Below, in pieces: positions 1 through 64,000 of a stretch of 64,000 nucleotides of DNA. The position numbers and the translations under genes are program-made. The notes beneath the pieces are model-generated. The model ran no database searches. It saw only the letters and a list, made by a program, of their open reading frames with translations, and was not told the origin of the DNA. Positions within the stretch are counted from its first letter, which is position 1. Each line of letters opens with the position of its first letter. The stretch lies in assembly GCA_000165345.1 (NCBI GenBank), contig CM000430.1, forward strand, positions 192,001 to 256,000, in the 5' to 3' direction.

Positions 1-2
1 AT

Positions 3-338
3 CTATCGTTTCTTTATAAATTCGAGGATTTAGAACAAATTAAGTCAATTTGCAAATCAACCTTGAAAATTTATACAATGGTAAATAAAAATCCTGGTGA
101 AAAAATTACTGAAGGAGGTAGAAGTGACCACGAGAAAAAGTATGAACTCTATGACGATCCAAAAAGTGCTGTAATTAGACAAGCTTTTAAAAGTGAAGAT
201 GTGACTTTAGATCTAGTCCATTTAAATAACGAAATAGATTCGATACATAACAATAAAAACATTATTCCAGTGGCAGACTTGCCACTTCCTTTAGTTTGTG
301 AAATGATATACTCGGATAAGTTTGCAGGGAAACAGTAA
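3..338 (+). CDS. Hypothetical protein; the frame is open from the window edge to the stop at 338, so this may be the 3' end of a gene that begins upstream (first ATG at 78)
   Basis: Frame 3 has no stop from position 3 to 338; the ORF-track start at 63 is a TTG; I recognise no domain in the 86-91 aa product. Confidence 0.25.
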   Translation, partial: LSFLYKFEDLEQIKSICKSTLKIYTMVNKNPGEKITEGGRSDHEKKYELYDDPKSAVIRQAFKSEDVTLDLVHLNNEIDSIHNNKNIIPVADLPLPLVCEMIYSDKFAGKQ

Positions 339-428
339 TTAAGAGAATATACTAGATGTATTTCGAGGTTATTAATATTGTTTCTATCATTACTAATGCT
401 TATTTTCTTTTTTTTTTTTTTAACTACC

Positions 429-1367
429 TTAAGCAGTAACGAAAGTTAGTATGTTTCTGAATGAAACAGATACTGTATCAAACATTTTTGACATTCTGTA
501 TGGACATGCATTTTCGTGGCATGGCTGAACATAATCGTTATTGACAAATCTTCGACTTACGAACCCGTTAGAATATCCCTTACCCCAAACAGGTGAGTTT
601 AAGTTAAATGATAAAGGTGTAAATTCTTTTAGAATATTCTGTGGTCCACTACTTTCATAATGAATGACTCCCCATTCTCCTTTATTATAAATGTCCCTAA
701 TTGTATACCAGCCATATAACAATCGATCTCCTTTAATACAGGATCCTTGGAACTTGGAGCAGGGTAGATAACCATCTTCTAAAACATTTAATAAAAATGC
801 TGTATCAAAAAGTGGGAGAGGACTTTCTGTTGCCTCATGTTGAGGTATTAATGATTGAACTAACTTATAACCAATAATATCCATATTTCTTACGTGGTAA
901 ATGGATGCAACTCTTAACTGGGTTCCTTGATCATATATATATGCAACACCATCCATTGACCTCAATAAGCATAGACCTGACAATTGTGGTCTCTCTGGTG
1001 TCTCGACTACCTTAAATTGAGATTTGAATGCTGGAATGATTGATAATATTCCTCCCCCAAAACCATTAAATGTATTACCAATTGAACATGCTGGAAGTCC
1101 TGCAATATCAACATCAGTCATTTCCTTGAAGAAATCTAACGATTTTCTTTCTAAATCTTCAATTTCACTCTGAGAAGCTCTCCAAATACGCCTATATACG
1201 TCGTAGTTGTTATCTGGAGGGAGATCGCCTCCTGTTGCCAATGGTACAATAATATCCGCCTGGAAATTTAATACATTCGTTATTTCACCTATTACGTGTT
1301 TAAATTTTATTAATACGTGTAAAATTAAAAAAAGTATTATACCTTCCCATCTATTAGTTTTTCTCAT
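429..1367 (-). CDS. Hypothetical secreted or signal-anchored protein (312 aa), family unknown
   Basis: ATG start confirmed (rc of cat at 1365-1367); the N-terminal hydrophobic stretch WEGIILFLILHVLI suggests a signal peptide or anchor; the body is globular and Cys-containing; no motif I can name. Confidence 0.55.
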   Translation of the reverse strand: MRKTNRWEGIILFLILHVLIKFKHVIGEITNVLNFQADIIVPLATGGDLPPDNNYDVYRRIWRASQSEIEDLERKSLDFFKEMTDVDIAGLPACSIGNTFNGFGGGILSIIPAFKSQFKVVETPERPQLSGLCLLRSMDGVAYIYDQGTQLRVASIYHVRNMDIIGYKLVQSLIPQHEATESPLPLFDTAFLLNVLEDGYLPCSKFQGSCIKGDRLLYGWYTIRDIYNKGEWGVIHYESSGPQNILKEFTPLSFNLNSPVWGKGYSNGFVSRRFVNNDYVQPCHENACPYRMSKMFDTVSVSFRNILTFVTA

Positions 1368-1752
1368 TTTTTTTCTTTTAAAAGATACTTCCTGGTTCTA
1401 AAAAACTAATTAGACTAGCGAATTTTTTTTTTTTTAGTATTGACTTTCCTTATAGATATTCAATAAAAAATCAAACTTTTGTATTTCTTTTCTTTTTGCC
1501 CTTTTATTGCTGAAATGTAGTCGGCAGAAGAAAAAAAAATAATAAATAATTTACCTTTTATATTTGACACGTTTCTTAATCAGAAACTTAAATATTAAAT
1601 GCTGTTGTCATTTATTCTTTAATTGTTGTCCTAGAGTATATTTTTTTCAGAGTTATCACTTTTTCAACAGCTCAATACACAATTTCACTAGAATACGAGT
1701 TACATGCATTTTTTGTGTTGTCCACATAAAATACTATAATATTAATGTGAAT

Positions 1753-1762
1753 TTACATGCAT
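1753..1762. promoter_or_regulatory. TGCATGCA palindrome (AP2-type motif) in the 5' flank of the gene at 429..1367
   Basis: tacatgcatgcaatt read directly, ~390 nt upstream of the ATG at 1367. Confidence 0.3.
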
Positions 1763-1964
1763 GCAATTAATAAGAAGCAACAAATAGGAGAGGAAGAAAA
1801 ATATGACGGAATAATATCAATAATTAATAGGTAATTAAAGCTACTCTAATGTATTCGTGTCTTTTTTAAATTATTAAAATGTTTTCTTAATACTACCTAT
1901 CCTAAATTCAAATGAGATAGAATACTCTCTTAACTAAATAAAGGTAATTATTAATAGAAGAGTT

Positions 1965-2597
1965 TTATAGGTTAGGAACGTCTTCTCCAGGAACTACAAA
2001 TTCCTCCACTCCACTCTTGTTAATGACTATAATTCTGATAATGCCACCAGAAGAAGAGTCTCTGAACATAGCGTGGGAAACTAAATCCCTAGCAAAAGAT
2101 TTACATTCATCAAGGTCCATTTCTGAATGGTACTTAGAGTCTAACATAGAGTAAATATAGCCTGATCCTGATCCTGATATTGCATATGAACCTTCAATCA
2201 AAGTTCCCCCCAATGGGATCCTGAAAACTTTAAATTCACCATTTGGATCCATTCCTGCAATGATCATATCTGCTAATAAGTGTTCTTTATTCTGATATGA
2301 TATCAATCTAGCAACAGAAGCGACAGACTTCACTTTTGTATCTTCGCCAGTCTCAAGCTCGTGATCCTGAACAATTCGGCGTACATATCTAGAAATAATT
2401 TGGGTGTCTGCTGCAGATCCAGAACGGCACATAAATACTTTATCAGTAATTTGAGTTATCTTCCTTGCTGCTCTAAAAGCAATAATTGGTCCAGTGGAGG
2501 TTCTTCCATCTGCTGCTAGAACCAACCCATCCTTGTATTTCAATGCCACAATTGTGGTTCCTGTCTCAATTTCTCCATTCAAAAAATCCAGTTCCAT
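1965..2597 (-). CDS. PSMB6: 20S proteasome beta subunit, beta1 (PSMB6/PRE3-like), catalytically active type
   Basis: A short propeptide ends ...ETG and is followed by the mature N-terminus TTIVAL (Thr1 nucleophile); the body aligns closely with PSMB6 (GADSRTTTG / SGSAADTQ / GSGSxYIY / SSGGxIR blocks). The ORF-track start at 2657 is a GTG; the first in-frame ATG is at 2597. Confidence 0.9.
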   Translation of the reverse strand: MELDFLNGEIETGTTIVALKYKDGLVLAADGRTSTGPIIAFRAARKITQITDKVFMCRSGSAADTQIISRYVRRIVQDHELETGEDTKVKSVASVARLISYQNKEHLLADMIIAGMDPNGEFKVFRIPLGGTLIEGSYAISGSGSGYIYSMLDSKYHSEMDLDECKSFARDLVSHAMFRDSSSGGIIRIIVINKSGVEEFVVPGEDVPNL

Positions 2598-3072
2598 GAT
2601 TTTCTGATCCTTTGTTCTAGCTTTCTTACTTATTTTAAATTCGTTTATTAAGCACACTAATTCAAAATTGCGCCAAAGAGGTTCACAGAATAAATTATGG
2701 GAAAATATATTTCAAACATTACGCGCAAATTAAAACAATAAAGATTTATTTGTTAGTTAATGAAATGGGAGTAATGGGGGTTTCTTTAAACTTTATATAC
2801 ATCCAATCAATCTAAGGATACCCTCCCCCCAAATATTTCTAGTACTTTCTGTCTGTTTCCCCTTATTTATGTGTATACAAGTAGTAACTAAAGTAGAATA
2901 GAAATAACAGTGAAAGATCTCCATATCTGCTCGGTAAAAATGAGGAAACATCTAATTTTTTTTCTCCACAGCAGTCATAAAGTGCAATATTTGATATAGA
3001 ATTAGACTTTACTAATGCTATTCAAATCAACTAAATAATGTGATAAAAAAAAGAATATCTGTCCTTTTTTTT

Positions 3073-3756
3073 TCAAGTAAGTTTAGGATTTTCGTTCATA
3101 GGATTCTCAGGAGACTTCTTCCAATTCTTTTGTAACATCTGAAGAAGTTGAGACCTTTTTAATGTGGGATTCTCATTCTTTAGAATTGGAAGGTTGTTAT
3201 CTACGTAAGCTAGCCATGCAGCTTTTTGTCTCTTCTCTGGATGCATATCTGCACTCTGCTTATCATCAACTCCAAGAGCCAAAAGAGCTTCATCAAGTGT
3301 TGATGCAGAAATATATTCAATATTCTTAGACTCAGTTTCAATCCTAAGTTCTTTCTCAATCCTATTGGGATTCTCCACAAGTAAATCGTCGTATCCTGAC
3401 TCTTCACTTTTGTTGCGAGAAATACCTGAAGAAGACTGCATTGCAAACATCAAAGTTCTTTTCGCTATCTCAGCCTTTGTAAGCTTGTTTCCTGTTGCTG
3501 TCTTGGCTTTGTTTGAAATTATCTTAGAATCTTCTTCCTCATATAACTTCTTTAACTCCTGTTTCTTTTGTTGTTTCTCTTCTTGCTTATTTAATGCCTC
3601 CTTTCTTCTTTCAATCTTCCTATTAGCATGTTTGTCATCATCTCTCCACTTTTCGTTCTCTGCACGTTCCTCCTCTTTTCTCTTCTTTTCTAAAGCTGCT
3701 GCCTGTTTTCTTTCTCGGGCTTCAAGAGCCTTCTGATTCATACCACCATATCCCAT
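3073..3756 (-). CDS. CCDC124: CCDC124 / Lso2-like ribosome-associated coiled-coil protein
   Basis: Lys/Glu-rich N-terminus with WRDDDKHANRK (human: WKDDDKHVMRK); C-terminal PEKRQKAAWLAYVDNNLPILKNENPTLKRSQLLQMLQKNWKKSPENPMN matches the CCDC124 C-terminal domain. Confidence 0.85.
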   Translation of the reverse strand: MGYGGMNQKALEARERKQAAALEKKRKEEERAENEKWRDDDKHANRKIERRKEALNKQEEKQQKKQELKKLYEEEDSKIISNKAKTATGNKLTKAEIAKRTLMFAMQSSSGISRNKSEESGYDDLLVENPNRIEKELRIETESKNIEYISASTLDEALLALGVDDKQSADMHPEKRQKAAWLAYVDNNLPILKNENPTLKRSQLLQMLQKNWKKSPENPMNENPKLT

Positions 3757-4301
3757 CTATTCTCTCATCTAACTAAAGCTTTTTATTCGGTAATTATTAC
3801 TTATTAGATAAATAATAACTCTTATTTCTAATCTTGGGTTAATTCCTTTACATTTATTTCTTAATTATTTTACTCATATAAGATTGAGCGCCAAAATGAC
3901 AAACCTAATTTAAATAGCATGCAAAAGGAATATTAACAAGATTAACACAGATATTACAAACTAGATAAAAAATAGCAATAAAATTACGGTAAAACTATGA
4001 AATCTCTAAATTCATAAATAGCAATATTATAAACAACATCTATTACACCTCTAGTTTTATCCCTGCTAGTTTTCTTTTGAAGTTACTAGCATTTATATGC
4101 TTTTAAGATGCAATTATTAGTACTATAAATATACAACGCGTTTCCCCCACGTAATTTTATTCTTCCTTTATGTGTATAAATACCTTAAATTTCAGTGAAT
4201 GAGTATTTAGTAAGCTGGAAAAAAAAAACTAAATAGCTCATTTTTTTCTTCTTTTTATTTCATTGTATATTTAAAAGTTTTGAGAATCTTTAGTATTTTT
4301 A

Positions 4302-6203
4302 CTAGTAAAGGAATATCCTTCCAGTATCATTCTTATCAAAATTTATGTGACACAAAGGACACTTCCTATTTCTTGATGATAAATTTCTATCAATACAGTC
4401 TCTGCAAAATAGATGTCCGCACCTATTAATTACAGTATCTTTAACTTTATCACAGCATACTGAACATTTCATTAAAGTTAAAAGTTCTTGATTCTCTGAT
4501 TTGAGTGAATTAATTTCTTTATCATAATCATCAATCTGTAGATTTATATTTTCTTCAGTATCATCAAAATTAATCTCCAAGTTGGTGAGCTTATGTACCC
4601 TATTTAGAATATATTGTACTCTGTTCTTAAGGATTGAAATTGTTGTATTATAATTTAATTCTTTATTTTCAATAGATTTCAATTTTTCCTTAAGCTTGCA
4701 ATACTCAGATTTGTAAAATTCAAGATCTAGTTTGTGTTTCTCAGTTATTGTCTTTTGCTCGATTAAAGACTTGTATACATCATTAAAATCATTTCCATGT
4801 TGTGTTTGGTAGTTACTCACTTGTTTATCTTCGCTGAGTTTGTTAATAAAGGATAAATGCTTATTTAAGAATTCAGATATCCTTGTCTCTTGGTTTTGTT
4901 GTATTCTATCAGAGTTAAGTACTTCTCTTGGTGATTCATTTTTGTTGGTTCTTCGAACCAAAGATAACTTCTCCTCATATAAAATCTTAATAGTTTCCAT
5001 TTCTTTGAGAGTTTGCTTAATGTCATCAATCCCTATTTTGAAATCATCATACTCCTTCTCCTTTTCTTTAAGTTTCTGCCGTAAATCGTCACATTCCAAA
5101 CTCTTTTCTTCAAAAGCATTACTTAATTCCTCGTATTCATTCATTAAATTTTCGATTACTTCTTCTTTTTCTCCTTTTTCCAGCTTTAAGTTGACGGTCT
5201 TAATGAACTCTGTTATTCTCATCTTCTCTGATTCAATTTTGCTATTTGCAAGCTCAAGTTCTCTGATTTTCTTTTTTTGCTCTTTATCTCTAGTATCCAA
5301 AGTCCTCTTAGAACTCTCTAAAGAAAATAGATCTTGTTTTAAAGAATTATACCTGTATTTAATATCCTCTAATTCTTGTATTATTACCTTGTTATGTTCC
5401 TCACAACTTTTTTGGTTTGCTAGAAAGTCCTTTATATCTTTAAGCAACTTGCTTTCAATCAAAGTAACGAATTTGAGCTTTTCAGAATTAAGTTGAGTTC
5501 TTAATTCAAAAATTTCTCCTATAATGCTTTGCACACAAATACAAAATTTGTCATCATCATCTTCCTTTTTACTGCTAATTTTCCCTTCAAAACTCTCATA
5601 TGGAGCGCACTTATTCACATTTTTTCTTAACTCGAAATTCTCCTGAGAGATCGCTTCGTACTTATTGGTCAATTCAGAAATTTGTTTTTCTTTTTCAATC
5701 AATTTCGACTTAATATCGCTTGAAATGATGTCAATTCTATCAACCTCAGATGAACAATCGTTTATTGGCTCGCTTAAAGTGGCTCCTTGTCTATTTGATT
5801 GATCAGTTTTACCAGACATACCAATTGAGTTCGTATTGGAGTTTGGATTTCCGGGTGAATAGAATCTTTTGAAGACATTCTGCATACTCAAACGTTGATT
5901 TTCGTTCCTTAAAGACAATATTTCATCATCTTTTTGTTGTATTATATGTTCAAACTTTTTTGATAGATTTTCTTCCTCAGATTTTCCTTCATCTTGAATT
6001 TTGTCAAAGATTGGAACCATTTCAGATATCTTAGCCTCCAGCTCATTAATTCTACGCCTGTACTGTTTACTAGATTCTTGCAGCTGAACTACATGGTAAT
6101 TAGTCAATTCCTGTGATTCTAATGGCAAATTTTCAGCCTTTGAAGAAATAGAGGGTCTTTTTGATTCATTTTCCTCTCTCTTCCTTTTACTAATCATCTC
6201 CAA
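4302..6203 (-). CDS. BRE1: BRE1-type RING E3 ubiquitin ligase (histone H2B monoubiquitination)
   Basis: Long coiled-coil body followed by a C-terminal C3HC4 RING: KCSVCCDKVKDTVINRCGHLFCRDCIDRNLSSRNRKCPLCHINF, with the same spacing and residues as the Bre1/RNF20 RING. Confidence 0.85.
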   Translation of the reverse strand: MEMISKRKREENESKRPSISSKAENLPLESQELTNYHVVQLQESSKQYRRRINELEAKISEMVPIFDKIQDEGKSEEENLSKKFEHIIQQKDDEILSLRNENQRLSMQNVFKRFYSPGNPNSNTNSIGMSGKTDQSNRQGATLSEPINDCSSEVDRIDIISSDIKSKLIEKEKQISELTNKYEAISQENFELRKNVNKCAPYESFEGKISSKKEDDDDKFCICVQSIIGEIFELRTQLNSEKLKFVTLIESKLLKDIKDFLANQKSCEEHNKVIIQELEDIKYRYNSLKQDLFSLESSKRTLDTRDKEQKKKIRELELANSKIESEKMRITEFIKTVNLKLEKGEKEEVIENLMNEYEELSNAFEEKSLECDDLRQKLKEKEKEYDDFKIGIDDIKQTLKEMETIKILYEEKLSLVRRTNKNESPREVLNSDRIQQNQETRISEFLNKHLSFINKLSEDKQVSNYQTQHGNDFNDVYKSLIEQKTITEKHKLDLEFYKSEYCKLKEKLKSIENKELNYNTTISILKNRVQYILNRVHKLTNLEINFDDTEENINLQIDDYDKEINSLKSENQELLTLMKCSVCCDKVKDTVINRCGHLFCRDCIDRNLSSRNRKCPLCHINFDKNDTGRIFLY

Positions 6204-6274
6204 AGTGAAATTTCTTATACAAGTTATTCAGACTTTGAACCACCGAAAAAGTTGTGTTTCCGTTCGCTTTACTA

Positions 6275-6297
6275 CCTCTCTCTTTCTCTCTCTCTCA
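6275..6297. repeat. CT/GA dinucleotide-rich tract upstream of BRE1
   Basis: ctctctctttctctctctctc read directly from the sequence, about 70-95 nt upstream of the BRE1 ATG (which is on the minus strand). Confidence 0.7.
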
Positions 6298-7288
6298 CTA
6301 CCTACTTTTTTTCTTACTTTATTCACTAAGCCAAGCAATAATTACTTGAGCAGTTTTCATGTATGACTAATTGGCAATTAAGCGCCAAGCAACTTTTTCG
6401 TCTCTAAATTAATATTAGTGAGGGGGAAGCCAATATAATATTAAAGAAAAAATAATCAAAATGTAAATAGATATATATATGAATGACTTGTTTTTGATAT
6501 ATTTTGGGTGAGTATTTAGCTCTGAGCATCAGTGTCCAAATAACTGTTTCCCAATGATACTTTGGGGTCGTTGTTCTTATATAAAATTAAGATTATATCA
6601 TTTGACTCAACGGTAATTATTTTTCTAAAAATAAGTTAGGAAATGAGAATTTAAGTTAAACTTGTGCGTGTGTTCAGTGAATAAACTTACTTTTTTGTTG
6701 TTTCTATAGTTATTGAAATATTCTCACTCAAAATTGAGCTTGATAAAGAACTTCTAATTTGTGTGATAGTAGAACAAAACTCTGAGACTTCATGTTTAAT
6801 ATGTTTAGATCCATATTCTGATTAATATTTAGAGATTATTTACTAGAACAGCAATAAGATTAATATAATTTACCTTGAATTGGTAGGCCTGTTTTTGTAA
6901 AAGATGCCATTCCTATGAATCCTGGTGAATTCTTTAATATCTCATAAGTAGAACTCATTTTATTAAGACTAAAAATATAAATATGCACTAAATTTGAATC
7001 TTAGAAATTTAATTATTTAATTTTTATTACTTTATTCTTGTTTCAATTCAGTCAATTAAATTCGTGTGGCGCCGAACACGTATTGTGGGAATCTACTGTG
7101 CAAATTCAACAATGTTAAAAAATTAGGATAAAAAAACAGAAAAAAAATAGTATTAGCAACTATTAAGACTATAAATATATATATATATAGCAATGTAGAT
7201 AATATAAAAAGATTTTTCTAGTATTTGTTAGCATTAGCTATGCCTTCGGTATATATGAAGTCCAAATATTTGTAAATAACAAATCACA

Positions 7289-8515
7289 TCAACACCCATT
7301 ATATACATCCGAACGAGTAAATTTGGGTCGGTTGTTCTGGTTTGATACTTGTAACTTACTATATTGAGGAGGTGTACCAGAATTTCCATTTGAGCAATTT
7401 GCATTTGGAGATGTTGCAATATTCCTATTTACAGATATGGTAGGTTTGGACCAATTAAGGAAAATCTTTGCTTCATTTCGAAGTTTATATGAAACATCAG
7501 AGGAAATTAAAGGTTGGGTAAAGCTGTTCTTGTTTGAAGATTGTTGTGAAGAGTCTAATGAGTCCAATGTTTGAATATTCAATACTTGGCCTGTTGGCTT
7601 TTCAGTACAAGTACCTGAACTATCATTTTCATCAGAAAATTTTACTGCAATATGCGATAATTTTTCAATATTATCTTCAGAATTGTTTTTATGAATAATT
7701 TCGCCGCTATTTTTAGTACTTTGTTTTTTTAGCATTGTTATACGATTTTGCTCCTTCTTCTGAAAGATTTGACTATTAATTTGTATAGAAGTAGTCATGC
7801 CTGGTCCATTAGAAATGCTTGAACAACCATTTTCGACTAAAGATTCTGACTCCTCTAGATTGGACCTTCTTTCATTTTTTTGTTCAACCTTTGAAAGAAC
7901 GTCATTCAATAATCCATAATGCTTATGAGCATTTGGAGGAATACCATTAATCTTAATGTGCACATATAATGACCAGGAAGGGTAAAGAAAGAAACAAATC
8001 GATATAATACATAGTAAATAAGCACAAGAGTATGTAATATATCCACGGATAACGGAAGCAATTAGAGCGTAAACATTGGCTATTAGTTGAAAGTTCAATT
8101 GTATAAAAAAGAAATATACGCATCGAGAATTTGAAATTGTGCATCCAATATAACCAAGCACACCACAAAATATACCAAAAGATATCAATAATAGACCTAA
8201 TACCATTATAATGGCGACAAAGAGAACAGTTTGAGTTCCAATTACTTCAGTAAATAAGTAAGATCCCTCGAATACCAGCAAACTTAACCAAATACATATC
8301 GACATTATAGAGATAAGCCTTACAAATGTGTCAAGTTCACAGCCTAGTATATTTGAGGCAGGCTTGATAGGAATACAAAATAGGAATTCTGGATAACTCT
8401 CGCACTTCTTACCATGTGTTGTTCTAGTCGCTTTTCCAGGGTAAGGAAGTAAATGGTGTTTAAACTGTTCCCTTTCACCCTTCTTAGAGTAAGATAAACG
8501 ACGCTGATGTCGCAT
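7289..8515 (-). CDS. Hypothetical multi-pass membrane protein (about 4 TM helices) with a long Ser/Asn-rich hydrophilic C-terminal tail
   Basis: ATG confirmed at 8513-8515; four hydrophobic segments between residues ~60 and 200; low-complexity C-terminus; no recognisable family. Confidence 0.5.
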   Translation of the reverse strand: MRHQRRLSYSKKGEREQFKHHLLPYPGKATRTTHGKKCESYPEFLFCIPIKPASNILGCELDTFVRLISIMSICIWLSLLVFEGSYLFTEVIGTQTVLFVAIIMVLGLLLISFGIFCGVLGYIGCTISNSRCVYFFFIQLNFQLIANVYALIASVIRGYITYSCAYLLCIISICFFLYPSWSLYVHIKINGIPPNAHKHYGLLNDVLSKVEQKNERRSNLEESESLVENGCSSISNGPGMTTSIQINSQIFQKKEQNRITMLKKQSTKNSGEIIHKNNSEDNIEKLSHIAVKFSDENDSSGTCTEKPTGQVLNIQTLDSLDSSQQSSNKNSFTQPLISSDVSYKLRNEAKIFLNWSKPTISVNRNIATSPNANCSNGNSGTPPQYSKLQVSNQNNRPKFTRSDVYNGC

Positions 8516-8608
8516 ATTATGGATTCTGTTCTTGCATGCTCTATAAGCTTTTTCCAGGCGATATTTCCTAATCAGTTGATTAATTCTTTTTTAATTCACT
8601 CCCACCAT

Positions 8609-8620
8609 CCCCCCCCCCCC
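8609..8620. repeat. Poly-C (12 nt) homopolymer in the 5' flank of the membrane-protein gene
   Basis: cccccccccccc run, unusual against a ~30% GC background. Confidence 0.8.
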
Positions 8621-9209
8621 AAATATTCACTTGCCCGCTCAAACTATCGTAGTACCGGCATTGTCATTTTATATTTGCATTTATGCAAATTTTCATTAAA
8701 AATTATTGCATGTGGACAAAATTAATTACGTGGAATAACGAAAGAAGCATTTAACAGCACACAAATTATTTAATAATTTAACTTTTCAGGAAAAAAATTA
8801 AAATTCATAGGACTTTGGATTGGATGAAATGTGTATATTTATCAAACAGAAAAATTCATAGACAAATTAAAAAGAAGAAAAAAGGTTGGCAATAAACAAT
8901 ATGAAGTTTAACAATATTAATGAATGCCTGAAGATCAAATACCTTTAAATAAAAAAAACACAAGTAAAAAAAATTAATAAATAATATATTATGAATTAAT
9001 AAGTGGAAATAATCTAATTGTGAAGTTAATGTTATCTTTATTCAAAGAACTTAGATGTAATAGGAAGTCAATAGCAAGAGGATATGAGCCAAAGCAGTAT
9101 AAGCAATAGCAAGAAATTTTCTATTTTAAGTTATTTTTTGCTTCCTCTCAATTATTCCCTATAAAATAATTGCTCCTTTTTACGTAAATCTAATCTTTCC
9201 ATCAACTTT

Positions 9210-11054
9210 TTAGTCCATGTCATCGTTTTGAGAACGGGGCTTTGGACCTCCTGCAGGCTTTGCCATAATGATTTCATCTATTTTAAGAATAGTAACAGCT
9301 GAGTCTGTTGCTAATTTTAAAGCAGAACAAAGAGTGCCCAAATGATCGACAATCAATCCTACTCCCTGCTCATTATTTGAGATACAGTCAATAATTGGAG
9401 AAGTTCCAGAACCACAGAAAACATTTATTCCTTTATGTGGTTGAGAACCTTGTTGATGTATTGCATGTAGTGATGCCAGAAGATCGGTGGAGTTTAGTCC
9501 AGAATTCTCAGCCAATAGTCTTGGGAAAACGTCTAAAGCTTCAGCAAACATATTTACTGCGTACTCCTCCATTCCAGGAACAGGTACATCTACAGAATTT
9601 TGTTGGTATTTGTTTTCAGACTTATCATATGCTCTCAAGCATTTAGAAAGCTCAACAAATGTAGCCCCAGCGCCAGCAACAAATCGATTATCTTTTGTAG
9701 ATGATTTAACAACAGAGACAGAATTCGCAATAGCCCTTTCCATTTCATCCAAAATTCCCTGAGTAGCACCTCTAAGAATAACTGAGCTTACTTTGGTATT
9801 AAGAGCATTAATCACAGTGACCTTCTTCGATCCAATTTCCTCAACCCTGATAGAACTAGCCTTTCCTATTTCTTCTGGAAGAGGAACTCCCAATCTAACC
9901 ATTGCAACAGCTCCAATACTTCGGCAAATGCGCCTCAGTTCCCATTTAGATGTAATTCTTAGAGTTAATATATCGTACTTGTTGCAAAAGTGTTGTGCAA
10001 TATCAGAAATTGGACCGCCTGCGATAATAGCATCGATCTTACCGGTTTGTTTAATATCTTTAATCAAGTTTTCAACCAGAGATTCCTCACCTCTAGTAAA
10101 ATCCAAAAGCTCTTGAGCATTATTTAAAACAACTGTACCTTTCGCCTCTGTTCCAGTCATCTCTAGTCCACATCCTAAAACCATAACATTTGAGACCTTT
10201 TCCAATTTTCTTATTGTACCTCCAGGCTCTCTATTAACCATCATACCATTTATTGTAAATGATTGCATTGGGGATCCTCCCAAAAGCTTAACAATTCTTA
10301 CATTGTCTATATTGAATTCTTTTAATTTATCTTCATCTGGCATTATGCTTGTAATGGCTTCACATGTCAATCTCGTAATTAAATCAGAATATCCTATATT
10401 CTTTGTTGAAACCAAAGGCCTTACAATTCCAGATAAGTCACTAACATTCTTAAAATTAGCAACTCTATGTGCTACCATTCCATTTAGTAAAGATAATGAT
10501 CTTTCTAAGGCTATTTCATATCCTGCTACAATATCTGAAGGATGTAAACCATTATCATTAAGTAGCTTTGCAGCATTTCTTAATAATTCTCCTGCAAATA
10601 TCAAAACTGTATTGCTCGCATCACCGTACTCTTCAGCCTGCCTCTTACATGCCATTACTACCATATTTGCTGCTGGATGCTGGATATCAAGTTCTTCTAT
10701 AATTGTTGACAAGTCACTAGTGATGAACTGTTTTCCAAGATGATTCACAATTAACTTATTCATGCTATTTGGACCATATGATGTTTGAGTCATCTCACTT
10801 AAATTTACGCAAGCCTCAATATTCCTCAATACGGCCTCATCCAGGCCGGAAAATGCCCTGCTTCCATCTTTTAATAAATTTGTAATTCCTGGTCTTAATT
10901 GGAACTAAAAACAATCAGAGGAAATTAATTAATGAAAATAATAATTAAAAAAATTGACCAATAAGTAGCTCAAGCTAAAAAGAATGAAGGCAAATGGGCC
11001 ATATCGCCATGTTCACCTTATTATTGACCAATTTTTATACTCTAAACTTACCAT
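9210..11054 (-). CDS. CCT8: T-complex protein 1 subunit theta (CCT8). Two exons: exon 1 is the ATG only (11054..11052), intron 11051..10905, exon 2 10904..9210
   Basis: The C-terminus IIMAKPAGGPKPRSQNDDMD matches human CCT8 IIMAKPAGGPKPPSGKKDWDDDQND; the equatorial-domain motifs are present. The open frame upstream of the ORF-track start reads FQLRPGITNLLKDGSRAFSGLDEAVLRNIEAC (human: PGFAQMLKEGAKHFSGLEEAVYRNIQAC) and ends at an acceptor tttttag; 147 nt further upstream lies ATG|GTAAGT. Confidence 0.85.
10905..11051 (-). other. Spliceosomal intron (147 nt) placed immediately after the start codon of CCT8
   Basis: Minus-strand ATG at 11054-11052 is followed directly by GTAAGT; acceptor TGTTTTTAG ends at 10905; the splice restores the conserved CCT8 N-terminus. 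Confidence 0.7.
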
Positions 11055-11507
11055 TGCTTCCTATTCTTTTTTTCTTGGCCAAACAATTTTAAATTAATTG
11101 GTATAATTGACCACACAATACACCCTCTTTCTAAAAAAAAAACAAGAAAAAATGTATTTCCACTTCGCAAACTTCTTCCGGTTCCCCCCTATTTGGCTCA
11201 TTTTCAAGTATGAGACATGATGTCTTTAATGATTATTTGAAGGGCTCTATGTTTCCCGCCTATTCTTAAAAAATTATATTAAAAATATACTATGGGGAAA
11301 AAGTTAAGTATTGTGTGGAAAATATGTTTTCTGAGTAAAAATTTGTTGAAATAAAAAAGTGCAATATTTTGACCAAACATTGAAGTTTTGTGATAGTTAT
11401 TGAATAGCTTGGTTGAACACACAATATCGGGCATTTTTGAAGTTCTAATGGTTGATTTTGAAGTAAAATGCTAAATATATTGAAAATATAGGAAAATAAA
11501 TAAGAAA

Positions 11508-12638
11508 ATGAAATTCCCAAATACATTAGAAATTAAGGAAAAGATTTCAAAAAGAGTATTTAATGCAAAATACAAAAGCCAGGACGTTGTGCTTAAATTA
11601 TTTACACCTGACGATTTGGATGGCTGTGCCGCCCAAATAAAACATGTTTTCGATGAGTATGAAGGCACAGATTGTGATTACTTGGAAACATCATTGGATG
11701 ACAGAGTTTTATATTGTATAAATATACATTATTTAATCCAAAGAAAGCTAGGGATATCCATGACATCAGAATATTACCGCAAAGATATGCAGGAATGGGT
11801 TTTTGAAACGATTGTAGATGGTCAAAGAGATTATTTAGAATCATCTCTGTCCGAAGAAAACAGATCTAGAACTAGCAAAGATATGAAAAATTCTTTCATA
11901 CAGCTGATTCATGTTTTTGGTGTGAGATTTGATCAGAAATCTCAAGTTTTTACTTCCCAGGATCAATTTATTGGCCTCATTTTTCCTAAGTTGGGGCAGC
12001 CATTGATGAATTTTGCACAAAACCAAAGATGGGTTCCAAATCCCATTTATCTATCTTCCGTCTTTAGTGATGAATTGTCTATTGCTCATATCTTCAAGGA
12101 TGTTGTAAAATCTGCTTTATTTCTTTTAAGAGAGTTGAATATTGTCCATAAAGATATTAAGATCGAAAATATATGCACTGTATTAGACAACCCAGAATCA
12201 AATAAAATACATCCTATAATAATTGATTTTGGTGAATCTCAGATTCTAAGTAATAATGGAATGCTCAGAGACGCATATGGGACTCATACAATGCTACCTC
12301 CAGAAGCATTTACATATTCATTTTGTTCTCACAATGATGAAAATTATATGGGTTATTCTGCTGAAAAAAGAGAAGTTTGGACTCTCGGCTGTTTATTGCA
12401 TACTCTAGTTTTTGGTTATCCCCCTTATTTTGATATATTCTCAAAAAAATCTCCCATAGAATTTCAGTTGAAACTGTGTGATGAAAGCATTACTATTGAT
12501 ATTCCTACCTACTCAAGTGTGCTAAATGCAGATATCTCACACAATTTGAGAAACCTCCTTAGTAGTATACTAGTCAAAGCCCCTAATAATAGACTTTGTC
12601 TTGAAAATATTTTATTACATCCATGGCTCCAACCCTAG
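11508..12638 (+). CDS. Divergent Ser/Thr protein kinase-like protein
   Basis: Catalytic-loop-like HKDIKIEN, DFG as DFGES, activation segment ...PPE, candidate beta3 Lys in VVLKLF; no canonical GxGxxG loop and a long insert between beta3 and the catalytic loop. Confidence 0.6.
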   Translation: MKFPNTLEIKEKISKRVFNAKYKSQDVVLKLFTPDDLDGCAAQIKHVFDEYEGTDCDYLETSLDDRVLYCINIHYLIQRKLGISMTSEYYRKDMQEWVFETIVDGQRDYLESSLSEENRSRTSKDMKNSFIQLIHVFGVRFDQKSQVFTSQDQFIGLIFPKLGQPLMNFAQNQRWVPNPIYLSSVFSDELSIAHIFKDVVKSALFLLRELNIVHKDIKIENICTVLDNPESNKIHPIIIDFGESQILSNNGMLRDAYGTHTMLPPEAFTYSFCSHNDENYMGYSAEKREVWTLGCLLHTLVFGYPPYFDIFSKKSPIEFQLKLCDESITIDIPTYSSVLNADISHNLRNLLSSILVKAPNNRLCLENILLHPWLQP

Positions 12639-12971
12639 AATATATAGATTAGAGGTTGAACCATCTCCAATATCCCACAAATATTAACTAGCAATTCGCT
12701 GTTCATAATGTTTATTTTTATTCATATATAAATATCCCCCCTTTCGTATTTTCAATTTTGCATGTATTCTCGCATTTTATTTGCATGTGAATATATTTTA
12801 ATAAATAAAGATCGTTGGCGCCATACGTGTCTTATAAATTAATAGGTCAAATTATTAGCAAAATGCCATTCGATAATAAAAATAGATTGGTCTATTGATA
12901 AGTACTCACAGCTGTTAATAACTACCTAAATAAATATATTTGAAGAATTAAAATTATCCCTATAAGAGAAA

Positions 12972-15900
12972 ATGATTAATAATTCACAGGAACTGGTTCA
13001 AAAAGTGGATGACATTGTACTTCCAGAATGTGAAGATAGAAAGTACAGAGCTTTAGAGCTTAAGAACGGTCTAACAGCCTTTTTAGTATCAGATAAGGAA
13101 ACTAAAACAAGTGGATGCTGCCTTACAGTCTACATTGGAGCTATGTACTCTCCTAAAAATTTAAATGGATTGGCACACTTTTTAGAGCATATGTTATTCT
13201 GTGGAACAAAAAAATATCCGAACGTGGATGAATATCAAAAATTTATTGCAAGCCATGGAGGAAAGAGGCATGGATCTACTACAAGATCAACTACAACATA
13301 TTACTTTGAAATAAAAAATAATGCTTTTAATGAAGCATTGGATAGATTTTCTTCATTCTTTACAGAACCATTGTTTTGCAAGGATATGACAGAAAAAGAG
13401 GTTTCTGCCATTGAAAATGAGTTCCATCTTAAATATCACAGTGATGAAAGAGTTAGATTCCATTTACTTGGTCAATTGTCAAACAAATCACATCCTTTGA
13501 ATTGTTTTACTACCGGGAATAAAGAAACTTTGGAATTCAAACCCAAAAAATTGGGAATCAATCTCCATTCTGAACTTTTAAAGTTCTACTCTTCCTATTA
13601 CAGCAGTAATATTATGTCAATTATTCTTTATGGAAAAGAAGATCTAGACACATTGGAAAAGTATACTATTGAATATTTTTCAAAAATTCCAAATCACCAA
13701 GTTAATTGTTTTGATTATACAAAGATTTTCATGGAAATTCCTCCTTATACAAGAGAAACTTCAATTGGAAAAATTATTAAGTTAATACCTTATGAAACTG
13801 ACAAAAGATTAAAAATCTACTTCCCACTTCCTCCTTTAGACAAATATAACGATAGTTGTGCTCCTGCTTATATTGCAAACATTATTGGACATAAAGGTGA
13901 AGGAGGAATATCATCAATATTAAGAGCTAAAAAACTTGCTACTGGTGCTTCTTTTGCTATTACTAATGAAGATCCATGTGCACTAGCTCAGTTTGGGGTT
14001 GTTCTAACTGATGAGGGGTATAATAATATTGGACAAGTATTGGAAATCATTTTCAACTTTTTAGTATTATTTAAGGCAACACCTGTTATTCCAGAACTAG
14101 TTGATGAGTTTATTGGGATTACTAGAGCAGGTTTTACTTATCAACCCAAATTCTCAATTCGTGACTTATTCTCATTACCAGCAAAGTATCTCAAATACAA
14201 ATGTAAATTTGAAGAAATCCTCTCTTCCGGTTTTGTTGTGAAAAAATTTTCACAAGATGATGTATTCTCTATTTTGGAATACTTAAGTAATGACAATTTT
14301 TTTATCTTACTATCTTCGCAAGCAATTGAGGAGGAGTATAAGAAAAATCAAGAAAACTTTATTGTTGAACATTATTATGGAACAAAATATAGTATTTCAG
14401 AACTAGATGAAGATTTGCTTTCAATAATTAATTCCTCCTCACCAGAAAAGGCTTTAAAACTTGGGTTAATTTTGCCAAAGCCGAATCAATTTGTATCAAC
14501 AGATTTCTCAATATTAAACCCACAAAAGGTTTGTGTTAATGATTACTTGAGAATTCCTGAGCTTCTAAATTTTGATGAATTGAAAGCTCAAGGTAATACC
14601 GATTCTTACAATATTCATTCACATCCTTTAAATATTTGGTTTAAACCAGATTCAACCTTTAATTCTCCTCATTCATTAATCAATATGAGATTAGTTGCTG
14701 AGAGAATTCTAGAATTTAAAGAAAACTCATCTTTTGAGAAATTGTCAAATTTTTCAAATGAATTAGTTTTCCAAGTATTTGGTGAAATCTTAAATGAAGT
14801 TATGTATAGAAGTATGCATGAGCTTTCTTCAGATATATTAGCAGCAAGTTTATCTTATACAATTAATTTCAATTCTAGAACAAATGTATTTGTTTTACAA
14901 GGATTTGGACTTTCTCACAAATTAAATTATTTGATTTCAATAATGTTCGAGAAATTATATCATGGAACAGAGGTTAGAAAATATTATGATGAAGCCATAT
15001 TAATTATAAGCAAAGATTGGAAGAATAAGATAATAAAACCAAATTTGACTTCACTTTCACTAGAATGTATCTCAGAATCTTTGTCACCTTTTTTCTTCAA
15101 TCGTCAAGAAAAATTAAATGTTTTGGAATCATTTACTTTTGAATTGTTTTGTTCTATAAGACAACACTTTTTATCAAACTGTAGACTTGAAGGGTTAATT
15201 ATGGGTAATTTTTCAGAACCAAATGCAAAGTGTATTTCAATACAACATTGGAAAAATTTGATAAATTTCCAGAATTCTGTTAAAAATGAAGTAAAATCTT
15301 GTGGAATAAAAGTAGAACAATTTTCAATTGTTAATTTAAAAAAGGATATTTATACTTTAAATTATATTCCAAATAGTTCGGACAAAAATGGATGTTGGAT
15401 GTTGAGTTTCTTCCTTGGAGAGTATAATTTGAGGAAACAAGTCCTATGTGATTTGATTTTACCGTTTGTCTCAAGTGAAGCTTTTGCTGATCTCAGAACT
15501 AATCAACAACTAGCTTATGTTGTTAGAGCTACACAGATATTTTCTTCTCCTGCAATTATTATTGGATACTATTTACAATCATCTGAGTATACTAATGCTC
15601 TAACTCTTGAGAGGCTTTTAGAGTTTCATATAAACAAAACAAAAGTGGAACTAAAAAGTAAATTGAATAAGGAAATGTTTATAAAATTGAAGGATTCCAC
15701 AATTCAAACCCTTTCATCAAATCCAAAAAGTATCTTTGATGAGTATAAGACTTATCTTCATGAGATTAATGAAAGATCATATTTATTTGATATAAGACAA
15801 AGGAAAATAGATATATTAAATAATGTACAATACAATGAATTTATTGAATTTTATGATAGTATATGGACTTCAAACTCCGTATTAACAGAAATAAGATCTC

Positions 15901-16052
15901 AAATAGATGATACTAAGAATTCTGGTGTGGGTTCTGAATATAAAGATCCATCTATTCCAGAAGGATATTTAAAATTGGAGTCAATTACTCAGATTTCAAG
16001 GAACAAAAATACACCCATGATTTCGCTGGAAGATAAACTAAAGAATTTGTAA
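12972..16052 (+). CDS. Insulinase-like peptidase, M16A family (IDE-like), paralog 1
   Basis: Inverted zinc motif HFLEH at the N-terminal domain plus a downstream ENEF Glu; ~1000 aa four-domain architecture typical of insulin-degrading-enzyme-like proteases. Confidence 0.9.
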   Translation: MINNSQELVQKVDDIVLPECEDRKYRALELKNGLTAFLVSDKETKTSGCCLTVYIGAMYSPKNLNGLAHFLEHMLFCGTKKYPNVDEYQKFIASHGGKRHGSTTRSTTTYYFEIKNNAFNEALDRFSSFFTEPLFCKDMTEKEVSAIENEFHLKYHSDERVRFHLLGQLSNKSHPLNCFTTGNKETLEFKPKKLGINLHSELLKFYSSYYSSNIMSIILYGKEDLDTLEKYTIEYFSKIPNHQVNCFDYTKIFMEIPPYTRETSIGKIIKLIPYETDKRLKIYFPLPPLDKYNDSCAPAYIANIIGHKGEGGISSILRAKKLATGASFAITNEDPCALAQFGVVLTDEGYNNIGQVLEIIFNFLVLFKATPVIPELVDEFIGITRAGFTYQPKFSIRDLFSLPAKYLKYKCKFEEILSSGFVVKKFSQDDVFSILEYLSNDNFFILLSSQAIEEEYKKNQENFIVEHYYGTKYSISELDEDLLSIINSSSPEKALKLGLILPKPNQFVSTDFSILNPQKVCVNDYLRIPELLNFDELKAQGNTDSYNIHSHPLNIWFKPDSTFNSPHSLINMRLVAERILEFKENSSFEKLSNFSNELVFQVFGEILNEVMYRSMHELSSDILAASLSYTINFNSRTNVFVLQGFGLSHKLNYLISIMFEKLYHGTEVRKYYDEAILIISKDWKNKIIKPNLTSLSLECISESLSPFFFNRQEKLNVLESFTFELFCSIRQHFLSNCRLEGLIMGNFSEPNAKCISIQHWKNLINFQNSVKNEVKSCGIKVEQFSIVNLKKDIYTLNYIPNSSDKNGCWMLSFFLGEYNLRKQVLCDLILPFVSSEAFADLRTNQQLAYVVRATQIFSSPAIIIGYYLQSSEYTNALTLERLLEFHINKTKVELKSKLNKEMFIKLKDSTIQTLSSNPKSIFDEYKTYLHEINERSYLFDIRQRKIDILNNVQYNEFIEFYDSIWTSNSVLTEIRSQIDDTKNSGVGSEYKDPSIPEGYLKLESITQISRNKNTPMISLEDKLKNL

Positions 16053-16477
16053 TACATACTTTATTTGCAGGTTATAATACTGTATAATTTCTTAAAATTA
16101 ACACACTCAATAATGAGATTGCAAAAAATTAGTTCAAGACTAAGTAATTTAATTACATTATTTTAAAAAAAAGTCACATAAAAAACACAAAATAGTCAGT
16201 TTCGATTCAAAATTTGTAAATTATTTTTTTTATTTTATTTTTGTATCTGAATATTTGTTATTTCATCCGATAAAGGAAATTATTGCAATTTTGAAATGGC
16301 GGGAACATTCAAAATGTTATGTGGGTTAATAGCACAAATATCTGGGAAAAATGTCAAAAGGGGGGGTAATTTTTGTATAGAAATTAGGCATAAAGATAAA
16401 AATAAAATAATCTGAAAACCAAGAAAAGAAAAAAGAGACACGAGGAAATTATTTTTTCAGAGATTTAAATAGAATAG

Positions 16478-19400
16478 ATGACAGAAATAAAGACGAATTT
16501 AAAAGAAATTCAGAATGAAATAACGAAGCCAATTTATGATGACAACAAATATAGAGCTCTGGTATTGAAAAATAATTTGAGGGTATTATTGGTTCAGGAT
16601 GAGAATACGGATATTTCAGGAGCAAGTATGTCAGTATTTGTTGGTTGTCAGCAAGATCCTGAAGAACTGAATGGCCTTGCCCATTTTTTGGAGCATATGT
16701 TATTTTTAGGCTCAGCCAGACATCCAAACCCTAGTGATTTTGATGACTATATGAAATTGAATGGAGGGAGTTCAAATGCATTCACAGATAATTTGTCAAC
16801 ATCTTACTTTTTCGAAATAAAAAATGAGTCATTTGAGCATGCATTAGACTTATTTTCTGCTTTTTTTATATGTCCTTTATTTGATACAAAGTATGTAGAT
16901 AGGGAAGTTAATGCAGTAAACAGTGAGCATAACAAAAATTTGTTATCAGATTTATGGATAAGATATCATGTAATTTCTTCAATAGCTAGGAATGGGCATC
17001 CATTGAGAAAGTTTGGTACTGGAAGTATAGAAACATTAAAATATGAGCCAGAAAAGAAAGGAATTGATTTGATTGCAGAACTGAAGAATTTTCATAATAA
17101 ATATTATAGTTCAAATAATATGTTTCTTACTTTGGTTTCAAATTGTGATCTTGATGAGCTTGAGAGTTATGCAATAAAGTATTTTTCAGAAATAGTTGAT
17201 AAGAATATTGCTCGTGTTGATTATTTTGGTGAATTCCAAAAAGAAAGACCATATTTAAGTATTATGGAATCTCCAGAAGATGGTGCTCTTGAGTCAATGG
17301 TATATGTAATACCTAATAAAGATGAAAAAAAAGTATCTTTTAATTTTCAGATTCCTGATTTACGTAAATTTAGAAAAGGACTTCCTGAAATGTATTTTAC
17401 AAATATTTTAGGACATGAAGGGCCAGGAAGTTTGACTTCAGCTTTGAGAAGAAATGGTTGGTGTCTTGCTCTAAGCAGCGGATTAAATGAAATGTATTCC
17501 GCTAATTTGTTTGAAATAATAATAACTTTAACAGAGAAAGGTGCAAGAGAAGTTTTGAGTGTTATTGAATACACATTAAATTTTGTGAATTTGGTTATAA
17601 AGAATGAAATAGATATGGAAGTAGTTTCAGATCTTGAAAAACTTTCTCAGCTTGTCTTTGATTATAGAAATAGACCAAGTCTAGATGAAACTATAAGTAA
17701 TAATGTATTTGCTCTTGCAAATTTACCTCCTCTAAAGGAACTTCTTACTTTTGGGAATAGAGTTGAAAAAATGGATGTAGATGCAGTAAAATATCTTAAA
17801 CAATATTTTGATCCCAAGAATATGTTTATTTTACTTTCAATTCCGGAAAATAAAGCTCTTATTGAAGATGAAAGACTTAAAGATAAATTAATTTATGACA
17901 GACATTATAATATAAACTATTTGAAGTTAGAGTTTGGACCAGAAATTAAGGAAATTATCTCTAATATAAGTCTTTCTAATGCTAGCAGATTTGGACTCAA
18001 AATGCCAACAAAAAATAATTATATTCCAGAGAATTTTGACTTAATGAACACGTATGGCGGCAACATGCAGGCATTCCCCACAATTTTGGAGATTCCTGGA
18101 AATTCATTTAGTGACAGAGTGGTTGCATATTATAAGCCTGATACAAATTTTCAAACTCCACACGGTTTTTCTCAATTCTTTTTCTTCTCATCAAGTAAGG
18201 TTACATGTGAATTACTTGTTCTTGATACTTTGACATCTTTAACATTAAGTAAATTTGTTGCAGAAGAGGCTTATAATGCAACCATTGCCAATTTAGACTA
18301 TAAGATTTCGGGTGGGTACAATTTAAGAAATTCAATGAATTGTTTATCTATCACAATTTCTGGTTTTAATGATAAAATGCACACATTATTAAAGTTTTTG
18401 ATCAAATCTCTAGTTGAACTCAAAAATGATGGTAAAAAGCAACTATATAAATCATTCTTTGAAGATGCTCTGGAGGAAAGTAGACTATCAGTCAGAAACT
18501 CACTTTTTAATCCAGATATACTTGCCCATTTGACTTCGTATAATTTCAGGGAGTTTTATTCTGTTTATACTCCTTCAAAAGAGGAGATTTTATCTATATT
18601 AAGTACAACTACATACGAAAGGTTGTGTGATCATATATCAACATTTTTCTCACAGTGTTTGATAAAATCGATCACAGTTGGTAACTTAAATAAGGAACAA
18701 GCACGAGAACTTGTTGAAACTGTGACTATCAAGGAATTGTTATCGTCTGAACAACTAAATTCTAAAATGGAAAAGACTATCATTAGAAACTGCATAGATT
18801 TGGAAAAAGCAATAGAATCAGATCCTGAAATAAAATCCAATAGGATCATTCTATCTAAGTCTGTGATAAACCCAATGGATAAGAATGGTTCAGTTATATA
18901 TTCAATTGATATGGGAGAGTACAATTTAAGAAACTACGTTCTTTTGGAGCTGTTGTCAAAATATTTGGATTCAAATTGCTACTTAGAACTTCGTACAAAT
19001 CAACAATTAGGGTATATTGTGCATGCATGTAGCTATAATTTAAAGCCAGCTATTGGTATTTATGTTTGTGTTCAGTCTTCAGACTTCAGTAATTCTCATG
19101 TTATAAACCGCATTCATAATTTACTTGATGATCTTTTGGTCGTAAAATTATCGGAAAAGCTTGATGAGGATCAGTTTAACATTTTAGTGGATTCTGAAAT
19201 TAAGATTTATTCAAACAAACCAAAAAATATTAAAGAGGAAGTTGCTCAATACTTGACAGCAATCACTAATGGAGAGAGCAATTTTGATTGGAAAGACAAG
19301 TCCATTAAAATTCTTGAAAATTTAACTTATCAAGAATTCTGCTCTTTTGTTACAGATCTAATCAGTAGGCCAAGGACTATTGTACAATCTGTATCAGCCT

Positions 19401-19519
19401 TGGACGCCAGCAAAAAATGTGAAGATGTGGCTAATGATTTTGTTCCAAATGGATTTATAGTTATCAAAGATTTCAAACATTTTAGAAATACTGACGCACT
19501 ACTTAACATAACTATATAA
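16478..19519 (+). CDS. Insulinase-like peptidase, M16A family, paralog 2 (tandem duplicate of the upstream gene)
   Basis: HFLEHMLFLGSARHP zinc motif, REVNAVNSEHNKN distal Glu (IDE: REVNAVDSEHEKN); N-terminal ~130 aa clearly alignable to paralog 1 (KYRALxLKNxL...NGLAHFLEHMLF). Confidence 0.9.
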   Translation: MTEIKTNLKEIQNEITKPIYDDNKYRALVLKNNLRVLLVQDENTDISGASMSVFVGCQQDPEELNGLAHFLEHMLFLGSARHPNPSDFDDYMKLNGGSSNAFTDNLSTSYFFEIKNESFEHALDLFSAFFICPLFDTKYVDREVNAVNSEHNKNLLSDLWIRYHVISSIARNGHPLRKFGTGSIETLKYEPEKKGIDLIAELKNFHNKYYSSNNMFLTLVSNCDLDELESYAIKYFSEIVDKNIARVDYFGEFQKERPYLSIMESPEDGALESMVYVIPNKDEKKVSFNFQIPDLRKFRKGLPEMYFTNILGHEGPGSLTSALRRNGWCLALSSGLNEMYSANLFEIIITLTEKGAREVLSVIEYTLNFVNLVIKNEIDMEVVSDLEKLSQLVFDYRNRPSLDETISNNVFALANLPPLKELLTFGNRVEKMDVDAVKYLKQYFDPKNMFILLSIPENKALIEDERLKDKLIYDRHYNINYLKLEFGPEIKEIISNISLSNASRFGLKMPTKNNYIPENFDLMNTYGGNMQAFPTILEIPGNSFSDRVVAYYKPDTNFQTPHGFSQFFFFSSSKVTCELLVLDTLTSLTLSKFVAEEAYNATIANLDYKISGGYNLRNSMNCLSITISGFNDKMHTLLKFLIKSLVELKNDGKKQLYKSFFEDALEESRLSVRNSLFNPDILAHLTSYNFREFYSVYTPSKEEILSILSTTTYERLCDHISTFFSQCLIKSITVGNLNKEQARELVETVTIKELLSSEQLNSKMEKTIIRNCIDLEKAIESDPEIKSNRIILSKSVINPMDKNGSVIYSIDMGEYNLRNYVLLELLSKYLDSNCYLELRTNQQLGYIVHACSYNLKPAIGIYVCVQSSDFSNSHVINRIHNLLDDLLVVKLSEKLDEDQFNILVDSEIKIYSNKPKNIKEEVAQYLTAITNGESNFDWKDKSIKILENLTYQEFCSFVTDLISRPRTIVQSVSALDASKKCEDVANDFVPNGFIVIKDFKHFRNTDALLNITI

Positions 19520-20060
19520 ATAGAACATCTTTTTTTCTCGCTCTTCCTTTTTAGCTGGACAAAATTACTTATAAATCACCATGCAGACTTAAACAGACAA
19601 GTTAAATCAACATTAGAACAAAATACTGGCACTTATGAGATTTACATCATACGTATCTATTTCAGACTAATTTAAATTCAAATATCTGTATATTCACAAG
19701 TTAAGAAATTTATTTGACAAGGACTACTTATTAAGAAAAAGATAACTAGTTTAGAATCATTAGAAATGTAGATCAACAATTATATTATCTCATTGGAGAA
19801 AACAATTTTTTAAAAATTTCTTCATTTTTTTATGAATTTACTATCATTTTGACAATTTTAATTAGAATTTTTAAAGGATATTTGCAATTTAGGCGGGAAG
19901 TGAAAAAACGACATAAATACTTACTATAGAGGAAACAATAATGGAGGAATAATATTAAGATAAAATAGCAAAAGTAAATCTTTTAAGTATATAATAGGTT
20001 AAAAGTAATTTTAAATACTAATTATTTGGAACATTTTGATGGGATTATCTAAGGATTACA

Positions 20061-23000
20061 ATGAATAAGTATCTACTTATTTACCATTTTTTCCTACAGG
20101 TGGTAATTCTATTATCAATTAATGGAATTTCATTAGGAAAAGAATCTGATTTGGTAGATAACGAGGAATGTGAAAATCCGGAGTATTTGTTTCCCTGGGG
20201 GAACGATTATCTTAATTCATGTTTGAGTTTTCAATGCCATAGGGTCCGAGAACATAAAAGTTGGTATCGCTTTTGGGAAAAAAAACCAAAATATGTTCAT
20301 AAAAATATTAATGGAAGTGAACGGGTGATACAATGTTCAGACTGTGAAGGTTTTTTAAAGAAAGGAGCTCTATTTGGTGGAATGTCAATTTGTACTCCAA
20401 TTGAGTTTGGTGGTAGTTTTGATATACCAAAAGGTTGGGTATCTATAGCTACTGCAAGCTTGCAATTAAATAAGGAAATTAAGAATAAAAGCTCAATTAA
20501 GTTAATTCCAGATAACTGGAGAATTGATGGACAGACTAAAAAGACAACCTTGGACTTGTCCGCTTGTTCCACTTCTGATGATTCTGAAGTAGCTTTATCT
20601 ATATTAGTAACTTTATCAAATATAGCCGAACCTTCCAGAAAGTCCTCAAAATATAGACGTATTTTGGGTCTTCATGATGATTCAATTAATGTGAGGATTA
20701 AAACTCTTGGAGTTGATATGGGAGACTCAGCGGATGGTTTTGACGATGATGATTTGGATGATGACTTTGATGACGAATTTGATAGTGAAGATGTTCAACA
20801 AAGCATGCAACCTGATAATGGGTATAATGAGTACTTTTTGTATGATATGAATAAATTAGCTTCAACACAGCATAGGGTACCTAGAGACAACCCATCCAAG
20901 GGCAAAAAAAATAAGCGAAAAGTAAGAAAGCAAAAACCATTTACTGGTGCAGAAAAACTCCCAAGAAAATGGAAACTTAGCAAAGGCCATGCTTCGATAT
21001 ATTCATCGTCCGATGTTGTGAGGCTTGATCTTGCTTCAGATATTCACCCCAATGAACTTGTCCAAGTTATTCTTACATGTAATAACAAATATATGAATTG
21101 CAATATCCAAGACTTTGTTTCGTGCTTCAATATTCTCTGTAGATCTGTAACCAAGGAAGAGCTTATTCGTAGAGCAGCTTTAATGAAAGCTAAACGGTTC
21201 ATTTCAAATTCTATTATTTCAGGTCAAGTAGTGCCTAAAATGGCTTATAACGGCATGCCATTTCAACCCGGTTTCCCGCCTGCTATTCCAGGGCCTTTCA
21301 ATGGTCAATTCCAGTATCCACATGCAAATAATATAGTAAATGGGAATTTCATACAAAGAAATTCAACTTTGCCTATTCAAGGAGTTTCGAGTGTAGGAGC
21401 AAATTATATTCAAAATAGGGGAAAAAATGGGATTGTTATGGTTAACAATGGAGTAGGAAAGCCTGCTGAAGTAAGTAACCAAGCTAACGTTTTTGTTGGA
21501 AATAATGATGGCGTACAAAATGTAAATATAAATACCAATACTAAGACTGCTGGAATTTCTAATATTTCCCTTCAGCAACCTCCTGCAAATGTTAAAACTT
21601 CTCAGAGTACCGCAGCATCAAAGGGTATTCAAATAATTTTTGTACCAGCACAGAGTCAAACGAATGCCCACTGCCAAAGCCAAACTAACATGGTTAATGT
21701 AAATAAAGCTGTGACTAAATCATCGTTAAAACAGAAAAAGCAAAAAACCTTCATAAGTCAAAACATCATTCCAAAGGAAAACACTAATATTCCAAATCAA
21801 ATTAATAATCCTCAAATACCTACACCAAAACAATCTAAGTCTCAAATAAACCAGATCGGAGTTTATGGCCCTGCTAATCACACCGTTGTTACCTCGTATA
21901 ACTCAAATGTATTAAACACTGATATTTATCAAACTTCCTCTGAGAAAAACTTGGAGAGTCAACCAACAACAGTTTGTATACTAGCTATGGAACCTAAAAG
22001 TGAATCTAAAGTAAATGTTGCGAGTTCAAACACAATTCAGCCCGTAGAACAAACTCAATTCAGCAATGTAAAACAAGATGTTACAGTAGTTTTTAATCCT
22101 ATAAATACAGTTACAAAAACCTCAAAAACTAGCAAACGCAATACTGTGAAACAAACAACAACTAAAACTCAAGCACCAACTTTAAATATTTTATTAGTTC
22201 CTAGTAAGACTGTTAAAAGAAAGAATAATTTCAAGAAAGTTTCTAAAGTCTCTAAAAACGAGGTTAAACATGCAAATAAAACAGTAGACATTATTTTGTT
22301 AAATAGTAATTTAAATCATAAACCTAAAAAGGCTGTTGATAAAAGTAATTCAGATTATATGGCTTTGAATACAAATAATGTCCTAAAACCTCCAAAAATA
22401 ATAACAGGCAAGATAACCTACAAATTGCCTAAAAAAATCAAGAAAAGTAGCAAATCAACAAAGCCAGAGTTTAATATTATAGATACCATAGTTTTAGAAA
22501 AGGTTGATAATAAGGAACCCAGAAACAAAATTGAAAAGTTAGTCCCTGTGGATAGCTCTTCTTTAAGTGATGAGAATATTTTATTATCAGATTCTGAAAT
22601 TAGTAGCCAATACATTTCTAGTAGCCAGAAGAAACATTCTAGACAGTCGCATAGCTCCCGTTCGAAGAATAAAGCTCATAGAAAGAAGTCCATAAAAGTT
22701 ATATCTCGAGAAGACGGAGCAACTGAAAACGTTCTGCTAGATTCCAACAAACATATTTCTAATTCCGATAATAAGGCTTCTTCGGTCAAAGTAGAAAAAT
22801 ATATTCTACATCCAGTTGGCACTTCAGAAAGTTCTGAGGACTCTGAAAGTTTTAGCGAATATGAATTTGGCTCGGAAGAAATTGGATATCTGAGTGATGA
22901 AGATTTCAGTGCCCTAATTCTGAAAAAAGTTAAAGATGATTCTGCAAAGTCAGATAAATCAGTGAAAACGGAGTCCAATTCTAAAGTCTCTATTCAGTCA

Positions 23001-23252
23001 CAGAAAACAAAAAACGAAGATGATGATCAAGTTAATGAGGAGATAAAGATCAAAAATATAGAAAAGAGTGAATCTAAAGTTGAAATAGAAAATAGCCCTT
23101 TAAGTGATTCTTCTGATTATGAAATTTTTACCAAACAAAAACATTATAATTACGAAACAAGAAGCACAATGAAGTCTATCTTGGGATATTCAATATTGAT
23201 CAGTGTTTTTCTGTTCATAGTGTTCATTATTATGAAACTACTCCTGCTTTAA
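20061..23252 (+). CDS. Large secreted mucin-like glycoprotein (1063 aa): signal peptide, Cys-containing N-terminal domain, poly-acidic stretch, long Thr/Ser/Asn/Lys-rich low-complexity region, C-terminal hydrophobic GPI-anchor-type tail
   Basis: N-terminus MNKYLLIYHFFLQVVILLSINGISLG; DDDDLDDDFDDEFDSEDV; T/S/K/N/Q-rich repeats (TKTSKTSKRNTVKQTTTKTQAPT...); the extreme C-terminus SILGYSILISVFLFIVFIIMKLLLL has no cytoplasmic tail. Confidence 0.7.
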   Translation: MNKYLLIYHFFLQVVILLSINGISLGKESDLVDNEECENPEYLFPWGNDYLNSCLSFQCHRVREHKSWYRFWEKKPKYVHKNINGSERVIQCSDCEGFLKKGALFGGMSICTPIEFGGSFDIPKGWVSIATASLQLNKEIKNKSSIKLIPDNWRIDGQTKKTTLDLSACSTSDDSEVALSILVTLSNIAEPSRKSSKYRRILGLHDDSINVRIKTLGVDMGDSADGFDDDDLDDDFDDEFDSEDVQQSMQPDNGYNEYFLYDMNKLASTQHRVPRDNPSKGKKNKRKVRKQKPFTGAEKLPRKWKLSKGHASIYSSSDVVRLDLASDIHPNELVQVILTCNNKYMNCNIQDFVSCFNILCRSVTKEELIRRAALMKAKRFISNSIISGQVVPKMAYNGMPFQPGFPPAIPGPFNGQFQYPHANNIVNGNFIQRNSTLPIQGVSSVGANYIQNRGKNGIVMVNNGVGKPAEVSNQANVFVGNNDGVQNVNINTNTKTAGISNISLQQPPANVKTSQSTAASKGIQIIFVPAQSQTNAHCQSQTNMVNVNKAVTKSSLKQKKQKTFISQNIIPKENTNIPNQINNPQIPTPKQSKSQINQIGVYGPANHTVVTSYNSNVLNTDIYQTSSEKNLESQPTTVCILAMEPKSESKVNVASSNTIQPVEQTQFSNVKQDVTVVFNPINTVTKTSKTSKRNTVKQTTTKTQAPTLNILLVPSKTVKRKNNFKKVSKVSKNEVKHANKTVDIILLNSNLNHKPKKAVDKSNSDYMALNTNNVLKPPKIITGKITYKLPKKIKKSSKSTKPEFNIIDTIVLEKVDNKEPRNKIEKLVPVDSSSLSDENILLSDSEISSQYISSSQKKHSRQSHSSRSKNKAHRKKSIKVISREDGATENVLLDSNKHISNSDNKASSVKVEKYILHPVGTSESSEDSESFSEYEFGSEEIGYLSDEDFSALILKKVKDDSAKSDKSVKTESNSKVSIQSQKTKNEDDDQVNEEIKIKNIEKSESKVEIENSPLSDSSDYEIFTKQKHYNYETRSTMKSILGYSILISVFLFIVFIIMKLLLL

Positions 23253-23670
23253 TTACTCAGAGAATTTAATTTTTAGTTCTGGCGGGAAACGAGTGTAATT
23301 TAATCAAATGTTTATTGATACTTCACGGACGTTAAGTTTTTTTTTAATTTATCCATCATTAACACATTTTAACTAGTAAGTCTAAGAATGAAGAGTCAGA
23401 AATTATGCTTTAGTTTTTTAGATTTATTTTAATTCAATTATTATTTCATTAGAGTAGGTATTTAGGTATTTTTAAGGATTTTTTCATGATTTCCGTTTTC
23501 CGGATATATGCCATATTCTCAGTAAATAATAACTTAAACCTAGTAGGGATAAATTAGTAACTTGGATTTATTATAGAAAACGAAACATGGCAAAACTTAT
23601 TTGTTTTATAACTATTGCAATAATATTGAGATTTTTCTTCCAAACAAATGAATTTTCTGTCAAATTGTGG

Positions 23671-23682
23671 TTGGCGCCAAGT
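23671..23682. promoter_or_regulatory. E2F-like palindrome TTGGCGCCAAG ~115 nt upstream of the gene at 23796
   Basis: ggttggcgccaagttg; a second GGCGGGAAAC at 23281-23290 lies just downstream of the mucin gene stop. Confidence 0.4.
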
Positions 23683-23795
23683 TGTCTTTTGAGATAAATA
23701 ACAGAAATTATTCAAGGAATTCAAAAGTATTGTAAACCAGACAGATGATGAATACATTATGATAGTAAAGAAGGCACACATTGTTTTAGTTTAAA

Positions 23796-25109
23796 ATGAT
23801 AGTAGATTTAGAATTATATCCTAAACAGTCACTCAGATTATTATTGTTTATTAATGAGCAAGAAAAACAAAGTAAGAAAAGTACAAAATTTCTGGAATAC
23901 TGTAATGAAGAGGAAGTAAAAGAATTCCAATATTTGGATGAAGAAGATAGAATAATTATATCTGAGAGCTTCAGGGAAGTGGTGAGAGCTGAAATTAGAG
24001 AGTATATTGATTTATACATGGAGCAGTACCAAGAACCATTAAATGATAAAGAAGCTTTGGATATTAATGAAAAGCAATATACAGTTTACGGGAATTTTCA
24101 ACTCTTCAATGAACAAAAAGACACTATTTTATGGGACCTACTAACATTATTGATATACCTAGATAGCATGAATCCACAAATATGGGATAGAAGGGCAGTA
24201 TTAATAGGAGAATTATTACAAAGAATAGGATTGGAATCTGAATATATGAGATTCTTAAGCAGTGAGTTAAATCTTACAAAGCTCGCACTATGTCATACCT
24301 TTAAGTATGGGGAAATCTGGAGTTATTTGGAGTACATATTAACTGAATACTATGAAAGAATTAAAGGAAACGAGTTTAAAAGTTTGAATAATGATGAAAT
24401 TATCAATTATGTTTTAAAAGATAATTTTGAGTTTATTTGTCTACAGATAGACTCCTATGAACACAACTACCATGCTTGGAGTTTAGTTAATTGGTTAATT
24501 TATGAATTAATCCCTACAATAATTTCATCAGATGATTCAAATAAGCCTTATAAATACAATGAAATCAGGATGATCGAAAGTTGGGTAATCAAATTATTAC
24601 AAAGACATCCATCTCATTATGGAGGTTACCATGCGCTTGTGAATCTGAATGAAAGCAAAATTAATTCACAAAGTAAATCAAATAAGCTCGAAGTATGCAC
24701 AGTAATAGGGTTAGTGTACCCAGAAGAAATTATTAATATGCTTAGAGTTATTATTGAGTGTTTTGATCATCATCTTATTAACTGTTTCTCAGTAATTCTA
24801 GGCTTCAGATATGCTAATTTCATGCTTTTGATTGATTCAGTAGATGAAAGATCTCATCTTGAAATTTTTGAAAACGAAATAATGTGGTTTCAAAAACAAG
24901 ATTTGGTTGAAAAAATGTCCAAGAGTCCGAAACATCTTGAAGAATTGAGAGAACACTTTTACTCCATTTTATCAGAGATATCAAGCTATAATTATAATAA
25001 AAGCATTATACAAAAATTCTACGACCTATTAGATTCAGAAATACAAATAATAAGGCAAGAATCAACGCTGTTTTACAATAGTGATTGTTCCTATAAAGGA
25101 CTGGTTTGA
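23796..25109 (+). CDS. Hypothetical helical-repeat protein; possible protein prenyltransferase alpha-subunit-like (PPTA) repeats
   Basis: Trp-centred repeat motifs NPQIWDRRAVLIGEL and HNYHAWSLVNWLIYEL resemble the PPTA N(Y)HAW..R.W(V/L) signature; otherwise no strong match. Confidence 0.45.
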   Translation: MIVDLELYPKQSLRLLLFINEQEKQSKKSTKFLEYCNEEEVKEFQYLDEEDRIIISESFREVVRAEIREYIDLYMEQYQEPLNDKEALDINEKQYTVYGNFQLFNEQKDTILWDLLTLLIYLDSMNPQIWDRRAVLIGELLQRIGLESEYMRFLSSELNLTKLALCHTFKYGEIWSYLEYILTEYYERIKGNEFKSLNNDEIINYVLKDNFEFICLQIDSYEHNYHAWSLVNWLIYELIPTIISSDDSNKPYKYNEIRMIESWVIKLLQRHPSHYGGYHALVNLNESKINSQSKSNKLEVCTVIGLVYPEEIINMLRVIIECFDHHLINCFSVILGFRYANFMLLIDSVDERSHLEIFENEIMWFQKQDLVEKMSKSPKHLEELREHFYSILSEISSYNYNKSIIQKFYDLLDSEIQIIRQESTLFYNSDCSYKGLV

Positions 25110-25322
25110 GCTATTCACACTAAATTTTTCCCACAACTAATCAATTGATTGCTAATTTAACAAGGTTATAATTTATACTATTTGGCGCCATTTGCCCACA
25201 ATATTAAATACCACATGTAATATAAATTAATCTTGAAGTTAAAGGAAAAATTAGAAAGCAGATGTTCTAGAATACTGAAGTAGTACTCAAGGGTGTAATT
25301 TGTAGGTAATTTATTCACTAAA

Positions 25323-27155
25323 ATGGCAGATACTCACTATCCAAATGGAAGCTTTGAAGAATATGAAGAAGAGAGCGTATATGAAATGGATAGATTAAAT
25401 ATTAATGATGAGTATATTGATGAACAAGGCGCAGAACATAATACTTCTGCATGCGCTACTAATTTGGGACTGTATAACTTTGACAGCGAGGATGATGAGA
25501 TATCAAGAGAAATTTATAAAGGATATGGAATAAAAAATGAGACAGATGGCTCAGTTACTGAAACTGAAAGAACAATCCATGAAAATGAAAATGAGAAAGA
25601 AAGTCAATTGAAAACACCACCAAAAAGACCATTTTTAAGGAAGGGAGAAGGTAAGTCCTTGGTAATAAGTAACTCAAGAAAAGCAAATGGAGAATCTATT
25701 TCTAGAAGAAGTTCCCAAATTAGGTCGAACGCAGCAGCCAAGATTGTTCCGAGCTCAGCTCCTTCCAGAAGGTTTATACGTTCAAACAAGTCAGTTGTGC
25801 CAGAAGCAGGTAGAAACAGCAAACTAGACTCGTTATTATTGGGAATTGAAAGCTCAAATTTGACCACCGAGAGTGGGGTGGAAGGATTTGAAATCTTCGA
25901 TGCTGAAGAAGAGTTTCTAGGGATTGACTGGGGCAAAGAACAGAATATTGTCAATGCAAAAAGTAATAGGGATGAGAAAATTAAGGGAAATATTACAGAA
26001 AAGGACCAAGAAAAAGACTATGACAAATTGATTCAACAAAAGTTGGATTTACTTGATGAGAAGATGGAATATATACATGAGACACACGAGGAAATGCTTA
26101 AGAAAAAGACTTTGTTGGCCAGAGAAAGAAAACTTCTTGAAAGCCAAAAAGTGACTTTTGAAAAAGAGTTGAGGGCTAAGTTTGAAAAGAGTAAGCAAGA
26201 AATAGAATCAGAAAAACGACGTTTGGAAAGAGAAAATAACAAGCTAACCAAGGATAAGATTGCCTTGAGCGATCAGGTAACTCGTTTAAAGATGACAATC
26301 AAGGCAAAAGACGCTGAGATCAATCGACTCACTAAAGAAATTACAATGATGGAGAAGAAAGAAAAAGAGAGAGAAAGTATGCAAAATAGAATCCCTATAG
26401 GAAAGAAAGAAAGCTCATCTGAAAGTGTGGAAAAGAAACGAGCTGTTAATCTGAGAGCTAATAATCAGAAAAATGGAGAATTTGAAAGAGCCAGACTTGC
26501 AGGAAACACCGGTATTACTACATTGACTACCAATTTGCAGACGACTACATCAATTTCTTCCAACTCTTCAGGTTCATTTATAGATCGGGATTTAGTTATT
26601 GAAGAACAATTGGCAGCCTTTGACTTTGAAAAGGAATTGGATTTACTATATGGAATCTTAAGTACTTGCTTTGAGTTTGTAAGTGAAGGGGAAGACTTCA
26701 CAACTTTACCAGGTATTCCTGAAGACGTAGGGAGACCATGGTGTGATATTGAAAAGCCGTATAAAGTTCAGAAAGACGACGATTTGAGAACTATTACCTA
26801 TAAGTTCCCTAGTGGACTTGTTGAAATTGTATTTTATGATGAGCAAGAGGATTCTGTTTGTCCAAAAAACACAAGAAAGTTACTTTGGACTCATCTTGGT
26901 TGGTGTATTCTAGTTTATCCAAATGGAGATATTAAAGCAATCAAACCTGACAAAAATATTACTTACCATTATGTTGAAAAAGATATTGTAAAATGCGTAG
27001 TAAGTACTATGGATCTATTGAACTATGATGGAGAAACAACTAAGCTACATTTTAGCAAGTTTTTCTCTCTTGGGCAGTTGCAATGTGTCGATCCTGAGAC
27101 TAGAAAAACATACATAATTCATTCCGATATGTCTAAGCAAATCCTTAATGGTTGA
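25323..27155 (+). CDS. Coiled-coil protein with a C-terminal beta-rich region resembling the G-box (TCP10_C) repeat of CPAP/SAS-4
   Basis: Central heptad-rich region (KKKTLLARERKLLESQK...EKRRLERENNKLTKDK); C-terminal YKFPSGLVEIVFYDEQ...LVYPNGDIKAIKPDKNITYHY...NYDGETTKLHF follows the FPDGT/YPNG G-box periodicity. Confidence 0.55.
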   Translation: MADTHYPNGSFEEYEEESVYEMDRLNINDEYIDEQGAEHNTSACATNLGLYNFDSEDDEISREIYKGYGIKNETDGSVTETERTIHENENEKESQLKTPPKRPFLRKGEGKSLVISNSRKANGESISRRSSQIRSNAAAKIVPSSAPSRRFIRSNKSVVPEAGRNSKLDSLLLGIESSNLTTESGVEGFEIFDAEEEFLGIDWGKEQNIVNAKSNRDEKIKGNITEKDQEKDYDKLIQQKLDLLDEKMEYIHETHEEMLKKKTLLARERKLLESQKVTFEKELRAKFEKSKQEIESEKRRLERENNKLTKDKIALSDQVTRLKMTIKAKDAEINRLTKEITMMEKKEKERESMQNRIPIGKKESSSESVEKKRAVNLRANNQKNGEFERARLAGNTGITTLTTNLQTTTSISSNSSGSFIDRDLVIEEQLAAFDFEKELDLLYGILSTCFEFVSEGEDFTTLPGIPEDVGRPWCDIEKPYKVQKDDDLRTITYKFPSGLVEIVFYDEQEDSVCPKNTRKLLWTHLGWCILVYPNGDIKAIKPDKNITYHYVEKDIVKCVVSTMDLLNYDGETTKLHFSKFFSLGQLQCVDPETRKTYIIHSDMSKQILNG

Positions 27156-27256
27156 TTGGGATCTGGAAATTACCATGAAACAATTTAGTCATTAGTTATT
27201 AATTAGAATTTTCTTATTTTGTAAATATTAATATAGTTTTCAAGATATAACTAGAA

Positions 27257-29566
27257 CTAAACTAAGCTTTTCTCTAATTGAATTGTATAATGGTTTTGTA
27301 GGTGACTGGATTCCTCAAAGTCTGATATAGTTCTCCAAATACAAATTGGAAGCCTGTTAAATTTGATAATAGATTCACTGAGCTCACTATTAAGTTTAGG
27401 TAATTCAATGGAATTTACTCTATTAAGACTGAGAATCGCCCTTTCACACCCTCCTTTTGTCCCATGAGACGAAATCTCTATTTGATTTGGTTGATTTGAT
27501 GAGACAATTTGAGTAATCATTGTCTTATTGAAAATGGGTGTCAAAAAGATGGTAGGTTGAGCTTCTTGGATGTTCTGGTCTGAATAGTATTTGATTGTAG
27601 ATCTAATTAACTTCTTTGAAATGTCCCAGGAACAATTATAAGTTTTAAGTATATTCGATATATAACATACAGGAATAAGTTTCTTTAGTCTTCCAAGTAG
27701 CTCCTTATTATTTTGATGTAATTCTATCAAATTAAACTCTTCCAAAAACTTCTTAGATTTTGAATACAAGCCGTTCAAGTGCCAGTCAAAACTAGTATCA
27801 TCAATTAAGGGTTCACTTTTTCTAACATGCATTTTCATATCTGCTATTATACTTTCAAAGCCTATTTCCATTAGTATAAACTTTAAAGCTTTGATTTCTC
27901 CAAAATATTTCTTCTTTATTGATTCCCATTGAGAATATTTTTCTTTTAAATCAGAATCTTCATTTTCTGGAGAGTTTTCGTATCTCCGTCCTAAGTGTTG
28001 AGTTTCTTTGTAAATTTCGATTGCAATCCTTATAAGTTGAGAAAAAATTGTTGTATTGTCATTTCTTACTTGAGGGATAAATCTATTCTCGTAAAGTTGT
28101 TGAGTGGAAGATTTCTCCAGTTCATCAAGCAAAAGCAAAACTATTTTGAAGATGAGATTTTCGTCTCTAATACTCACAAGAAAGCTCCAAAGTAAATCCG
28201 TATAATCAGCATCAATCCTTGAACTGGAAGAGCCTTTCAACTCAAATTTATCATTTTCCACGTATGTATTAGCTTCATTATCTTGTTGTTTTGAATCAAA
28301 ATGTTCCATTATGGAGTACCCCCACATTTTGGAAAGACTTCTAATAAATTTGAAAGAGATAATTTGCAACTCTTTCTTTTCAAATTCGGTACTTGGGTTA
28401 GATGAACAATGATTTTGTAGAGTGGTATCTTTGAAATCGGAGCTGGAGTTAATTAACAGTTCCAAAAAGTTAATTCCTTCAATAATTGATACAAGAGACG
28501 GATCTTTGATTTGGTTGATGTCAATTTTCAGAAAAATTAATCCTTCATCTATACTTGAAGGATTGAGCTTTGGTATATTTGGGTATAAGACATCGTCGAT
28601 TCCCAAATTCCATCTTACAAAGAGTGAAAAACAGGTTCCAGAGAATGTATTAATACATTTTAGCCTATTAAGTTTGTTGTATAGAATGGTTTCATCATTA
28701 AGAAGAGGGTAGTTTTCCTTATTACTATTCTCATAGTAGTCACTATTATTAATTTCTGAATAAATGTCAAATCTGGAGACTGCAGAATAAGCACTTTGAT
28801 CTGAAGGTTGCGAAGAAGAGTCAGTAACTTTGCTTGGAATGATCTCATTGATTACAATTTTGTCACAAGAAGATTCCCGGTTTTCAAGTTTTGTTAATAA
28901 TCCAGTTGGATTACAAACCATATACACATTAAACTCGCAAGTTCCATCTTCTTCATTTGGATCCAATATTATATATGACACCAAACCTCTCTGTGTGGGT
29001 CCTATTTCTACTCCTAGTTGTTCTTGTTCAACATAAAATACCATTCTAGAATTCAGTTTTACTTGTTTAATAACCATAATATATAAAAGATCCCTAACAG
29101 CCTTAAAACTTAGAGGAATAAGGTTCGATTCCAGAACGATGTACTTATACTTAATATTAAAAATGATAACCTCTTTTGATATATCCTCACATTGTTCTAC
29201 GTTAGAATTGATGCCAAGAAATTGACTATAATGCTTTAATAGTCCAAGGAGGCAGTTTCTATTCATAGGAGAATTAATATCTTGACAAATACAAAGTTTT
29301 ATAGAATCAAAATCTGGATGGTCAAAAATTCTGGTTCGGAGAGATCTCACAACAGTTTGTTGCAGTTCTGGGTTCATATCTTCTTCTTGTTGAATATCTT
29401 TAAACTGTGAAATTAAAAGGAAACCCCCAGGAAACCTATTATTCAAAGAATGAAAGTTCTCATCTCTCGTGTCCAATATTAACAAATTTCCCAGTATTCC
29501 CGTCAAGTTTCCCGTATTTTCTGAAGCAAGTTCATTTAACTTGAGTAACTCGTCATAGAAGTCCAT
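27257..29566 (-). CDS. Hypothetical conserved protein (769 aa), no recognisable domain
   Basis: ATG confirmed at 29564-29566; long uninterrupted ORF with mixed alpha/beta composition; not low-complexity. Confidence 0.55.
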   Translation of the reverse strand: MDFYDELLKLNELASENTGNLTGILGNLLILDTRDENFHSLNNRFPGGFLLISQFKDIQQEEDMNPELQQTVVRSLRTRIFDHPDFDSIKLCICQDINSPMNRNCLLGLLKHYSQFLGINSNVEQCEDISKEVIIFNIKYKYIVLESNLIPLSFKAVRDLLYIMVIKQVKLNSRMVFYVEQEQLGVEIGPTQRGLVSYIILDPNEEDGTCEFNVYMVCNPTGLLTKLENRESSCDKIVINEIIPSKVTDSSSQPSDQSAYSAVSRFDIYSEINNSDYYENSNKENYPLLNDETILYNKLNRLKCINTFSGTCFSLFVRWNLGIDDVLYPNIPKLNPSSIDEGLIFLKIDINQIKDPSLVSIIEGINFLELLINSSSDFKDTTLQNHCSSNPSTEFEKKELQIISFKFIRSLSKMWGYSIMEHFDSKQQDNEANTYVENDKFELKGSSSSRIDADYTDLLWSFLVSIRDENLIFKIVLLLLDELEKSSTQQLYENRFIPQVRNDNTTIFSQLIRIAIEIYKETQHLGRRYENSPENEDSDLKEKYSQWESIKKKYFGEIKALKFILMEIGFESIIADMKMHVRKSEPLIDDTSFDWHLNGLYSKSKKFLEEFNLIELHQNNKELLGRLKKLIPVCYISNILKTYNCSWDISKKLIRSTIKYYSDQNIQEAQPTIFLTPIFNKTMITQIVSSNQPNQIEISSHGTKGGCERAILSLNRVNSIELPKLNSELSESIIKFNRLPICIWRTISDFEESSHLQNHYTIQLEKSLV

Positions 29567-30079
29567 TTTAATCTAAGGCTCCCTTTTATAAATTCTTGAA
29601 TGTCACTGATTACACTATTTCTTTTGAATCTAATTACAATCTAGATAATCTCATTTTATCAAAATTTATCCCCTTTTGTTACTTCCAGTAATTATCCCTT
29701 TCACACAAATTTTTTTTGATTATTTTCTGGTTATTTAAACATATATTAATTTATTAGCGCATTATTATACAAATATTGGCGCTAAAAAAAGTACCGTATT
29801 ATTTTGACCAGGAAAAAAGCAAGGACAAAAAGAATAGGGAATAGGAATACTTGATTCAAAAAAAGTTTAAAGTTTTCTTGGACTAGAGCTTCGAAATTCG
29901 GATTTAGGACTGAATGTCTCTTAGGAGTTTGACTGCTCTTTAGTCTAGAGGGATCCAGAGGAAAACACAAAAGGTAGTCGTTTTTAGAGCTGAATAGTTT
30001 ACCAACGGAAAGGTAGCAAACAACCATCTATCTGGATTCTTAATACTTATAAGACAGAGTTAGGTGTATTTTAATAATC

Positions 30080-30697
30080 ATGGACAGTAGTGATAACCGA
30101 TTTTTTCGAGCAAGGAGGACGCTTTGTGAGATGCTAGAGGATAGGGGGTACATTGTTTCAAGCCAAGATAAAGAGGAAGACTTTTCAACCTTTAAGGAAA
30201 GGTTCGAGTCTCATCAACGCTTGAGGTCGAGGATGCTGATGGTTGCTTCCCATAGACAGGACCAAACTAAGCGAATTATTTGTTATTTTGCAGATGAATC
30301 AAAGAAAACCGGAGTCAAGCCAATTAGAGATATTGTAGAAAAGATGGATGAGCATGCGATACAACGAGCAATACTTATTTCTCAAAATGTATTGACAGCT
30401 CATGCTAAAGTGGCCATACTAGATGCTGCTCCGAAACATTATATTGAGAGCTTTTTGGAAAACGAGCTTTTGGTTAATATTACTAAGCATGAGTTAGTTC
30501 CTAAGCATATTTTATTATCAGACGACGAAAAGCTTCAACTTTTGGATAGATATAAAATCAAAGAAACTCAACTACCAAGGATCCAATATGCTGATCCAGT
30601 TGCTCGCTATTTTGGTTTGGCTAAAGGCCAAGTCGTCAAAATCATTCGTCCTTCAGAAACTGCTGGTAGATATGTCACTTATAGGTTGGTAGTATAG
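30080..30697 (+). CDS. RPB5: DNA-directed RNA polymerases I/II/III subunit RPABC1 (RPB5)
   Basis: The C-terminus [41 protein letters not shown] is near-identical to human POLR2[41 protein letters not shown]. Confidence 0.93.
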
Positions 30698-31216
30698 AGG
30701 TGGGTTCTATTTACAAGCAGCTCCAGTTTCTATTAATTAGTACTATACAACAATAGCTAGTAGAAATGATGGATAGACTAGTAGCTACGCTAGAGAACTA
30801 ACATCTATTTGTCACTAACAATCCTGAAAACAAACATTCTCTTCACTCTATTCTCTCCCACACCTAACCTAACAAAGAAAAACAAAGGGATCAAGTTATG
30901 CATCCATTATCTTAAATCCTATGTTAATTATCTAAGTAATACAAAATCTTTTGGGCTAAAGATCCCCAAATACTAACGCCAAGTGTTAACAAAAATGGTA
31001 TTCAAAGTAAAATACCCATAAGTAAACTTGCATTGTTATTAAAACTTCGAGTTCGCTTTATTCAAGAGAAATGTAATTCTTTTTGAAATCCAAACAATAG
31101 TTGAGTTTCAATTAAAAATATAGCAAGAGTAAATTCAAGTCATATTTTTAAAAGTACTTGAGCTTGCATAACAGCATAAAATACCGTCTATCGTCATCTA
31201 TTTTTACTTTTCACGA

Positions 31217-33163
31217 TCAATCTTTCTGTAATCTTCCCTTCATTCCATCAAATGTGTAAGTTTCCAATGCTGGTTCTGGTAACTTAATTGGATGAATTTG
31301 AAGATCAGTTTGCGTATACATAAACCAAGCCACAAAATCTTCGAGTATTCCATCAATGATAGACCTCCTTATCGACAATAATAAACCTTGATATTGCCAA
31401 TAGTTGTGCATGAATAACAATGAAAACCCTAAAATCTCACCGGAGTTGATTAAGTGGTGGATATATGCTCTCGAATGAGAGACTGGACTATTCTTTGTTA
31501 GTTTATCCGAGTCACAAGAATGTCTTCTATCATTCAGATTTAAATATTTGGCGCCACCGAAAAAACATACTCCTGCATCTACTTGCGCTCCCCCATTTTT
31601 CTCCAAAACTATTCCGCACTCATTACTTGAAAAATCAAACTCTAACAAAAATCTTTCAACATTCTTCTTCTCTTCGTCACTATAATTGATGATCTCTCTT
31701 TGCTTCAAAAACTCGTCAAGTTCAAATGATAGTGCGACTCCGCTTAGACTACATCTGTAAACATAAGGGCACTCAATAATGTCCATCCCAAGGTACACCG
31801 CTTGCAATATCTCTATAGGGCTACCCGTACTAAGTGAAATTAGCCTTAATTTATCATCAGGAACGTGATCCACAACAGCTTTAATGCACTCAGCCCTTAC
31901 TGACGACTTCTCTGAGTACCCCAGACCTCCTATGGCCACACCCAAAATCACTTCATCCAGTTCGCTGATCGCTTCGGGTCCACTTGAGCTATCAACCCTA
32001 AGATCAGCATTGCCTTTATCCCTTGAAAATCCAACATTTTTCAAGCCCTTGCCCATACCTCTACACAAATCCCACACACCCAGGGCAGCCGCTGCTCTGT
32101 AGTTCACAAACTGAGCTCCCTGTATATTTGCCAGCACCTTTGTCCTCGGTCTCTCAGACCTAATAGTGCGGAAAGCTCCTTCACCATCTTTTATAGAACC
32201 CTCCTCATCAACCTGGATTTTGCCTTTTTCTTCTATTTTCCTTTGAGTATATGCACTCTTTCTCTTTAGTTGCTCAATCAGAGCCAATAGCATCTCATCA
32301 GCTCTCTGAATCGACCTAAAAGATACATTTTTACCACATTGACCTGTTTGAGCCTCCTCTGCAGGAGAAATCAAAAATGCTGGTTGAAAGTATCTTACTG
32401 ACGCAACCAAATCGTCAATGCTGACCATTGCCCTTCCACTTTCAGTCTGAACCAGAATTCCATCCGAGCCATTCCAGCATGACACTCCAGGAATCATTGG
32501 CTGGCGGAACATCAGGTAATTGACATAGTCCTTGTTGGCTAGTTGAGGTGGGGGTTGTTCCAGCATGTCAAACTTACTTGCATTGTTCCCATATTTAATA
32601 CATGAACGATTTCCAGTTCGTTCATCATTTTTCTCTTTTATGGACTCCAACTCTCTCCTTTTGACTCTCTCCAAATCTAGTCCATGTCCTATTAGTAGAT
32701 AGTCCACTTCAGGCATCAAAGATGCTAACTCATAATTCTCTGATTGATCCGATTCAATCTTGGGCAAAATACAATGGGGCAGGCCTCCAAAAGTTGGAAC
32801 AGTGAATGACGGGGTCGCAATACTGGCTATCCCGAAATTCTCTAGGTTTACAAGACTCGATTTTGATCCAGTTTCTGTTATCTGAATACTCTCAATCAGA
32901 TCTGGGTTTTTAGAGGCCGTCTTAATTTCTGAGTGTCTTATCATATCACCATATTTTGAAAGAAAACATTCAGGAATCTCAAGGACTCCTAGTCTGTACC
33001 TTGCACCCCTATTATTATGCATTAAAATTCTAAAATTAACCATTGTATTAGATTTAACTAATTTAACAACTTTGAGGTGTTTTTCCTTATAACTTTTTAA
33101 ATCCCCAAAAGACATTTCGCGGGTTTTTAGAACACTGGATAGACACGGATCAATAATTTGCAA
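31217..33163 (-). CDS. QTRT2: Queuine tRNA-ribosyltransferase family protein, accessory-subunit type (QTRT2/QTRTD1-like), extended
   Basis: DKLRLISLSTGSPIEILQAVYLGMDIIECPYVYRCSLSGVALSFELDEF and HSRAYIHHLINSGEILGFSLLFMHNYWQYQ align with QTRT2 [33 protein letters not shown]...ALTFSFD and [29 protein letters not shown]. The ORF-track start is a TTG; the first ATG is about 16 codons in. My base numbering in this region has a 1-nt uncertainty. Confidence 0.75.
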   Translation of the reverse strand: MQIIDPCLSSVLKTREMSFGDLKSYKEKHLKVVKLVKSNTMVNFRILMHNNRGARYRLGVLEIPECFLSKYGDMIRHSEIKTASKNPDLIESIQITETGSKSSLVNLENFGIASIATPSFTVPTFGGLPHCILPKIESDQSENYELASLMPEVDYLLIGHGLDLERVKRRELESIKEKNDERTGNRSCIKYGNNASKFDMLEQPPPQLANKDYVNYLMFRQPMIPGVSCWNGSDGILVQTESGRAMVSIDDLVASVRYFQPAFLISPAEEAQTGQCGKNVSFRSIQRADEMLLALIEQLKRKSAYTQRKIEEKGKIQVDEEGSIKDGEGAFRTIRSERPRTKVLANIQGAQFVNYRAAAALGVWDLCRGMGKGLKNVGFSRDKGNADLRVDSSSGPEAISELDEVILGVAIGGLGYSEKSSVRAECIKAVVDHVPDDKLRLISLSTGSPIEILQAVYLGMDIIECPYVYRCSLSGVALSFELDEFLKQREIINYSDEEKKNVERFLLEFDFSSNECGIVLEKNGGAQVDAGVCFFGGAKYLNLNDRRHSCDSDKLTKNSPVSHSRAYIHHLINSGEILGFSLLFMHNYWQYQGLLLSIRRSIIDGILEDFVAWFMYTQTDLQIHPIKLPEPALETYTFDGMKGRLQKD

Positions 33164-33295
33164 ATCATAATAAGCACTCTGACAAAAAATTCACTTTGCC
33201 AAGTAATAATAGTATTCATTATGGCTATATTGGAAGTATTATCAGTATCGCAGCAGCGATAGGATCAGTAGAATTTGCCATGTTTGTGGTCCCGG

Positions 33296-33430
33296 TGTAG
33301 TAATGATGTTAGTGATGGAAGTGGTAGTAATAGTAGTAATATTAATAGTAGTAGTAGTAGTGGTAGTAGTGGTAGTAGTGGTGGTAGTAGTAATATTAGT
33401 AGTAGTAATATTAGTAGTAACAATATTGTC
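33296..33430. repeat. Imperfect trinucleotide microsatellite (AGT/GGT/AAT)n, about 135 nt, intergenic
   Basis: agtagtaatagtagtaatattaatagtagtagtagtagtggtagtagtggtagtagtggtggtagtag... ; both overlapping track ORFs (poly-Ser on plus, poly-Leu on minus) are translation artefacts of the repeat. Confidence 0.8.
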
Positions 33431-33622
33431 AAAACAATAAATTTCTCCTCCTTAGTCTCCGGTATGCATGCAAGACCCAAGTCTAGATATGGTTATGGGA
33501 GGATCCAAATATTCTGTTCCAGAGGCACTGAACTCCAGACCTCATATAACAGGGTCCACAATAACTTTGTCAAACATAATTACACTTCTTTGTTCAAATA
33601 TTAACAAGAGGGCTTCCATCTT

Positions 33623-35542
33623 CTAAACTCTGTGAGAGTTTGAATTGTCATAGATAAGTATATTTTTGAGGAGCATTTGCAAATTTGCAGATTTTTCGGG
33701 AAGATGATTCTGGCTCTCGGCAATCAAATGGCTATTCTCTAACGAGTCTATGGATGGTTGTGGGGCTGATTGAATTCTAAAGAAATCGGAAAATGATAGG
33801 GATGAATTGTTGGTATGGTCAATGTGAGAGCCCTTATTGGAGGTAGAATTTGCATTAGGAACGGCGGTAGTAGTATTAGTAGTAGTAGTAGTAATAGTAT
33901 TAGTGGCGGCGATAGGGTTAATTGGAAAATCTGTGATTCCATTATATGGAGAGTTGATACTGCCATCATTGGGTGGAAGTAAAATAGAGCTTTCATACTT
34001 CTGATTCATCCTAACATGACCAGGCTCAGGTCTATAGCGAGCCTGCTTTATTCCAGACACGTAACTGCAGTGGAGTTGAGTAGTGTTTGGGAAGGAGTTA
34101 ATTGTATTTGAAGCTGGTGAGGGAATAATCGGAGGGTTAACACAGCTGCCATTATTACGAGGAATATTACAGCCGTTCATGAAGGGCATATGATTGATCT
34201 GTAGAGAACTACTCTGTTGAGCAGCACTCTTAGACTTGGCTTCAAACTGCTCCTGATGAAAGTTTCGGTTTCTAGTAGATCCCTCGACAATAGGTCTCAG
34301 GGTAAGCGGAAGAAGTGCATCCTCACCTGCCTTAAGCTGGATTTTAAGAGGTTTTCCAAAGAACTTAATCCCCGCGATAGATCGGATTGCTGCCCATGTA
34401 GAGGGTTTGTTGTCATAGCTAATAAAGCCAAAGCAACGGTTTAGTTTCCCATTATTGTTAGCCGTCGGTAGTCTAATTCCAACAATATGGCCAAATCTCT
34501 GGCACAGCTGCATTAGAGTAACCTCAGTCCAGTCATTGGGTATGCCGTATATGAAAAGGTTGGCGCCTCCTGGACCATCTCTTAGCAGCGTAATAGAGGT
34601 CGGAAGGAAGTGTTTATCATCCTTTGCTTGGCTAACAGATAATGTCGGTTGCATATTGCCGGTGAAAGAATCCCAATATTCACATAAACCATTTTCTCGA
34701 TAGTATTGCATCCATCTTGCCGGAGGTTGATGCATCTTGTGATCTCTTCTGAAGCAGTTCCATGTGCCAAAGAATCCCTTGTTCTTTTCAATTCGGTTAT
34801 AAGATGGTAACCAAATCTCAGTGTCCTGAGGTTGGTACATTATAAGCCTTCGATTGGTTTCCTGGAACTCTGTGATAATTTGTTCTGCCTCTTGTGGATC
34901 ATAGGCAGAGTCAAAACTTGAAGAGAGTACGGATGGTGGAGGAATTGGGGATATGCAAGCCACAAGGCGGTGGAATGGCGCATTTTTGAAGTGCCTTCTT
35001 AGATGAAGGTGTTGGATGACTTTCTGGGCACAACTCCATGTCTTGAATGTTGCATATGCAGTTCTCCATTCCTTGTAACTTGGTTGGTAGTTAAGAGCAA
35101 TCATACGGTGGCAGTTGTCCTCTTCGCTTCGTGTATCAAAAGAAGATAAGATAACTGATTTTAAGTACTCATATGGAACATTCGGAGGAATGTTCCCAAT
35201 AAATACTATCGGATAGAGTAGACCACATGGTACAACTGCTATCGGGTTATCATCAAATATAAAATTGTTTACATATCGGGATTTTAAGTCCTTTGAACTG
35301 TTGTTTATAGGCTCTTCGTTCATATTACCCATAAATGATCCAAATTCATTGAGAGCTAATCCTCCTCCCTTGATAGGGTCCTCCCATCCAATTTCATCAG
35401 CCTTTAAACATGATTCCTGGACTGGCCATCCAATATCTGAGGCAGTTGATTCACTCAAAGTTTGGTATTGTGAAACTAACTCCTCCTCGAAAGATGGCGA
35501 GAAATAGCTCGACAGTCCTTTATTGCCATGGCTCTTATACAT
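33623..35542 (-). CDS. RRM-containing RNA-binding protein with a Thr/Asn-rich C-terminal region
   Basis: Canonical RRM: RNP2 LFIYGI and RNP1 RCFGFISY (NLFIYGIPNDWTEVTLMQLCQRFGHIVGIRL...KLNRCFGFISYDN); an N-terminal IVFIGNIP segment may be a second degenerate RRM; in-CDS (GTAGTA)n encodes TTTTTNTTT. Confidence 0.75.
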   Translation of the reverse strand: MYKSHGNKGLSSYFSPSFEEELVSQYQTLSESTASDIGWPVQESCLKADEIGWEDPIKGGGLALNEFGSFMGNMNEEPINNSSKDLKSRYVNNFIFDDNPIAVVPCGLLYPIVFIGNIPPNVPYEYLKSVILSSFDTRSEEDNCHRMIALNYQPSYKEWRTAYATFKTWSCAQKVIQHLHLRRHFKNAPFHRLVACISPIPPPSVLSSSFDSAYDPQEAEQIITEFQETNRRLIMYQPQDTEIWLPSYNRIEKNKGFFGTWNCFRRDHKMHQPPARWMQYYRENGLCEYWDSFTGNMQPTLSVSQAKDDKHFLPTSITLLRDGPGGANLFIYGIPNDWTEVTLMQLCQRFGHIVGIRLPTANNNGKLNRCFGFISYDNKPSTWAAIRSIAGIKFFGKPLKIQLKAGEDALLPLTLRPIVEGSTRNRNFHQEQFEAKSKSAAQQSSSLQINHMPFMNGCNIPRNNGSCVNPPIIPSPASNTINSFPNTTQLHCSYVSGIKQARYRPEPGHVRMNQKYESSILLPPNDGSINSPYNGITDFPINPIAATNTITTTTTNTTTAVPNANSTSNKGSHIDHTNNSSLSFSDFFRIQSAPQPSIDSLENSHLIAESQNHLPEKSANLQMLLKNILIYDNSNSHRV

Positions 35543-36562
35543 TGTTCTGCATTAATATCGTGCTCCCTTTGTTATTCCAAGCTTCTAGCATGCAAGAGTT
35601 TTATTTGTACACAAATTATTATTTCTGATTTTAAAGAAGACAGCATTTTTTGGCGGCAAGTGTCTCTAGTGGGGTTAATTGCCAAACTTGGCCAAATTTG
35701 GCAATGAATAAAAATATCCTTCCCTCCCCACTTATTTTATTTTTCCGTAATTTTTTTGCTTCATGAATGCATTTAATTTCTCCCAAGTCCGTTGCATATA
35801 GTTTCTCCTACTATCGCCTTTGCTAATGACAGGGTTCTACTTTTTTGCATTTTTTCTTCTATTGACAGATCTAATACAAATCACTGGGATGGAACGATCC
35901 GTAATCAGATCTTTAAGGGGGGAAAATTGGAGAACTAATTCGTCTAATAACGGTTGCTAATACCTAGAATAGAGCTAGAGAGGTCTTATTAGCCTCCAAC
36001 CCAACGGAGTTCTTGGCAGACCTCCTTGTTCTCTCTACGCTAGTCTTTGCTACAAACTATTATTACACTACTCCTTTCTCTGCTCTGTTCTAATGCTAAT
36101 ACCTCTCCAAGATTAACCCTAAAGAGAAAAATAAAGTCGAAAAACTTGGCAGAATTGCGTTTCACCAAACGAACGCAATGAAGACCTAGATAAAAAATGG
36201 GCGCCTATAGATCTATAATTGTGACAAAACATTCCTAATAAACATAATAAAGAAGTCTAGTGACAATACTTACAGATTTGATAAATTGGTCAATTAATGC
36301 GCCTTTCCGTCTGTCTTTAAACTTACTATTACGAATAAGTAATTATCGTTATTAGAGACGAATAATACATATAGTAAAAGAGGCGCGCATTTAGACTTAG
36401 CGAACGGTATTTAGGAAATGTTAAATTAACGGAAAAAACCAAAAAGGCGCGACTAAATGACCAAAACAATTCAAAGCTGAACTTTTACTAGAGTATCGGT
36501 TAGCTATTTCCGATTATTAAAGAACTATAGTCTTGGCCTTCTTTAAAGTAATAAAGCACTAA

Positions 36563-38326
<1,764 letters not shown>

Positions 38327-38697
38327 TATAACCCAAAAGCAACAATCGATGGACAAGGCAAGTCGAAGCCATGGTCCAAAGTGGTAAGCAGACAACCACA
38401 AAGAAATTGGGGGGTCTAAACCAGCTTAATAGAGACAAGGTTCTTGGTTCATGAAAACTATTTATCGGAGGGAACAGAGGAACTGATCATTTGTGCTAAC
38501 AGCTCAGCTATCTTTGTTTTTTCGGCTATTGAGAATGTTCTTCTCAGCCGGTGCTGAAAACATCACGGCTGCAATAGCAATATAATCAGCGTTGCAGTCT
38601 TCAGGTAAAATGAAGACAAGTGATTTTTACGCAGGCCTTACCTTGACGCATTCGAGGTGGAGCGAAGACATATCCGCACGTACCCAGCTACTAAAAG

Positions 38698-38726
38698 TTT
38701 GGCGCCTTGCGGTAATGGCGGTAGCG
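38698..38726. promoter_or_regulatory. Paired E2F-like motifs TTTGGCGCC ... GGCGG inside the GC-rich helicase-Rpn9 spacer
   Basis: aaagtttggcgccttgcggtaatggcggtagcg read directly from the sequence. Confidence 0.35.
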
Positions 38727-39450
38727 TTGTAACATTGAGAAAATGAAATAAGACAGCATGCAGGAGTGGATCTAACTAGTTCAACATGTTTAGAGGAATA
38801 AGGATGTTGCGCGTATTCTTTCGGTTATATTATCTGTGCGAAAATAACTGAGTGCGCTGTTTTATTGTGGGCAATTACAAGAGTTCATATTGGTCTTTTG
38901 TGGTGCGAATGAGGCTGTCATTCTTTTTGCTTATACGTTTATTCGTCTTTAGTTGTTAGGGACTAGTTGCTGAGTACCAGAATCCAAACTTTAGCATTTA
39001 TTTCTTTGAAGGACTCCCTCAGTATTACGAGTCTTTCCGCCTGTTGCGAAAAAAAAAATCAAACTCAGGCTTCAGTTCCCAGAAGAATTGCGTTTCCGAC
39101 GAGTATATATGGTTTTGTAGATAATTTGAGTATTAGATATTGGCTTTGTTGTGTTAATTTATTATTTAAGATATTTGTTTTTGTTCGGAATTTTTTCACT
39201 TGGACACATGTTGTGGCTCCTTGAGGGATGTGAATTATATACCGGCATTGGGCGCCAACAGCCTTTTGCATTGAGTGGGAGGGGGGAGAGGGGAAGACTA
39301 AGCTTAACAGACTTTCTTCTTTGGAAGGATCCACCATTGACAAAGAGTGTAAACAAATCATAGATATTCTCAAATAGAGTTTCTTGAGAGAATCTAGTTA
39401 AACAAAAGATTGAGGGAACGTAGAACGGAAAGGCTTGGGAAACAAAAGCA

Positions 39451-40743
39451 ATGATGGAATCTAGGACTCCATTGGAACAGCTAGAAATAGAGCTCAATAA
39501 GAGAGTTGAGCACAAGGAGCAGATTGAACAGTTAAAGTCTTATTTGAAGGAAAAGTTATATTTTCAGTTTTTGGAATCCTCTTTGGAATATATTTCTACT
39601 GATGGTCTCAAGGTTTGCGGAAACGAACTATGCGAATTCTTGGTAAATGCAGTTGAACCACTTAAAAGTAACTTTGATCCTTTGAGGTATGCAGTGTTTG
39701 TTGGGGAGGTTTTATCGAGGAGCCCCATCAGTATCCAAGAAAAGGTGGAGCTTCTCAAAAAAACAATGGGAGATGAGGATTTATATCAAGTAAAAGAAAA
39801 TTACAAGAATGCGAGCTTGACTCAAGAACAAAATATTGCACCAAAACAAGAAATCAAGGGTGATCTATACTTTAGATGCTTGCTAGCATTGGAGTATTCC
39901 AAGTCCAAGGATCTAAGTGTCGATTGTGAGGAAATGCTCGAGTTTTTAACCAAAAAGTTGGAGTTTTATAGGGGACTTGAGGCTGAAATATTAGCTTTAT
40001 ATCATCGTTCATATGCCTCTTATGAGAAAACAATGGGGAGAGTGAGCAGGTTTTACAGACAAACTATACACTACTTATCTTATACTCCTCTCAACAAAAT
40101 ACCTTATAAAGAAAAACCATCTTTGGTTTACGAGCTAATTATGGCTGCAGTCATTTCTGAAGAAATATATAATATGGGTGAGCTTGTTCTTCATCCAATT
40201 GTTCAGGAATTTAGTTCCATAGTTAAAGGAAATAACTCTAATCAGATGATAGATGAACTGACAAAAAAAGAGTTTGCAGAAAACGCATGGATACTTGAAA
40301 TATTAGTTTCATTGCATGAAGGTGATCTTAACTCTTTTATGAATGCTATTACAAAGTATCAAGATAAGGTTAGTAAAACCCCACTTTCCACTCCAGATGC
40401 CAGGGTATGCATTACCAAAAAGACTGCAACTCTAGCACTTATGGACTTAGCCTTTAGGAAGAATAAGAACGAGAGAGTTCTCACTTTTGACGAAATTGCA
40501 AAGCATTGTAGGATTGGAGCAAATGAAATTGAGCTATTAGTCATGAAGGCAATTAATATGAACTTGATAAAAGGTATTATTGACCAGGCTTCTCAGACTG
40601 TAGAAATTAGTTGGGTACACTCTAGAGTATTAGACAAAACAAGAATGAAATTATTAATGGACAAGATTGATAATTGGATCGGTTCCACCACGGATATTGT
40701 TTCCCAACTTGAGAATATTGCTCCTGAGCTTGTGAATTCCTAA
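39451..40743 (+). CDS. RPN9: 26S proteasome regulatory (lid) subunit Rpn9 / PSMD13, PCI domain
   Basis: C-terminal FDEIAKHCRIGANEIELLVMKAINMNLIKGIIDQASQTVEISWVHSRVLD matches PSMD13 [50 protein letters not shown]. Confidence 0.85.
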   Translation: MMESRTPLEQLEIELNKRVEHKEQIEQLKSYLKEKLYFQFLESSLEYISTDGLKVCGNELCEFLVNAVEPLKSNFDPLRYAVFVGEVLSRSPISIQEKVELLKKTMGDEDLYQVKENYKNASLTQEQNIAPKQEIKGDLYFRCLLALEYSKSKDLSVDCEEMLEFLTKKLEFYRGLEAEILALYHRSYASYEKTMGRVSRFYRQTIHYLSYTPLNKIPYKEKPSLVYELIMAAVISEEIYNMGELVLHPIVQEFSSIVKGNNSNQMIDELTKKEFAENAWILEILVSLHEGDLNSFMNAITKYQDKVSKTPLSTPDARVCITKKTATLALMDLAFRKNKNERVLTFDEIAKHCRIGANEIELLVMKAINMNLIKGIIDQASQTVEISWVHSRVLDKTRMKLLMDKIDNWIGSTTDIVSQLENIAPELVNS

Positions 40744-41047
40744 TATATGTTTGAATATATACAAGTATAAAGTATTAAACACAATGAAATAGGATCTAAT
40801 TTAGAAATAAAAGAAAATAACTTTAACATTTTAATTCGTATTTTGCTACTTTTTCTAATTGAATCTATTCTATATTTTTGACAGAATAAGTAATTAGGCT
40901 TAGTTTTCTGTGTTTAATAATAAAATTTGCTCTAAGAATAAAATGTGAAAACAGATTCAATGGCAAAATTTAAGACATGAGGAAGTAGTGAACTAGTTGA
41001 ATGTTTTTCTTGATGAAGTGAGAAAAACTCGATGGGTATTTAAAAAA

Positions 41048-41992
41048 TTAAAGAAAGTTTTTGACGGTTTCGTAAGTACCCCAACATAAAGCATATGATG
41101 GAGCAATTAAAAGTGACCTGGCTAAAGCTCCGGAATACATTCCTCTGATACCTTGTTTTCTTAAAGTATCAATAAAAGCTTTTTTAACGCTAGGATAAAC
41201 AACTCTTAACGTTTCTTTTTGGGAAACATGACATGCTTGCGTTTGAAGCTTAGTTTTAATAAGATCGAGAGGGTTAGTAATAAATGCTGCAGTTCCACCA
41301 CTAATTCCAGCAATAACAAAATTGAATGTGTTTTGTTTAAGCAAATCATCCTTATTTTTTCCAAAAAGGGATTTGAGATTCTCATTTAATAATACAAATA
41401 AACCAGTTTGGGGGATATTCATAAACAAAGTTATAGGTAGGGACCTATAAAATGACCGAATTCCCTCCCTTTTGAACATTGTTATAATACAATCAGCCAT
41501 TCCTTTATAAGAACCAACTTGTAATCTTTGCTTAATAACATCAAGAGGGGTGGCAATAATATCATGAGAAATGGTTGATAATCCACCACATATAGCAGGG
41601 GAAACCACTGAATTGAATATACTCGTATTGGCGTCATGTAAAAGACTAGATTTACTTTCAGCTCGTTTTTCTAGTTTCTTAGTAATTTTTGACATCAACC
41701 TCTTAGAAAACTCGTAAGTAGTAAACATAGATGCGTGAGCTGGGACATTGCCAAATACTACAGCAGGAAATCCTCTAAAAAGAGCTCTTGCTCCATTGCT
41801 TCTAATAAATGCAATCATACCTCGATTTCCTGTTAAACCATCAACCTTTCCAGATTGTAGGCATGTCTTAATTGTATCTAGGGGAAAAAAGCAGGAATGC
41901 TCCATAACCCCTGCAATACTACCCGCTAGGGAGTGTTTCCAAAAAGGAATATCTCCTTTCCAGATTTCCCAGTCCTCAATATCTTTCTCCAT
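41048..41992 (-). CDS. Mitochondrial carrier family protein, mitoferrin (MRS3/4)-like
   Basis: Three carrier repeats with PLDTIKTCLQ / PLDVIKQRLQ / PLDLIKTKLQ signatures; the first helix SIAGVMEHSCFFPLDTIKT resembles the mitoferrin AGxxEHSxxxPxDxxKT motif. Confidence 0.85.
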   Translation of the reverse strand: MEKDIEDWEIWKGDIPFWKHSLAGSIAGVMEHSCFFPLDTIKTCLQSGKVDGLTGNRGMIAFIRSNGARALFRGFPAVVFGNVPAHASMFTTYEFSKRLMSKITKKLEKRAESKSSLLHDANTSIFNSVVSPAICGGLSTISHDIIATPLDVIKQRLQVGSYKGMADCIITMFKREGIRSFYRSLPITLFMNIPQTGLFVLLNENLKSLFGKNKDDLLKQNTFNFVIAGISGGTAAFITNPLDLIKTKLQTQACHVSQKETLRVVYPSVKKAFIDTLRKQGIRGMYSGALARSLLIAPSYALCWGTYETVKNFL

Positions 41993-42027
41993 AACTTTAG
42001 TATCTTTTTTCCTTTAAAATTCAATGT

Positions 42028-42039
42028 TAGGCGCCAATT
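42028..42039. promoter_or_regulatory. E2F-like motif TTAGGCGCCAAT in the 72-nt spacer between the cytochrome b5 gene stop and the mitochondrial-carrier ATG
   Basis: gttaggcgccaatttt sits ~40 nt upstream of the carrier start codon (minus strand). Confidence 0.4.
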
Positions 42040-42064
42040 TTAAAAGAAAATTAAGAAAAAATAA

Positions 42065-42795
42065 TTAGTCGATTAAATTTCCCACATAACTAAATTGTAA
42101 AATTCTTTCACAATTAACCCAGTGATGAAAATGACTGCATGCTTTAGAAACATCTTGGCCTGCAAACTGAAGTAAGATTTCTTTACCTAAAGAGAAGAAT
42201 TTGTTTTCACTTGTTCACGTTAAATTTGGTCAAACTTACCTCCAGGGTGGAACTCTAGATATTTTGTAATGTCGTAAACTTTTCCTTGATAAGATATCCA
42301 GCAATCTTTCTCACTGTTGTGAGTTTTTAGTTCTTCTTTAGTAATTGGTCTGCATTGTTTTGGAGCAGAACCTTCCTGATCCTTCATTAACCCCATATAC
42401 CTAGCTTGATTAATCGATGACCTTTTGCCTTCTTTAAGTCCTTTAATTTTAGTCGCACTCTCAGTTATCATTGCCTTATTTGGGTTGCCTTGTTTTACTA
42501 CTCGAATGATATTAAAAGCACAATCTTCGACCAGTTCGTCTAATGTTGTGGCTCTCCAACAAACTTTATCGCCTTCTTCCAAGTATGATACCTCTATTTC
42601 TAATAAGTCATCTCCGCAAAATTTCCCATGAATACGAATAGATTTGTCCAAATAATTTACCAGGTTTTGCTTTGTCTGACCTCCTGGCCAAGTAAGGTTT
42701 AAGTCTTCACTATCTGCAAACTTACAGACTAATAAGCCTGATCTCTTCAAACCCATTCCAGCCATTTGGCTGGGACATACTTGACCCAAAAGCAT
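42065..42795 (-). CDS. Cytochrome b5 heme-binding domain protein with an unassigned ~140 aa N-terminal domain. Two exons (42795..42240, 42186..42065) with a 53-nt phase-1 intron
   Basis: Exon 1 ends ...KDCWISYQGKVYDITKYLEFHPG G|GTAAGT; the acceptor is tctctttag; exon 2 restores GKEILLQFAGQDVSKACSHFHHW, which is the canonical continuation of the cyt b5 HPGG...aG.D motif. Confidence 0.7.
42187..42239 (-). other. Spliceosomal intron (53 nt, phase 1) splitting the HPGG heme-binding motif codon
   Basis: GTAAGTTTGACC...TTCTTCTCTTTAG; without splicing the ORF would terminate 6 codons after HPGG. Confidence 0.7.
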
Positions 42796-43220
42796 ATACT
42801 AAGTTCTTAAAAGAAGCAAAATTAGAAGACTATTGCACGAAAGAAGTGTAAAAAATTAATTATTTGCCTTTATAGTTAATAAATTGTTCATGCAGAACCT
42901 TTTACGCGCAATTCTCATTTTTAGAAAATTACAATATTTATTTTTTATCAAATTTTAAATCCAAGTTCTAGAGGTATTATAAAAACATAACTTCTTAAAA
43001 ACTACTATTTAATTAATTATGGTATAATTTTCTCTCTTGCTCAATTCTTATTCACTTTAGAATTCATATATTAATCTCATATCTAATATAGACCATTTTT
43101 TTGGCGGTAACTGGCATTCTTGTATAAGCTGATTTTGTTTTTGCATATTTCCAGTTTAATATTTTTGAGTAAAATAGATATTCTTTTATTTTTGATAAAT
43201 TGAAACTTTTTGGAAATGTT

Positions 43221-44264
43221 ATGCTTGCATGGATAAAATTGATGTTCAGTATTTATATAATATTTTATATAATTTTTTTCTATATTCAAGTAGTCTATAG
43301 TTTATATTCAAATTTGAGTAAAGGAGCAAACAACCACAAGTACTTTATTTTAAATCCTATACAGTATAATGACTTTGTGCTAAACATTATAAAAAACTCA
43401 GAGGAAACTAGCTCAGAAAGCAGTTTTAGAAGATCTGATAATCTAAACCAAATAATTTCAAGCCAAATTAAAAACATTATTTGCAAGGAATCGGATTTAG
43501 TATTCAGCAATACTGAGACGAATGTAGGCCATAGTACAATTTTGAATTTGACTACTAGCGACAGTAAGACTAATGGAAATAGTGATTACTTGCTTCTATT
43601 TGGTGCCGATAGATGTATTTTGGATTCATCTTTTATAGATGGTAAATTTACCAAGATTAATATTCGATTTATCCCAAACTTGGCGAATCCCACAAAAGAA
43701 GTATATCAAGACAAAATTTGTGATTGTGTCTTCAAAAAAGGAAATGCTGATGAAGGCAGCCCTAGCGAATTCCAGGTTAATTGTAATTCTGATTCATCCA
43801 ATGATTCAAATAAAAAGGTACCAGAAGAACATAATTATCTAGAAATAGGAGGGGCAGCAACTTTAAATATTGCTGATTTAGTTAATCTACCTACCCCAAT
43901 TATAGATAAAAATTCTCAGGTAGGTAGGCAAGTTAAGGTTGAAGTTTCTAATAAATCTCCTTTAAAACCTATAATTAAACCAAACCATATCAAGGCTTCA
44001 AAGCCAAAAGTAAATAAGTTTAACTTTTCAAAATACTTTTGGGAAACTAATAGTGGATTTTTTGGTGAAGGACAAGAAGCTATTAAAAAGTCAAATATTG
44101 AATATTGTGAATCTCACAGCCAAAGCAAATCGTGCGAGGATGAAGAAAGATCTAGAATAGAGAGAGAATTTAGAGAAGGTTGTAATAGCAAGGAACATCA
44201 ACTAATATTAGAAACATTATTAATTATAGTCAATAAACTAGTAGAGTATTTAGACAACAAATAG
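43221..44264 (+). CDS. Hypothetical secreted protein (N-terminal signal/anchor, Cys-containing, Ser/Asn-rich)
   Basis: The ORF-track start at 43200 is a TTG; the first ATG is at 43221, followed by the hydrophobic MLAWIKLMFSIYIIFYIIFFYIQVVYSLYS; no C-terminal TM; no recognised domain. Confidence 0.5.
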   Translation: MLAWIKLMFSIYIIFYIIFFYIQVVYSLYSNLSKGANNHKYFILNPIQYNDFVLNIIKNSEETSSESSFRRSDNLNQIISSQIKNIICKESDLVFSNTETNVGHSTILNLTTSDSKTNGNSDYLLLFGADRCILDSSFIDGKFTKINIRFIPNLANPTKEVYQDKICDCVFKKGNADEGSPSEFQVNCNSDSSNDSNKKVPEEHNYLEIGGAATLNIADLVNLPTPIIDKNSQVGRQVKVEVSNKSPLKPIIKPNHIKASKPKVNKFNFSKYFWETNSGFFGEGQEAIKKSNIEYCESHSQSKSCEDEERSRIEREFREGCNSKEHQLILETLLIIVNKLVEYLDNK

Positions 44265-44395
44265 ATGCAGATATATATATTAATCTAGCAGGTCATTTAA
44301 GTCTAGAAACACAAATGACTTGTTGTTAATTAATTAAGTCAAAACAAACTTAATAAAGTACGATTTAGGAATATTAAGTGATAATAAAAGGCTAT

Positions 44396-46552
44396 TTAAG
44401 AATTAGATCTTCTGAACATTTCCAAAAATTCCTGAAAGTCTATCTCACCATCTCCATCTACATCAACCTCTTTAATCATATTCTTCACATCAGAAAGAGC
44501 CTTATCATTGATTCCCGCAGATCCTTGTTCAGAATTATATGAAAACACATTAAGTAATTCATTTGCTGTAATCTTCCCATTACCATCTTGGTCAAATACT
44601 TTAAAAGCCGCCCAACATACTTGTTCCTTTGAGTATTGTTTACTATCTAAAGTAGCTGCGATGAACTCCGTATAATCAATTGAACCACTTCCATCACTAT
44701 CAATATCATTTAGAATTGCAAGCAAGTCTGAGGGGAGCTCAGTAATCCCGCTATTCTTCAGTCCTGTAATGATTTCTTGTGGAGTTAGAGTTCCATCACA
44801 ATTAGCATCCAAAAGAATAAAGGCTTCCTTTAAATTACTAATTTGGCTCTCTGTCATCTGCTGAGCTATGACAGTAAGGGCAACCTTCATAAAACGATTG
44901 TATTTGTGGAATGCTCTGAAATTAGATAGCAGATTCAGGCCTGAAGAAGATGAAATAGATCTTCTCTTTGACCTACAGTACCTAAGTCCTCCCTTAATAT
45001 AGCCATTTCTTCTCGAACCCATTAAATTGCAATTTCTGGGCTTTTGTTGGCATTCCAAGGCTTTTAGGTTATTAATACTTGAATCAATATAGTCGCTAGA
45101 CACTATGCCTGTTTTCATAAAGCCATCATTGGAGTAGAAATAGTTTCTAGGAGACAGGAAGAGAATGTCATCTGCAAATCTAGTAATCCAGGGATGGTTT
45201 AGTGCATCTCTAGCTGTAATCCTCTCAGACGGATTATAAGTAAGTAATTTTCTGATCAAATCAATAGCAAGAAATGAAACATGCTTCCAGTCCTCCTCTT
45301 TAAAGGCATATACTCCCTTTTGAACTTTATGAAGTATTATACTATCATTACTACCATGAAAAGGTGGATATCCACAAAGTAGAATGTATAGGATAACTCC
45401 TAAGCTCCACATATCACATTGTTTGTCATATTTACCTTGCAATACTTCAGGAGCAACATAATACGGGGTTCCTGCTCGAGTATTTAAAGAGGTATCTTCA
45501 TTGTTAACTCTCGCGGCTAACCCAAAGTCAATAATTTTAAGTGGAGCATTGTAATTCTTATTGAGAAAGAGGAAGTTCTCTGGCTTCAAATCACGGTGAA
45601 CAATCCCATGATCATGACAATAACAAATTGTAGATAAAACCTGCTTCATTAGGTTGGCTGCATAAATCTCATCAAAACTCCCTTGACTAATAATTCTATC
45701 GAAAAGCTCCCCTCCACTACAAAGCTCCATGACTAAATATATATTTTCTTTATCTTGATATGTCTCATAGAGCTTTACTATATTTGGATGATCCAAATTC
45801 TTCAAAATGTTAATTTCCTTCATAAAGTTATCTAACGCTTCCACTCTAGTCAGTGGAATCGTCTTAATTGCTCTGATACAGCCTGTCAATCGGTTAGTAC
45901 CACTTTTAACCGAACCATAAGTTCCTTTTCCTATCCTTCCAGAATCAATAATATAATCTGAGTGTATTGACCCTTTGCATGCAGGAATTAAGCCTTCACG
46001 CCTAAACTTGCCTTCTGTCAAAGATAATTTAGGGCCACTACCTTTTTCAGATTCTGTTGGAGTTGCAGAATTCGAATTTGAGGTGTTTGTTGCTGATACA
46101 TCCGTTATACCCATTACTGTTGTACTTGGTGAAAGTTTAGGGATTGACTCATATTCACTTAAGCTTTCGAAACGGCTTTCATTAGACAACGCCATTTCAG
46201 ATGTTAATTCAATTAAATCACAAATCTCATATTGTTCAAAATAATTATCGTTACCATTTCTATAAGCCAAAGGAGAAGTCGGATCTGAGGTTGAACATGA
46301 TGCTTGACTTTTTCTTTCCTTTGCTAAATACCTGTCTGGCGAATTTCCTACAATATTACCATGGTTAATTAAGCGGTCTACAGCTTCTTTTAAATATTCT
46401 GGCTTTCCATGAGTCATGTTATGTGCTGGGAAATTTCCTCTCTTATTACTTTGTTTTCTTCTAACCTCTTTATTCTTGTTTATTTCTATGGAGTCCTTTT
46501 CATATCTTCTTGAACAAACTCCATTTAATGCGTTTTGGCCCTGTCCCATCAT
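44396..46552 (-). CDS. CDPK: Calcium-dependent protein kinase (CDPK): Ser/Thr kinase domain fused to a calmodulin-like domain with four EF hands, plus a ~225 aa low-complexity N-terminal extension
   Basis: Kinase motifs GKGTYGSV, AIK, HRDLKPEN, DFG, APE; junction region; EF hands DANCDGTLT, DIDSDGSGSIDYTEF, DQDGNGKITANEL, DVDGDGEIDFQEF. The N-terminus MMGQGQ... gives a possible Gly2 myristoylation site if initiation is at the second Met. Confidence 0.92.
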   Translation of the reverse strand: MMGQGQNALNGVCSRRYEKDSIEINKNKEVRRKQSNKRGNFPAHNMTHGKPEYLKEAVDRLINHGNIVGNSPDRYLAKERKSQASCSTSDPTSPLAYRNGNDNYFEQYEICDLIELTSEMALSNESRFESLSEYESIPKLSPSTTVMGITDVSATNTSNSNSATPTESEKGSGPKLSLTEGKFRREGLIPACKGSIHSDYIIDSGRIGKGTYGSVKSGTNRLTGCIRAIKTIPLTRVEALDNFMKEINILKNLDHPNIVKLYETYQDKENIYLVMELCSGGELFDRIISQGSFDEIYAANLMKQVLSTICYCHDHGIVHRDLKPENFLFLNKNYNAPLKIIDFGLAARVNNEDTSLNTRAGTPYYVAPEVLQGKYDKQCDMWSLGVILYILLCGYPPFHGSNDSIILHKVQKGVYAFKEEDWKHVSFLAIDLIRKLLTYNPSERITARDALNHPWITRFADDILFLSPRNYFYSNDGFMKTGIVSSDYIDSSINNLKALECQQKPRNCNLMGSRRNGYIKGGLRYCRSKRRSISSSSGLNLLSNFRAFHKYNRFMKVALTVIAQQMTESQISNLKEAFILLDANCDGTLTPQEIITGLKNSGITELPSDLLAILNDIDSDGSGSIDYTEFIAATLDSKQYSKEQVCWAAFKVFDQDGNGKITANELLNVFSYNSEQGSAGINDKALSDVKNMIKEVDVDGDGEIDFQEFLEMFRRSNS

Positions 46553-47640
46553 CTCCTTTTCAGAAAAAGCATTTCCTTCCTAAACTTTTACTTTTTTCCT
46601 ATTCAGAATATGTTGTAATTATTTCTATTAATTAATTCCAAATTATTAATTCATATGTCTATCAAACCATTAGCCTCGATGTTTATTCCTTATATGTTTT
46701 ATTATGATTTGAAGAAAATCAAGAATTAGTTTAGAATCACTTTGGGTATTCAACTTAATTTAATTTTTGAGAAAATAAGCTGAATTATATTTGGTTTATT
46801 AATCCTTGTGAACTAATTTGGCTCTTTACATTCATAAATGTTATTTGCCAGATTTACTTCAAGCTTATAAGGGATTATAACCACATTATATAATGAAAGT
46901 TTGCAATACTAATGTTCTAAAGTTTGCATTAATTATTACCTTTCTTTATCTTTTCGCTGATTTTTAATCTATTATTCACGCACGCTAATTTGCTTTGGCT
47001 ATTATTTTTAACTTATTTAACTTGTTATAATAATTATTTAAATAATTGGTTTTAACCGCCTAAACTTTTGTTTTCCATTAGCCATATTACTTATCAATCC
47101 ATTTGTAAAAATGTTAGCGCTCTGAAGAATTCAATTTTGATACTTTAATTATATTGCAAGAAAAATTAGAATTATTAAATAAAAATGTTTTTCTATTAGT
47201 ATAAAAAAAGCTAAAATAATTAGTTATATCTGCTTTATTTCTGAGAAATTCTATTTACAACAGGATGTTAGAGAAGAAAATGTGATTTAAAAGAATGAAT
47301 CTATATATACACACACAAAGATATTCTCGTTAATAAAGCTCAACATAGTTATTTTTAAAAGTCAAATACCTGTACTATCCACTGCATTGCTGTTTCTTTT
47401 TTCCATGAATTCATTCATTAAATTCATTTCCCTTTGCTTGTTTACCCCTTTATTTATTAAAACACTTTTAAAGGCGCCATATGTATCATGTCTATTCTGT
47501 CTCGAAAAATAAATAGCAAATTCATAACTTGAATAGCAATAAATATTGAAAAAATTAGTGTTATAGAGACGTGGGTCAGAGCAAGTCATTTTGGGAAGAA
47601 TTCGTTTATTTATTTGACAAATTAATCCTAACATTTAAAT

Positions 47641-47961
47641 ATGCCACCAAAGGGTGAAAAGAAGACTAAGGAGCAAATTGCAGCAGCAGCAGCAGCAGGA
47701 GGTAGAGCAAAGCGCAAGAAGTGGTCAAAGGGTAAGCAAAAGGATAAGGCAAACCACTCCGTCTTGTTCGACAAGAAGACTGCAGACCGTTTCCATAGTG
47801 ATGTTTTGAAGTCAAGACTTTTGACCCCAGCTGTCGTTGTTAACCAATTAAAGGTTAATGCCAGCGCTGCTAGAGCCATGTTACGTGACTGTGAATCAAA
47901 GGGAATTATCAAGCCAGTTGGAGAACAGACTCACGGACAAATGATATATACAAAGGCATAA
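47641..47961 (+). CDS. RPS25: 40S ribosomal protein S25 (eS25)
   Basis: MPPKGEKKTKEQ...KKWSKGKQKDKANHSVLFDKKTADRF...KLLTPAVVVNQLKVNASAARAML is the eS25 signature. Confidence 0.93.
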   Translation: MPPKGEKKTKEQIAAAAAAGGRAKRKKWSKGKQKDKANHSVLFDKKTADRFHSDVLKSRLLTPAVVVNQLKVNASAARAMLRDCESKGIIKPVGEQTHGQMIYTKA

Positions 47962-48156
47962 ATGGAATATTATTGTAAATTTACGTAGTTGATTACTTAC
48001 CATTTATTAAATGTCTGAGTAGTCGAATAGGTTTAAATAAAGTAATTCATTATTTAGTATATTAAATAGTATTCATCTCTGCTAAATGGTCTTATTTGTA
48101 TCTATGTATTTATAAATATTTATGCATAAATTTAATTATTTGCTCTCTAAATTGCA

Positions 48157-49911
48157 TTAAACTACGAGACAGCTATTTTCTATTAAATTATTTAGTAGGT
48201 CTATAGGAGTCTTATTGCGTTGAAGATCGATATTACTCTCACTAGTAGAGAGAGTGCGAATAAACTCTATGTTAAGACTTTGTGAAAACAGTATTATTAT
48301 TTCGTCTAGGAGTCTCTTTGCTCTCTTAAAATCATCAATATAGTCAAAGGTCAATGATTCTTGATATTCTTGTTTCGAAAGTAAGCAATAGGCGACTTGT
48401 AAATTGCTGAATATATGTCTAACTAGAGGCAAGAAAAACGAAATATCAGTAGTATTTAATAATAAATAAAGTATTTTAAGACCACAAAATATCATATAAT
48501 ATCCATTAATTAATTTCCCTTCAAAAAAGCCAACTTTAGATATATTTTTCGGTACAATAGAATCTGTCTCAATTTTAATTGAGTCGTCACATGTATTGAA
48601 TTCATGATTAGTACACAAAAATGACAATTTAGCCCAATTAATTATATTAATTTCTAGTGATGCTTTAATTAATAAATAATATTTTTCATTTGACTCATTT
48701 TTAGAAAACAATAAGGGATTAAAATAGTTGGCGATTAAAGCACAAAAAGAGCTTAAATAATTTATTTCTTGTTTTTCGCTTGAATAATATTTTAATTCTA
48801 TGCTATTTATAATAATAAAAATTCGATTGAACATGTAATCCATCATACTTTGCATCCTATTAAAATACGCATCATCAATCATTTGTTCAATATCTTTAGG
48901 TAAATAACTCAACTCAAGAGTCATTAAATTTTGAATATCTGTAAACATTTCCATATATATTTGAAAGTAATTCCAATATTCTACATCATCTATGCAGCCT
49001 ACCAAATTATAAGGAAATTGGTTACGTATTATTTCATATAATTCAAATTGTAAAAATAAAATAGTCCCACATCTATTATTCTCTTTATTATATGTTTGAA
49101 TAATTTTAAGTGTTTCAGTAAATTTGATAGCAATTAATAGAATACTCTTTTCATATGCACTAGAATATTCATATGTTCCATTGTTAATTTCAGAGTCGTT
49201 AATTTTATTATTCATCAAAAAAAGAGTCTTTATCATTCCAATGATTTTAGAAAATAATATGACTTCCCAAGACCTTTCAATATTCATTACAGTTTCTGCT
49301 TCAAATTGATTTAAATGAATTTTATTTACCATTATTTCAGACTTTCTCTTATATATTTCGTACATTCTAATATAACGGTTCTGAACTAATTCTTCGAGAG
49401 TCTCTCTAGAAACTGAATTAGTATCCTGCAGTAAATAGATATTATTAGAGTTAAATTTAGAAATAGCATGTTCAATTAAGCTTGCAATAGAGTTAAAGTT
49501 GCGAATCGATTCATTCTCAATCAAGTTTGGCTCATATTTGCCACTCACAGCATTCCTATATAAAGTGCAATATTCACCAGTATTATCAGATATCATAAAT
49601 TCACTGTCGATAATCTCAAACATCACAAATAAATCAGAAATGTCAAGCTCTGGTTGAGCTGTCAATTCTAATTCAAAGCTCGTAATAAAAGTATTTGCAA
49701 GCCTCTTGAACGAGTTATAAAGTATTTCAGAAATCTCATCATCGCATAGGTAGTCATATAAATATCCACATACTCTCTTTTTCAAATTTTCATATATTTT
49801 TTCAGAGTTTTCATTTAATGAAAAGTTATCAGAATTGAATGATTTTGCGTTAAATTCTGGCCACTTATTGATATACTTTCTAAGAAAATCCAATAGTTGA
49901 ATACAACTCAT
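48157..49911 (-). CDS. Hypothetical alpha-helical protein (584 aa), no recognisable domain
   Basis: ATG confirmed at 49909-49911; long uninterrupted ORF, AT-biased but not simple-repeat. Confidence 0.5.
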   Translation of the reverse strand: MSCIQLLDFLRKYINKWPEFNAKSFNSDNFSLNENSEKIYENLKKRVCGYLYDYLCDDEISEILYNSFKRLANTFITSFELELTAQPELDISDLFVMFEIIDSEFMISDNTGEYCTLYRNAVSGKYEPNLIENESIRNFNSIASLIEHAISKFNSNNIYLLQDTNSVSRETLEELVQNRYIRMYEIYKRKSEIMVNKIHLNQFEAETVMNIERSWEVILFSKIIGMIKTLFLMNNKINDSEINNGTYEYSSAYEKSILLIAIKFTETLKIIQTYNKENNRCGTILFLQFELYEIIRNQFPYNLVGCIDDVEYWNYFQIYMEMFTDIQNLMTLELSYLPKDIEQMIDDAYFNRMQSMMDYMFNRIFIIINSIELKYYSSEKQEINYLSSFCALIANYFNPLLFSKNESNEKYYLLIKASLEINIINWAKLSFLCTNHEFNTCDDSIKIETDSIVPKNISKVGFFEGKLINGYYMIFCGLKILYLLLNTTDISFFLPLVRHIFSNLQVAYCLLSKQEYQESLTFDYIDDFKRAKRLLDEIIILFSQSLNIEFIRTLSTSESNIDLQRNKTPIDLLNNLIENSCLVV

Positions 49912-50050
49912 CGCAAATTACATACTTTTGGCCACAATATTTCTCTAATTAGTCAATTTATTTGTTCATTGACAGAAAAAAGTTTGGGCGGGAATATTTG
50001 AATTTGTCAACGATCAAAATGACATGAAATTACATTAAATTTAAAAAAAA

Positions 50051-51568
50051 TTAATGATAAATATTATGAGTTACATTTGTTAAGTTAGCAATATACCCAG
50101 ATATATTTTCCAGTGGAATCTGTGGTATTCCTTCAATTTTATTTAAGTCTATTTGATCAATCTGTCCTTTAGAAAGAGCCCACAAATAATAATATAATAA
50201 AACTGCAATAGGCTGTCCACAGAAACAAAATGTAATCCAAAACAAAACATTGCCAAGAGTCTCTCTTTTTTGAATATAGCTTGATTGGGTCCAAGATGAG
50301 AGTGGGACTTGGAAAACAAAGGCAAGCACGACCCACCCTGTCCATCCGATATCTAATGGCACAACTACCAAATATTCATGAATTAAAGCAGAAAATGTGA
50401 ATACAAGTAAGCCTGAAAAAGAACTACTGAATCCCTTCTTTCTTAATGGCTTGAAAATATGTCTTGTGAGGAAGAAATGAACAGGGAGGTTCCATTTTCT
50501 CCAATACTCTCCAAAATTTCCAGCATTCCACCAGTCAAGATAAAATGCTCTGTCTGCAAAACATGTAATTTCTCCAAGTATATTAAGATAATGGTGAAAT
50601 AGTGAAACAAATCCCAATAACCACACATAAAGAGATGGAATTGAGAGCTTCATAATTCTAGTAGCCATATGGCCTAAAAATTGGAAAATATTCATACTTT
50701 GAATCTCCTTTAATGTAAAAGTGTAGTGCGCAGTCACCATAACATATTGTTCAGTTATTATTTTGATGAGAATAATACATGTAATTAGTTCAATTGTATG
50801 TTTAATCACCTGCAACCACCTTATTCCACCAGTTCTTGGATACCAGAATTGAAAACACATAGTTGGTGCCATTAGAAACCAATAATGATATCTTAATGAT
50901 AGACTTGTTGGATATTTACTCGCAATTTCAGCTTCTGGAGAGGTTCCGCAAACTTCATGGAAGTCTTCATTATTTAATATGCATCTTCTGACATCGTGGC
51001 AAACATGATGAAATGATAAAGTTTTGAAAAACCAAACAAATGAAAAGCTGAGTAAAATTAAAGAAGAGAGAGGATTTGGTGAGTAAAATTTAACGGTTTT
51101 ATATGGAATATAAAGCATCATTAGCATATTAATCATAATTAACACCAGAGATAACCCCCCCGTTATTTTAGGTAAACTAGAATGTGCAAAACCACAATTA
51201 GCCTGATTTGAGTTACTATTTGGCTCGCAGTCATAAATATTGAGTAAAAATATTTTTAAAGAAGCAAGATACTTCTCGAGCAGATAGGAAACAAATACCA
51301 AAGCCAGTAGTTGACAAATACACCATAGAATTGGCCAGTTTTGAATTAAGTCTGTAATTCCCTTGGGAAACGAAACTTTACAGCCATACTTCATTGCATT
51401 TTCCAGTACAACACCCATATTTGTGAACACAAGAATTAATATAAACAGATTAAAAAATCCTTTTAGATTTAGGTCTGCTGAGTTTTTACTTAGAATTGTT
51501 GTGCTCGCCATTTTATGGGGAATATCAAATAACGGTCGACCCCTATAATCTACACCTGAGTTCTTCAT
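50051..51568 (-). CDS. MBOAT-family O-acyltransferase, DGAT1/sterol O-acyltransferase (ACAT) type
   Basis: Signature FYLDWWNAGNFGEYWRKWNLPVHFFLTRHIF (DGAT1/ACAT FYxDWWN...WNxPVH...RH); multi-TM profile. The ORF-track start at 51589 is a TTG; the first ATG is at 51568. Confidence 0.85.
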   Translation of the reverse strand: MKNSGVDYRGRPLFDIPHKMASTTILSKNSADLNLKGFFNLFILILVFTNMGVVLENAMKYGCKVSFPKGITDLIQNWPILWCICQLLALVFVSYLLEKYLASLKIFLLNIYDCEPNSNSNQANCGFAHSSLPKITGGLSLVLIMINMLMMLYIPYKTVKFYSPNPLSSLILLSFSFVWFFKTLSFHHVCHDVRRCILNNEDFHEVCGTSPEAEIASKYPTSLSLRYHYWFLMAPTMCFQFWYPRTGGIRWLQVIKHTIELITCIILIKIITEQYVMVTAHYTFTLKEIQSMNIFQFLGHMATRIMKLSIPSLYVWLLGFVSLFHHYLNILGEITCFADRAFYLDWWNAGNFGEYWRKWNLPVHFFLTRHIFKPLRKKGFSSSFSGLLVFTFSALIHEYLVVVPLDIGWTGWVVLAFVFQVPLSSWTQSSYIQKRETLGNVLFWITFCFCGQPIAVLLYYYLWALSKGQIDQIDLNKIEGIPQIPLENISGYIANLTNVTHNIYH

Positions 51569-51880
51569 TTTCACAAAATCACAAATCAACAGAAAGAATT
51601 ATTTAATATACATAAATCTATATAAATATCTAAATTATTTTTTACTTGGCTATTTGCATTATTAATTCATCCTTTTTTTGTCCTCACACAGTGTAGCGCA
51701 TTGGCGCCTAAATTTTGCACAGTCTTAATAAGTCCATAAGAAAAATTAGTGAGATGGGAGTGGAAATAAAAGGAAAAATCAAACTTATAATTAAAAGATT
51801 TTCGTGGTAGCTTGTTAGCGATGTTAGTGACTGTTACTTCAATGGAGGGAGTTGGAGACTTAATTATTCTGAACTAACCC

Positions 51881-54793
51881 CTACATAGAAAGTTGACTCT
51901 GAGAGTCTTGATCCGTGTAACTTCTTTTACAAATTATTTTGATATTATTTCCCATTGAGTCAGTAGTTTCTGATATTAAGTAGTGCTTTAAGAATGAGGA
52001 TGATTTTAAATACGATAATGTCACATTATGAGAAAGTTTGATTTTCTCTGCTATTGCTATAAACTCATCCAGATTTACGGTCAGATTGTCAACTTCTTCC
52101 ACAATAGTATTCATCTGCTCCTCATCCCAATTTCTGAGCTTAATCTTTTGAATCTTATCTGAGAATAATTGTAATAAGAGATTTTCCAGCACATCCACAA
52201 ATCCACTGCTCAATGCCTTATATCTAGAGAAGATCTTTGAAAGTCTCTGAGCTACTGCATACTTTTGACTCTGAATGAATGATTCGAGCACCATACCAAT
52301 CGCTCCATCAACATCCTTATTTGATACGACTGGACTCAGTCTCATTTTTGCTTGAGCCTCTGCAAGACGAATAATACTCTCTATATGTCTTACAGTCATT
52401 GAAATGCCTCCGGTTTGCTGAGCCTCTTGTCTAATTCTCGAGTAGAATGTTATAATCTTTTCTTTATCAACGCTTCTAATCTGTGGTTTACAGTATTTCC
52501 TTGCGTATCTAATATATTTGCAGAGTAGCTTTTGGTCGATTGGTGCAAATCTCTGATCACAATTTTGGCTTGTATCGCTTAGACCAGAAGAAAACTTCTT
52601 CTCTTGATCATCCTGGTCCAAGCCACTACTTCCATACATTTCCTGACTATTCATGTGAGACTGAACCACGAAATTCGCCAATAATTCGTCTTTCATTGGA
52701 TGAACCTCGTCCTTCAAAACCGCTAAAACATCAAAACGAGAAATAATAGGATCTGTCAAATCTACATTATCCTTAAATGTCAAGCTGGAGTCATATTTGC
52801 CAAATATTGGGTTTGCTGCTGCAATAATACTGCACCTTGCACGTAGTGTTGTCACAATTCCTGCCTTTGAAATTGAAATACTCTGTTGTTCCATTGCTTC
52901 GTGAATAGAAACTCTATCTTTATCGCTCATTTTGTCAAACTCATCAATCAAACAGATACCTTCATCAGCAAGAACTAATGCACCTCCTTCGAGTGTCCAC
53001 TCACCAGAAATAGGATCTCTTCTAACTGAAGCAGTCAACCCAACAGCTGATGCTCCTTTACCTGATGTGTAAATTGTTCTGTCAAAACTCTTTTCTACAT
53101 ATTTGAGGAACTGACTCTTTGCAAGCCCAGGATCACCAACAATTAAGACATTAATATCACCTCTAATATGGTGGTGTTTACCTTCCACTTGCTTTCTAAC
53201 CCCAGAAAATAATGAACAAGCAATGGCTGTCTTAATGTGATTGTGGCCATAAATTGATGGTGCAATTGATGAAACAATCTTCTCTTTTATATCAGGATCT
53301 CTGGATAACTCTTTAATTTTTTTGTAGTCCTCATCAGTGAGATCATCTTTTCTAAGCGCATCATGCTTCTTCTCAATATTATTGCAGAGTATTTGGGTTC
53401 CCAAAATTGGGAATCCAGATTTGATGTTTAACTTTTGGTCCCTAAATGTTCTGTAAATTCCAGTAACAATAATTTCTTCACCTGGACAGGCATAATCTAC
53501 TAAGTCTCCACTAACAATGATTTCTCTGGACCTCGGAACTCTTCCAGCTGGAACACTACCAGGGGATTCTTGAATAGTAAGCTTTTGATAGTTTTCGTAA
53601 ATTGTCTTTTCTCTGTTAATTACAAAGGGTCCCTTGCTCTGGCAATCGGTACATTTTCCAATATTCTTCATTATTGAATTGCTTTCGCTCAAAGATCCAC
53701 TTTCAAACAATGGATTGTCTTCATAAGGCCCTAAATTATCGCAGCCACACTTTACACATTCCATATATAGAGATTTAAACTTAGTCAAAATGTCAGTTCT
53801 CCTAGTAATAATTCCAGAAACCCTGATTAACTGGTTTAACCATTCTACTCTTAAATCTCTGAGTTGATCAATATAGTCTAGACCAATCAATCTTACCATA
53901 ATGGACTTTCCAGAATATAAACTATGGTACATAGATGTTACGACCTCATATGCACATTGGTTAAAACATTCAATTACTGGAGTAGGATAAAGGTTCAAAT
54001 AGTCCCAGAGTTTGTAACAAAAAGTAAAAATGTGCTTAACATCCACATACAAGCTGGTTTTTTCTTCTTGTACCATTTCTTCGATTTTTTTAATATAATA
54101 GAGATCTTCAAAAGAGATATTTCTGCCTTCTAATTTGTTATCACCATTTGAAATAGTTTTGTACATTGAGGAGAGTTTGAAGTCTTGTAGAAATACCTTA
54201 AATAGACGTCGAATGATATTTTCTACATGCTCACTCCATTCAGACTGCTCAGCCAATGGCAAATCTTGAATTAGTTCATTAATATCAACAATGGCGCCTC
54301 CTCTGGCTGCCTCGTCTGCCATCTCTCTAAAGGCTTCTCTACGTTTCCTTCTCTTTTCAATCTCACCTTCATCGCCATCATCTGCATTAAATGTGGAAAT
54401 TCCATATTTGTGGTGAATTTCCGTCTGCTTTCCCTGGGATTTCTCAGATTTCATTCTATCAAGAGCTAAATCTGCTCTTCTTTTTGCCTCAATATCATCT
54501 TCATAGTGAGTATCATCCAACATCTCAGGGTCATATTTATCTAATTCAGGGTTCTTATTATAATCATTCATGAAGTTGTCTCCATACAAATCTTCTCCAA
54601 GCTCCTCCTCTGACTCATTTGCAATCTCTTCCTCATACACTACTTCATCAACCGCTACCTCTTCTGCCTCACTGTAGTCACTAGGATCTTGTGTTAATAA
54701 AATGTTTGCAATGCCATTGCTTGAAGAATTATTTCCATCATGTGAATTCTGTGACGACTCATCGTCATCATGAACTCTATAGTTGCTACTCAT
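51881..54793 (-). CDS. MCM2: DNA replication licensing factor MCM2
   Basis: Acidic N-terminal tail; Zn finger CVKCGC...CTDCQS; the Walker A/B and Arg-finger region VLIVGDPGLAKSQFLKYVEK...ASAVGLTA...CLIDEFDKM...SRFD aligns over >150 aa with human MCM2. Confidence 0.93.
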   Translation of the reverse strand: MSSNYRVHDDDESSQNSHDGNNSSSNGIANILLTQDPSDYSEAEEVAVDEVVYEEEIANESEEELGEDLYGDNFMNDYNKNPELDKYDPEMLDDTHYEDDIEAKRRADLALDRMKSEKSQGKQTEIHHKYGISTFNADDGDEGEIEKRRKRREAFREMADEAARGGAIVDINELIQDLPLAEQSEWSEHVENIIRRLFKVFLQDFKLSSMYKTISNGDNKLEGRNISFEDLYYIKKIEEMVQEEKTSLYVDVKHIFTFCYKLWDYLNLYPTPVIECFNQCAYEVVTSMYHSLYSGKSIMVRLIGLDYIDQLRDLRVEWLNQLIRVSGIITRRTDILTKFKSLYMECVKCGCDNLGPYEDNPLFESGSLSESNSIMKNIGKCTDCQSKGPFVINREKTIYENYQKLTIQESPGSVPAGRVPRSREIIVSGDLVDYACPGEEIIVTGIYRTFRDQKLNIKSGFPILGTQILCNNIEKKHDALRKDDLTDEDYKKIKELSRDPDIKEKIVSSIAPSIYGHNHIKTAIACSLFSGVRKQVEGKHHHIRGDINVLIVGDPGLAKSQFLKYVEKSFDRTIYTSGKGASAVGLTASVRRDPISGEWTLEGGALVLADEGICLIDEFDKMSDKDRVSIHEAMEQQSISISKAGIVTTLRARCSIIAAANPIFGKYDSSLTFKDNVDLTDPIISRFDVLAVLKDEVHPMKDELLANFVVQSHMNSQEMYGSSGLDQDDQEKKFSSGLSDTSQNCDQRFAPIDQKLLCKYIRYARKYCKPQIRSVDKEKIITFYSRIRQEAQQTGGISMTVRHIESIIRLAEAQAKMRLSPVVSNKDVDGAIGMVLESFIQSQKYAVAQRLSKIFSRYKALSSGFVDVLENLLLQLFSDKIQKIKLRNWDEEQMNTIVEEVDNLTVNLDEFIAIAEKIKLSHNVTLSYLKSSSFLKHYLISETTDSMGNNIKIICKRSYTDQDSQSQLSM

Positions 54794-54897
54794 GATGAAA
54801 AGTCTAGTAATTATTTAAAATTGAAGCAACAATACTATTCAGCCTCTAGTGTTTAGTTTCTTTCATTAGCAACTTACGGAAAAACAGTGTCTGCATG

Positions 54898-54912
54898 TTT
54901 GCCGCCAAAATT
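54898..54912. promoter_or_regulatory. E2F-like motif (TTTGCCGCCAAAA) in the divergent MCM2 / PGS1 promoter region
   Basis: gtttgccgccaaaattg sits ~105 nt upstream of the MCM2 ATG (minus strand) and ~370 nt upstream of the PGS1 ATG; MCM genes are classical E2F targets. Confidence 0.45.
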
Positions 54913-55277
54913 GTGGGGAACTTTACTTACTAAAGAGTTCAATTGCAGCAGCTTAAATAAAACAAAAAACTGCACTAATGGAATAATTAAACCATTTGAT
55001 TTCTAATTTTTGAGCAACTTTATAACATAATTCGTTACTGAACCTAAAGCATAGTAAATATAAATTACTCATTAGTATTAAATAGGTGCAAAATTTGTAA
55101 ATGCGTACAGTACTCTGATTAATTAATTAAAAAAAGACGTTCTTTCTTAAAAGATATCTTTTTTATAACTTTTTCCATTCTTATTGTTTATTTTAATTTA
55201 TTTATTCTATTTTTCAGTTGTCAATTAGGAGCCAACAGAATTTAAGAGGGAAATTTTCGGTTTTAGAGAAAATAACC

Positions 55278-56807
55278 ATGTCTGAAAAAATTATAGGCAA
55301 GGTTTTCAGGGTCAAAGATGATCAAATTCATATCTTGAATTCTCCATCATCATTTAAAGACTCACTTAACTCTATATTACTCAATGCTAAAAATAGGATA
55401 TATATTTCATCTTTATATACGGACAATGAAAATGAGGTAAGGGGAAAATTTTCAAATAGAATTCCCACTGAGTCATAGAATTTCAATTTATTATTAACTC
55501 ATTAATTTGTATCTCTATAGATTACCAAAACACTAAGAAATGTGGCTGAAAAATTAGAGAATAGTAGTGCTAGAGATTTAAAGATTAAAATAATTTTAGA
55601 TTATAATAGAATGACAAGAAAAGAAAATATTAACCCATTTATTAAGGCACTCAATAAATATCCAAACTCAGTAGTAATTTCACTCTGCAAAATTCCAATA
55701 GTTAATTATTCAGGTAATTTACTTGGACGAGCTACATGGAACGTGATAAATATTTTTTCAAAATACAAGAGAGTATCGTTTCTAAAGGAGGTGCTTGGAG
55801 TATACCACATAAAAATATTTATGGCAGATGACAACATAATTATCACCAGTGCAAATTTGAATTCTGAGTACCTTTTAAATAAACAAGATAGATACATAAT
55901 GATTACAGGTGCAAAGGAAATATGCGACTATTTCGAACAATCATTAGATTTAATATCAGAATACTCGCATAGAGTTTTGTCTGAGGGAGAAATACAAAAA
56001 CCTAAAAAACTCCATTTTAACGAATTAAAAAGAGATTTAATGGAGTTAAGTAGTGATGCAGACTTTCATGATAAAATAGCATCCACAATTAAGAAAAAGT
56101 TGAACAATGAAGATGCTTCTGATGATTGTGTACTGGCATCTTATTTTCAATGTTCTCCAATAAATATCAAAGCTGAAGAGCAAATCATTACAAATATTTC
56201 CCAACTTTGCGATAAAAAAAACACAGATATTTTTCTGATCGCTCCTTACCTAAATCTTCCCAAATACTTTATCTCACTGCTTAAAAATAGAGAGAGATCA
56301 GTAAATATAGTATCTGGAGTTCCTATCACGAAATGTGATAAAATGATTAAGAAACACAATAAACCGTCATTGGAAAGAATCAGAACTCTAGTTCTTCCAA
56401 AACTATACACTTACATAAATTACTTATTTATAAATCAGCTTAGGACGCAAGGAAATGGAATTATTAATTATTTCGAATATAAAAAGCCAAATTGGTCATT
56501 CCATTTTAAAGGTATTTATTTTTTTAGAAATATTAGCAAATCTAACCCTTGTGGCTCGAATATGCAAAATCAAGGGCAAATCATGGCTACTACATTTGGA
56601 AGTTCTAACTACAATTATAGAAGTACTAATAAGGATTTTGAGTGTTCATTTGTCCTAATACCCAATCAAAATAAAATTCTTGAAAAATCTTTAAATAATG
56701 AATTGACAAATATAATGAACACATCTGTAAAACAATGCGCGCCAAAAATCACTTGGAGACGTTTATTAATTTTGAAAGTAGTCAAAATATTTCAAGAATA
56801 TTTGTAG
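55278..56807 (+). CDS. PGS1: CDP-diacylglycerol--glycerol-3-phosphate 3-phosphatidyltransferase (PGS1, PLD-superfamily). Two exons (55278..55436, 55521..56807) with an 84-nt phase-0 intron
   Basis: Exon 1 ...ISSLYTDNENE|GTAAGG; acceptor tctctatag; exon 2 ITKTLRNVAEKLE... The spliced product matches PGS1 N-terminal conservation, and the HKD motif HIKIFMADDNIIITSANLNSEY lies in exon 2. The two parts are separate ORFs in the track. Confidence 0.85.
55437..55520 (+). other. Spliceosomal intron (84 nt, phase 0) in PGS1
   Basis: GTAAGGGGAAAATTTTC...TTTGTATCTCTATAG; joins the two track ORFs 55218..55478 and 55542..56807 into one PGS1 reading frame. Confidence 0.75.
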
Positions 56808-56860
56808 CAGAGAAGACTGGAGACAATATAGATAGATTTTCCGCTGCTTAAGAAAATCTG

Positions 56861-56881
56861 ATATATATATATATATATATA
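56861..56881. repeat. (AT)10 dinucleotide microsatellite between PGS1 and UBA4
   Basis: atatatatatatatatatat read directly from the sequence. Confidence 0.9.
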
Positions 56882-56895
56882 GGTTTAGTTTGTTG

Positions 56896-58386
56896 AAAAT
56901 GGAAATTATTGATCAAAACTGGGCCACTTTTGGATTTTACTTTTTATCAGTTGTAATATGCACCCTTTCAACTATAGTATTTTTCCTTTGGAAATCTGAT
57001 GGTGAAGTAAACACAAAAAAAGATATTTTTGAGACAATTAACTCTCCTTCTCTATCCGAAGAAAATGTTATTAGATATTCCAGACAAATTGCACTTAAAG
57101 AAGTTGGAGTATCTGGCCAAGTAAAATTAAAGAATGCAAAGGTATTAGTAATTGGTGCTGGCGGATTAGGTAGCCCAATTTTGCTTTATCTTACTGGAGC
57201 TGGAATTGGAGTTATTGGAGTTGTTGATCATGATACAGTTTCAACTAGTAATTTACATCGCCAAATTATTCATTCCACAGATAAAAACCATATGAGCAAA
57301 TCAATTAGTGCTAAACAATCATGTAATTCTCTTAATCCAAATACCCGAATTATCACATATCAAGAGGCTCTATCTATTGATCTAGTTAAGGAAATATTTC
57401 CACTCTATGATGTAATTGTAGATGCTACTGATAATTGTAGAAGTAGATATTTAATCAATGATGCAGCAGTATATTATAAAAAGCCTGTAGTTTCTGGAGC
57501 CGCACTGAAATGGCAGGGCCACGTCACTGTATATAACTATTCTAACGGCCCATGTTACAGATGTATTGCACCTAGAGAAGATAATGGAAAGGTTGATGGT
57601 ACTCCTGGAGGTGCAGAAATTTTTGGTGTATTAGGAATGATGGTTGGCGTTATTGGCTGTTTACAATCTACTGAAGTCATTAAAGTAATACTTAATGACT
57701 TTGGAAAGGGTGATAATAGTGGAATTGACTCTTCTAATCACCTTCCTGTTTTATCTGGGAAAATGCTCTTTTATAACTCATTAAGTAATGAACATATGGT
57801 ACGACTTGTTAGAATTAGAGATAAAAATAGCGAATGTAAAACATGTGGTAGTAATCCTATCCCATTCTTTAAGGCTGGAATTGATAGCTATAAAGTATTT
57901 AAGGGAATGGAAATGGCTAAAGACTCGTTCTACCCAATTCCAAGCTCAAATATTCTGAGCTCCGATAATTTTGAAGAAAAAATGAATCTTGCAAGAAAAT
58001 CAAACATTGATATCAAAATCTTTGACGTAAGACCAAAGAATCTTTATGATATTTCACATATTAAAGGCTCCAAGAATGTATTAGAGGACGACGTCATTAA
58101 GGGCCTTGCAAGCTTAGGCGTCCATACTAACTCTAAGACCGGTGAGATTATTAACTGGCCAAAGGATAAAAATGATCAAATCAAACAATTCTTGGTTGAA
58201 TACTTTCAAATTAATGAAAACTGTATTATTTTAGTACTCTGCTTAAATGGGGTTAGATCTTACTATATTTCTACAGTTATTCAGCAATGCTTTGATAAAC
58301 TAAATATGAAAGTATCAAACTACTACCTGAATGGAGGAATTTCATCTATTAGAAGCAAATTACTCAAAAATTTCCCAAATTTATAG
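56896..58386 (+). CDS. UBA4: Adenylyltransferase and sulfurtransferase MOCS3/Uba4 (E1-like ThiF/MoeB domain plus C-terminal rhodanese domain)
   Basis: RYSRQIAL...VLVIGAGGLGSP...VDHDTVSTSNLHRQ (ThiF nucleotide-binding fold), CxxC zinc pairs (CYRC...CKTC), C-terminal rhodanese fold IFDVRP...active-site-loop region; the N-terminus carries a hydrophobic stretch WATFGFYFLSVVICTLSTIVFFLW. Confidence 0.9.
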   Translation, partial: KMEIIDQNWATFGFYFLSVVICTLSTIVFFLWKSDGEVNTKKDIFETINSPSLSEENVIRYSRQIALKEVGVSGQVKLKNAKVLVIGAGGLGSPILLYLTGAGIGVIGVVDHDTVSTSNLHRQIIHSTDKNHMSKSISAKQSCNSLNPNTRIITYQEALSIDLVKEIFPLYDVIVDATDNCRSRYLINDAAVYYKKPVVSGAALKWQGHVTVYNYSNGPCYRCIAPREDNGKVDGTPGGAEIFGVLGMMVGVIGCLQSTEVIKVILNDFGKGDNSGIDSSNHLPVLSGKMLFYNSLSNEHMVRLVRIRDKNSECKTCGSNPIPFFKAGIDSYKVFKGMEMAKDSFYPIPSSNILSSDNFEEKMNLARKSNIDIKIFDVRPKNLYDISHIKGSKNVLEDDVIKGLASLGVHTNSKTGEIINWPKDKNDQIKQFLVEYFQINENCIILVLCLNGVRSYYISTVIQQCFDKLNMKVSNYYLNGGISSIRSKLLKNFPNL

Positions 58387-58407
58387 AAACTTATTTATAC
58401 TTAATTT

Positions 58408-60453
58408 TCAAACCTGAAAAACAAATATCACATTTTTTGGAATAATTGATTCAGGTTTTCCTATACTTTTTAGTGACATAGTTATATGTCCATCTATATA
58501 ATTATTATATTTCTTATAACAGTGATTCAGATACTTGAATAAAACTATATATGAATAATAAAAGTCGGCTTGATCATTTGTATTGTGATCTTGATTTACT
58601 AATTTACCTCTTAATTCACCAATATGTTGGTTATATAACCTTTTAACAAAATCTATTAAGAATAGCAAAACAGTCTTAATATTATTTTTTTGCGATTTAC
58701 TTATATTTTTTATTACTGTTGAAAATATTTCGGTGAATCTAATTGAATTAATATATCTTGGTGAGTTTTTAACTATTCTTGGAGAAAATGTATTTAGAAA
58801 AGGCAGTTCAATATTAGAGTTAATCGATACTTGATATAATTCCGAGTTAATTATTTCGCTTGGAATTTGACCAAAAAGATAAATAAACTTGGTCAGATTA
58901 TTTGCTGTGTGCAGTTTATCAAAATTTTCAAAAAACGTACAAATACCTTTAGAACCTGTTTCTAACTTAAAGTGTTTTTTAATGTATGGATCACATAATA
59001 AATTTGAGACTAGCTGATAGTAAACTGCCTTGCTGGCATCATTTCCCAAGTCAATACTTGCAATATTACTGATTAAGTTAAATAAATTTTGTGAAAATAT
59101 GGTCTTTTCAGAAAAAGCACTAATTCTTGGAAGTACACTTCTTTCCAAGGCTAAAGAATATAAAACTGAATCTTCGGTAATCACATGAATTATATCATCT
59201 GATAAAACTTGCAAAAATTGGTGTATGAATACTATCTCTCGTGAATAGTCATATATAATTTCATCTTTATGAACAAAATTTGAAATTAAGTAGTAACTTA
59301 AAGTAATACTTTGAATTTTATTATAGTATGAAACATTTTTAGAAATAAGTGGAATTAATATTTGAAACTCCCAAATTAATGTTCTCACATTCTTCCACTT
59401 GTCTTCAATTGCTTGAGTTGGTAAACTCTCGTAAATATATTCAATTCTATCTTTGCCTAATAATGAATGCCATCTGCTACAAATATAATGCATTATCTTG
59501 TGATGTTGAAATGTATTTGAGATAATTAGCTTTATAACTTTCTCGAAAGTAGATAATTCTCTAATATAAGCAGTAATAATAAAAAGTATTTCACATTTTA
59601 AGTATATAGAAGGAAGATTTTTTGTTTCAACAATTTCAACAATCAGACGTTCTTCAGATCCAATGCTTGAATATTCATCCCAAAGATTAAAAATAAAATG
59701 ACAGTTATTAATACACAATACTTTGTCATTTCCAGAACCTTTATCATCAAAAGTTAGCATATTCAATACAGCACATGTTTTTTGTTCTAATGTATTTAGC
59801 AGATTAATTTCACTTTCAAGCTTTGAAATGTATTTCTTATCCTTATTTTTTGTAGAATGTATATTTCTAATTTCTTCAATTGGTTTATCACAATATTTCT
59901 TATCTTGAATAAGTCTTAGAAACCTAAATCTCGAAGCAAGTTTAATTTCATCCAAAAGCGTTAATTTTTCTATAATATGATCAAAAATCTGATTTTTGAT
60001 CATCTTTGATTTTGTAAATATCAGAAATGGTAATAATAAGCAAGATAGAAAGGATAAGAGATCTTGAGAGTTCTCTATATTGCAATACTGGCAAAAATGT
60101 TCAACAAAAGAACTTTCAAGCTGAGCAATTCTTGCGCATATTCCTATAGAAATTATCCAATTTTTTTTTGTTAAGAAAAAAAGTTGTGGCCTTATATACT
60201 CCAAATGCCCATTATATGTATTTAAGTTGTTGCTGCAAGCAATTACTCTACTAGAATATGACTTTAATATTGTAATTAAAATCTTGACATCGTTTATTGC
60301 ATTGAATAATCTACAAACAACTTCTATTAAAGAATAATAATTTGCTTCTGTACAGATAAACTCTTCTGATACATTTTTTTGTACCTTTACAAGCTCAATT
60401 TCTATCTTTGATTCAACGCCAAGGCATAACTTGTGATTTATCCCAAAATTCAT
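58408..60453 (-). CDS. Hypothetical large alpha-helical protein (681 aa), no recognisable domain
   Basis: ATG confirmed at 60451-60453; long uninterrupted ORF; helical-repeat-like composition. Confidence 0.5.
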   Translation of the reverse strand: MNFGINHKLCLGVESKIEIELVKVQKNVSEEFICTEANYYSLIEVVCRLFNAINDVKILITILKSYSSRVIACSNNLNTYNGHLEYIRPQLFFLTKKNWIISIGICARIAQLESSFVEHFCQYCNIENSQDLLSFLSCLLLPFLIFTKSKMIKNQIFDHIIEKLTLLDEIKLASRFRFLRLIQDKKYCDKPIEEIRNIHSTKNKDKKYISKLESEINLLNTLEQKTCAVLNMLTFDDKGSGNDKVLCINNCHFIFNLWDEYSSIGSEERLIVEIVETKNLPSIYLKCEILFIITAYIRELSTFEKVIKLIISNTFQHHKIMHYICSRWHSLLGKDRIEYIYESLPTQAIEDKWKNVRTLIWEFQILIPLISKNVSYYNKIQSITLSYYLISNFVHKDEIIYDYSREIVFIHQFLQVLSDDIIHVITEDSVLYSLALERSVLPRISAFSEKTIFSQNLFNLISNIASIDLGNDASKAVYYQLVSNLLCDPYIKKHFKLETGSKGICTFFENFDKLHTANNLTKFIYLFGQIPSEIINSELYQVSINSNIELPFLNTFSPRIVKNSPRYINSIRFTEIFSTVIKNISKSQKNNIKTVLLFLIDFVKRLYNQHIGELRGKLVNQDHNTNDQADFYYSYIVLFKYLNHCYKKYNNYIDGHITMSLKSIGKPESIIPKNVIFVFQV

Positions 60454-60573
60454 TATTAATATTTACTAACACAAATTGCGGTAAAATTTCTGGTCAAAAA
60501 ATTTTAAGACAAACTGAAATAAAAATTAGCATAAAAAAAAGTTAAATTATTAATTAGCGTTAAGTTAATCCAA

Positions 60574-61542
60574 CTAGCTACTTTCAATTGTGAATCCAAT
60601 AATTATAGGCAGTAATACTACGAGAATTAGTATAAATATACACAAAATAATCCAAAGCATCTTTTTCTGAGTTTTCTTTTGATACTTTCTGGCGGAAATT
60701 AATTCAATATCTGCCTTTTCAGTGTAATCTTTTGCAGTTGAAACGGAAAATTCAATATGATCCAACATTTCACCCTGCTCGTTAATCAATGATGCTAATT
60801 CAATAAATAGTTGCTGAAGCTCTTCAACACTTTTCTCAAGCTTTCTAATATCTCTATATCTATCTTGTAATTCAGTTATTGCATTTCCAATAGTTTCATG
60901 TGATCCACTCAATTTCATTTTTATTAGTTGCGTTGTAGTTATCTTACCTTCTTCTTCTGCAATGGACTCAATAGCACTTTGCGTTGCATCTGGATAAACA
61001 ATTTTGATTTGCCTAAAGATTTTATTTCTCATCTCAGTTTTGTACTCGGATTGCACGGACTGAAACTCATATATAGTTTCCCTAAATCTTTTTGAAATAG
61101 TTTGGAGTAAGTTCTCTCTAATCATAATTTCAGTAGCTTCTTTCTTGCTTGCCTTCTTTTTAAGATTTTCATTTTGGATCCTCAAATATTCTATATTATT
61201 CTTTAGCTCCAGAGTCTTTTCATGAGTCTCATCCAGAATCTTAGCTAAATTTTCAGATATTTCCTCGTCCTTGCTTGAACTCGTAGTTAGCAATGCACGT
61301 TGTTTATTAATCCTAATTCCATCAATCATCTTATTTATATAACCAAGAGAAACTCCAATCGAGCGAATCTCACTGTAATAACTGGACATTTCTTCATCGT
61401 TTTTTGAGTTGCCATTTTGCTCATTTACGCCTTGGTCCACACCTACTTGAGCAACACCCTTTTCAGCATTGCTAATTGCAGCAGAGAATTCTGGGTGTTT
61501 TGCAACTGCATATTTCCTAAGATCATAGAGTAGGTCAATCAT
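60574..61542 (-). CDS. Syntaxin (Qa-SNARE), tail-anchored
   Basis: Habc-like N-terminal coiled coils; the SNARE motif IRKLEKSVEELQQLFIELASLINEQGEMLDHIEFSV is followed by a basic linker and the C-terminal TM WIILCIFILILVVLLPIIIGF. Confidence 0.85.
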   Translation of the reverse strand: MIDLLYDLRKYAVAKHPEFSAAISNAEKGVAQVGVDQGVNEQNGNSKNDEEMSSYYSEIRSIGVSLGYINKMIDGIRINKQRALLTTSSSKDEEISENLAKILDETHEKTLELKNNIEYLRIQNENLKKKASKKEATEIMIRENLLQTISKRFRETIYEFQSVQSEYKTEMRNKIFRQIKIVYPDATQSAIESIAEEEGKITTTQLIKMKLSGSHETIGNAITELQDRYRDIRKLEKSVEELQQLFIELASLINEQGEMLDHIEFSVSTAKDYTEKADIELISARKYQKKTQKKMLWIILCIFILILVVLLPIIIGFTIESS

Positions 61543-61642
61543 GTATGTAATCTCACATCCGAATATTAAATGAAATTCAGTCTCATTGCTACTTTTTATT
61601 CTTGATTTAATTTATCAACTTTTTTCATTTACAAATATGTGC

Positions 61643-61658
61643 CACGTGGCGCCAAATC
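61643..61658. promoter_or_regulatory. CACGTG box immediately abutting an E2F-like GGCGCCAAA motif, upstream of syntaxin
   Basis: gccacgtggcgccaaatcac sits ~100 nt upstream of the syntaxin ATG (minus strand). Confidence 0.4.
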
Positions 61659-62593
61659 ACAAATATTTATTTAATTGCACAGATCCAAATAAATTGTATG
61701 ATATTTACTATATAACGGACAGGAAAAAACACATAAGTTTGCTAAGATAATTCCCACAATTAAAATACCTTGTGAAAATTTTACTGTAAACTAATTTAAT
61801 CTAAACCTTAATTTTGAACCGCTCTAGGCTTCTTCTGCCTCAATTAACAATGATTGCTCAATGTTTGACTATAGATAGGACCTATGCTTAAAGCAATTAA
61901 GACTTGTATTCCAAGTTTTACAATACTTGACTCATTCCCTACCTCCAAATCATAATGCTACAATTTATATATTTCAAATAATAACTATTTAATACAATGC
62001 GATTTTGATGACAAAAATAACGTATTTTTTTCTAATCCTATAGAATGTATTTAGCATCGAATTCTATTCTTAAATGATTTGAATTATGATTCATTCCAAT
62101 AATTGAGCTTTTACATTCAAACTATTAATCAAGCGCACTCAAAACTACCTTCTCGTTTTAAGTCGTAATACAGCAGCTTGAATCAAGATCCAGCACTATA
62201 TGTAGAAATATAACTCATTTATACATATTTGTGAAGAATTTATTACTTTTTACTTGAATTTTTCCCGTTTAAAATACTCAAAATTCTAATCAAGATCAAT
62301 AGTAAAAAAAGGTGATAAACTCTAAGCTAAGGAAAATTTTATTAACAAATTATATGCAATAATAAATTGCTTTAGAAATGCTTACGAGCAGGAAGCTGCA
62401 AATTCACGTTAATATTAAATCTTATATTCTAATGAAAAATTTATTCGAGGAAAAATGGGAGCAAGATCAATTGCCGGCAAATCACTTTAATTTATTAAAC
62501 ATAAATATTATGTACAATTTTTATATTTATAACTGTATCTTTTCCTATTATTTTAATTAAAGATAAATTAACTTTTGAAATGTGTCTTGAAAT

Positions 62594-62606
62594 TGGGCGC
62601 CAAATC
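62594..62606. promoter_or_regulatory. E2F-like palindrome TTGGGCGCCAAAT upstream of the C2H2 zinc-finger gene
   Basis: attgggcgccaaatcgcc; a second GCCGCCAA sits at ~62693, 150 nt from the ATG. Confidence 0.4.
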
Positions 62607-62842
62607 GCCAATTCCAGTTTTTTATATAGTCAAATATATATATAAAGTCGCTGGAGTGGAGCGAATAATTAAAATATTGTGGTTATAGGACGCCGCCAAT
62701 AATTAATAAATAATTATTACTTTTTTCCTTTCCAGTTGAAATTAAACGAGTTTATGTAAGCGGTTTGCTTTGTGATTAAACAGTTGAGTAAAAGTTGGCA
62801 ACATTAGTAGAATCAAATAATATTCGTTATTTATGAAGAGTA

Positions 62843-63850
62843 ATGTCTTCAGAAGCAGTAGATGTGAAATCTCCAAGACTATTCGCTTGTGGATATCCTG
62901 GTTGTCATGCATCGTTTAAAAGAAGGTCTCATTTGGAGCGTCATGCTCAAACTCATACCGGAATAAAGCTTTTTAAATGTCATGAATGTTCAAAAGCATT
63001 CGGAAGAAGTGACCACTTACGCCGTCATATGATGTTGGTACATAGCTCAATTGAAGAAAAAGCGAGTTATCCATGTTCATCCTGTAATAGTGTATTTATG
63101 AGTCCAACATCATTAAGAAGACATATTAAAAGGTCACATGACACACCATATATTTGTGAGGTTTGTGGTAATCTCTTTCCATCTGCCACTTCCCTTCAGA
63201 GGCATACTCTCAGGCAACATCTTACTGCTGAAATTCCATTTCCTAATCGTACAGAAGATAGCAATTCAAAGCAATGTTGGTATGTTTGCAGAGCTGATCC
63301 TATGTTATGCTCTGCGGCTTTTCTTTCGTACCCTGGCTTAGTAAGACACATTAAATCTAAGCACTGGTCCTCGTCTAATGAGCCACAACCACTCATTCTT
63401 AACCAGAATCAGTGTATAATAAATAATGAGAATTCGCAAAATCAATGCCTATACGCCTTGCCTAATGAGGCCAACGTAGGCCATAACGAAAATGATCCCT
63501 TATTGAATAATACAATTGGGGAAAATAAAGATAGTGATATTGATTGTTCATATAGGTGTCCATACCCTGATTGTGGAAGATTTTATAGCTCAAAGAGCAA
63601 TGTCAGAAAACACATACAAGTTTCACATTGTAACAGCAAACCTTACGAATGCCACTTATGCCCCAAAAAGTACGGCTACAGAACTCCTTATATTCGCCAT
63701 ATGAAAAACAGCCACCCTGAATTCCAAGACGAAAACATAATAAATGACCATTGTAGTGGAATTACCACAATGGACGAATCTCACAGCGATCTAACGATAC
63801 CCGGAACTCCTCACTACCCTCCACTATACGTTGATGCTATTCCTTTTTAA
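62843..63850 (+). CDS. C2H2 zinc-finger protein (at least 6 C2H2 fingers in two clusters)
   Basis: Repeated C-x2-4-C-x12-H-x3-5-H units: CGYPGCHASFKRRSHLERHAQTH, CHECSKAFGRSDHLRRHMMLVH, CSSCNSVFMSPTSLRRHIKRSH, CEVCGNLFPSATSLQRHTLRQH, CPYPDCGRFYSSKSNVRKHIQVSH, CHLCPKKYGYRTPYIRHMKNSH. Confidence 0.8.
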   Translation: MSSEAVDVKSPRLFACGYPGCHASFKRRSHLERHAQTHTGIKLFKCHECSKAFGRSDHLRRHMMLVHSSIEEKASYPCSSCNSVFMSPTSLRRHIKRSHDTPYICEVCGNLFPSATSLQRHTLRQHLTAEIPFPNRTEDSNSKQCWYVCRADPMLCSAAFLSYPGLVRHIKSKHWSSSNEPQPLILNQNQCIINNENSQNQCLYALPNEANVGHNENDPLLNNTIGENKDSDIDCSYRCPYPDCGRFYSSKSNVRKHIQVSHCNSKPYECHLCPKKYGYRTPYIRHMKNSHPEFQDENIINDHCSGITTMDESHSDLTIPGTPHYPPLYVDAIPF

Positions 63851-64000
63851 TTTGGCTCGGGGCCGCATAATCATATTAAATGGAAGTAAACTAATTCAAA
63901 TTATCAAATTTTATAGTATCAATAGCTTGAAGCTTTAATTTTTGTTTATTTAAGAGATTTTCTATTTTATACAAAAAAAATTATTAGAATAGGAAAACAT

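What the first reader, a model, noticed from the sequence alone, without database searches (positions are those of the whole stretch)
20061..23252. Large mucin-like surface protein with a modular layout: Cys domain, poly-Asp block, Pro-rich linker, ~600 aa Thr/Ser/Asn/Lys-rich region, GPI-type tail
This is the only long low-complexity secreted gene in the window. The N-terminal ~200 aa are a Cys-containing globular module of unknown fold. The rest is predicted to be heavily O-glycosylated. Proteins of this kind are candidate adhesins or antigens in apicomplexans and are often polymorphic.
Basis: partly seen in the sequence, partly recalled or inferred. Interest (0 to 1): 0.55.

Follow-up and report, generated by a model that had tools for sequence, protein, structure and literature searches.

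The report
Sporozoite membrane protein, not a mucin
This is the annotated but uncharacterised Cryptosporidium parvum gene cgd2_940: a secreted, membrane-anchored sporozoite protein with a strongly conserved cysteine-containing head, also found in two early-branching gregarines, on a long, fast-evolving, positively charged spacer, and it is not a true mucin.

Summary
The ORF is real and sits exactly at 20061..23252 (+), 1063 aa. It is 100% identical to C. parvum Iowa II cgd2_940, annotated "signal peptide plus transmembrane domain or GPI anchor".

The signal peptide, acidic block, short Pro-rich stretch and C-terminal hydrophobic tail are all there. "Mucin-like" is not supported:
- S+T is 17% overall and at most 31% in any 100 residues.
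- No S/T run is longer than 3, and there are no repeats.
- S+T falls to 11-15% in many orthologues.

The conserved unit is a two-part head (aa 40-216 and 296-392) with 10 invariant Cys and dN/dS of 0.06-0.11. It has no Pfam or PDB match, and two AlphaFold runs failed. Its only relatives outside Cryptosporidium are in Selenidium and Siedleckia. In Selenidium the module is a standalone secreted protein.

The ~600-aa spacer evolves fast (dN/dS 0.53, 20% identity across the genus) but keeps its length and net positive charge. The hydrophobic tail is conserved, and a canonical GPI omega-site is weak.

Published data show mRNA about 40-fold enriched in sporozoites and IgG against the N-terminal array segment in at least 10% of infants.

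Best reading: a membrane-tethered head-on-stalk zoite protein, probably a binding or adhesion protein. Function is untested.

The parts
20061..23252 (+). Complete single-exon ORF of cgd2_940 (1063 aa plus stop)
   Evidence: ORF listing. Identical to C. parvum Iowa II EAK88860.1. The neighbouring ORF 16478..19519 is cgd2_930, matched by its 3042-bp length and published primer sequences (PMC8074150). [quoted passage not shown]
20061..20138 (+). Signal peptide, aa 1-26 (MNKYLLIYHFFLQVVILLSINGISLG|K)
   Evidence: Hydrophobic core. Small residues at -3 and -1 are read from the sequence. The pattern is kept in orthologues. No SignalP run was possible.
20178..20708 (+). Conserved head, first half (Na, aa 40-216), with invariant C54, C59, C92, C95, C111 and C169
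   Evidence: Alignment A1. Mean pairwise identity 0.69 across the genus. dN/dS 0.06. Homologous to Selenidium and Siedleckia proteins.
20709..20810 (+). Acidic (poly-Asp/Glu) block, aa 217-250, in the variable loop of the head
   Evidence: Net charge -16, pI 4.05. The whole aa 217-295 loop is only 30-31 residues in C. andersoni/C. muris, and the block has no counterpart in Selenidium.
20811..20945 (+). Basic Lys/Arg block, aa 251-295, second part of the variable loop
   Evidence: Net charge +8, pI 10.2. The whole loop has dN/dS 0.23 and 0.33 identity.
20946..21236 (+). Conserved head, second half (Nb, aa 296-392), with invariant C340, C347, C355 and C360 and a terminal helix
   Evidence: Alignment A1. 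Identity 0.72. dN/dS 0.11. Aligned to the C-terminal part of the Selenidium protein.
21237..23090 (+). Fast-evolving hydrophilic spacer, aa 393-1010. It opens with a Pro-rich stretch, is K/N/S-rich and net basic (aa 393-830, +36), and becomes acidic and Ser-rich near the membrane (aa 831-1010, -8)
   Evidence: dN/dS 0.53. Identity 0.20. Length 562-622 aa in intestinal species and always net positive. No repeats. Charge map.
23091..23174 (+). Conserved juxtamembrane segment, aa 1011-1038 (SPLSDSSDYE...NYETRSTMK)
   Evidence: Conserved islands S1013, E1032 and K1038. dN/dS 0.10 for aa 1011-1063.
23175..23249 (+). C-terminal hydrophobic anchor, aa 1039-1063 (SILGYSILISVFLFIVFIIMKLLLL): a transmembrane helix or a GPI signal
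   Evidence: Hydropathy. Identity 0.61 across the genus, against 0.39 for the signal peptide. Crude omega-site scan.
19892..19899 (+). GGCGGGAA (E2F-like) motif 162 bp upstream of the start codon; a possible promoter element
   Evidence: 6 copies in the window against 0.23 expected by chance. This copy is conserved in C. meleagridis. A regulatory role is inferred, not tested.

Best explanation
cgd2_940 encodes a type-I-oriented secretory membrane protein of the invasive zoite stage, built as a head on a stalk.

Proposed mechanism:
1. After signal-peptide cleavage, an N-terminal module of about 370 aa forms the functional head. It is probably disulfide-bonded (10 invariant Cys, in two halves joined by a charged loop).
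2. The head is held away from the membrane by a spacer of about 600 aa. The spacer is hydrophilic, net positive and probably disordered. Its sequence is free to drift, but its length and charge are maintained.
3. The protein is fixed in the membrane by a conserved C-terminal hydrophobic segment with essentially no cytoplasmic tail. This is either a transmembrane helix or a GPI signal.
4. The head is the ancestral unit, because in the archigregarine Selenidium it exists alone as a small secreted protein.
5. The most likely role is binding a host or parasite ligand at the sporozoite surface or the host-parasite interface. It is not a glycan-bearing mucin.

Shown here: gene identity, architecture, conservation pattern, taxonomic range, expression and seroreactivity.

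Inferred: disulfides, disorder, surface exposure and the binding function.
For: - Architecture and identity.
- Head under strong purifying selection (dN/dS 0.06 and 0.11) versus spacer at 0.53.
- Genus-wide identity 0.69/0.72 for the head versus 0.20 for the spacer.
- Spacer length 562-622 aa and net charge +6 to +36 kept in all intestinal species despite sequence turnover.
- By the charge-hydropathy rule the spacer is borderline disordered (GRAVY -0.75, net +28 in 618 aa) while the head halves are not.
- The head is homologous to Selenidium pygospionis and Siedleckia nematoides proteins (HMMER E 7e-11 and 4e-4 against 1.84 billion proteins; hhalign 97% each).
- Selenidium P0026 is a signal peptide plus the head only.
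- The anchor is more conserved than the signal peptide (0.61 vs 0.39) and has dN/dS 0.10.
- The mRNA is in the sporozoite-upregulated set, log2 CPM about 13.8 versus 8.4 and 8.6 at 24 and 48 h: PMC6877471 supplement.
- IgG to the first array segment is seroprevalent in infants: PMC10425216.
Against: - There is no localisation or functional data for this protein. The C. parvum hyperLOPIT paper and several supplements could not be read or did not list it.
- The fold of the head is unknown. There is no Pfam or PDB match, and two AlphaFold2 runs failed (pLDDT 29 and 38.5). 'Binding module' is therefore an analogy, not a finding.
- High sporozoite mRNA does not prove surface exposure. The protein could sit in a secretory organelle or the oocyst residuum.
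- Array segment s2 and all IgA signals were not seroprevalent.
- Which residues the array segments s1 and s2 cover was not verified.
Confidence: 0.55

Rival explanations
1. One reading: a GPI-anchored, heavily O-glycosylated mucin-like surface glycoprotein comparable to gp900, gp40/15 or the CpMuc proteins. Its long region would act as a glycan-bearing stalk and be polymorphic among isolates.
For: There is a signal peptide, and a hydrophobic tail ends exactly at the C-terminus with no cytoplasmic domain. The long region has reduced complexity and 20.8% S+T. Expression is sporozoite-enriched. GenBank's own annotation allows a GPI anchor. Scattered S/T could still carry some O-GalNAc.
Against: S+T is at most 31% per 100 aa, the longest S/T run is 3, and there are no tandem or internal repeats. 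S+T in the same region is only 11-15% in the chipmunk genotype, C. ubiquitum, C. ryanae and others, so S/T richness is not under selection. No length polymorphism is seen among 3 C. parvum and 4 C. hominis sequences. In C. parvum the only small-residue omega/omega+2 pair (G1042-Y-S) lies inside the hydrophobic stretch with no polar spacer, and the 'GKS' candidate of other species is not conserved (my own heuristic). The tail is conserved well beyond what a cleaved signal usually needs.
Confidence: 0.12
2. A micronemal-type adhesin that is shed by intramembrane proteolysis. The conserved anchor is a true transmembrane helix. Its invariant L-G-Y-S-I-L motif near the outer leaflet would be a rhomboid cleavage site, releasing the head and stalk after secretion.
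For: The anchor is strongly conserved, including G1042/Y1043 (invariant) and S1044 (nearly invariant), which are helix-destabilising residues. L1041 / S1044 / L1046 fit the P4-hydrophobic / P1-small / P2'-hydrophobic pattern described for rhomboid substrates (my knowledge; not tested). C. parvum has three rhomboids, and CpROM1 is in micronemes and at the host-parasite interface (PMC8710574). Expression is sporozoite-enriched.
Against: None of the adhesive domains typical of micronemal adhesins is present. There is no cytoplasmic tail for sorting or motor coupling (sequence). cgd2_940 is not listed in that paper's text or supplements. The motif match is short and could be chance.
Confidence: 0.15
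3. An internal secretory-pathway or oocyst-stage structural protein, for example a component tethering sporozoites inside the oocyst or a dense- or small-granule membrane protein. The basic spacer would bind acidic matrix or wall material rather than host ligands.
For: The transcript peaks in oocyst-derived sporozoites. The spacer is strongly basic in all species. The protein was not among the protective antigens (PMC10425216).
Against: It is also moderately expressed in sorted asexual stages and in females (log2 CPM 9.3 and 8.1-8.9). IgG responses in infants show exposure to the host. The standalone head in Selenidium argues for a function that does not depend on oocyst architecture.
Confidence: 0.15

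Closest known systems
cgd2_940 / EAK88860.1 / CPATCC_000852 of Cryptosporidium parvum (annotated 'signal peptide plus transmembrane domain or GPI anchor')
   Same: 100% identical protein, with the same neighbours cgd2_910, cgd2_920 and cgd2_930.
   Different: Nothing differs; this is the same gene. The public annotation gives no domain, function or relatives outside the genus.
Cryptosporidium mucin-like glycoproteins (gp900, gp40/15 = gp60, CpMuc family)
   Same: Signal peptide, expression in invasive stages, low-complexity regions and antigenicity. gp15 is also lipid-anchored (established knowledge).
   Different: Those proteins carry poly-Thr or poly-Ser tracts and PTS-type domains and show length polymorphism (established knowledge). 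Here S+T is at most 31% per 100 aa, no run exceeds 3, there are no repeats, no length polymorphism, and S/T content is not conserved.
Apicomplexan micronemal type I adhesins (TRAP/MIC2 family, CpTSPs)
   Same: Signal peptide, an extracellular head presented on a spacer, a single C-terminal membrane span, and zoite-stage expression.
   Different: There is no TSR, vWA, Apple/PAN or EGF domain. There is no cytoplasmic tail, so no acidic/Trp motor-coupling motif. The head is an unclassified domain.
Uncharacterised transcripts of Selenidium pygospionis (EP00923_P050550-2, GHVN010873xx) and Siedleckia nematoides (EP00918_P066032)
   Same: Homologous head module with the same Cys pattern: CLxxxC, QCxxCxG, CTPxxFGG and TC..C..SCF..C.
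   Different: About 24-36% identity. The Selenidium protein is 369 aa and ends after the head, with no spacer and no membrane anchor. The Siedleckia sequence is a fragment.

Membership tests
Mucin-like (PTS-domain) glycoproteins | An extended domain dominated by Ser/Thr (roughly 40% or more, usually with Pro), typically as S/T runs or tandem repeats | tested here: not met
   Maximum S+T is 31% per 100 aa and 25% per 200 aa. The longest S/T run is 3. There are no tandem repeats beyond the short acidic block and no internal repeats. The 40% threshold is from my knowledge of mucin-domain predictors.
Mucin-like (PTS-domain) glycoproteins | S/T richness maintained by selection in orthologues | tested here: not met
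   Spacer S+T is 19.4% in C. parvum but 11-15% in several orthologues. Lys/Arg content and net positive charge are what is kept.
Mucin-like (PTS-domain) glycoproteins | Dense O-glycosylation demonstrated | not testable with these tools
   No glycosylation predictor or glycoproteomic data was available.
GPI-anchored proteins | N-terminal signal peptide plus a hydrophobic segment at the extreme C-terminus with no cytoplasmic domain | tested here: met
   Hydropathy peaks only at aa 4-25 and about 1036-1063, and the protein ends ...MKLLLL.
GPI-anchored proteins | An omega-site with small residues at omega and omega+2, followed by a polar spacer of about 5-10 residues before the hydrophobic tail | tested here: inconclusive
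   In my own rule-based scan, C. parvum has only G1042-Y-S, which is embedded in the hydrophobic stretch (spacer hydropathy +3.2). The better 'GKS' or 'NET' candidates in other species are not conserved. PredGPI, NetGPI and big-PI were not available.
GPI-anchored proteins | Release by PI-PLC, or lipid-anchor chemistry | not testable with these tools
   This needs an experiment.
TRAP/MIC2-type micronemal adhesins | Recognised adhesive domains (TSR, vWA/I, Apple/PAN, EGF) | tested here: not met
   No Pfam family matched the full protein at E<=1 or any of 8 family members at E<=10.
TRAP/MIC2-type micronemal adhesins | Cytoplasmic tail with acidic residues and a sub-terminal Trp | tested here: not met
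   Only KLLLL follows the hydrophobic core.
cgd2_940-type head domain (unnamed family: Cryptosporidium plus archi-/blastogregarines) | A two-part module of about 290 conserved residues with the Cys pattern C-x4-C ... C-x2-C ... C-T/L-P ... C ... T-C-x4-6-C-x6-7-C-x4-C and the FGG / PxGW motifs | tested here: met
   10 Cys are invariant in 13 Cryptosporidium sequences. 9 align in Selenidium P0026. The tenth is matched, by my reading, in the insert of isoform P0027. 5 are present in the Siedleckia fragment.

The most novel reading that the evidence does not exclude
The ~370-aa head defines a previously undescribed, ancient extracellular domain family restricted to Cryptosporidium and early-branching gregarines (Selenidium, Siedleckia). 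These are lineages that attach to and feed on the host cell from an epicellular or extracellular position. On this reading the family is part of the shared attachment and feeding-interface toolkit, and Cryptosporidium converted a soluble secreted factor into a membrane-tethered one by adding a stalk and an anchor.
Probability: 0.15. Interest if true: 0.6.

Novelty: new variant of a known kind. Interest (0 to 1): 0.33.

Why it matters
Cryptosporidium has no vaccine and few defined invasion ligands. cgd2_940 is a single-copy gene conserved across the genus. By the published CPM values it makes up about 1.4% of normalised sporozoite mRNA counts, and infected infants make IgG against part of it.

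Showing that its conserved part is a structured, slowly evolving head changes which part is worth expressing, imaging or targeting. The variable 'mucin' region is the less useful part.

The link to Selenidium and Siedleckia adds one more molecular character shared between Cryptosporidium and gregarines. It also gives an entry point to ask whether their attachment biology uses common parts.

As it stands, the gene is already annotated and its function is unknown, so the finding is a useful re-description and not a surprise.

Tried and rejected
- Pfam scans of the full protein (E<=1) and of 8 head sequences (E<=10) found nothing credible.
- A profile search of all PDB sequences gave no hit at E<=10.
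- AlphaFold2 on the whole head with 12 Cryptosporidium sequences gave pLDDT 29. On the first half with gregarine sequences added it gave pLDDT 38.5. Both models are unusable, so I ran no fold search.
- Word-seeded searches with the Cryptosporidium+gregarine alignment and with Selenidium P0026 alone found only Selenidium isoforms.
- The exhaustive HMMER search also returned a bacterial 1729-aa repeat protein (P0023, E 1e-10 summed over 7 repeats). In hhalign, one repeat matches aa ~115-185 at only 60% probability, and the repeat has no Pfam name. I kept it as a weak hint of a beta-sandwich and not as homology.
- Cryptic repeats in the spacer: self-BLAST found none. The recurring hydrophobic triplets (IIFVP, ILLVP, IILLN...) are not more frequent than in shuffles (11 vs 7.9 +/- 2.3, p = 0.13).
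- Positive selection on the spacer was rejected on average (dN/dS 0.53). I did not run site-level tests.
- Localisation from the literature: the hyperLOPIT paper (PMID 36958336) is not held. cgd2_940 is absent from, or no supplement text is held for, PMC13599311, PMC12782386, PMC13241007, PMC5070614 and PMC8710574. PMC2805294 is not held.
- I queried 'Chro.20105' as a guessed C. hominis identifier. Its identity as the orthologue was not verified, so those rows are not used.
Full report
**Observation**

The window is Cryptosporidium parvum chromosome 2.
- The ORF immediately upstream (16478..19519) is 3042 bp. It starts and ends with the published cloning-primer sequences for cgd2_930 (CpINS-4) (PMC8074150).
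- The ORFs before that are a second M16 insulinase and a protein kinase. These match cgd2_920 and cgd2_910.
- The translated ORF is 100% identical to C. parvum Iowa II EAK88860.1, "signal peptide plus transmembrane domain or GPI anchor".
- Intact orthologues of 840-1077 aa exist in C. hominis, C. tyzzeri, C. meleagridis, C. ubiquitum, C. canis, C. felis, C. bovis, C. ryanae, C. andersoni, C. muris and others. Synteny is conserved in C. meleagridis.

The ORF is therefore a real gene, with no frameshift and no contamination.

**Anatomy**

Hydropathy shows only two hydrophobic segments, at aa 4-25 and about aa 1036-1063.

The N-terminus looks like a signal peptide. It has MNK, a 16-residue hydrophobic core, then S-L-G|K with small residues at -3 and -1. 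This reading is rule-based; SignalP was not available.

- aa 40-216 carries invariant C54, C59, C92, C95, C111 and C169.
- aa 296-392 carries invariant C340, C347, C355 and C360 and ends in a predicted helix.

The acidic block (aa 217-250, net -16) and a basic block (aa 251-295, net +8) form a variable loop between the two halves. The loop is about 80 residues in most intestinal species (59 and 58 in C. bovis and C. ryanae). It is only 30-31 residues in the gastric species C. andersoni and C. muris.

After the head comes a short Pro-rich stretch, with 7 Pro in aa 401-450. A 618-aa hydrophilic region follows (aa 393-1010), then a conserved juxtamembrane segment, then the hydrophobic tail.

**Is it mucin-like?**

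No.
- Composition is S 11.9%, K 10.7%, N 9.0% and T 5.4%.
- S+T is 17% overall. Other ORFs in the same window have 10-17%.
- In aa 430-1030, S+T is 20.8%. The richest 100-aa window has 31%, and no S/T run exceeds three residues.
- Tandem Repeats Finder reports only the short GAT-rich acidic block. Self-BLAST of the spacer finds no internal repeat.
- S/T richness is not conserved. In the aligned spacer, S+T is 19.4% in C. parvum but 11-15% in the chipmunk genotype, C. ubiquitum, C. ryanae and others.
- What is conserved is length (562-622 aa in intestinal species, 465-482 aa in gastric species), Lys/Arg content and a net positive charge (+6 to +36, pI 8.7-10.0).
- In C. parvum, aa 393-830 carries net +36. 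The membrane-proximal aa 831-1010 is acidic and Ser-rich, at net -8.

**Evolutionary pattern**

dN/dS values below are Nei-Gojobori estimates against C. meleagridis, where dS is 0.20-0.30 in every region of 50 codons or more. Identity is the mean pairwise identity across the genus.

| Region | dN/dS | Identity |
|---|---|---|
| Signal peptide | n/a | 0.39 |
| Head, first half (aa 40-216) | 0.06 | 0.69 |
| Loop (aa 217-295) | 0.23 | 0.33 |
| Head, second half (aa 296-392) | 0.11 | 0.72 |
| Spacer (aa 393-1010) | 0.53 | 0.20 |
| Juxtamembrane plus anchor (aa 1011-1063) | 0.10 | n/a |
| Anchor alone (aa 1039-1063) | n/a | 0.61 |
| Neighbouring genes | 0.12-0.17 | n/a |

Within-species and between-species variation is modest:
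- Three distinct C. parvum sequences are all 1063 aa. They differ by 0-5 substitutions, all in the spacer.
- C. hominis (1062 aa) differs by 66-68 substitutions, 56-57 of them in the spacer, and three single-residue indels.
- C. tyzzeri has one 6-aa deletion plus three single-residue indels.

So the spacer evolves under relaxed constraint, not obvious diversifying selection, and there is no repeat-length polymorphism. In line with this, cgd2_940 was one of the 61 "neutrally evolving" genes used for C. hominis phylogenomics (PMC8552020).

**What is the head?**

It matches no Pfam family and no PDB sequence.

An exhaustive HMMER profile search of 1.84 billion representative proteins found only three things outside Cryptosporidium:
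- a transcript of the archigregarine Selenidium pygospionis (E 7e-11)
- a transcript of the blastogregarine Siedleckia nematoides (E 4e-4)
- a bacterial repeat protein

Profile-profile comparison supports both gregarine matches at 97% probability. The Selenidium match covers both halves of the head. The Cys-containing motifs line up: CLxxxC, QCxxCxG, CTPxxFGG and TC...C...SCF...C. By my reading, a Selenidium isoform with an insert also supplies the equivalent of C169.

The longest Selenidium form (369 aa) has its own signal peptide and ends right after the head's terminal helix. It has no spacer and no anchor. The head therefore looks like the ancestral, self-sufficient unit. The stalk and anchor look like Cryptosporidium additions. 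This is an inference, because the Selenidium sequence is a transcript model.

The bacterial hit is probably not homology. One repeat aligns to aa ~115-185 at only 60% hhalign probability. At most it hints that this stretch is beta-rich.

Two AlphaFold2 attempts failed, with pLDDT 29 and 38.5. The fold remains unknown and I ran no structure search. Further word-seeded searches added no relatives.

**GPI or transmembrane?**

The tail (SILGYSILISVFLFIVFIIMKLLLL) ends the protein, so either is possible. This is also what the public annotation says.

In a simple rule-based scan, C. parvum has only one small-residue omega/omega+2 pair, G1042-Y-S. It lies inside the hydrophobic stretch with no polar spacer. 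The more canonical G-K-S seen in C. canis, C. felis, C. bovis and C. ryanae is M-K-S in C. parvum, C. hominis and C. meleagridis, and G-K-Y in C. ubiquitum.

The tail is much better conserved than the signal peptide (0.61 against 0.39). K1038, G1042 and Y1043 are invariant, S1044 is nearly invariant, and there is a Lys or Arg five residues from the end in all species except C. muris. I read this as mild evidence that the segment stays in the mature protein as a transmembrane helix. The L-G-Y-S-I-L motif could be a rhomboid site, but that is speculative. C. parvum does have three rhomboids, one of them micronemal (PMC8710574). This question is not settled here.

**Expression and antigenicity (published data)**

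In the Tandel et al. 2019 supplements, cgd2_940 is in the sporozoite-upregulated gene set. Its log2 CPM values are 13.80/13.71/13.78, against 8.36/8.34/8.38 and 8.65/8.65/8.56. By the sample order these are sporozoite, 24 h and 48 h. That is about 40-fold enrichment, and 2^13.8 is about 1.4% of normalised counts.

Sorted asexual stages give 9.30. Females give 8.07 in vitro and 8.90 in vivo.

On the Gilchrist et al. 2023 protein array the gene was printed as two segments. IgG to segment s1 is coloured red, which means seroprevalent in at least 10% of one-year-old Bangladeshi infants. Segment s2, and IgA to both segments, are grey. The protein is not among the antigens associated with protection.

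**Explanation**

The evidence fits a head-on-stalk membrane protein of the invasive stage. It has a conserved, probably disulfide-bonded head. The head sits on a long, basic, probably disordered spacer whose length and charge matter more than its sequence. A conserved C-terminal segment fixes the protein in the membrane. A binding or adhesive role for the head is the most economical inference, but it is untested.

The rivals are:
- a rhomboid-shed, micronemal-type adhesin
- an internal or oocyst-stage structural protein

Each is listed with the result that would refute it.

**Novelty**

The gene itself is annotated, so its existence is not new. Three points are new here:
- the mucin label does not hold
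- the functional core is an unclassified two-part Cys domain under strong constraint
- this domain is shared with Selenidium and Siedleckia and, as far as HMMER can see, with nothing else

I rate this a new variant of a known kind (apicomplexan zoite membrane or secreted proteins), of moderate to low interest until localisation and function are known.

Noticed in passing
window 11253-11260 (-), 16298-16305 (+), 19892-19899 (+), 21273-21280 (-), 23281-23288 (+), 49987-49994 (+): The E2F-like octamer GGCGGGAA occurs 6 times against 0.23 expected by chance. Five copies lie in intergenic regions, four of them upstream of the + strand genes cgd2_910, cgd2_930, cgd2_940 and the next gene. The copy upstream of cgd2_940 is conserved in C. 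meleagridis.
   Followed up: partly
window 19520-20060, 23253-23795, 16053-16477, 25110-25322 versus L001: Intergenic regions are about 89-90% identical between C. parvum and C. meleagridis. Synonymous sites of the flanking genes differ at 17-24%. The short intergenic regions therefore seem more constrained than silent coding sites.
   Followed up: partly
window 12972-16052 and 16478-19519 (+): Tandem pair of four-domain M16 insulinase-like peptidase genes (cgd2_920 and cgd2_930 = CpINS-4). Neither has an N-terminal hydrophobic signal in the crude screen.
   Followed up: partly
window 11508-27155 (+): Six consecutive genes on the same strand (kinase, two insulinases, cgd2_940, a 437-aa protein with a weak prenyltransferase-alpha repeat hit, and a 610-aa protein with a weak CPAP tubulin-binding hit), separated by short spacers.
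   Followed up: no
window 30001-40000: GC content rises to 0.37-0.41 over about 10 kb, against roughly 0.27-0.35 in the rest of the window.
   Followed up: no
window 60574-61542 (-): A 322-aa ORF whose only hydrophobic segment is at the extreme C-terminus (aa 291-322), a tail-anchored-protein layout.
   Followed up: no
P0023 (ENA metagenome protein, 1729 aa), repeats at aa 483-1266: Bacterial protein with seven near-identical repeats of about 113 aa. The repeats have no Pfam assignment and weakly resemble aa ~115-185 of the cgd2_940 head (hhalign 60%; motif NKSSLTFTPSNW against NKSSIKLIPDNW).
   Followed up: partly
P0013 (C. muris CMU_009440) and P0012 (C. andersoni): The C. muris gene model starts 49 alignment columns later than the others and lacks a signal peptide, so the annotated start is probably too far downstream. 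Both gastric species have a spacer about 100-150 aa shorter and a much shorter head loop.
   Followed up: no

Follow-up and report, generated by a model that had tools for sequence, protein, structure and literature searches.

The window analysed here is a 64,000-nt stretch of Cryptosporidium parvum-like chromosome 2 (contig CM000430.1), in which a spacer of about 1.1 kb (38327–39450) is bordered by a gene for a DDX5/p68-type helicase on one side and the gene for the proteasome protein Rpn9 on the other. The first-pass annotation had singled out this spacer for its high GC content, and the values bear this out: GC is 0.405 across 38330–39450 and 0.41 across 38400–39060, compared with 0.326 for the window, and the spacer ranks above all 21 other ORF-free segments of at least 300 nt in the window (0.23–0.36). 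The accompanying statement that neither strand carries an ORF of 60 aa or more holds for 38330–38966, where the largest is 55 aa, but not for 38967–39515, where mechanical ORFs of 70, 85, 102 and 117 aa (TTG/GTG starts) are found. Since all four are broken by stops or frameshifts in the close relatives C. tyzzeri and C. ubiquitum, the region is non-coding despite these ORFs. A tRNA search returned no hit.

The E2F-like motifs reported for the spacer are present as GGCGCC at 38701–38706 and 39251–39256, and the window contains 16 copies of this hexamer against 0.9 expected. The second copy lies in a plus-strand Rpn9 proximal promoter cluster (39229–39300) that combines GGGCGCCAA (39250–39258) with the G-box GTGGGAGGGGGGAGAGGGG (39275–39293); the E2F and G-box elements are located at −200 to −150, are conserved in parvum, ubiquitum, SRR31860986 and canis, and the cluster is recognisable in felis, xiaoi and ryanae. 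The first copy is part of the E2F-like site TTTGGCGCC (38698–38706, no strand assigned), directly beyond the right boundary of the RNA unit described below, and a related motif occupies the equivalent place in all species: TTTGGCGG in ryanae, TTTCCGCC in felis, and TGGCGCT in the gastric species. Towards the helicase gene, 75–125 nt past its stop codon, a plus-strand block conserved in close species only (38401–38450) contains the G-box TTGGGGGGTC and a small hairpin (AAACCA/UGGUU; AACCG/CGGUU in canis). This block is probably a helicase 3′ UTR or local promoter element, and lies outside the deeply conserved unit.

Only about one-sixth of the flagged interval is a real feature, the GC-rich, ORF-free signal being mostly promoter and UTR sequence; what remains of the 1.1-kb block looks like promoter/UTR sequence with E2F-like and G-box motifs. 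The best explanation of the block as a whole is an ordinary, though GC-rich, Cryptosporidium spacer that holds one small ncRNA element. The proposal of a structured ncRNA locus is retained in this reduced form: a conserved, structured non-coding element is present, but it covers only about 190 nt of the 1.1 kb, and none of the RNA families named for it fits.

A conserved, single-copy core

The small ncRNA unit extends from 38498 to about 38690 (minus strand preferred), as delimited by blastn, genus-wide alignments and a conserved island shared by xiaoi and ryanae. Its left end is sharp, at 38498/38499, and its right end is approximate. By blastn, the core of roughly 190 nt is 83–89% identical to its counterparts in felis, canis, xiaoi, ryanae and andersoni. 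The same identity range describes the ten Cryptosporidium species as a whole, the gastric clade among them, whose Rpn9 protein shows just 49% identity. Alignment outside the core does not extend past close species, and other spacers likewise fail to align. Because the core aligns at such identities and its flanks do not, its conservation exceeds chance; it also exceeds the nucleotide conservation of the adjacent helicase and proteasome genes. In the comparison of xiaoi with ryanae the isolated island spans 38494 to about 38708, a range that includes the E2F-like site at 38698–38706, and its surroundings are AT-rich and unconserved.

Invariant alignment columns define an ultraconserved block at 38568–38623 (minus strand), within which a 52-nt run (38568–38619) is identical in the ten species with the sole exception of one C. 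canis base. On the minus strand this is preceded by a semi-conserved 5′ part (38627–38690), in which the islands CACCUCAAUUGCGU, GUCU and UACGU are set in a variable linker. The core does not qualify as a coding exon or micro-ORF, with stops in every frame and interspecies indels. It is single-copy, no paralogue being present in the 64-kb window, and in a search for homologues outside the genus the invariant 24-mer had no exact match among JGI metagenome contigs; an invariant 15-mer at the left edge has no target in the 64-kb window.

C. xiaoi and C. ryanae lack the helicase gene but keep the core, which rules out a helicase 3′ UTR element. A long Rpn9 5′ UTR, another option of the first-pass annotation, is unlikely: Rpn9 has its own promoter cluster, there are nine upstream ATGs, and the interval between core and promoter is unconserved between xiaoi and ryanae. 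Based on the persistence of the core without the helicase gene and on the proximal promoter of Rpn9, we conclude that the core is, as judged from sequence, an independent, single-copy small RNA gene.

Secondary structure, strand and a proposed box C/D module

Hairpin P (38523–38550, given for the minus strand) consists of stem 1 (CGGCU/AGCCG), a 3-nt bulge and stem 2 (GAGAA/UUCUC). The inverted repeat that had been read from the sequence by eye, cagccggtg (38545–38553) and cacggctg (38564–38571), does exist, but its pairing is lost through C·A mismatches in felis, xiaoi, ryanae, andersoni and serpentis. The conserved partner of AGCCG (38546–38550) is instead CGGCU (38523–38527), and this pairing is backed by compensatory change. 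A check for covariation against related species, as the first-pass annotation had proposed, thus finds compensatory changes, though in a hairpin other than the one it cited. Four pairs of hairpin P are altered on both sides, with stem sequences GAGAA, GAGGA, GGAAC and GAAGAU in different species, and its covariation score was matched by none of 500 shuffles. Across the three helices tested on the minus strand, 97.6% of the cells are standard pairs, compared with 25–49% when the partners are slid. The ultraconserved block folds as two further hairpins, CUGCAA/UUGCAG (38569–38597) and GUCUUCA/UGAAGAC (38597–38617), with a fold z-score of −3.3 on the minus and −4.3 on the plus strand; fold z-scores overall range from −2.4 to −4.3.

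A motif scan combined with the ten-species alignment places a 74-nt box C/D (K-turn) module at 38499–38572, on the minus strand only. Its elements are a 5′ stem strand GCAGC (38572–38568), a C box GUGAUGU (38566–38560), a D box CUGA near the 3′ end (38507–38504) and a 3′ stem strand GCUGU (38503–38499). Both stem strands and the D box are invariant in the ten species, as is UGAUGU of the C box, whose first position varies only between G and A. The C box agrees with RUGAUGA, G3-A4 included, except for its last base, which is U rather than A. The 5-bp terminal stem and a 3-nt bulge, Y-R-U, give canonical K-turn geometry; the only variable bases near the C box, 38566 and 38567, are the bulge positions L1 and L2, and the edge of conservation lies 1 nt past the terminal stem. 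Comparable motifs arise in 35 of 5,000 dinucleotide shuffles (0.7%), and the window background predicts about 0.06. The stem, being invariant, has no covariation support. Internally, a D′ sequence 12 nt after the C box reads CUGA in five of the ten species and UUGA, CUGG or UUGG in the others, and no C′ box is recognisable in the ten-species alignment; C′/D′ boxes are often degenerate in eukaryotes. Besides these deviations of the C, C′ and D′ boxes, two features speak against the assignment: the hairpin CUGCAA/UUGCAG and the terminal stem compete for the same GCAG on the minus strand, and the most conserved stretch falls outside the module, an arrangement that methylation guides do not usually show. 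A snoRNA host had been among the options first proposed, and the box C/D module comes close to it, although on the opposite strand and in a form different from that described.

As to strand, all three substitutions within conserved helices (canis 38600, felis stem 1 and gastric-clade stem 1) give G·U on the minus strand and C·A on the plus strand; the canis change, for instance, is U·G on the former and C·A on the latter. Standard pairs account for 166 of 170 cells on the minus and 161 of 170 on the plus strand. Neither alignment-fold energies nor z-scores differ between the strands. Promoter motifs lie on both sides of the core: on the right the E2F-like site shared by all species, which is just upstream on the minus reading, and on the left, in close species, a G-box. 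The wobble-compatible substitutions together with the promoter position lead us to prefer the minus strand.

Complementarity to rRNA provides a weak lead. A possible guide GACUGCAACG, followed by a D′-like CUGA (38586–38599, minus strand), is complementary to the universal 18S segment UGUUGCAGUU through eight Watson–Crick and two G·U pairs, and all 10 metagenomic eukaryotic rDNA loci of a first set contain it. In antisense tests against 10–120 such metagenomic loci, complementarity was not enriched over shuffles on either strand, and the several 9–10-bp rRNA matches of the minus strand are within the shuffle level (invariant block, P = 0.13; core, P = 0.49). The D′ guide (UCAGCA-N-CGG) has no conserved match across 120 eukaryotic rDNA loci, and upstream of the D box the sequence becomes variable after the first 6 nt. 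Similarities to segments of 5.8S, U2 and U4 RNA, noticed by eye, were put down to chance.

Based on these observations, we tentatively propose, with a probability of roughly 0.45, that the core encodes an RNA of the minus strand in which an ultraconserved 5′ extension of two hairpins leads into a box C/D K-turn module made up of the 3′ 74 nt. For its transcription, snoRNP assembly and any target we infer the following. Transcription of the gene would run counter to that of both neighbours, and its promoter would contain the E2F-like site (38698–38706), a putative promoter element of the minus-strand gene. By analogy with all C/D RNAs, the module would recruit Snu13, Nop56/58 and fibrillarin, and the bound proteins would stabilise the RNA and set its 3′ end. 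The two-hairpin extension of about 55 nt may be the working part, as in U3, U8 and U13; the 5′ domains of extended C/D RNAs pair with or chaperone another invariant RNA, and the extension may do the same.

Known RNA families, rival readings and significance

At gathering thresholds, Rfam 15 gave no match in the whole 64-kb window. Relaxing the cut-off to E ≤ 10 for 38200–39500, 38480–38770 and the andersoni orthologue returned only chance-level matches of 13–22 bits, and the snRNA, SRP, RNase P/MRP and telomerase RNA families named at the outset do not fit; a weak C/D match (sn2343) has E = 4.5. According to PMC9465071, the C. parvum RNAs that Rfam detects at gathering cut-offs include U1, U2, U4, U5, U6, U3, the SRP RNA and the RNase P RNA, and the Rfam scan finds none of them in the window. 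RNase MRP and P RNA were rejected on the lack of an Rfam match, on the lack by eye of a GAAAGUC-type CR-I/CR-V P4 motif, and on the location of the published C. parvum RNase MRP RNA candidate on chromosome 4. Telomerase RNA was excluded for want of a conserved CCTAAA-type template: with the telomere repeat confirmed as CCTAAA, a scan of ten spacers for its permutations of at least 7 nt found no conserved site, and none of at least 8 nt at any alignment position on either strand. The matches that do occur are isolated, 7–8 nt long and in non-homologous places, with none in SRR31860986 or andersoni. An H/ACA snoRNA on the plus strand was also rejected: ACAUCA and ACAAGU occur as invariant sequences, but the pockets do not have the required geometry, the 5′ hairpin having only 2 nt 3′ of the internal loop and the last hairpin, at 21 nt, having no pocket. 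A link to the named host-delivered transcript Cdg2_FLc_0220 was set aside, as the papers found give its name only.

Read on the plus strand, which is that of the helicase and Rpn9 genes, the core could be an snRNA-like or novel trans-acting small RNA, a reading that we consider possible but doubtful. Such an RNA would start at the invariant 15-mer ACAGCUCAGCUAUCU and continue through a U-rich stretch, hairpin P, the two invariant hairpins and a variable 3′ part, with its invariant 5′ end and loops contacting a target or proteins. The sharp left edge would then mark the 5′ end; snRNAs typically have a functional one. RNAalifold yields a closed multi-hairpin fold with a long-range helix whose G·U pairs are specific to the plus strand, a mini-hairpin GCUG/YRGC accommodates all four observed variants, the loop-closing pairs of ubiquitum, canis and serpentis are G·U wobbles on this strand, andersoni has a GUAA tetraloop, and a G-box and an AGAGACA block lie 50–90 nt upstream in close species. 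A closing helix ACAGCUCAG/UUGAGGUG is possible, with G·U in eight of nine species, but it is interrupted mid-way by C·U in the gastric species without compensatory change, and the three mid-helix substitutions become C·A mismatches. The U-rich RRUUUGUCGG resembles the U7-type Sm site, AAUUUGUCUAG. Judged against RAU(3-6)GR, however, the U-rich sequence before hairpin P (38514–38522) conserves neither the leading A nor the trailing G (GGUUUGUC, GAUUUAUC, ACUUUGUC and AGUUGUC), and a U7-like arrangement of 5′ ACAGCUC, UUUGUC as Sm-like site and hairpin was rejected as leaving 70 further invariant nucleotides unexplained. In addition, there is no snRNA match in Rfam even at E ≤ 10, the only E2F-like site shared by all species would fall downstream of the gene, and the invariant ACAUCA, CAGCUCAG and CUAUCU go unexplained, the first two of which the box C/D module accounts for.

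That the core instead belongs to a plus-strand mRNA, as a non-coding exon or a cis-regulatory structure such as an Rpn9 5′-UTR exon or a helicase 3′-UTR element, is improbable. The bounds would be ACAG (38499–38502) and the invariant, 5′ splice-site-like CAG/GUAAAAU (38602–38610), so that AG and GUAAAA bracket a 102-nt block (38503–38604); the splice-site-like sequence lies in the loop region of a perfect hairpin (38597–38617) and could regulate splicing. Conservation fades about 20 nt past the GU, as at the start of an intron, and in every case the element precedes Rpn9, on the same strand. Yet this exon would carry stops in all frames as well as indels, no conserved polypyrimidine or branch-site context precedes ACAG, and splicing to Rpn9 would need an intron of about 550–850 nt, which is long for Cryptosporidium. 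The conserved promoter cluster 150–200 nt before the Rpn9 ATG, the unconserved interval between core and promoter in xiaoi and ryanae, and the absence of the helicase gene in these two species, which excludes the helicase link, all weigh in the same direction. It is very improbable that the whole 1.1-kb block is a lncRNA or one long structured RNA (telomerase RNA, RNase P/MRP or SRP) of which the core is a domain. The entire block is GC-rich (0.39–0.44), its parvum–ubiquitum conservation exceeds that of the RRM–helicase spacer, and the telomerase RNA of Cryptosporidium is not reported in the literature searched and, to our knowledge, has not been identified. Against this stand the Rfam and CCTAAA-template results, the position of the MRP candidate on chromosome 4, and the P and SRP RNAs, which are reported as Rfam finds in C. 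parvum and are missing from the Rfam scan of the window; beyond the core nothing aligns past close species, the surroundings in xiaoi and ryanae are AT-rich and unconserved, and the other conserved blocks are promoter-type motifs. Equally little weight can be given to conservation acting on DNA, as a composite regulatory or chromatin element: promoter-type motifs do flank the core on both sides, but a 52-bp invariant run and helices that keep pairing through double substitutions and wobble transitions are a signature of RNA structure rather than of transcription-factor sites, and the fold z-scores agree.

Returning to the minus-strand C/D RNA, we compared the core with known systems. U3, U8/SNORD118, U13/SNORD13 and yeast snR4 and snR45 resemble it in that a terminal C (or C′)/D K-turn with a 4–5-bp stem closes a 3′ domain with an internal hairpin, a longer and highly conserved 5′ domain lies outside the module, and the gene is independent and, in the sequence available, single-copy. 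The core differs in that no Rfam model matches, rRNA complementarity has no statistical support, boxes A/A′/B of U3 are lacking, the C box is RUGAUGU, and the 5′ domain consists of two short hairpins instead of a single-stranded antisense segment. With the canonical methylation guides SNORD36 and SNORD96, box C/D snoRNAs found by Rfam in C. parvum, it shares the 74-nt module, C and D boxes, terminal stem, 12-nt C-to-D′ spacing and a conservation edge at the stem 3′ end. In the core, however, the sequence upstream of D/D′ is variable or has no conserved rRNA target, and the sole guide-like match (GACUGCAACG followed by CUGA, against 18S UGUUGCAGUU) is upstream of the C box, which is non-canonical. 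Trypanosomatid telomerase RNA, which reportedly carries a C/D box domain (work attributed to Gupta et al., 2013), is comparable in that a C/D module at the 3′ end stabilises a larger functional RNA, but no CCTAAA/TTTAGG template occurs anywhere in the unit. Li et al. 2022 (PMC9465071) describe novel C. parvum is-ncRNAs with three new C/D snoRNAs among them, one conserved in all species, and the core, compared by description only, fits that account. By the same account, few box C/D snoRNAs are reported in Cryptosporidium and most conserved small RNAs have no assigned function (PMC9465071).

That the core is a new or uncharacterised RNA matching no catalogued Rfam family is a solid but modest conclusion. 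A bolder and rather unlikely extension is that it specifies a Cryptosporidium-specific K-turn RNP rather than a routine guide, in which the 52-nt two-hairpin domain has an essential, undescribed job, for example as a lineage-specific pre-rRNA or snRNA chaperone or, on the plus strand, as a new snRNA-like RNA or splice-site-sequestering regulatory exon. If the K-turn RNP reading is true, invariance across a genus whose proteins have diverged by about 50% would make this a candidate essential, parasite-specific RNA. The locus provides a precisely delimited RNA whose assignment to the box C/D K-turn class is open to test, and the core is a clean marker, conserved in every sampled species. Should the RNA be both essential and parasite-specific, it would offer a handle on ribosome or RNA processing in a pathogen for which few drug targets exist.

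Composition of the spacer

The spacer (38327–39450; 1124 nt) lies on chromosome 2 between two plus-strand genes, a DEAD-box helicase gene of the DDX5/p68 type upstream (36566–38326) and the Rpn9 gene (39451–40743), whose protein relatives are all Cryptosporidium Rpn9, with an identical copy in a C. parvum-type assembly. The first-pass annotation had described the block as GC-elevated, and this is borne out: at 0.405, compared with 0.326 for the window and 0.23–0.36 for 21 other ORF-free segments, the spacer has the highest GC content among the ORF-free segments of the window, and its length is among the greatest. The accompanying claim that no ORF reaches 60 aa holds for 38330–38966, but not for 38967–39515, where four mechanical ORFs of 70–117 aa are present. 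The reading frame of all four is broken in C. ubiquitum and in C. tyzzeri, whose DNA is 97% identical, and the spacer is non-coding. The block has two copies of GGCGCC, the E2F-like promoter motif of Cryptosporidium, in agreement with the E2F-like motifs noted there previously. This motif is strongly over-represented in the window (16 occurrences versus 0.9 expected; sites include 7068, 12817, 25184, 31550, 36200, 38701, 39251 and 61648), and TTTSSCGC occurs 12 times versus 2 expected.

The first-pass observation thus holds for the most part, and the proposal of a structured non-coding RNA locus stands for a conserved core that makes up one sixth of the flagged interval. At 38401–38450, 75–125 nt past the helicase stop codon, a G-box (TTGGGGGGTC) and a small hairpin are conserved only in the group of C. 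parvum, C. ubiquitum, SRR31860986 and C. canis; the hairpin carries one compensatory change (AAACCA/UGGUU to AACCG/CGGUU in C. canis), and the segment is probably 3′-UTR or promoter sequence. Two patches conserved in close species only, 38996–39100, which contains TTTCCGCC, and 39229–39300, the site of the E2F and G-box cluster of Rpn9, are taken to be promoter-type sequence. Between 38700 and 39230 the GC content is 0.39 and the identity between C. parvum and C. ubiquitum 0.6–0.86; for the whole spacer this identity is 0.6–0.9, versus 0.45–0.6 in the neighboring RRM-helicase spacer. The GC elevation and raised identity of the whole spacer are only partly explained, and a long non-coding RNA across part of it, or an extended promoter (38700–39230), is possible.

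Conservation and independence of the core

We compared the syntenic loci of C. tyzzeri, C. ubiquitum, SRR31860986, C. canis, C. felis, C. xiaoi, C. ryanae, C. andersoni and C. serpentis. Close species can be aligned across most of the spacer, and distant species only at 38498–~38680, where nucleotide identity is 83–89%; the Rpn9 proteins of C. parvum and C. andersoni are 49% identical. The left edge of the core is very sharp in multiple alignments (38498/38499), and 38568–38619 is unchanged across ten species, a single C. canis base being the exception. Rightward of this invariant block, conservation falls off into islands that extend to ~38690, beyond which lies an E2F-like site (TTTGGCGCC in C. 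parvum) of which each species compared has a related form. The core is single-copy within the 64-kb window. In the gastric species C. andersoni and C. serpentis, a near-perfect AT-rich palindrome, UAUUGUAUUUAAUACAAUA, is found just right of the core (L013 5480–5525 and L135 ~5960–6000, respectively), and is absent from the other species compared.

A DDX5/p68-type helicase gene is present at the locus in all species compared except C. xiaoi and C. ryanae, where the slot syntenic to 36566–38326 (L011 2848–5230 and L012 2934–5224) is occupied by ~2.4–3.1 kb of AT-rich DNA with neither ORFs nor Ns. No helicase remnant was detected in this slot by tblastn, and no orthologue from either species was found among the best 120 helicase matches; a helicase that is normally essential may have been lost, or may have moved elsewhere, in this lineage. 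The C. canis annotation splits the helicase into two adjacent genes (L009 3596–4401 and 4460–4951), and its tblastn matches spread over several frames, probably through frameshift errors of the assembly or a pseudogenizing change. Only three islands are conserved between C. xiaoi and C. ryanae: the end of the RRM gene, the core (corresponding to 38494–~38708) and 200 nt before Rpn9. Since the core persists where the helicase gene is absent, it is ruled out as a feature of the helicase 3′-UTR. A long 5′ UTR of Rpn9, suggested previously, is unlikely, because a conserved promoter cluster proper to Rpn9 (GGGCGCCAA and a G-box) lies 150–200 nt before its ATG and nine ATGs separate the core from the start of Rpn9. 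The core is an independent unit.

Fold, strand and the box C/D motif

Hairpin P (38523–38550) consists of a CGGCU/AGCCG stem, a 3-nt bulge and a further stem of 5–6 bp. The upper stem is paired through differing sequences (GAGAA/UUCUC, GAGGA/UCCUC, GGAAC/GUUCC and GAAGAU/AUCUUC), and a C-G pair of the lower stem becomes U-A in the gastric species. Taken together with the invariant hairpin 38597–38617, 97.6% of alignment cells are standard pairs, as against 25–49% with partners slid; four pairs have changed on both sides, and the covariation score was reached by none of 500 shuffles. The inverted repeat cited in the first-pass annotation exists, but its CAGCCG/CGGCUG pairing is broken in five species, and the conserved partner of AGCCG is the upstream CGGCU rather than the downstream CGGCUG.

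Thermodynamics leave the strand undecided, with alignment-fold energies of −32.9 and −33.0 kcal/mol and z-scores of ~−1.7 to −2.5 alike on both. We favor transcription from the minus strand, with a probability of roughly 0.65–0.7, because of three observations. Only that strand carries a complete box C/D motif, 5′-GCAGC-[Y R U]-GAUGU ... AG-CUGA-GCUGU-3′ (38572 to 38499), and the K-turn geometry of this motif is canonical; three substitutions in otherwise conserved helices (C. canis at 38600, and C. felis and the gastric clade in the CGGCU/AGCCG stem) give U·G on the minus strand and C·A on the plus strand; and the sole promoter-type motif kept in all species sits immediately beyond the right end of the core, upstream on a minus reading. 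Transcription from the plus strand would accommodate three loop-closing pairs that wobble there only and a G-box left of the core in close species; it would also permit a closing helix with G·U pairs, although this helix breaks in the gastric species with no compensatory change.

Dinucleotide shuffling of the core yields a comparable box C/D motif with a frequency of 0.7%, and the window background predicts ~0.06 such motifs. All box and stem bases are invariant in the ten-species alignment, the variable bases beside the C box are exactly bulge positions 1 and 2, and C-box position 1 shows G/A variation only. Conservation ends 1 nt past the terminal stem, as would be expected for a snoRNA 3′ end. 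A loose scan for C box, D box and terminal stem gave 17 other matches in the 64 kb, one at 11229–11334 (plus strand) in the ORF-free segment 10794–11507; these are probably mostly chance. The full reading as a minus-strand box C/D RNA is tentative, at slightly under even odds.

Within the perfect 7-bp hairpin 38597–38617, the loop region (38602–38610) reads invariant CAG|GUAAAAU on the plus strand, which closely resembles a 5′ splice site and from which a splice-site reading arises; the minus strand, UUUUACC, recalls the U1 5′ end and U5 loop 1 motifs. Both resemblances are treated as coincidence.

Relation to known RNAs

None of the specific RNA families named in the earlier annotation fits. 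Searches with Rfam 15 gave no match at gathering thresholds across the whole 64 kb, and only chance-level matches at E ≤ 10 for the region, the core alone and the C. andersoni orthologue. Telomerase RNA is ruled out, since the telomere repeat is CCTAAA and no conserved template-like match to it exists on either strand. The published RNase MRP RNA candidate sits on chromosome 4, and the U1, U2, U4, U5, U6, U3, SRP and RNase P RNAs, of which C. parvum copies are reported via Rfam, are not found in the window by the Rfam scan.

If the core encodes a box C/D RNA, that RNA departs from the textbook type of methylation guide. Beyond six bases upstream of the D box the sequence varies, and 120 eukaryotic rDNA loci contain no conserved match to the D′ guide (UCAGCA-N-CGG). 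The invariant block sits 5′ of the C box and contains a guide-like arrangement, in which GACUGCAACG precedes CUGA and is complementary to UGUUGCAGUU, a universal segment of 18S, through only 8 Watson-Crick and 2 G·U pairs; complementarity to conserved rRNA does not exceed that of shuffles (P = 0.13). On the minus reading, a 3′ module that is closed by a K-turn and contains an internal hairpin is joined to a longer, more conserved 5′ domain, the same layout as in the extended C/D RNAs U3, U8, U13 and snR4/45, which act through their 5′ domain, although these families do not match the core and their defining boxes are absent from it. By analogy, the 3′ K-turn module would stabilize the RNP and the 5′ domain would be the functional part.

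For C. parvum, Li et al. 2022 (PMC9465071) describe 79 novel ncRNAs of small or intermediate size, 28 of them conserved in all ten species that they studied, and one C/D snoRNA conserved in all species; the core locus may be among these novel ncRNAs. We regard the core as an RNA that is new, or at least functionally uncharacterized. With class and strand provisional, it is a robust finding in a pathogen: a small RNA, ultraconserved and without a match in Rfam.
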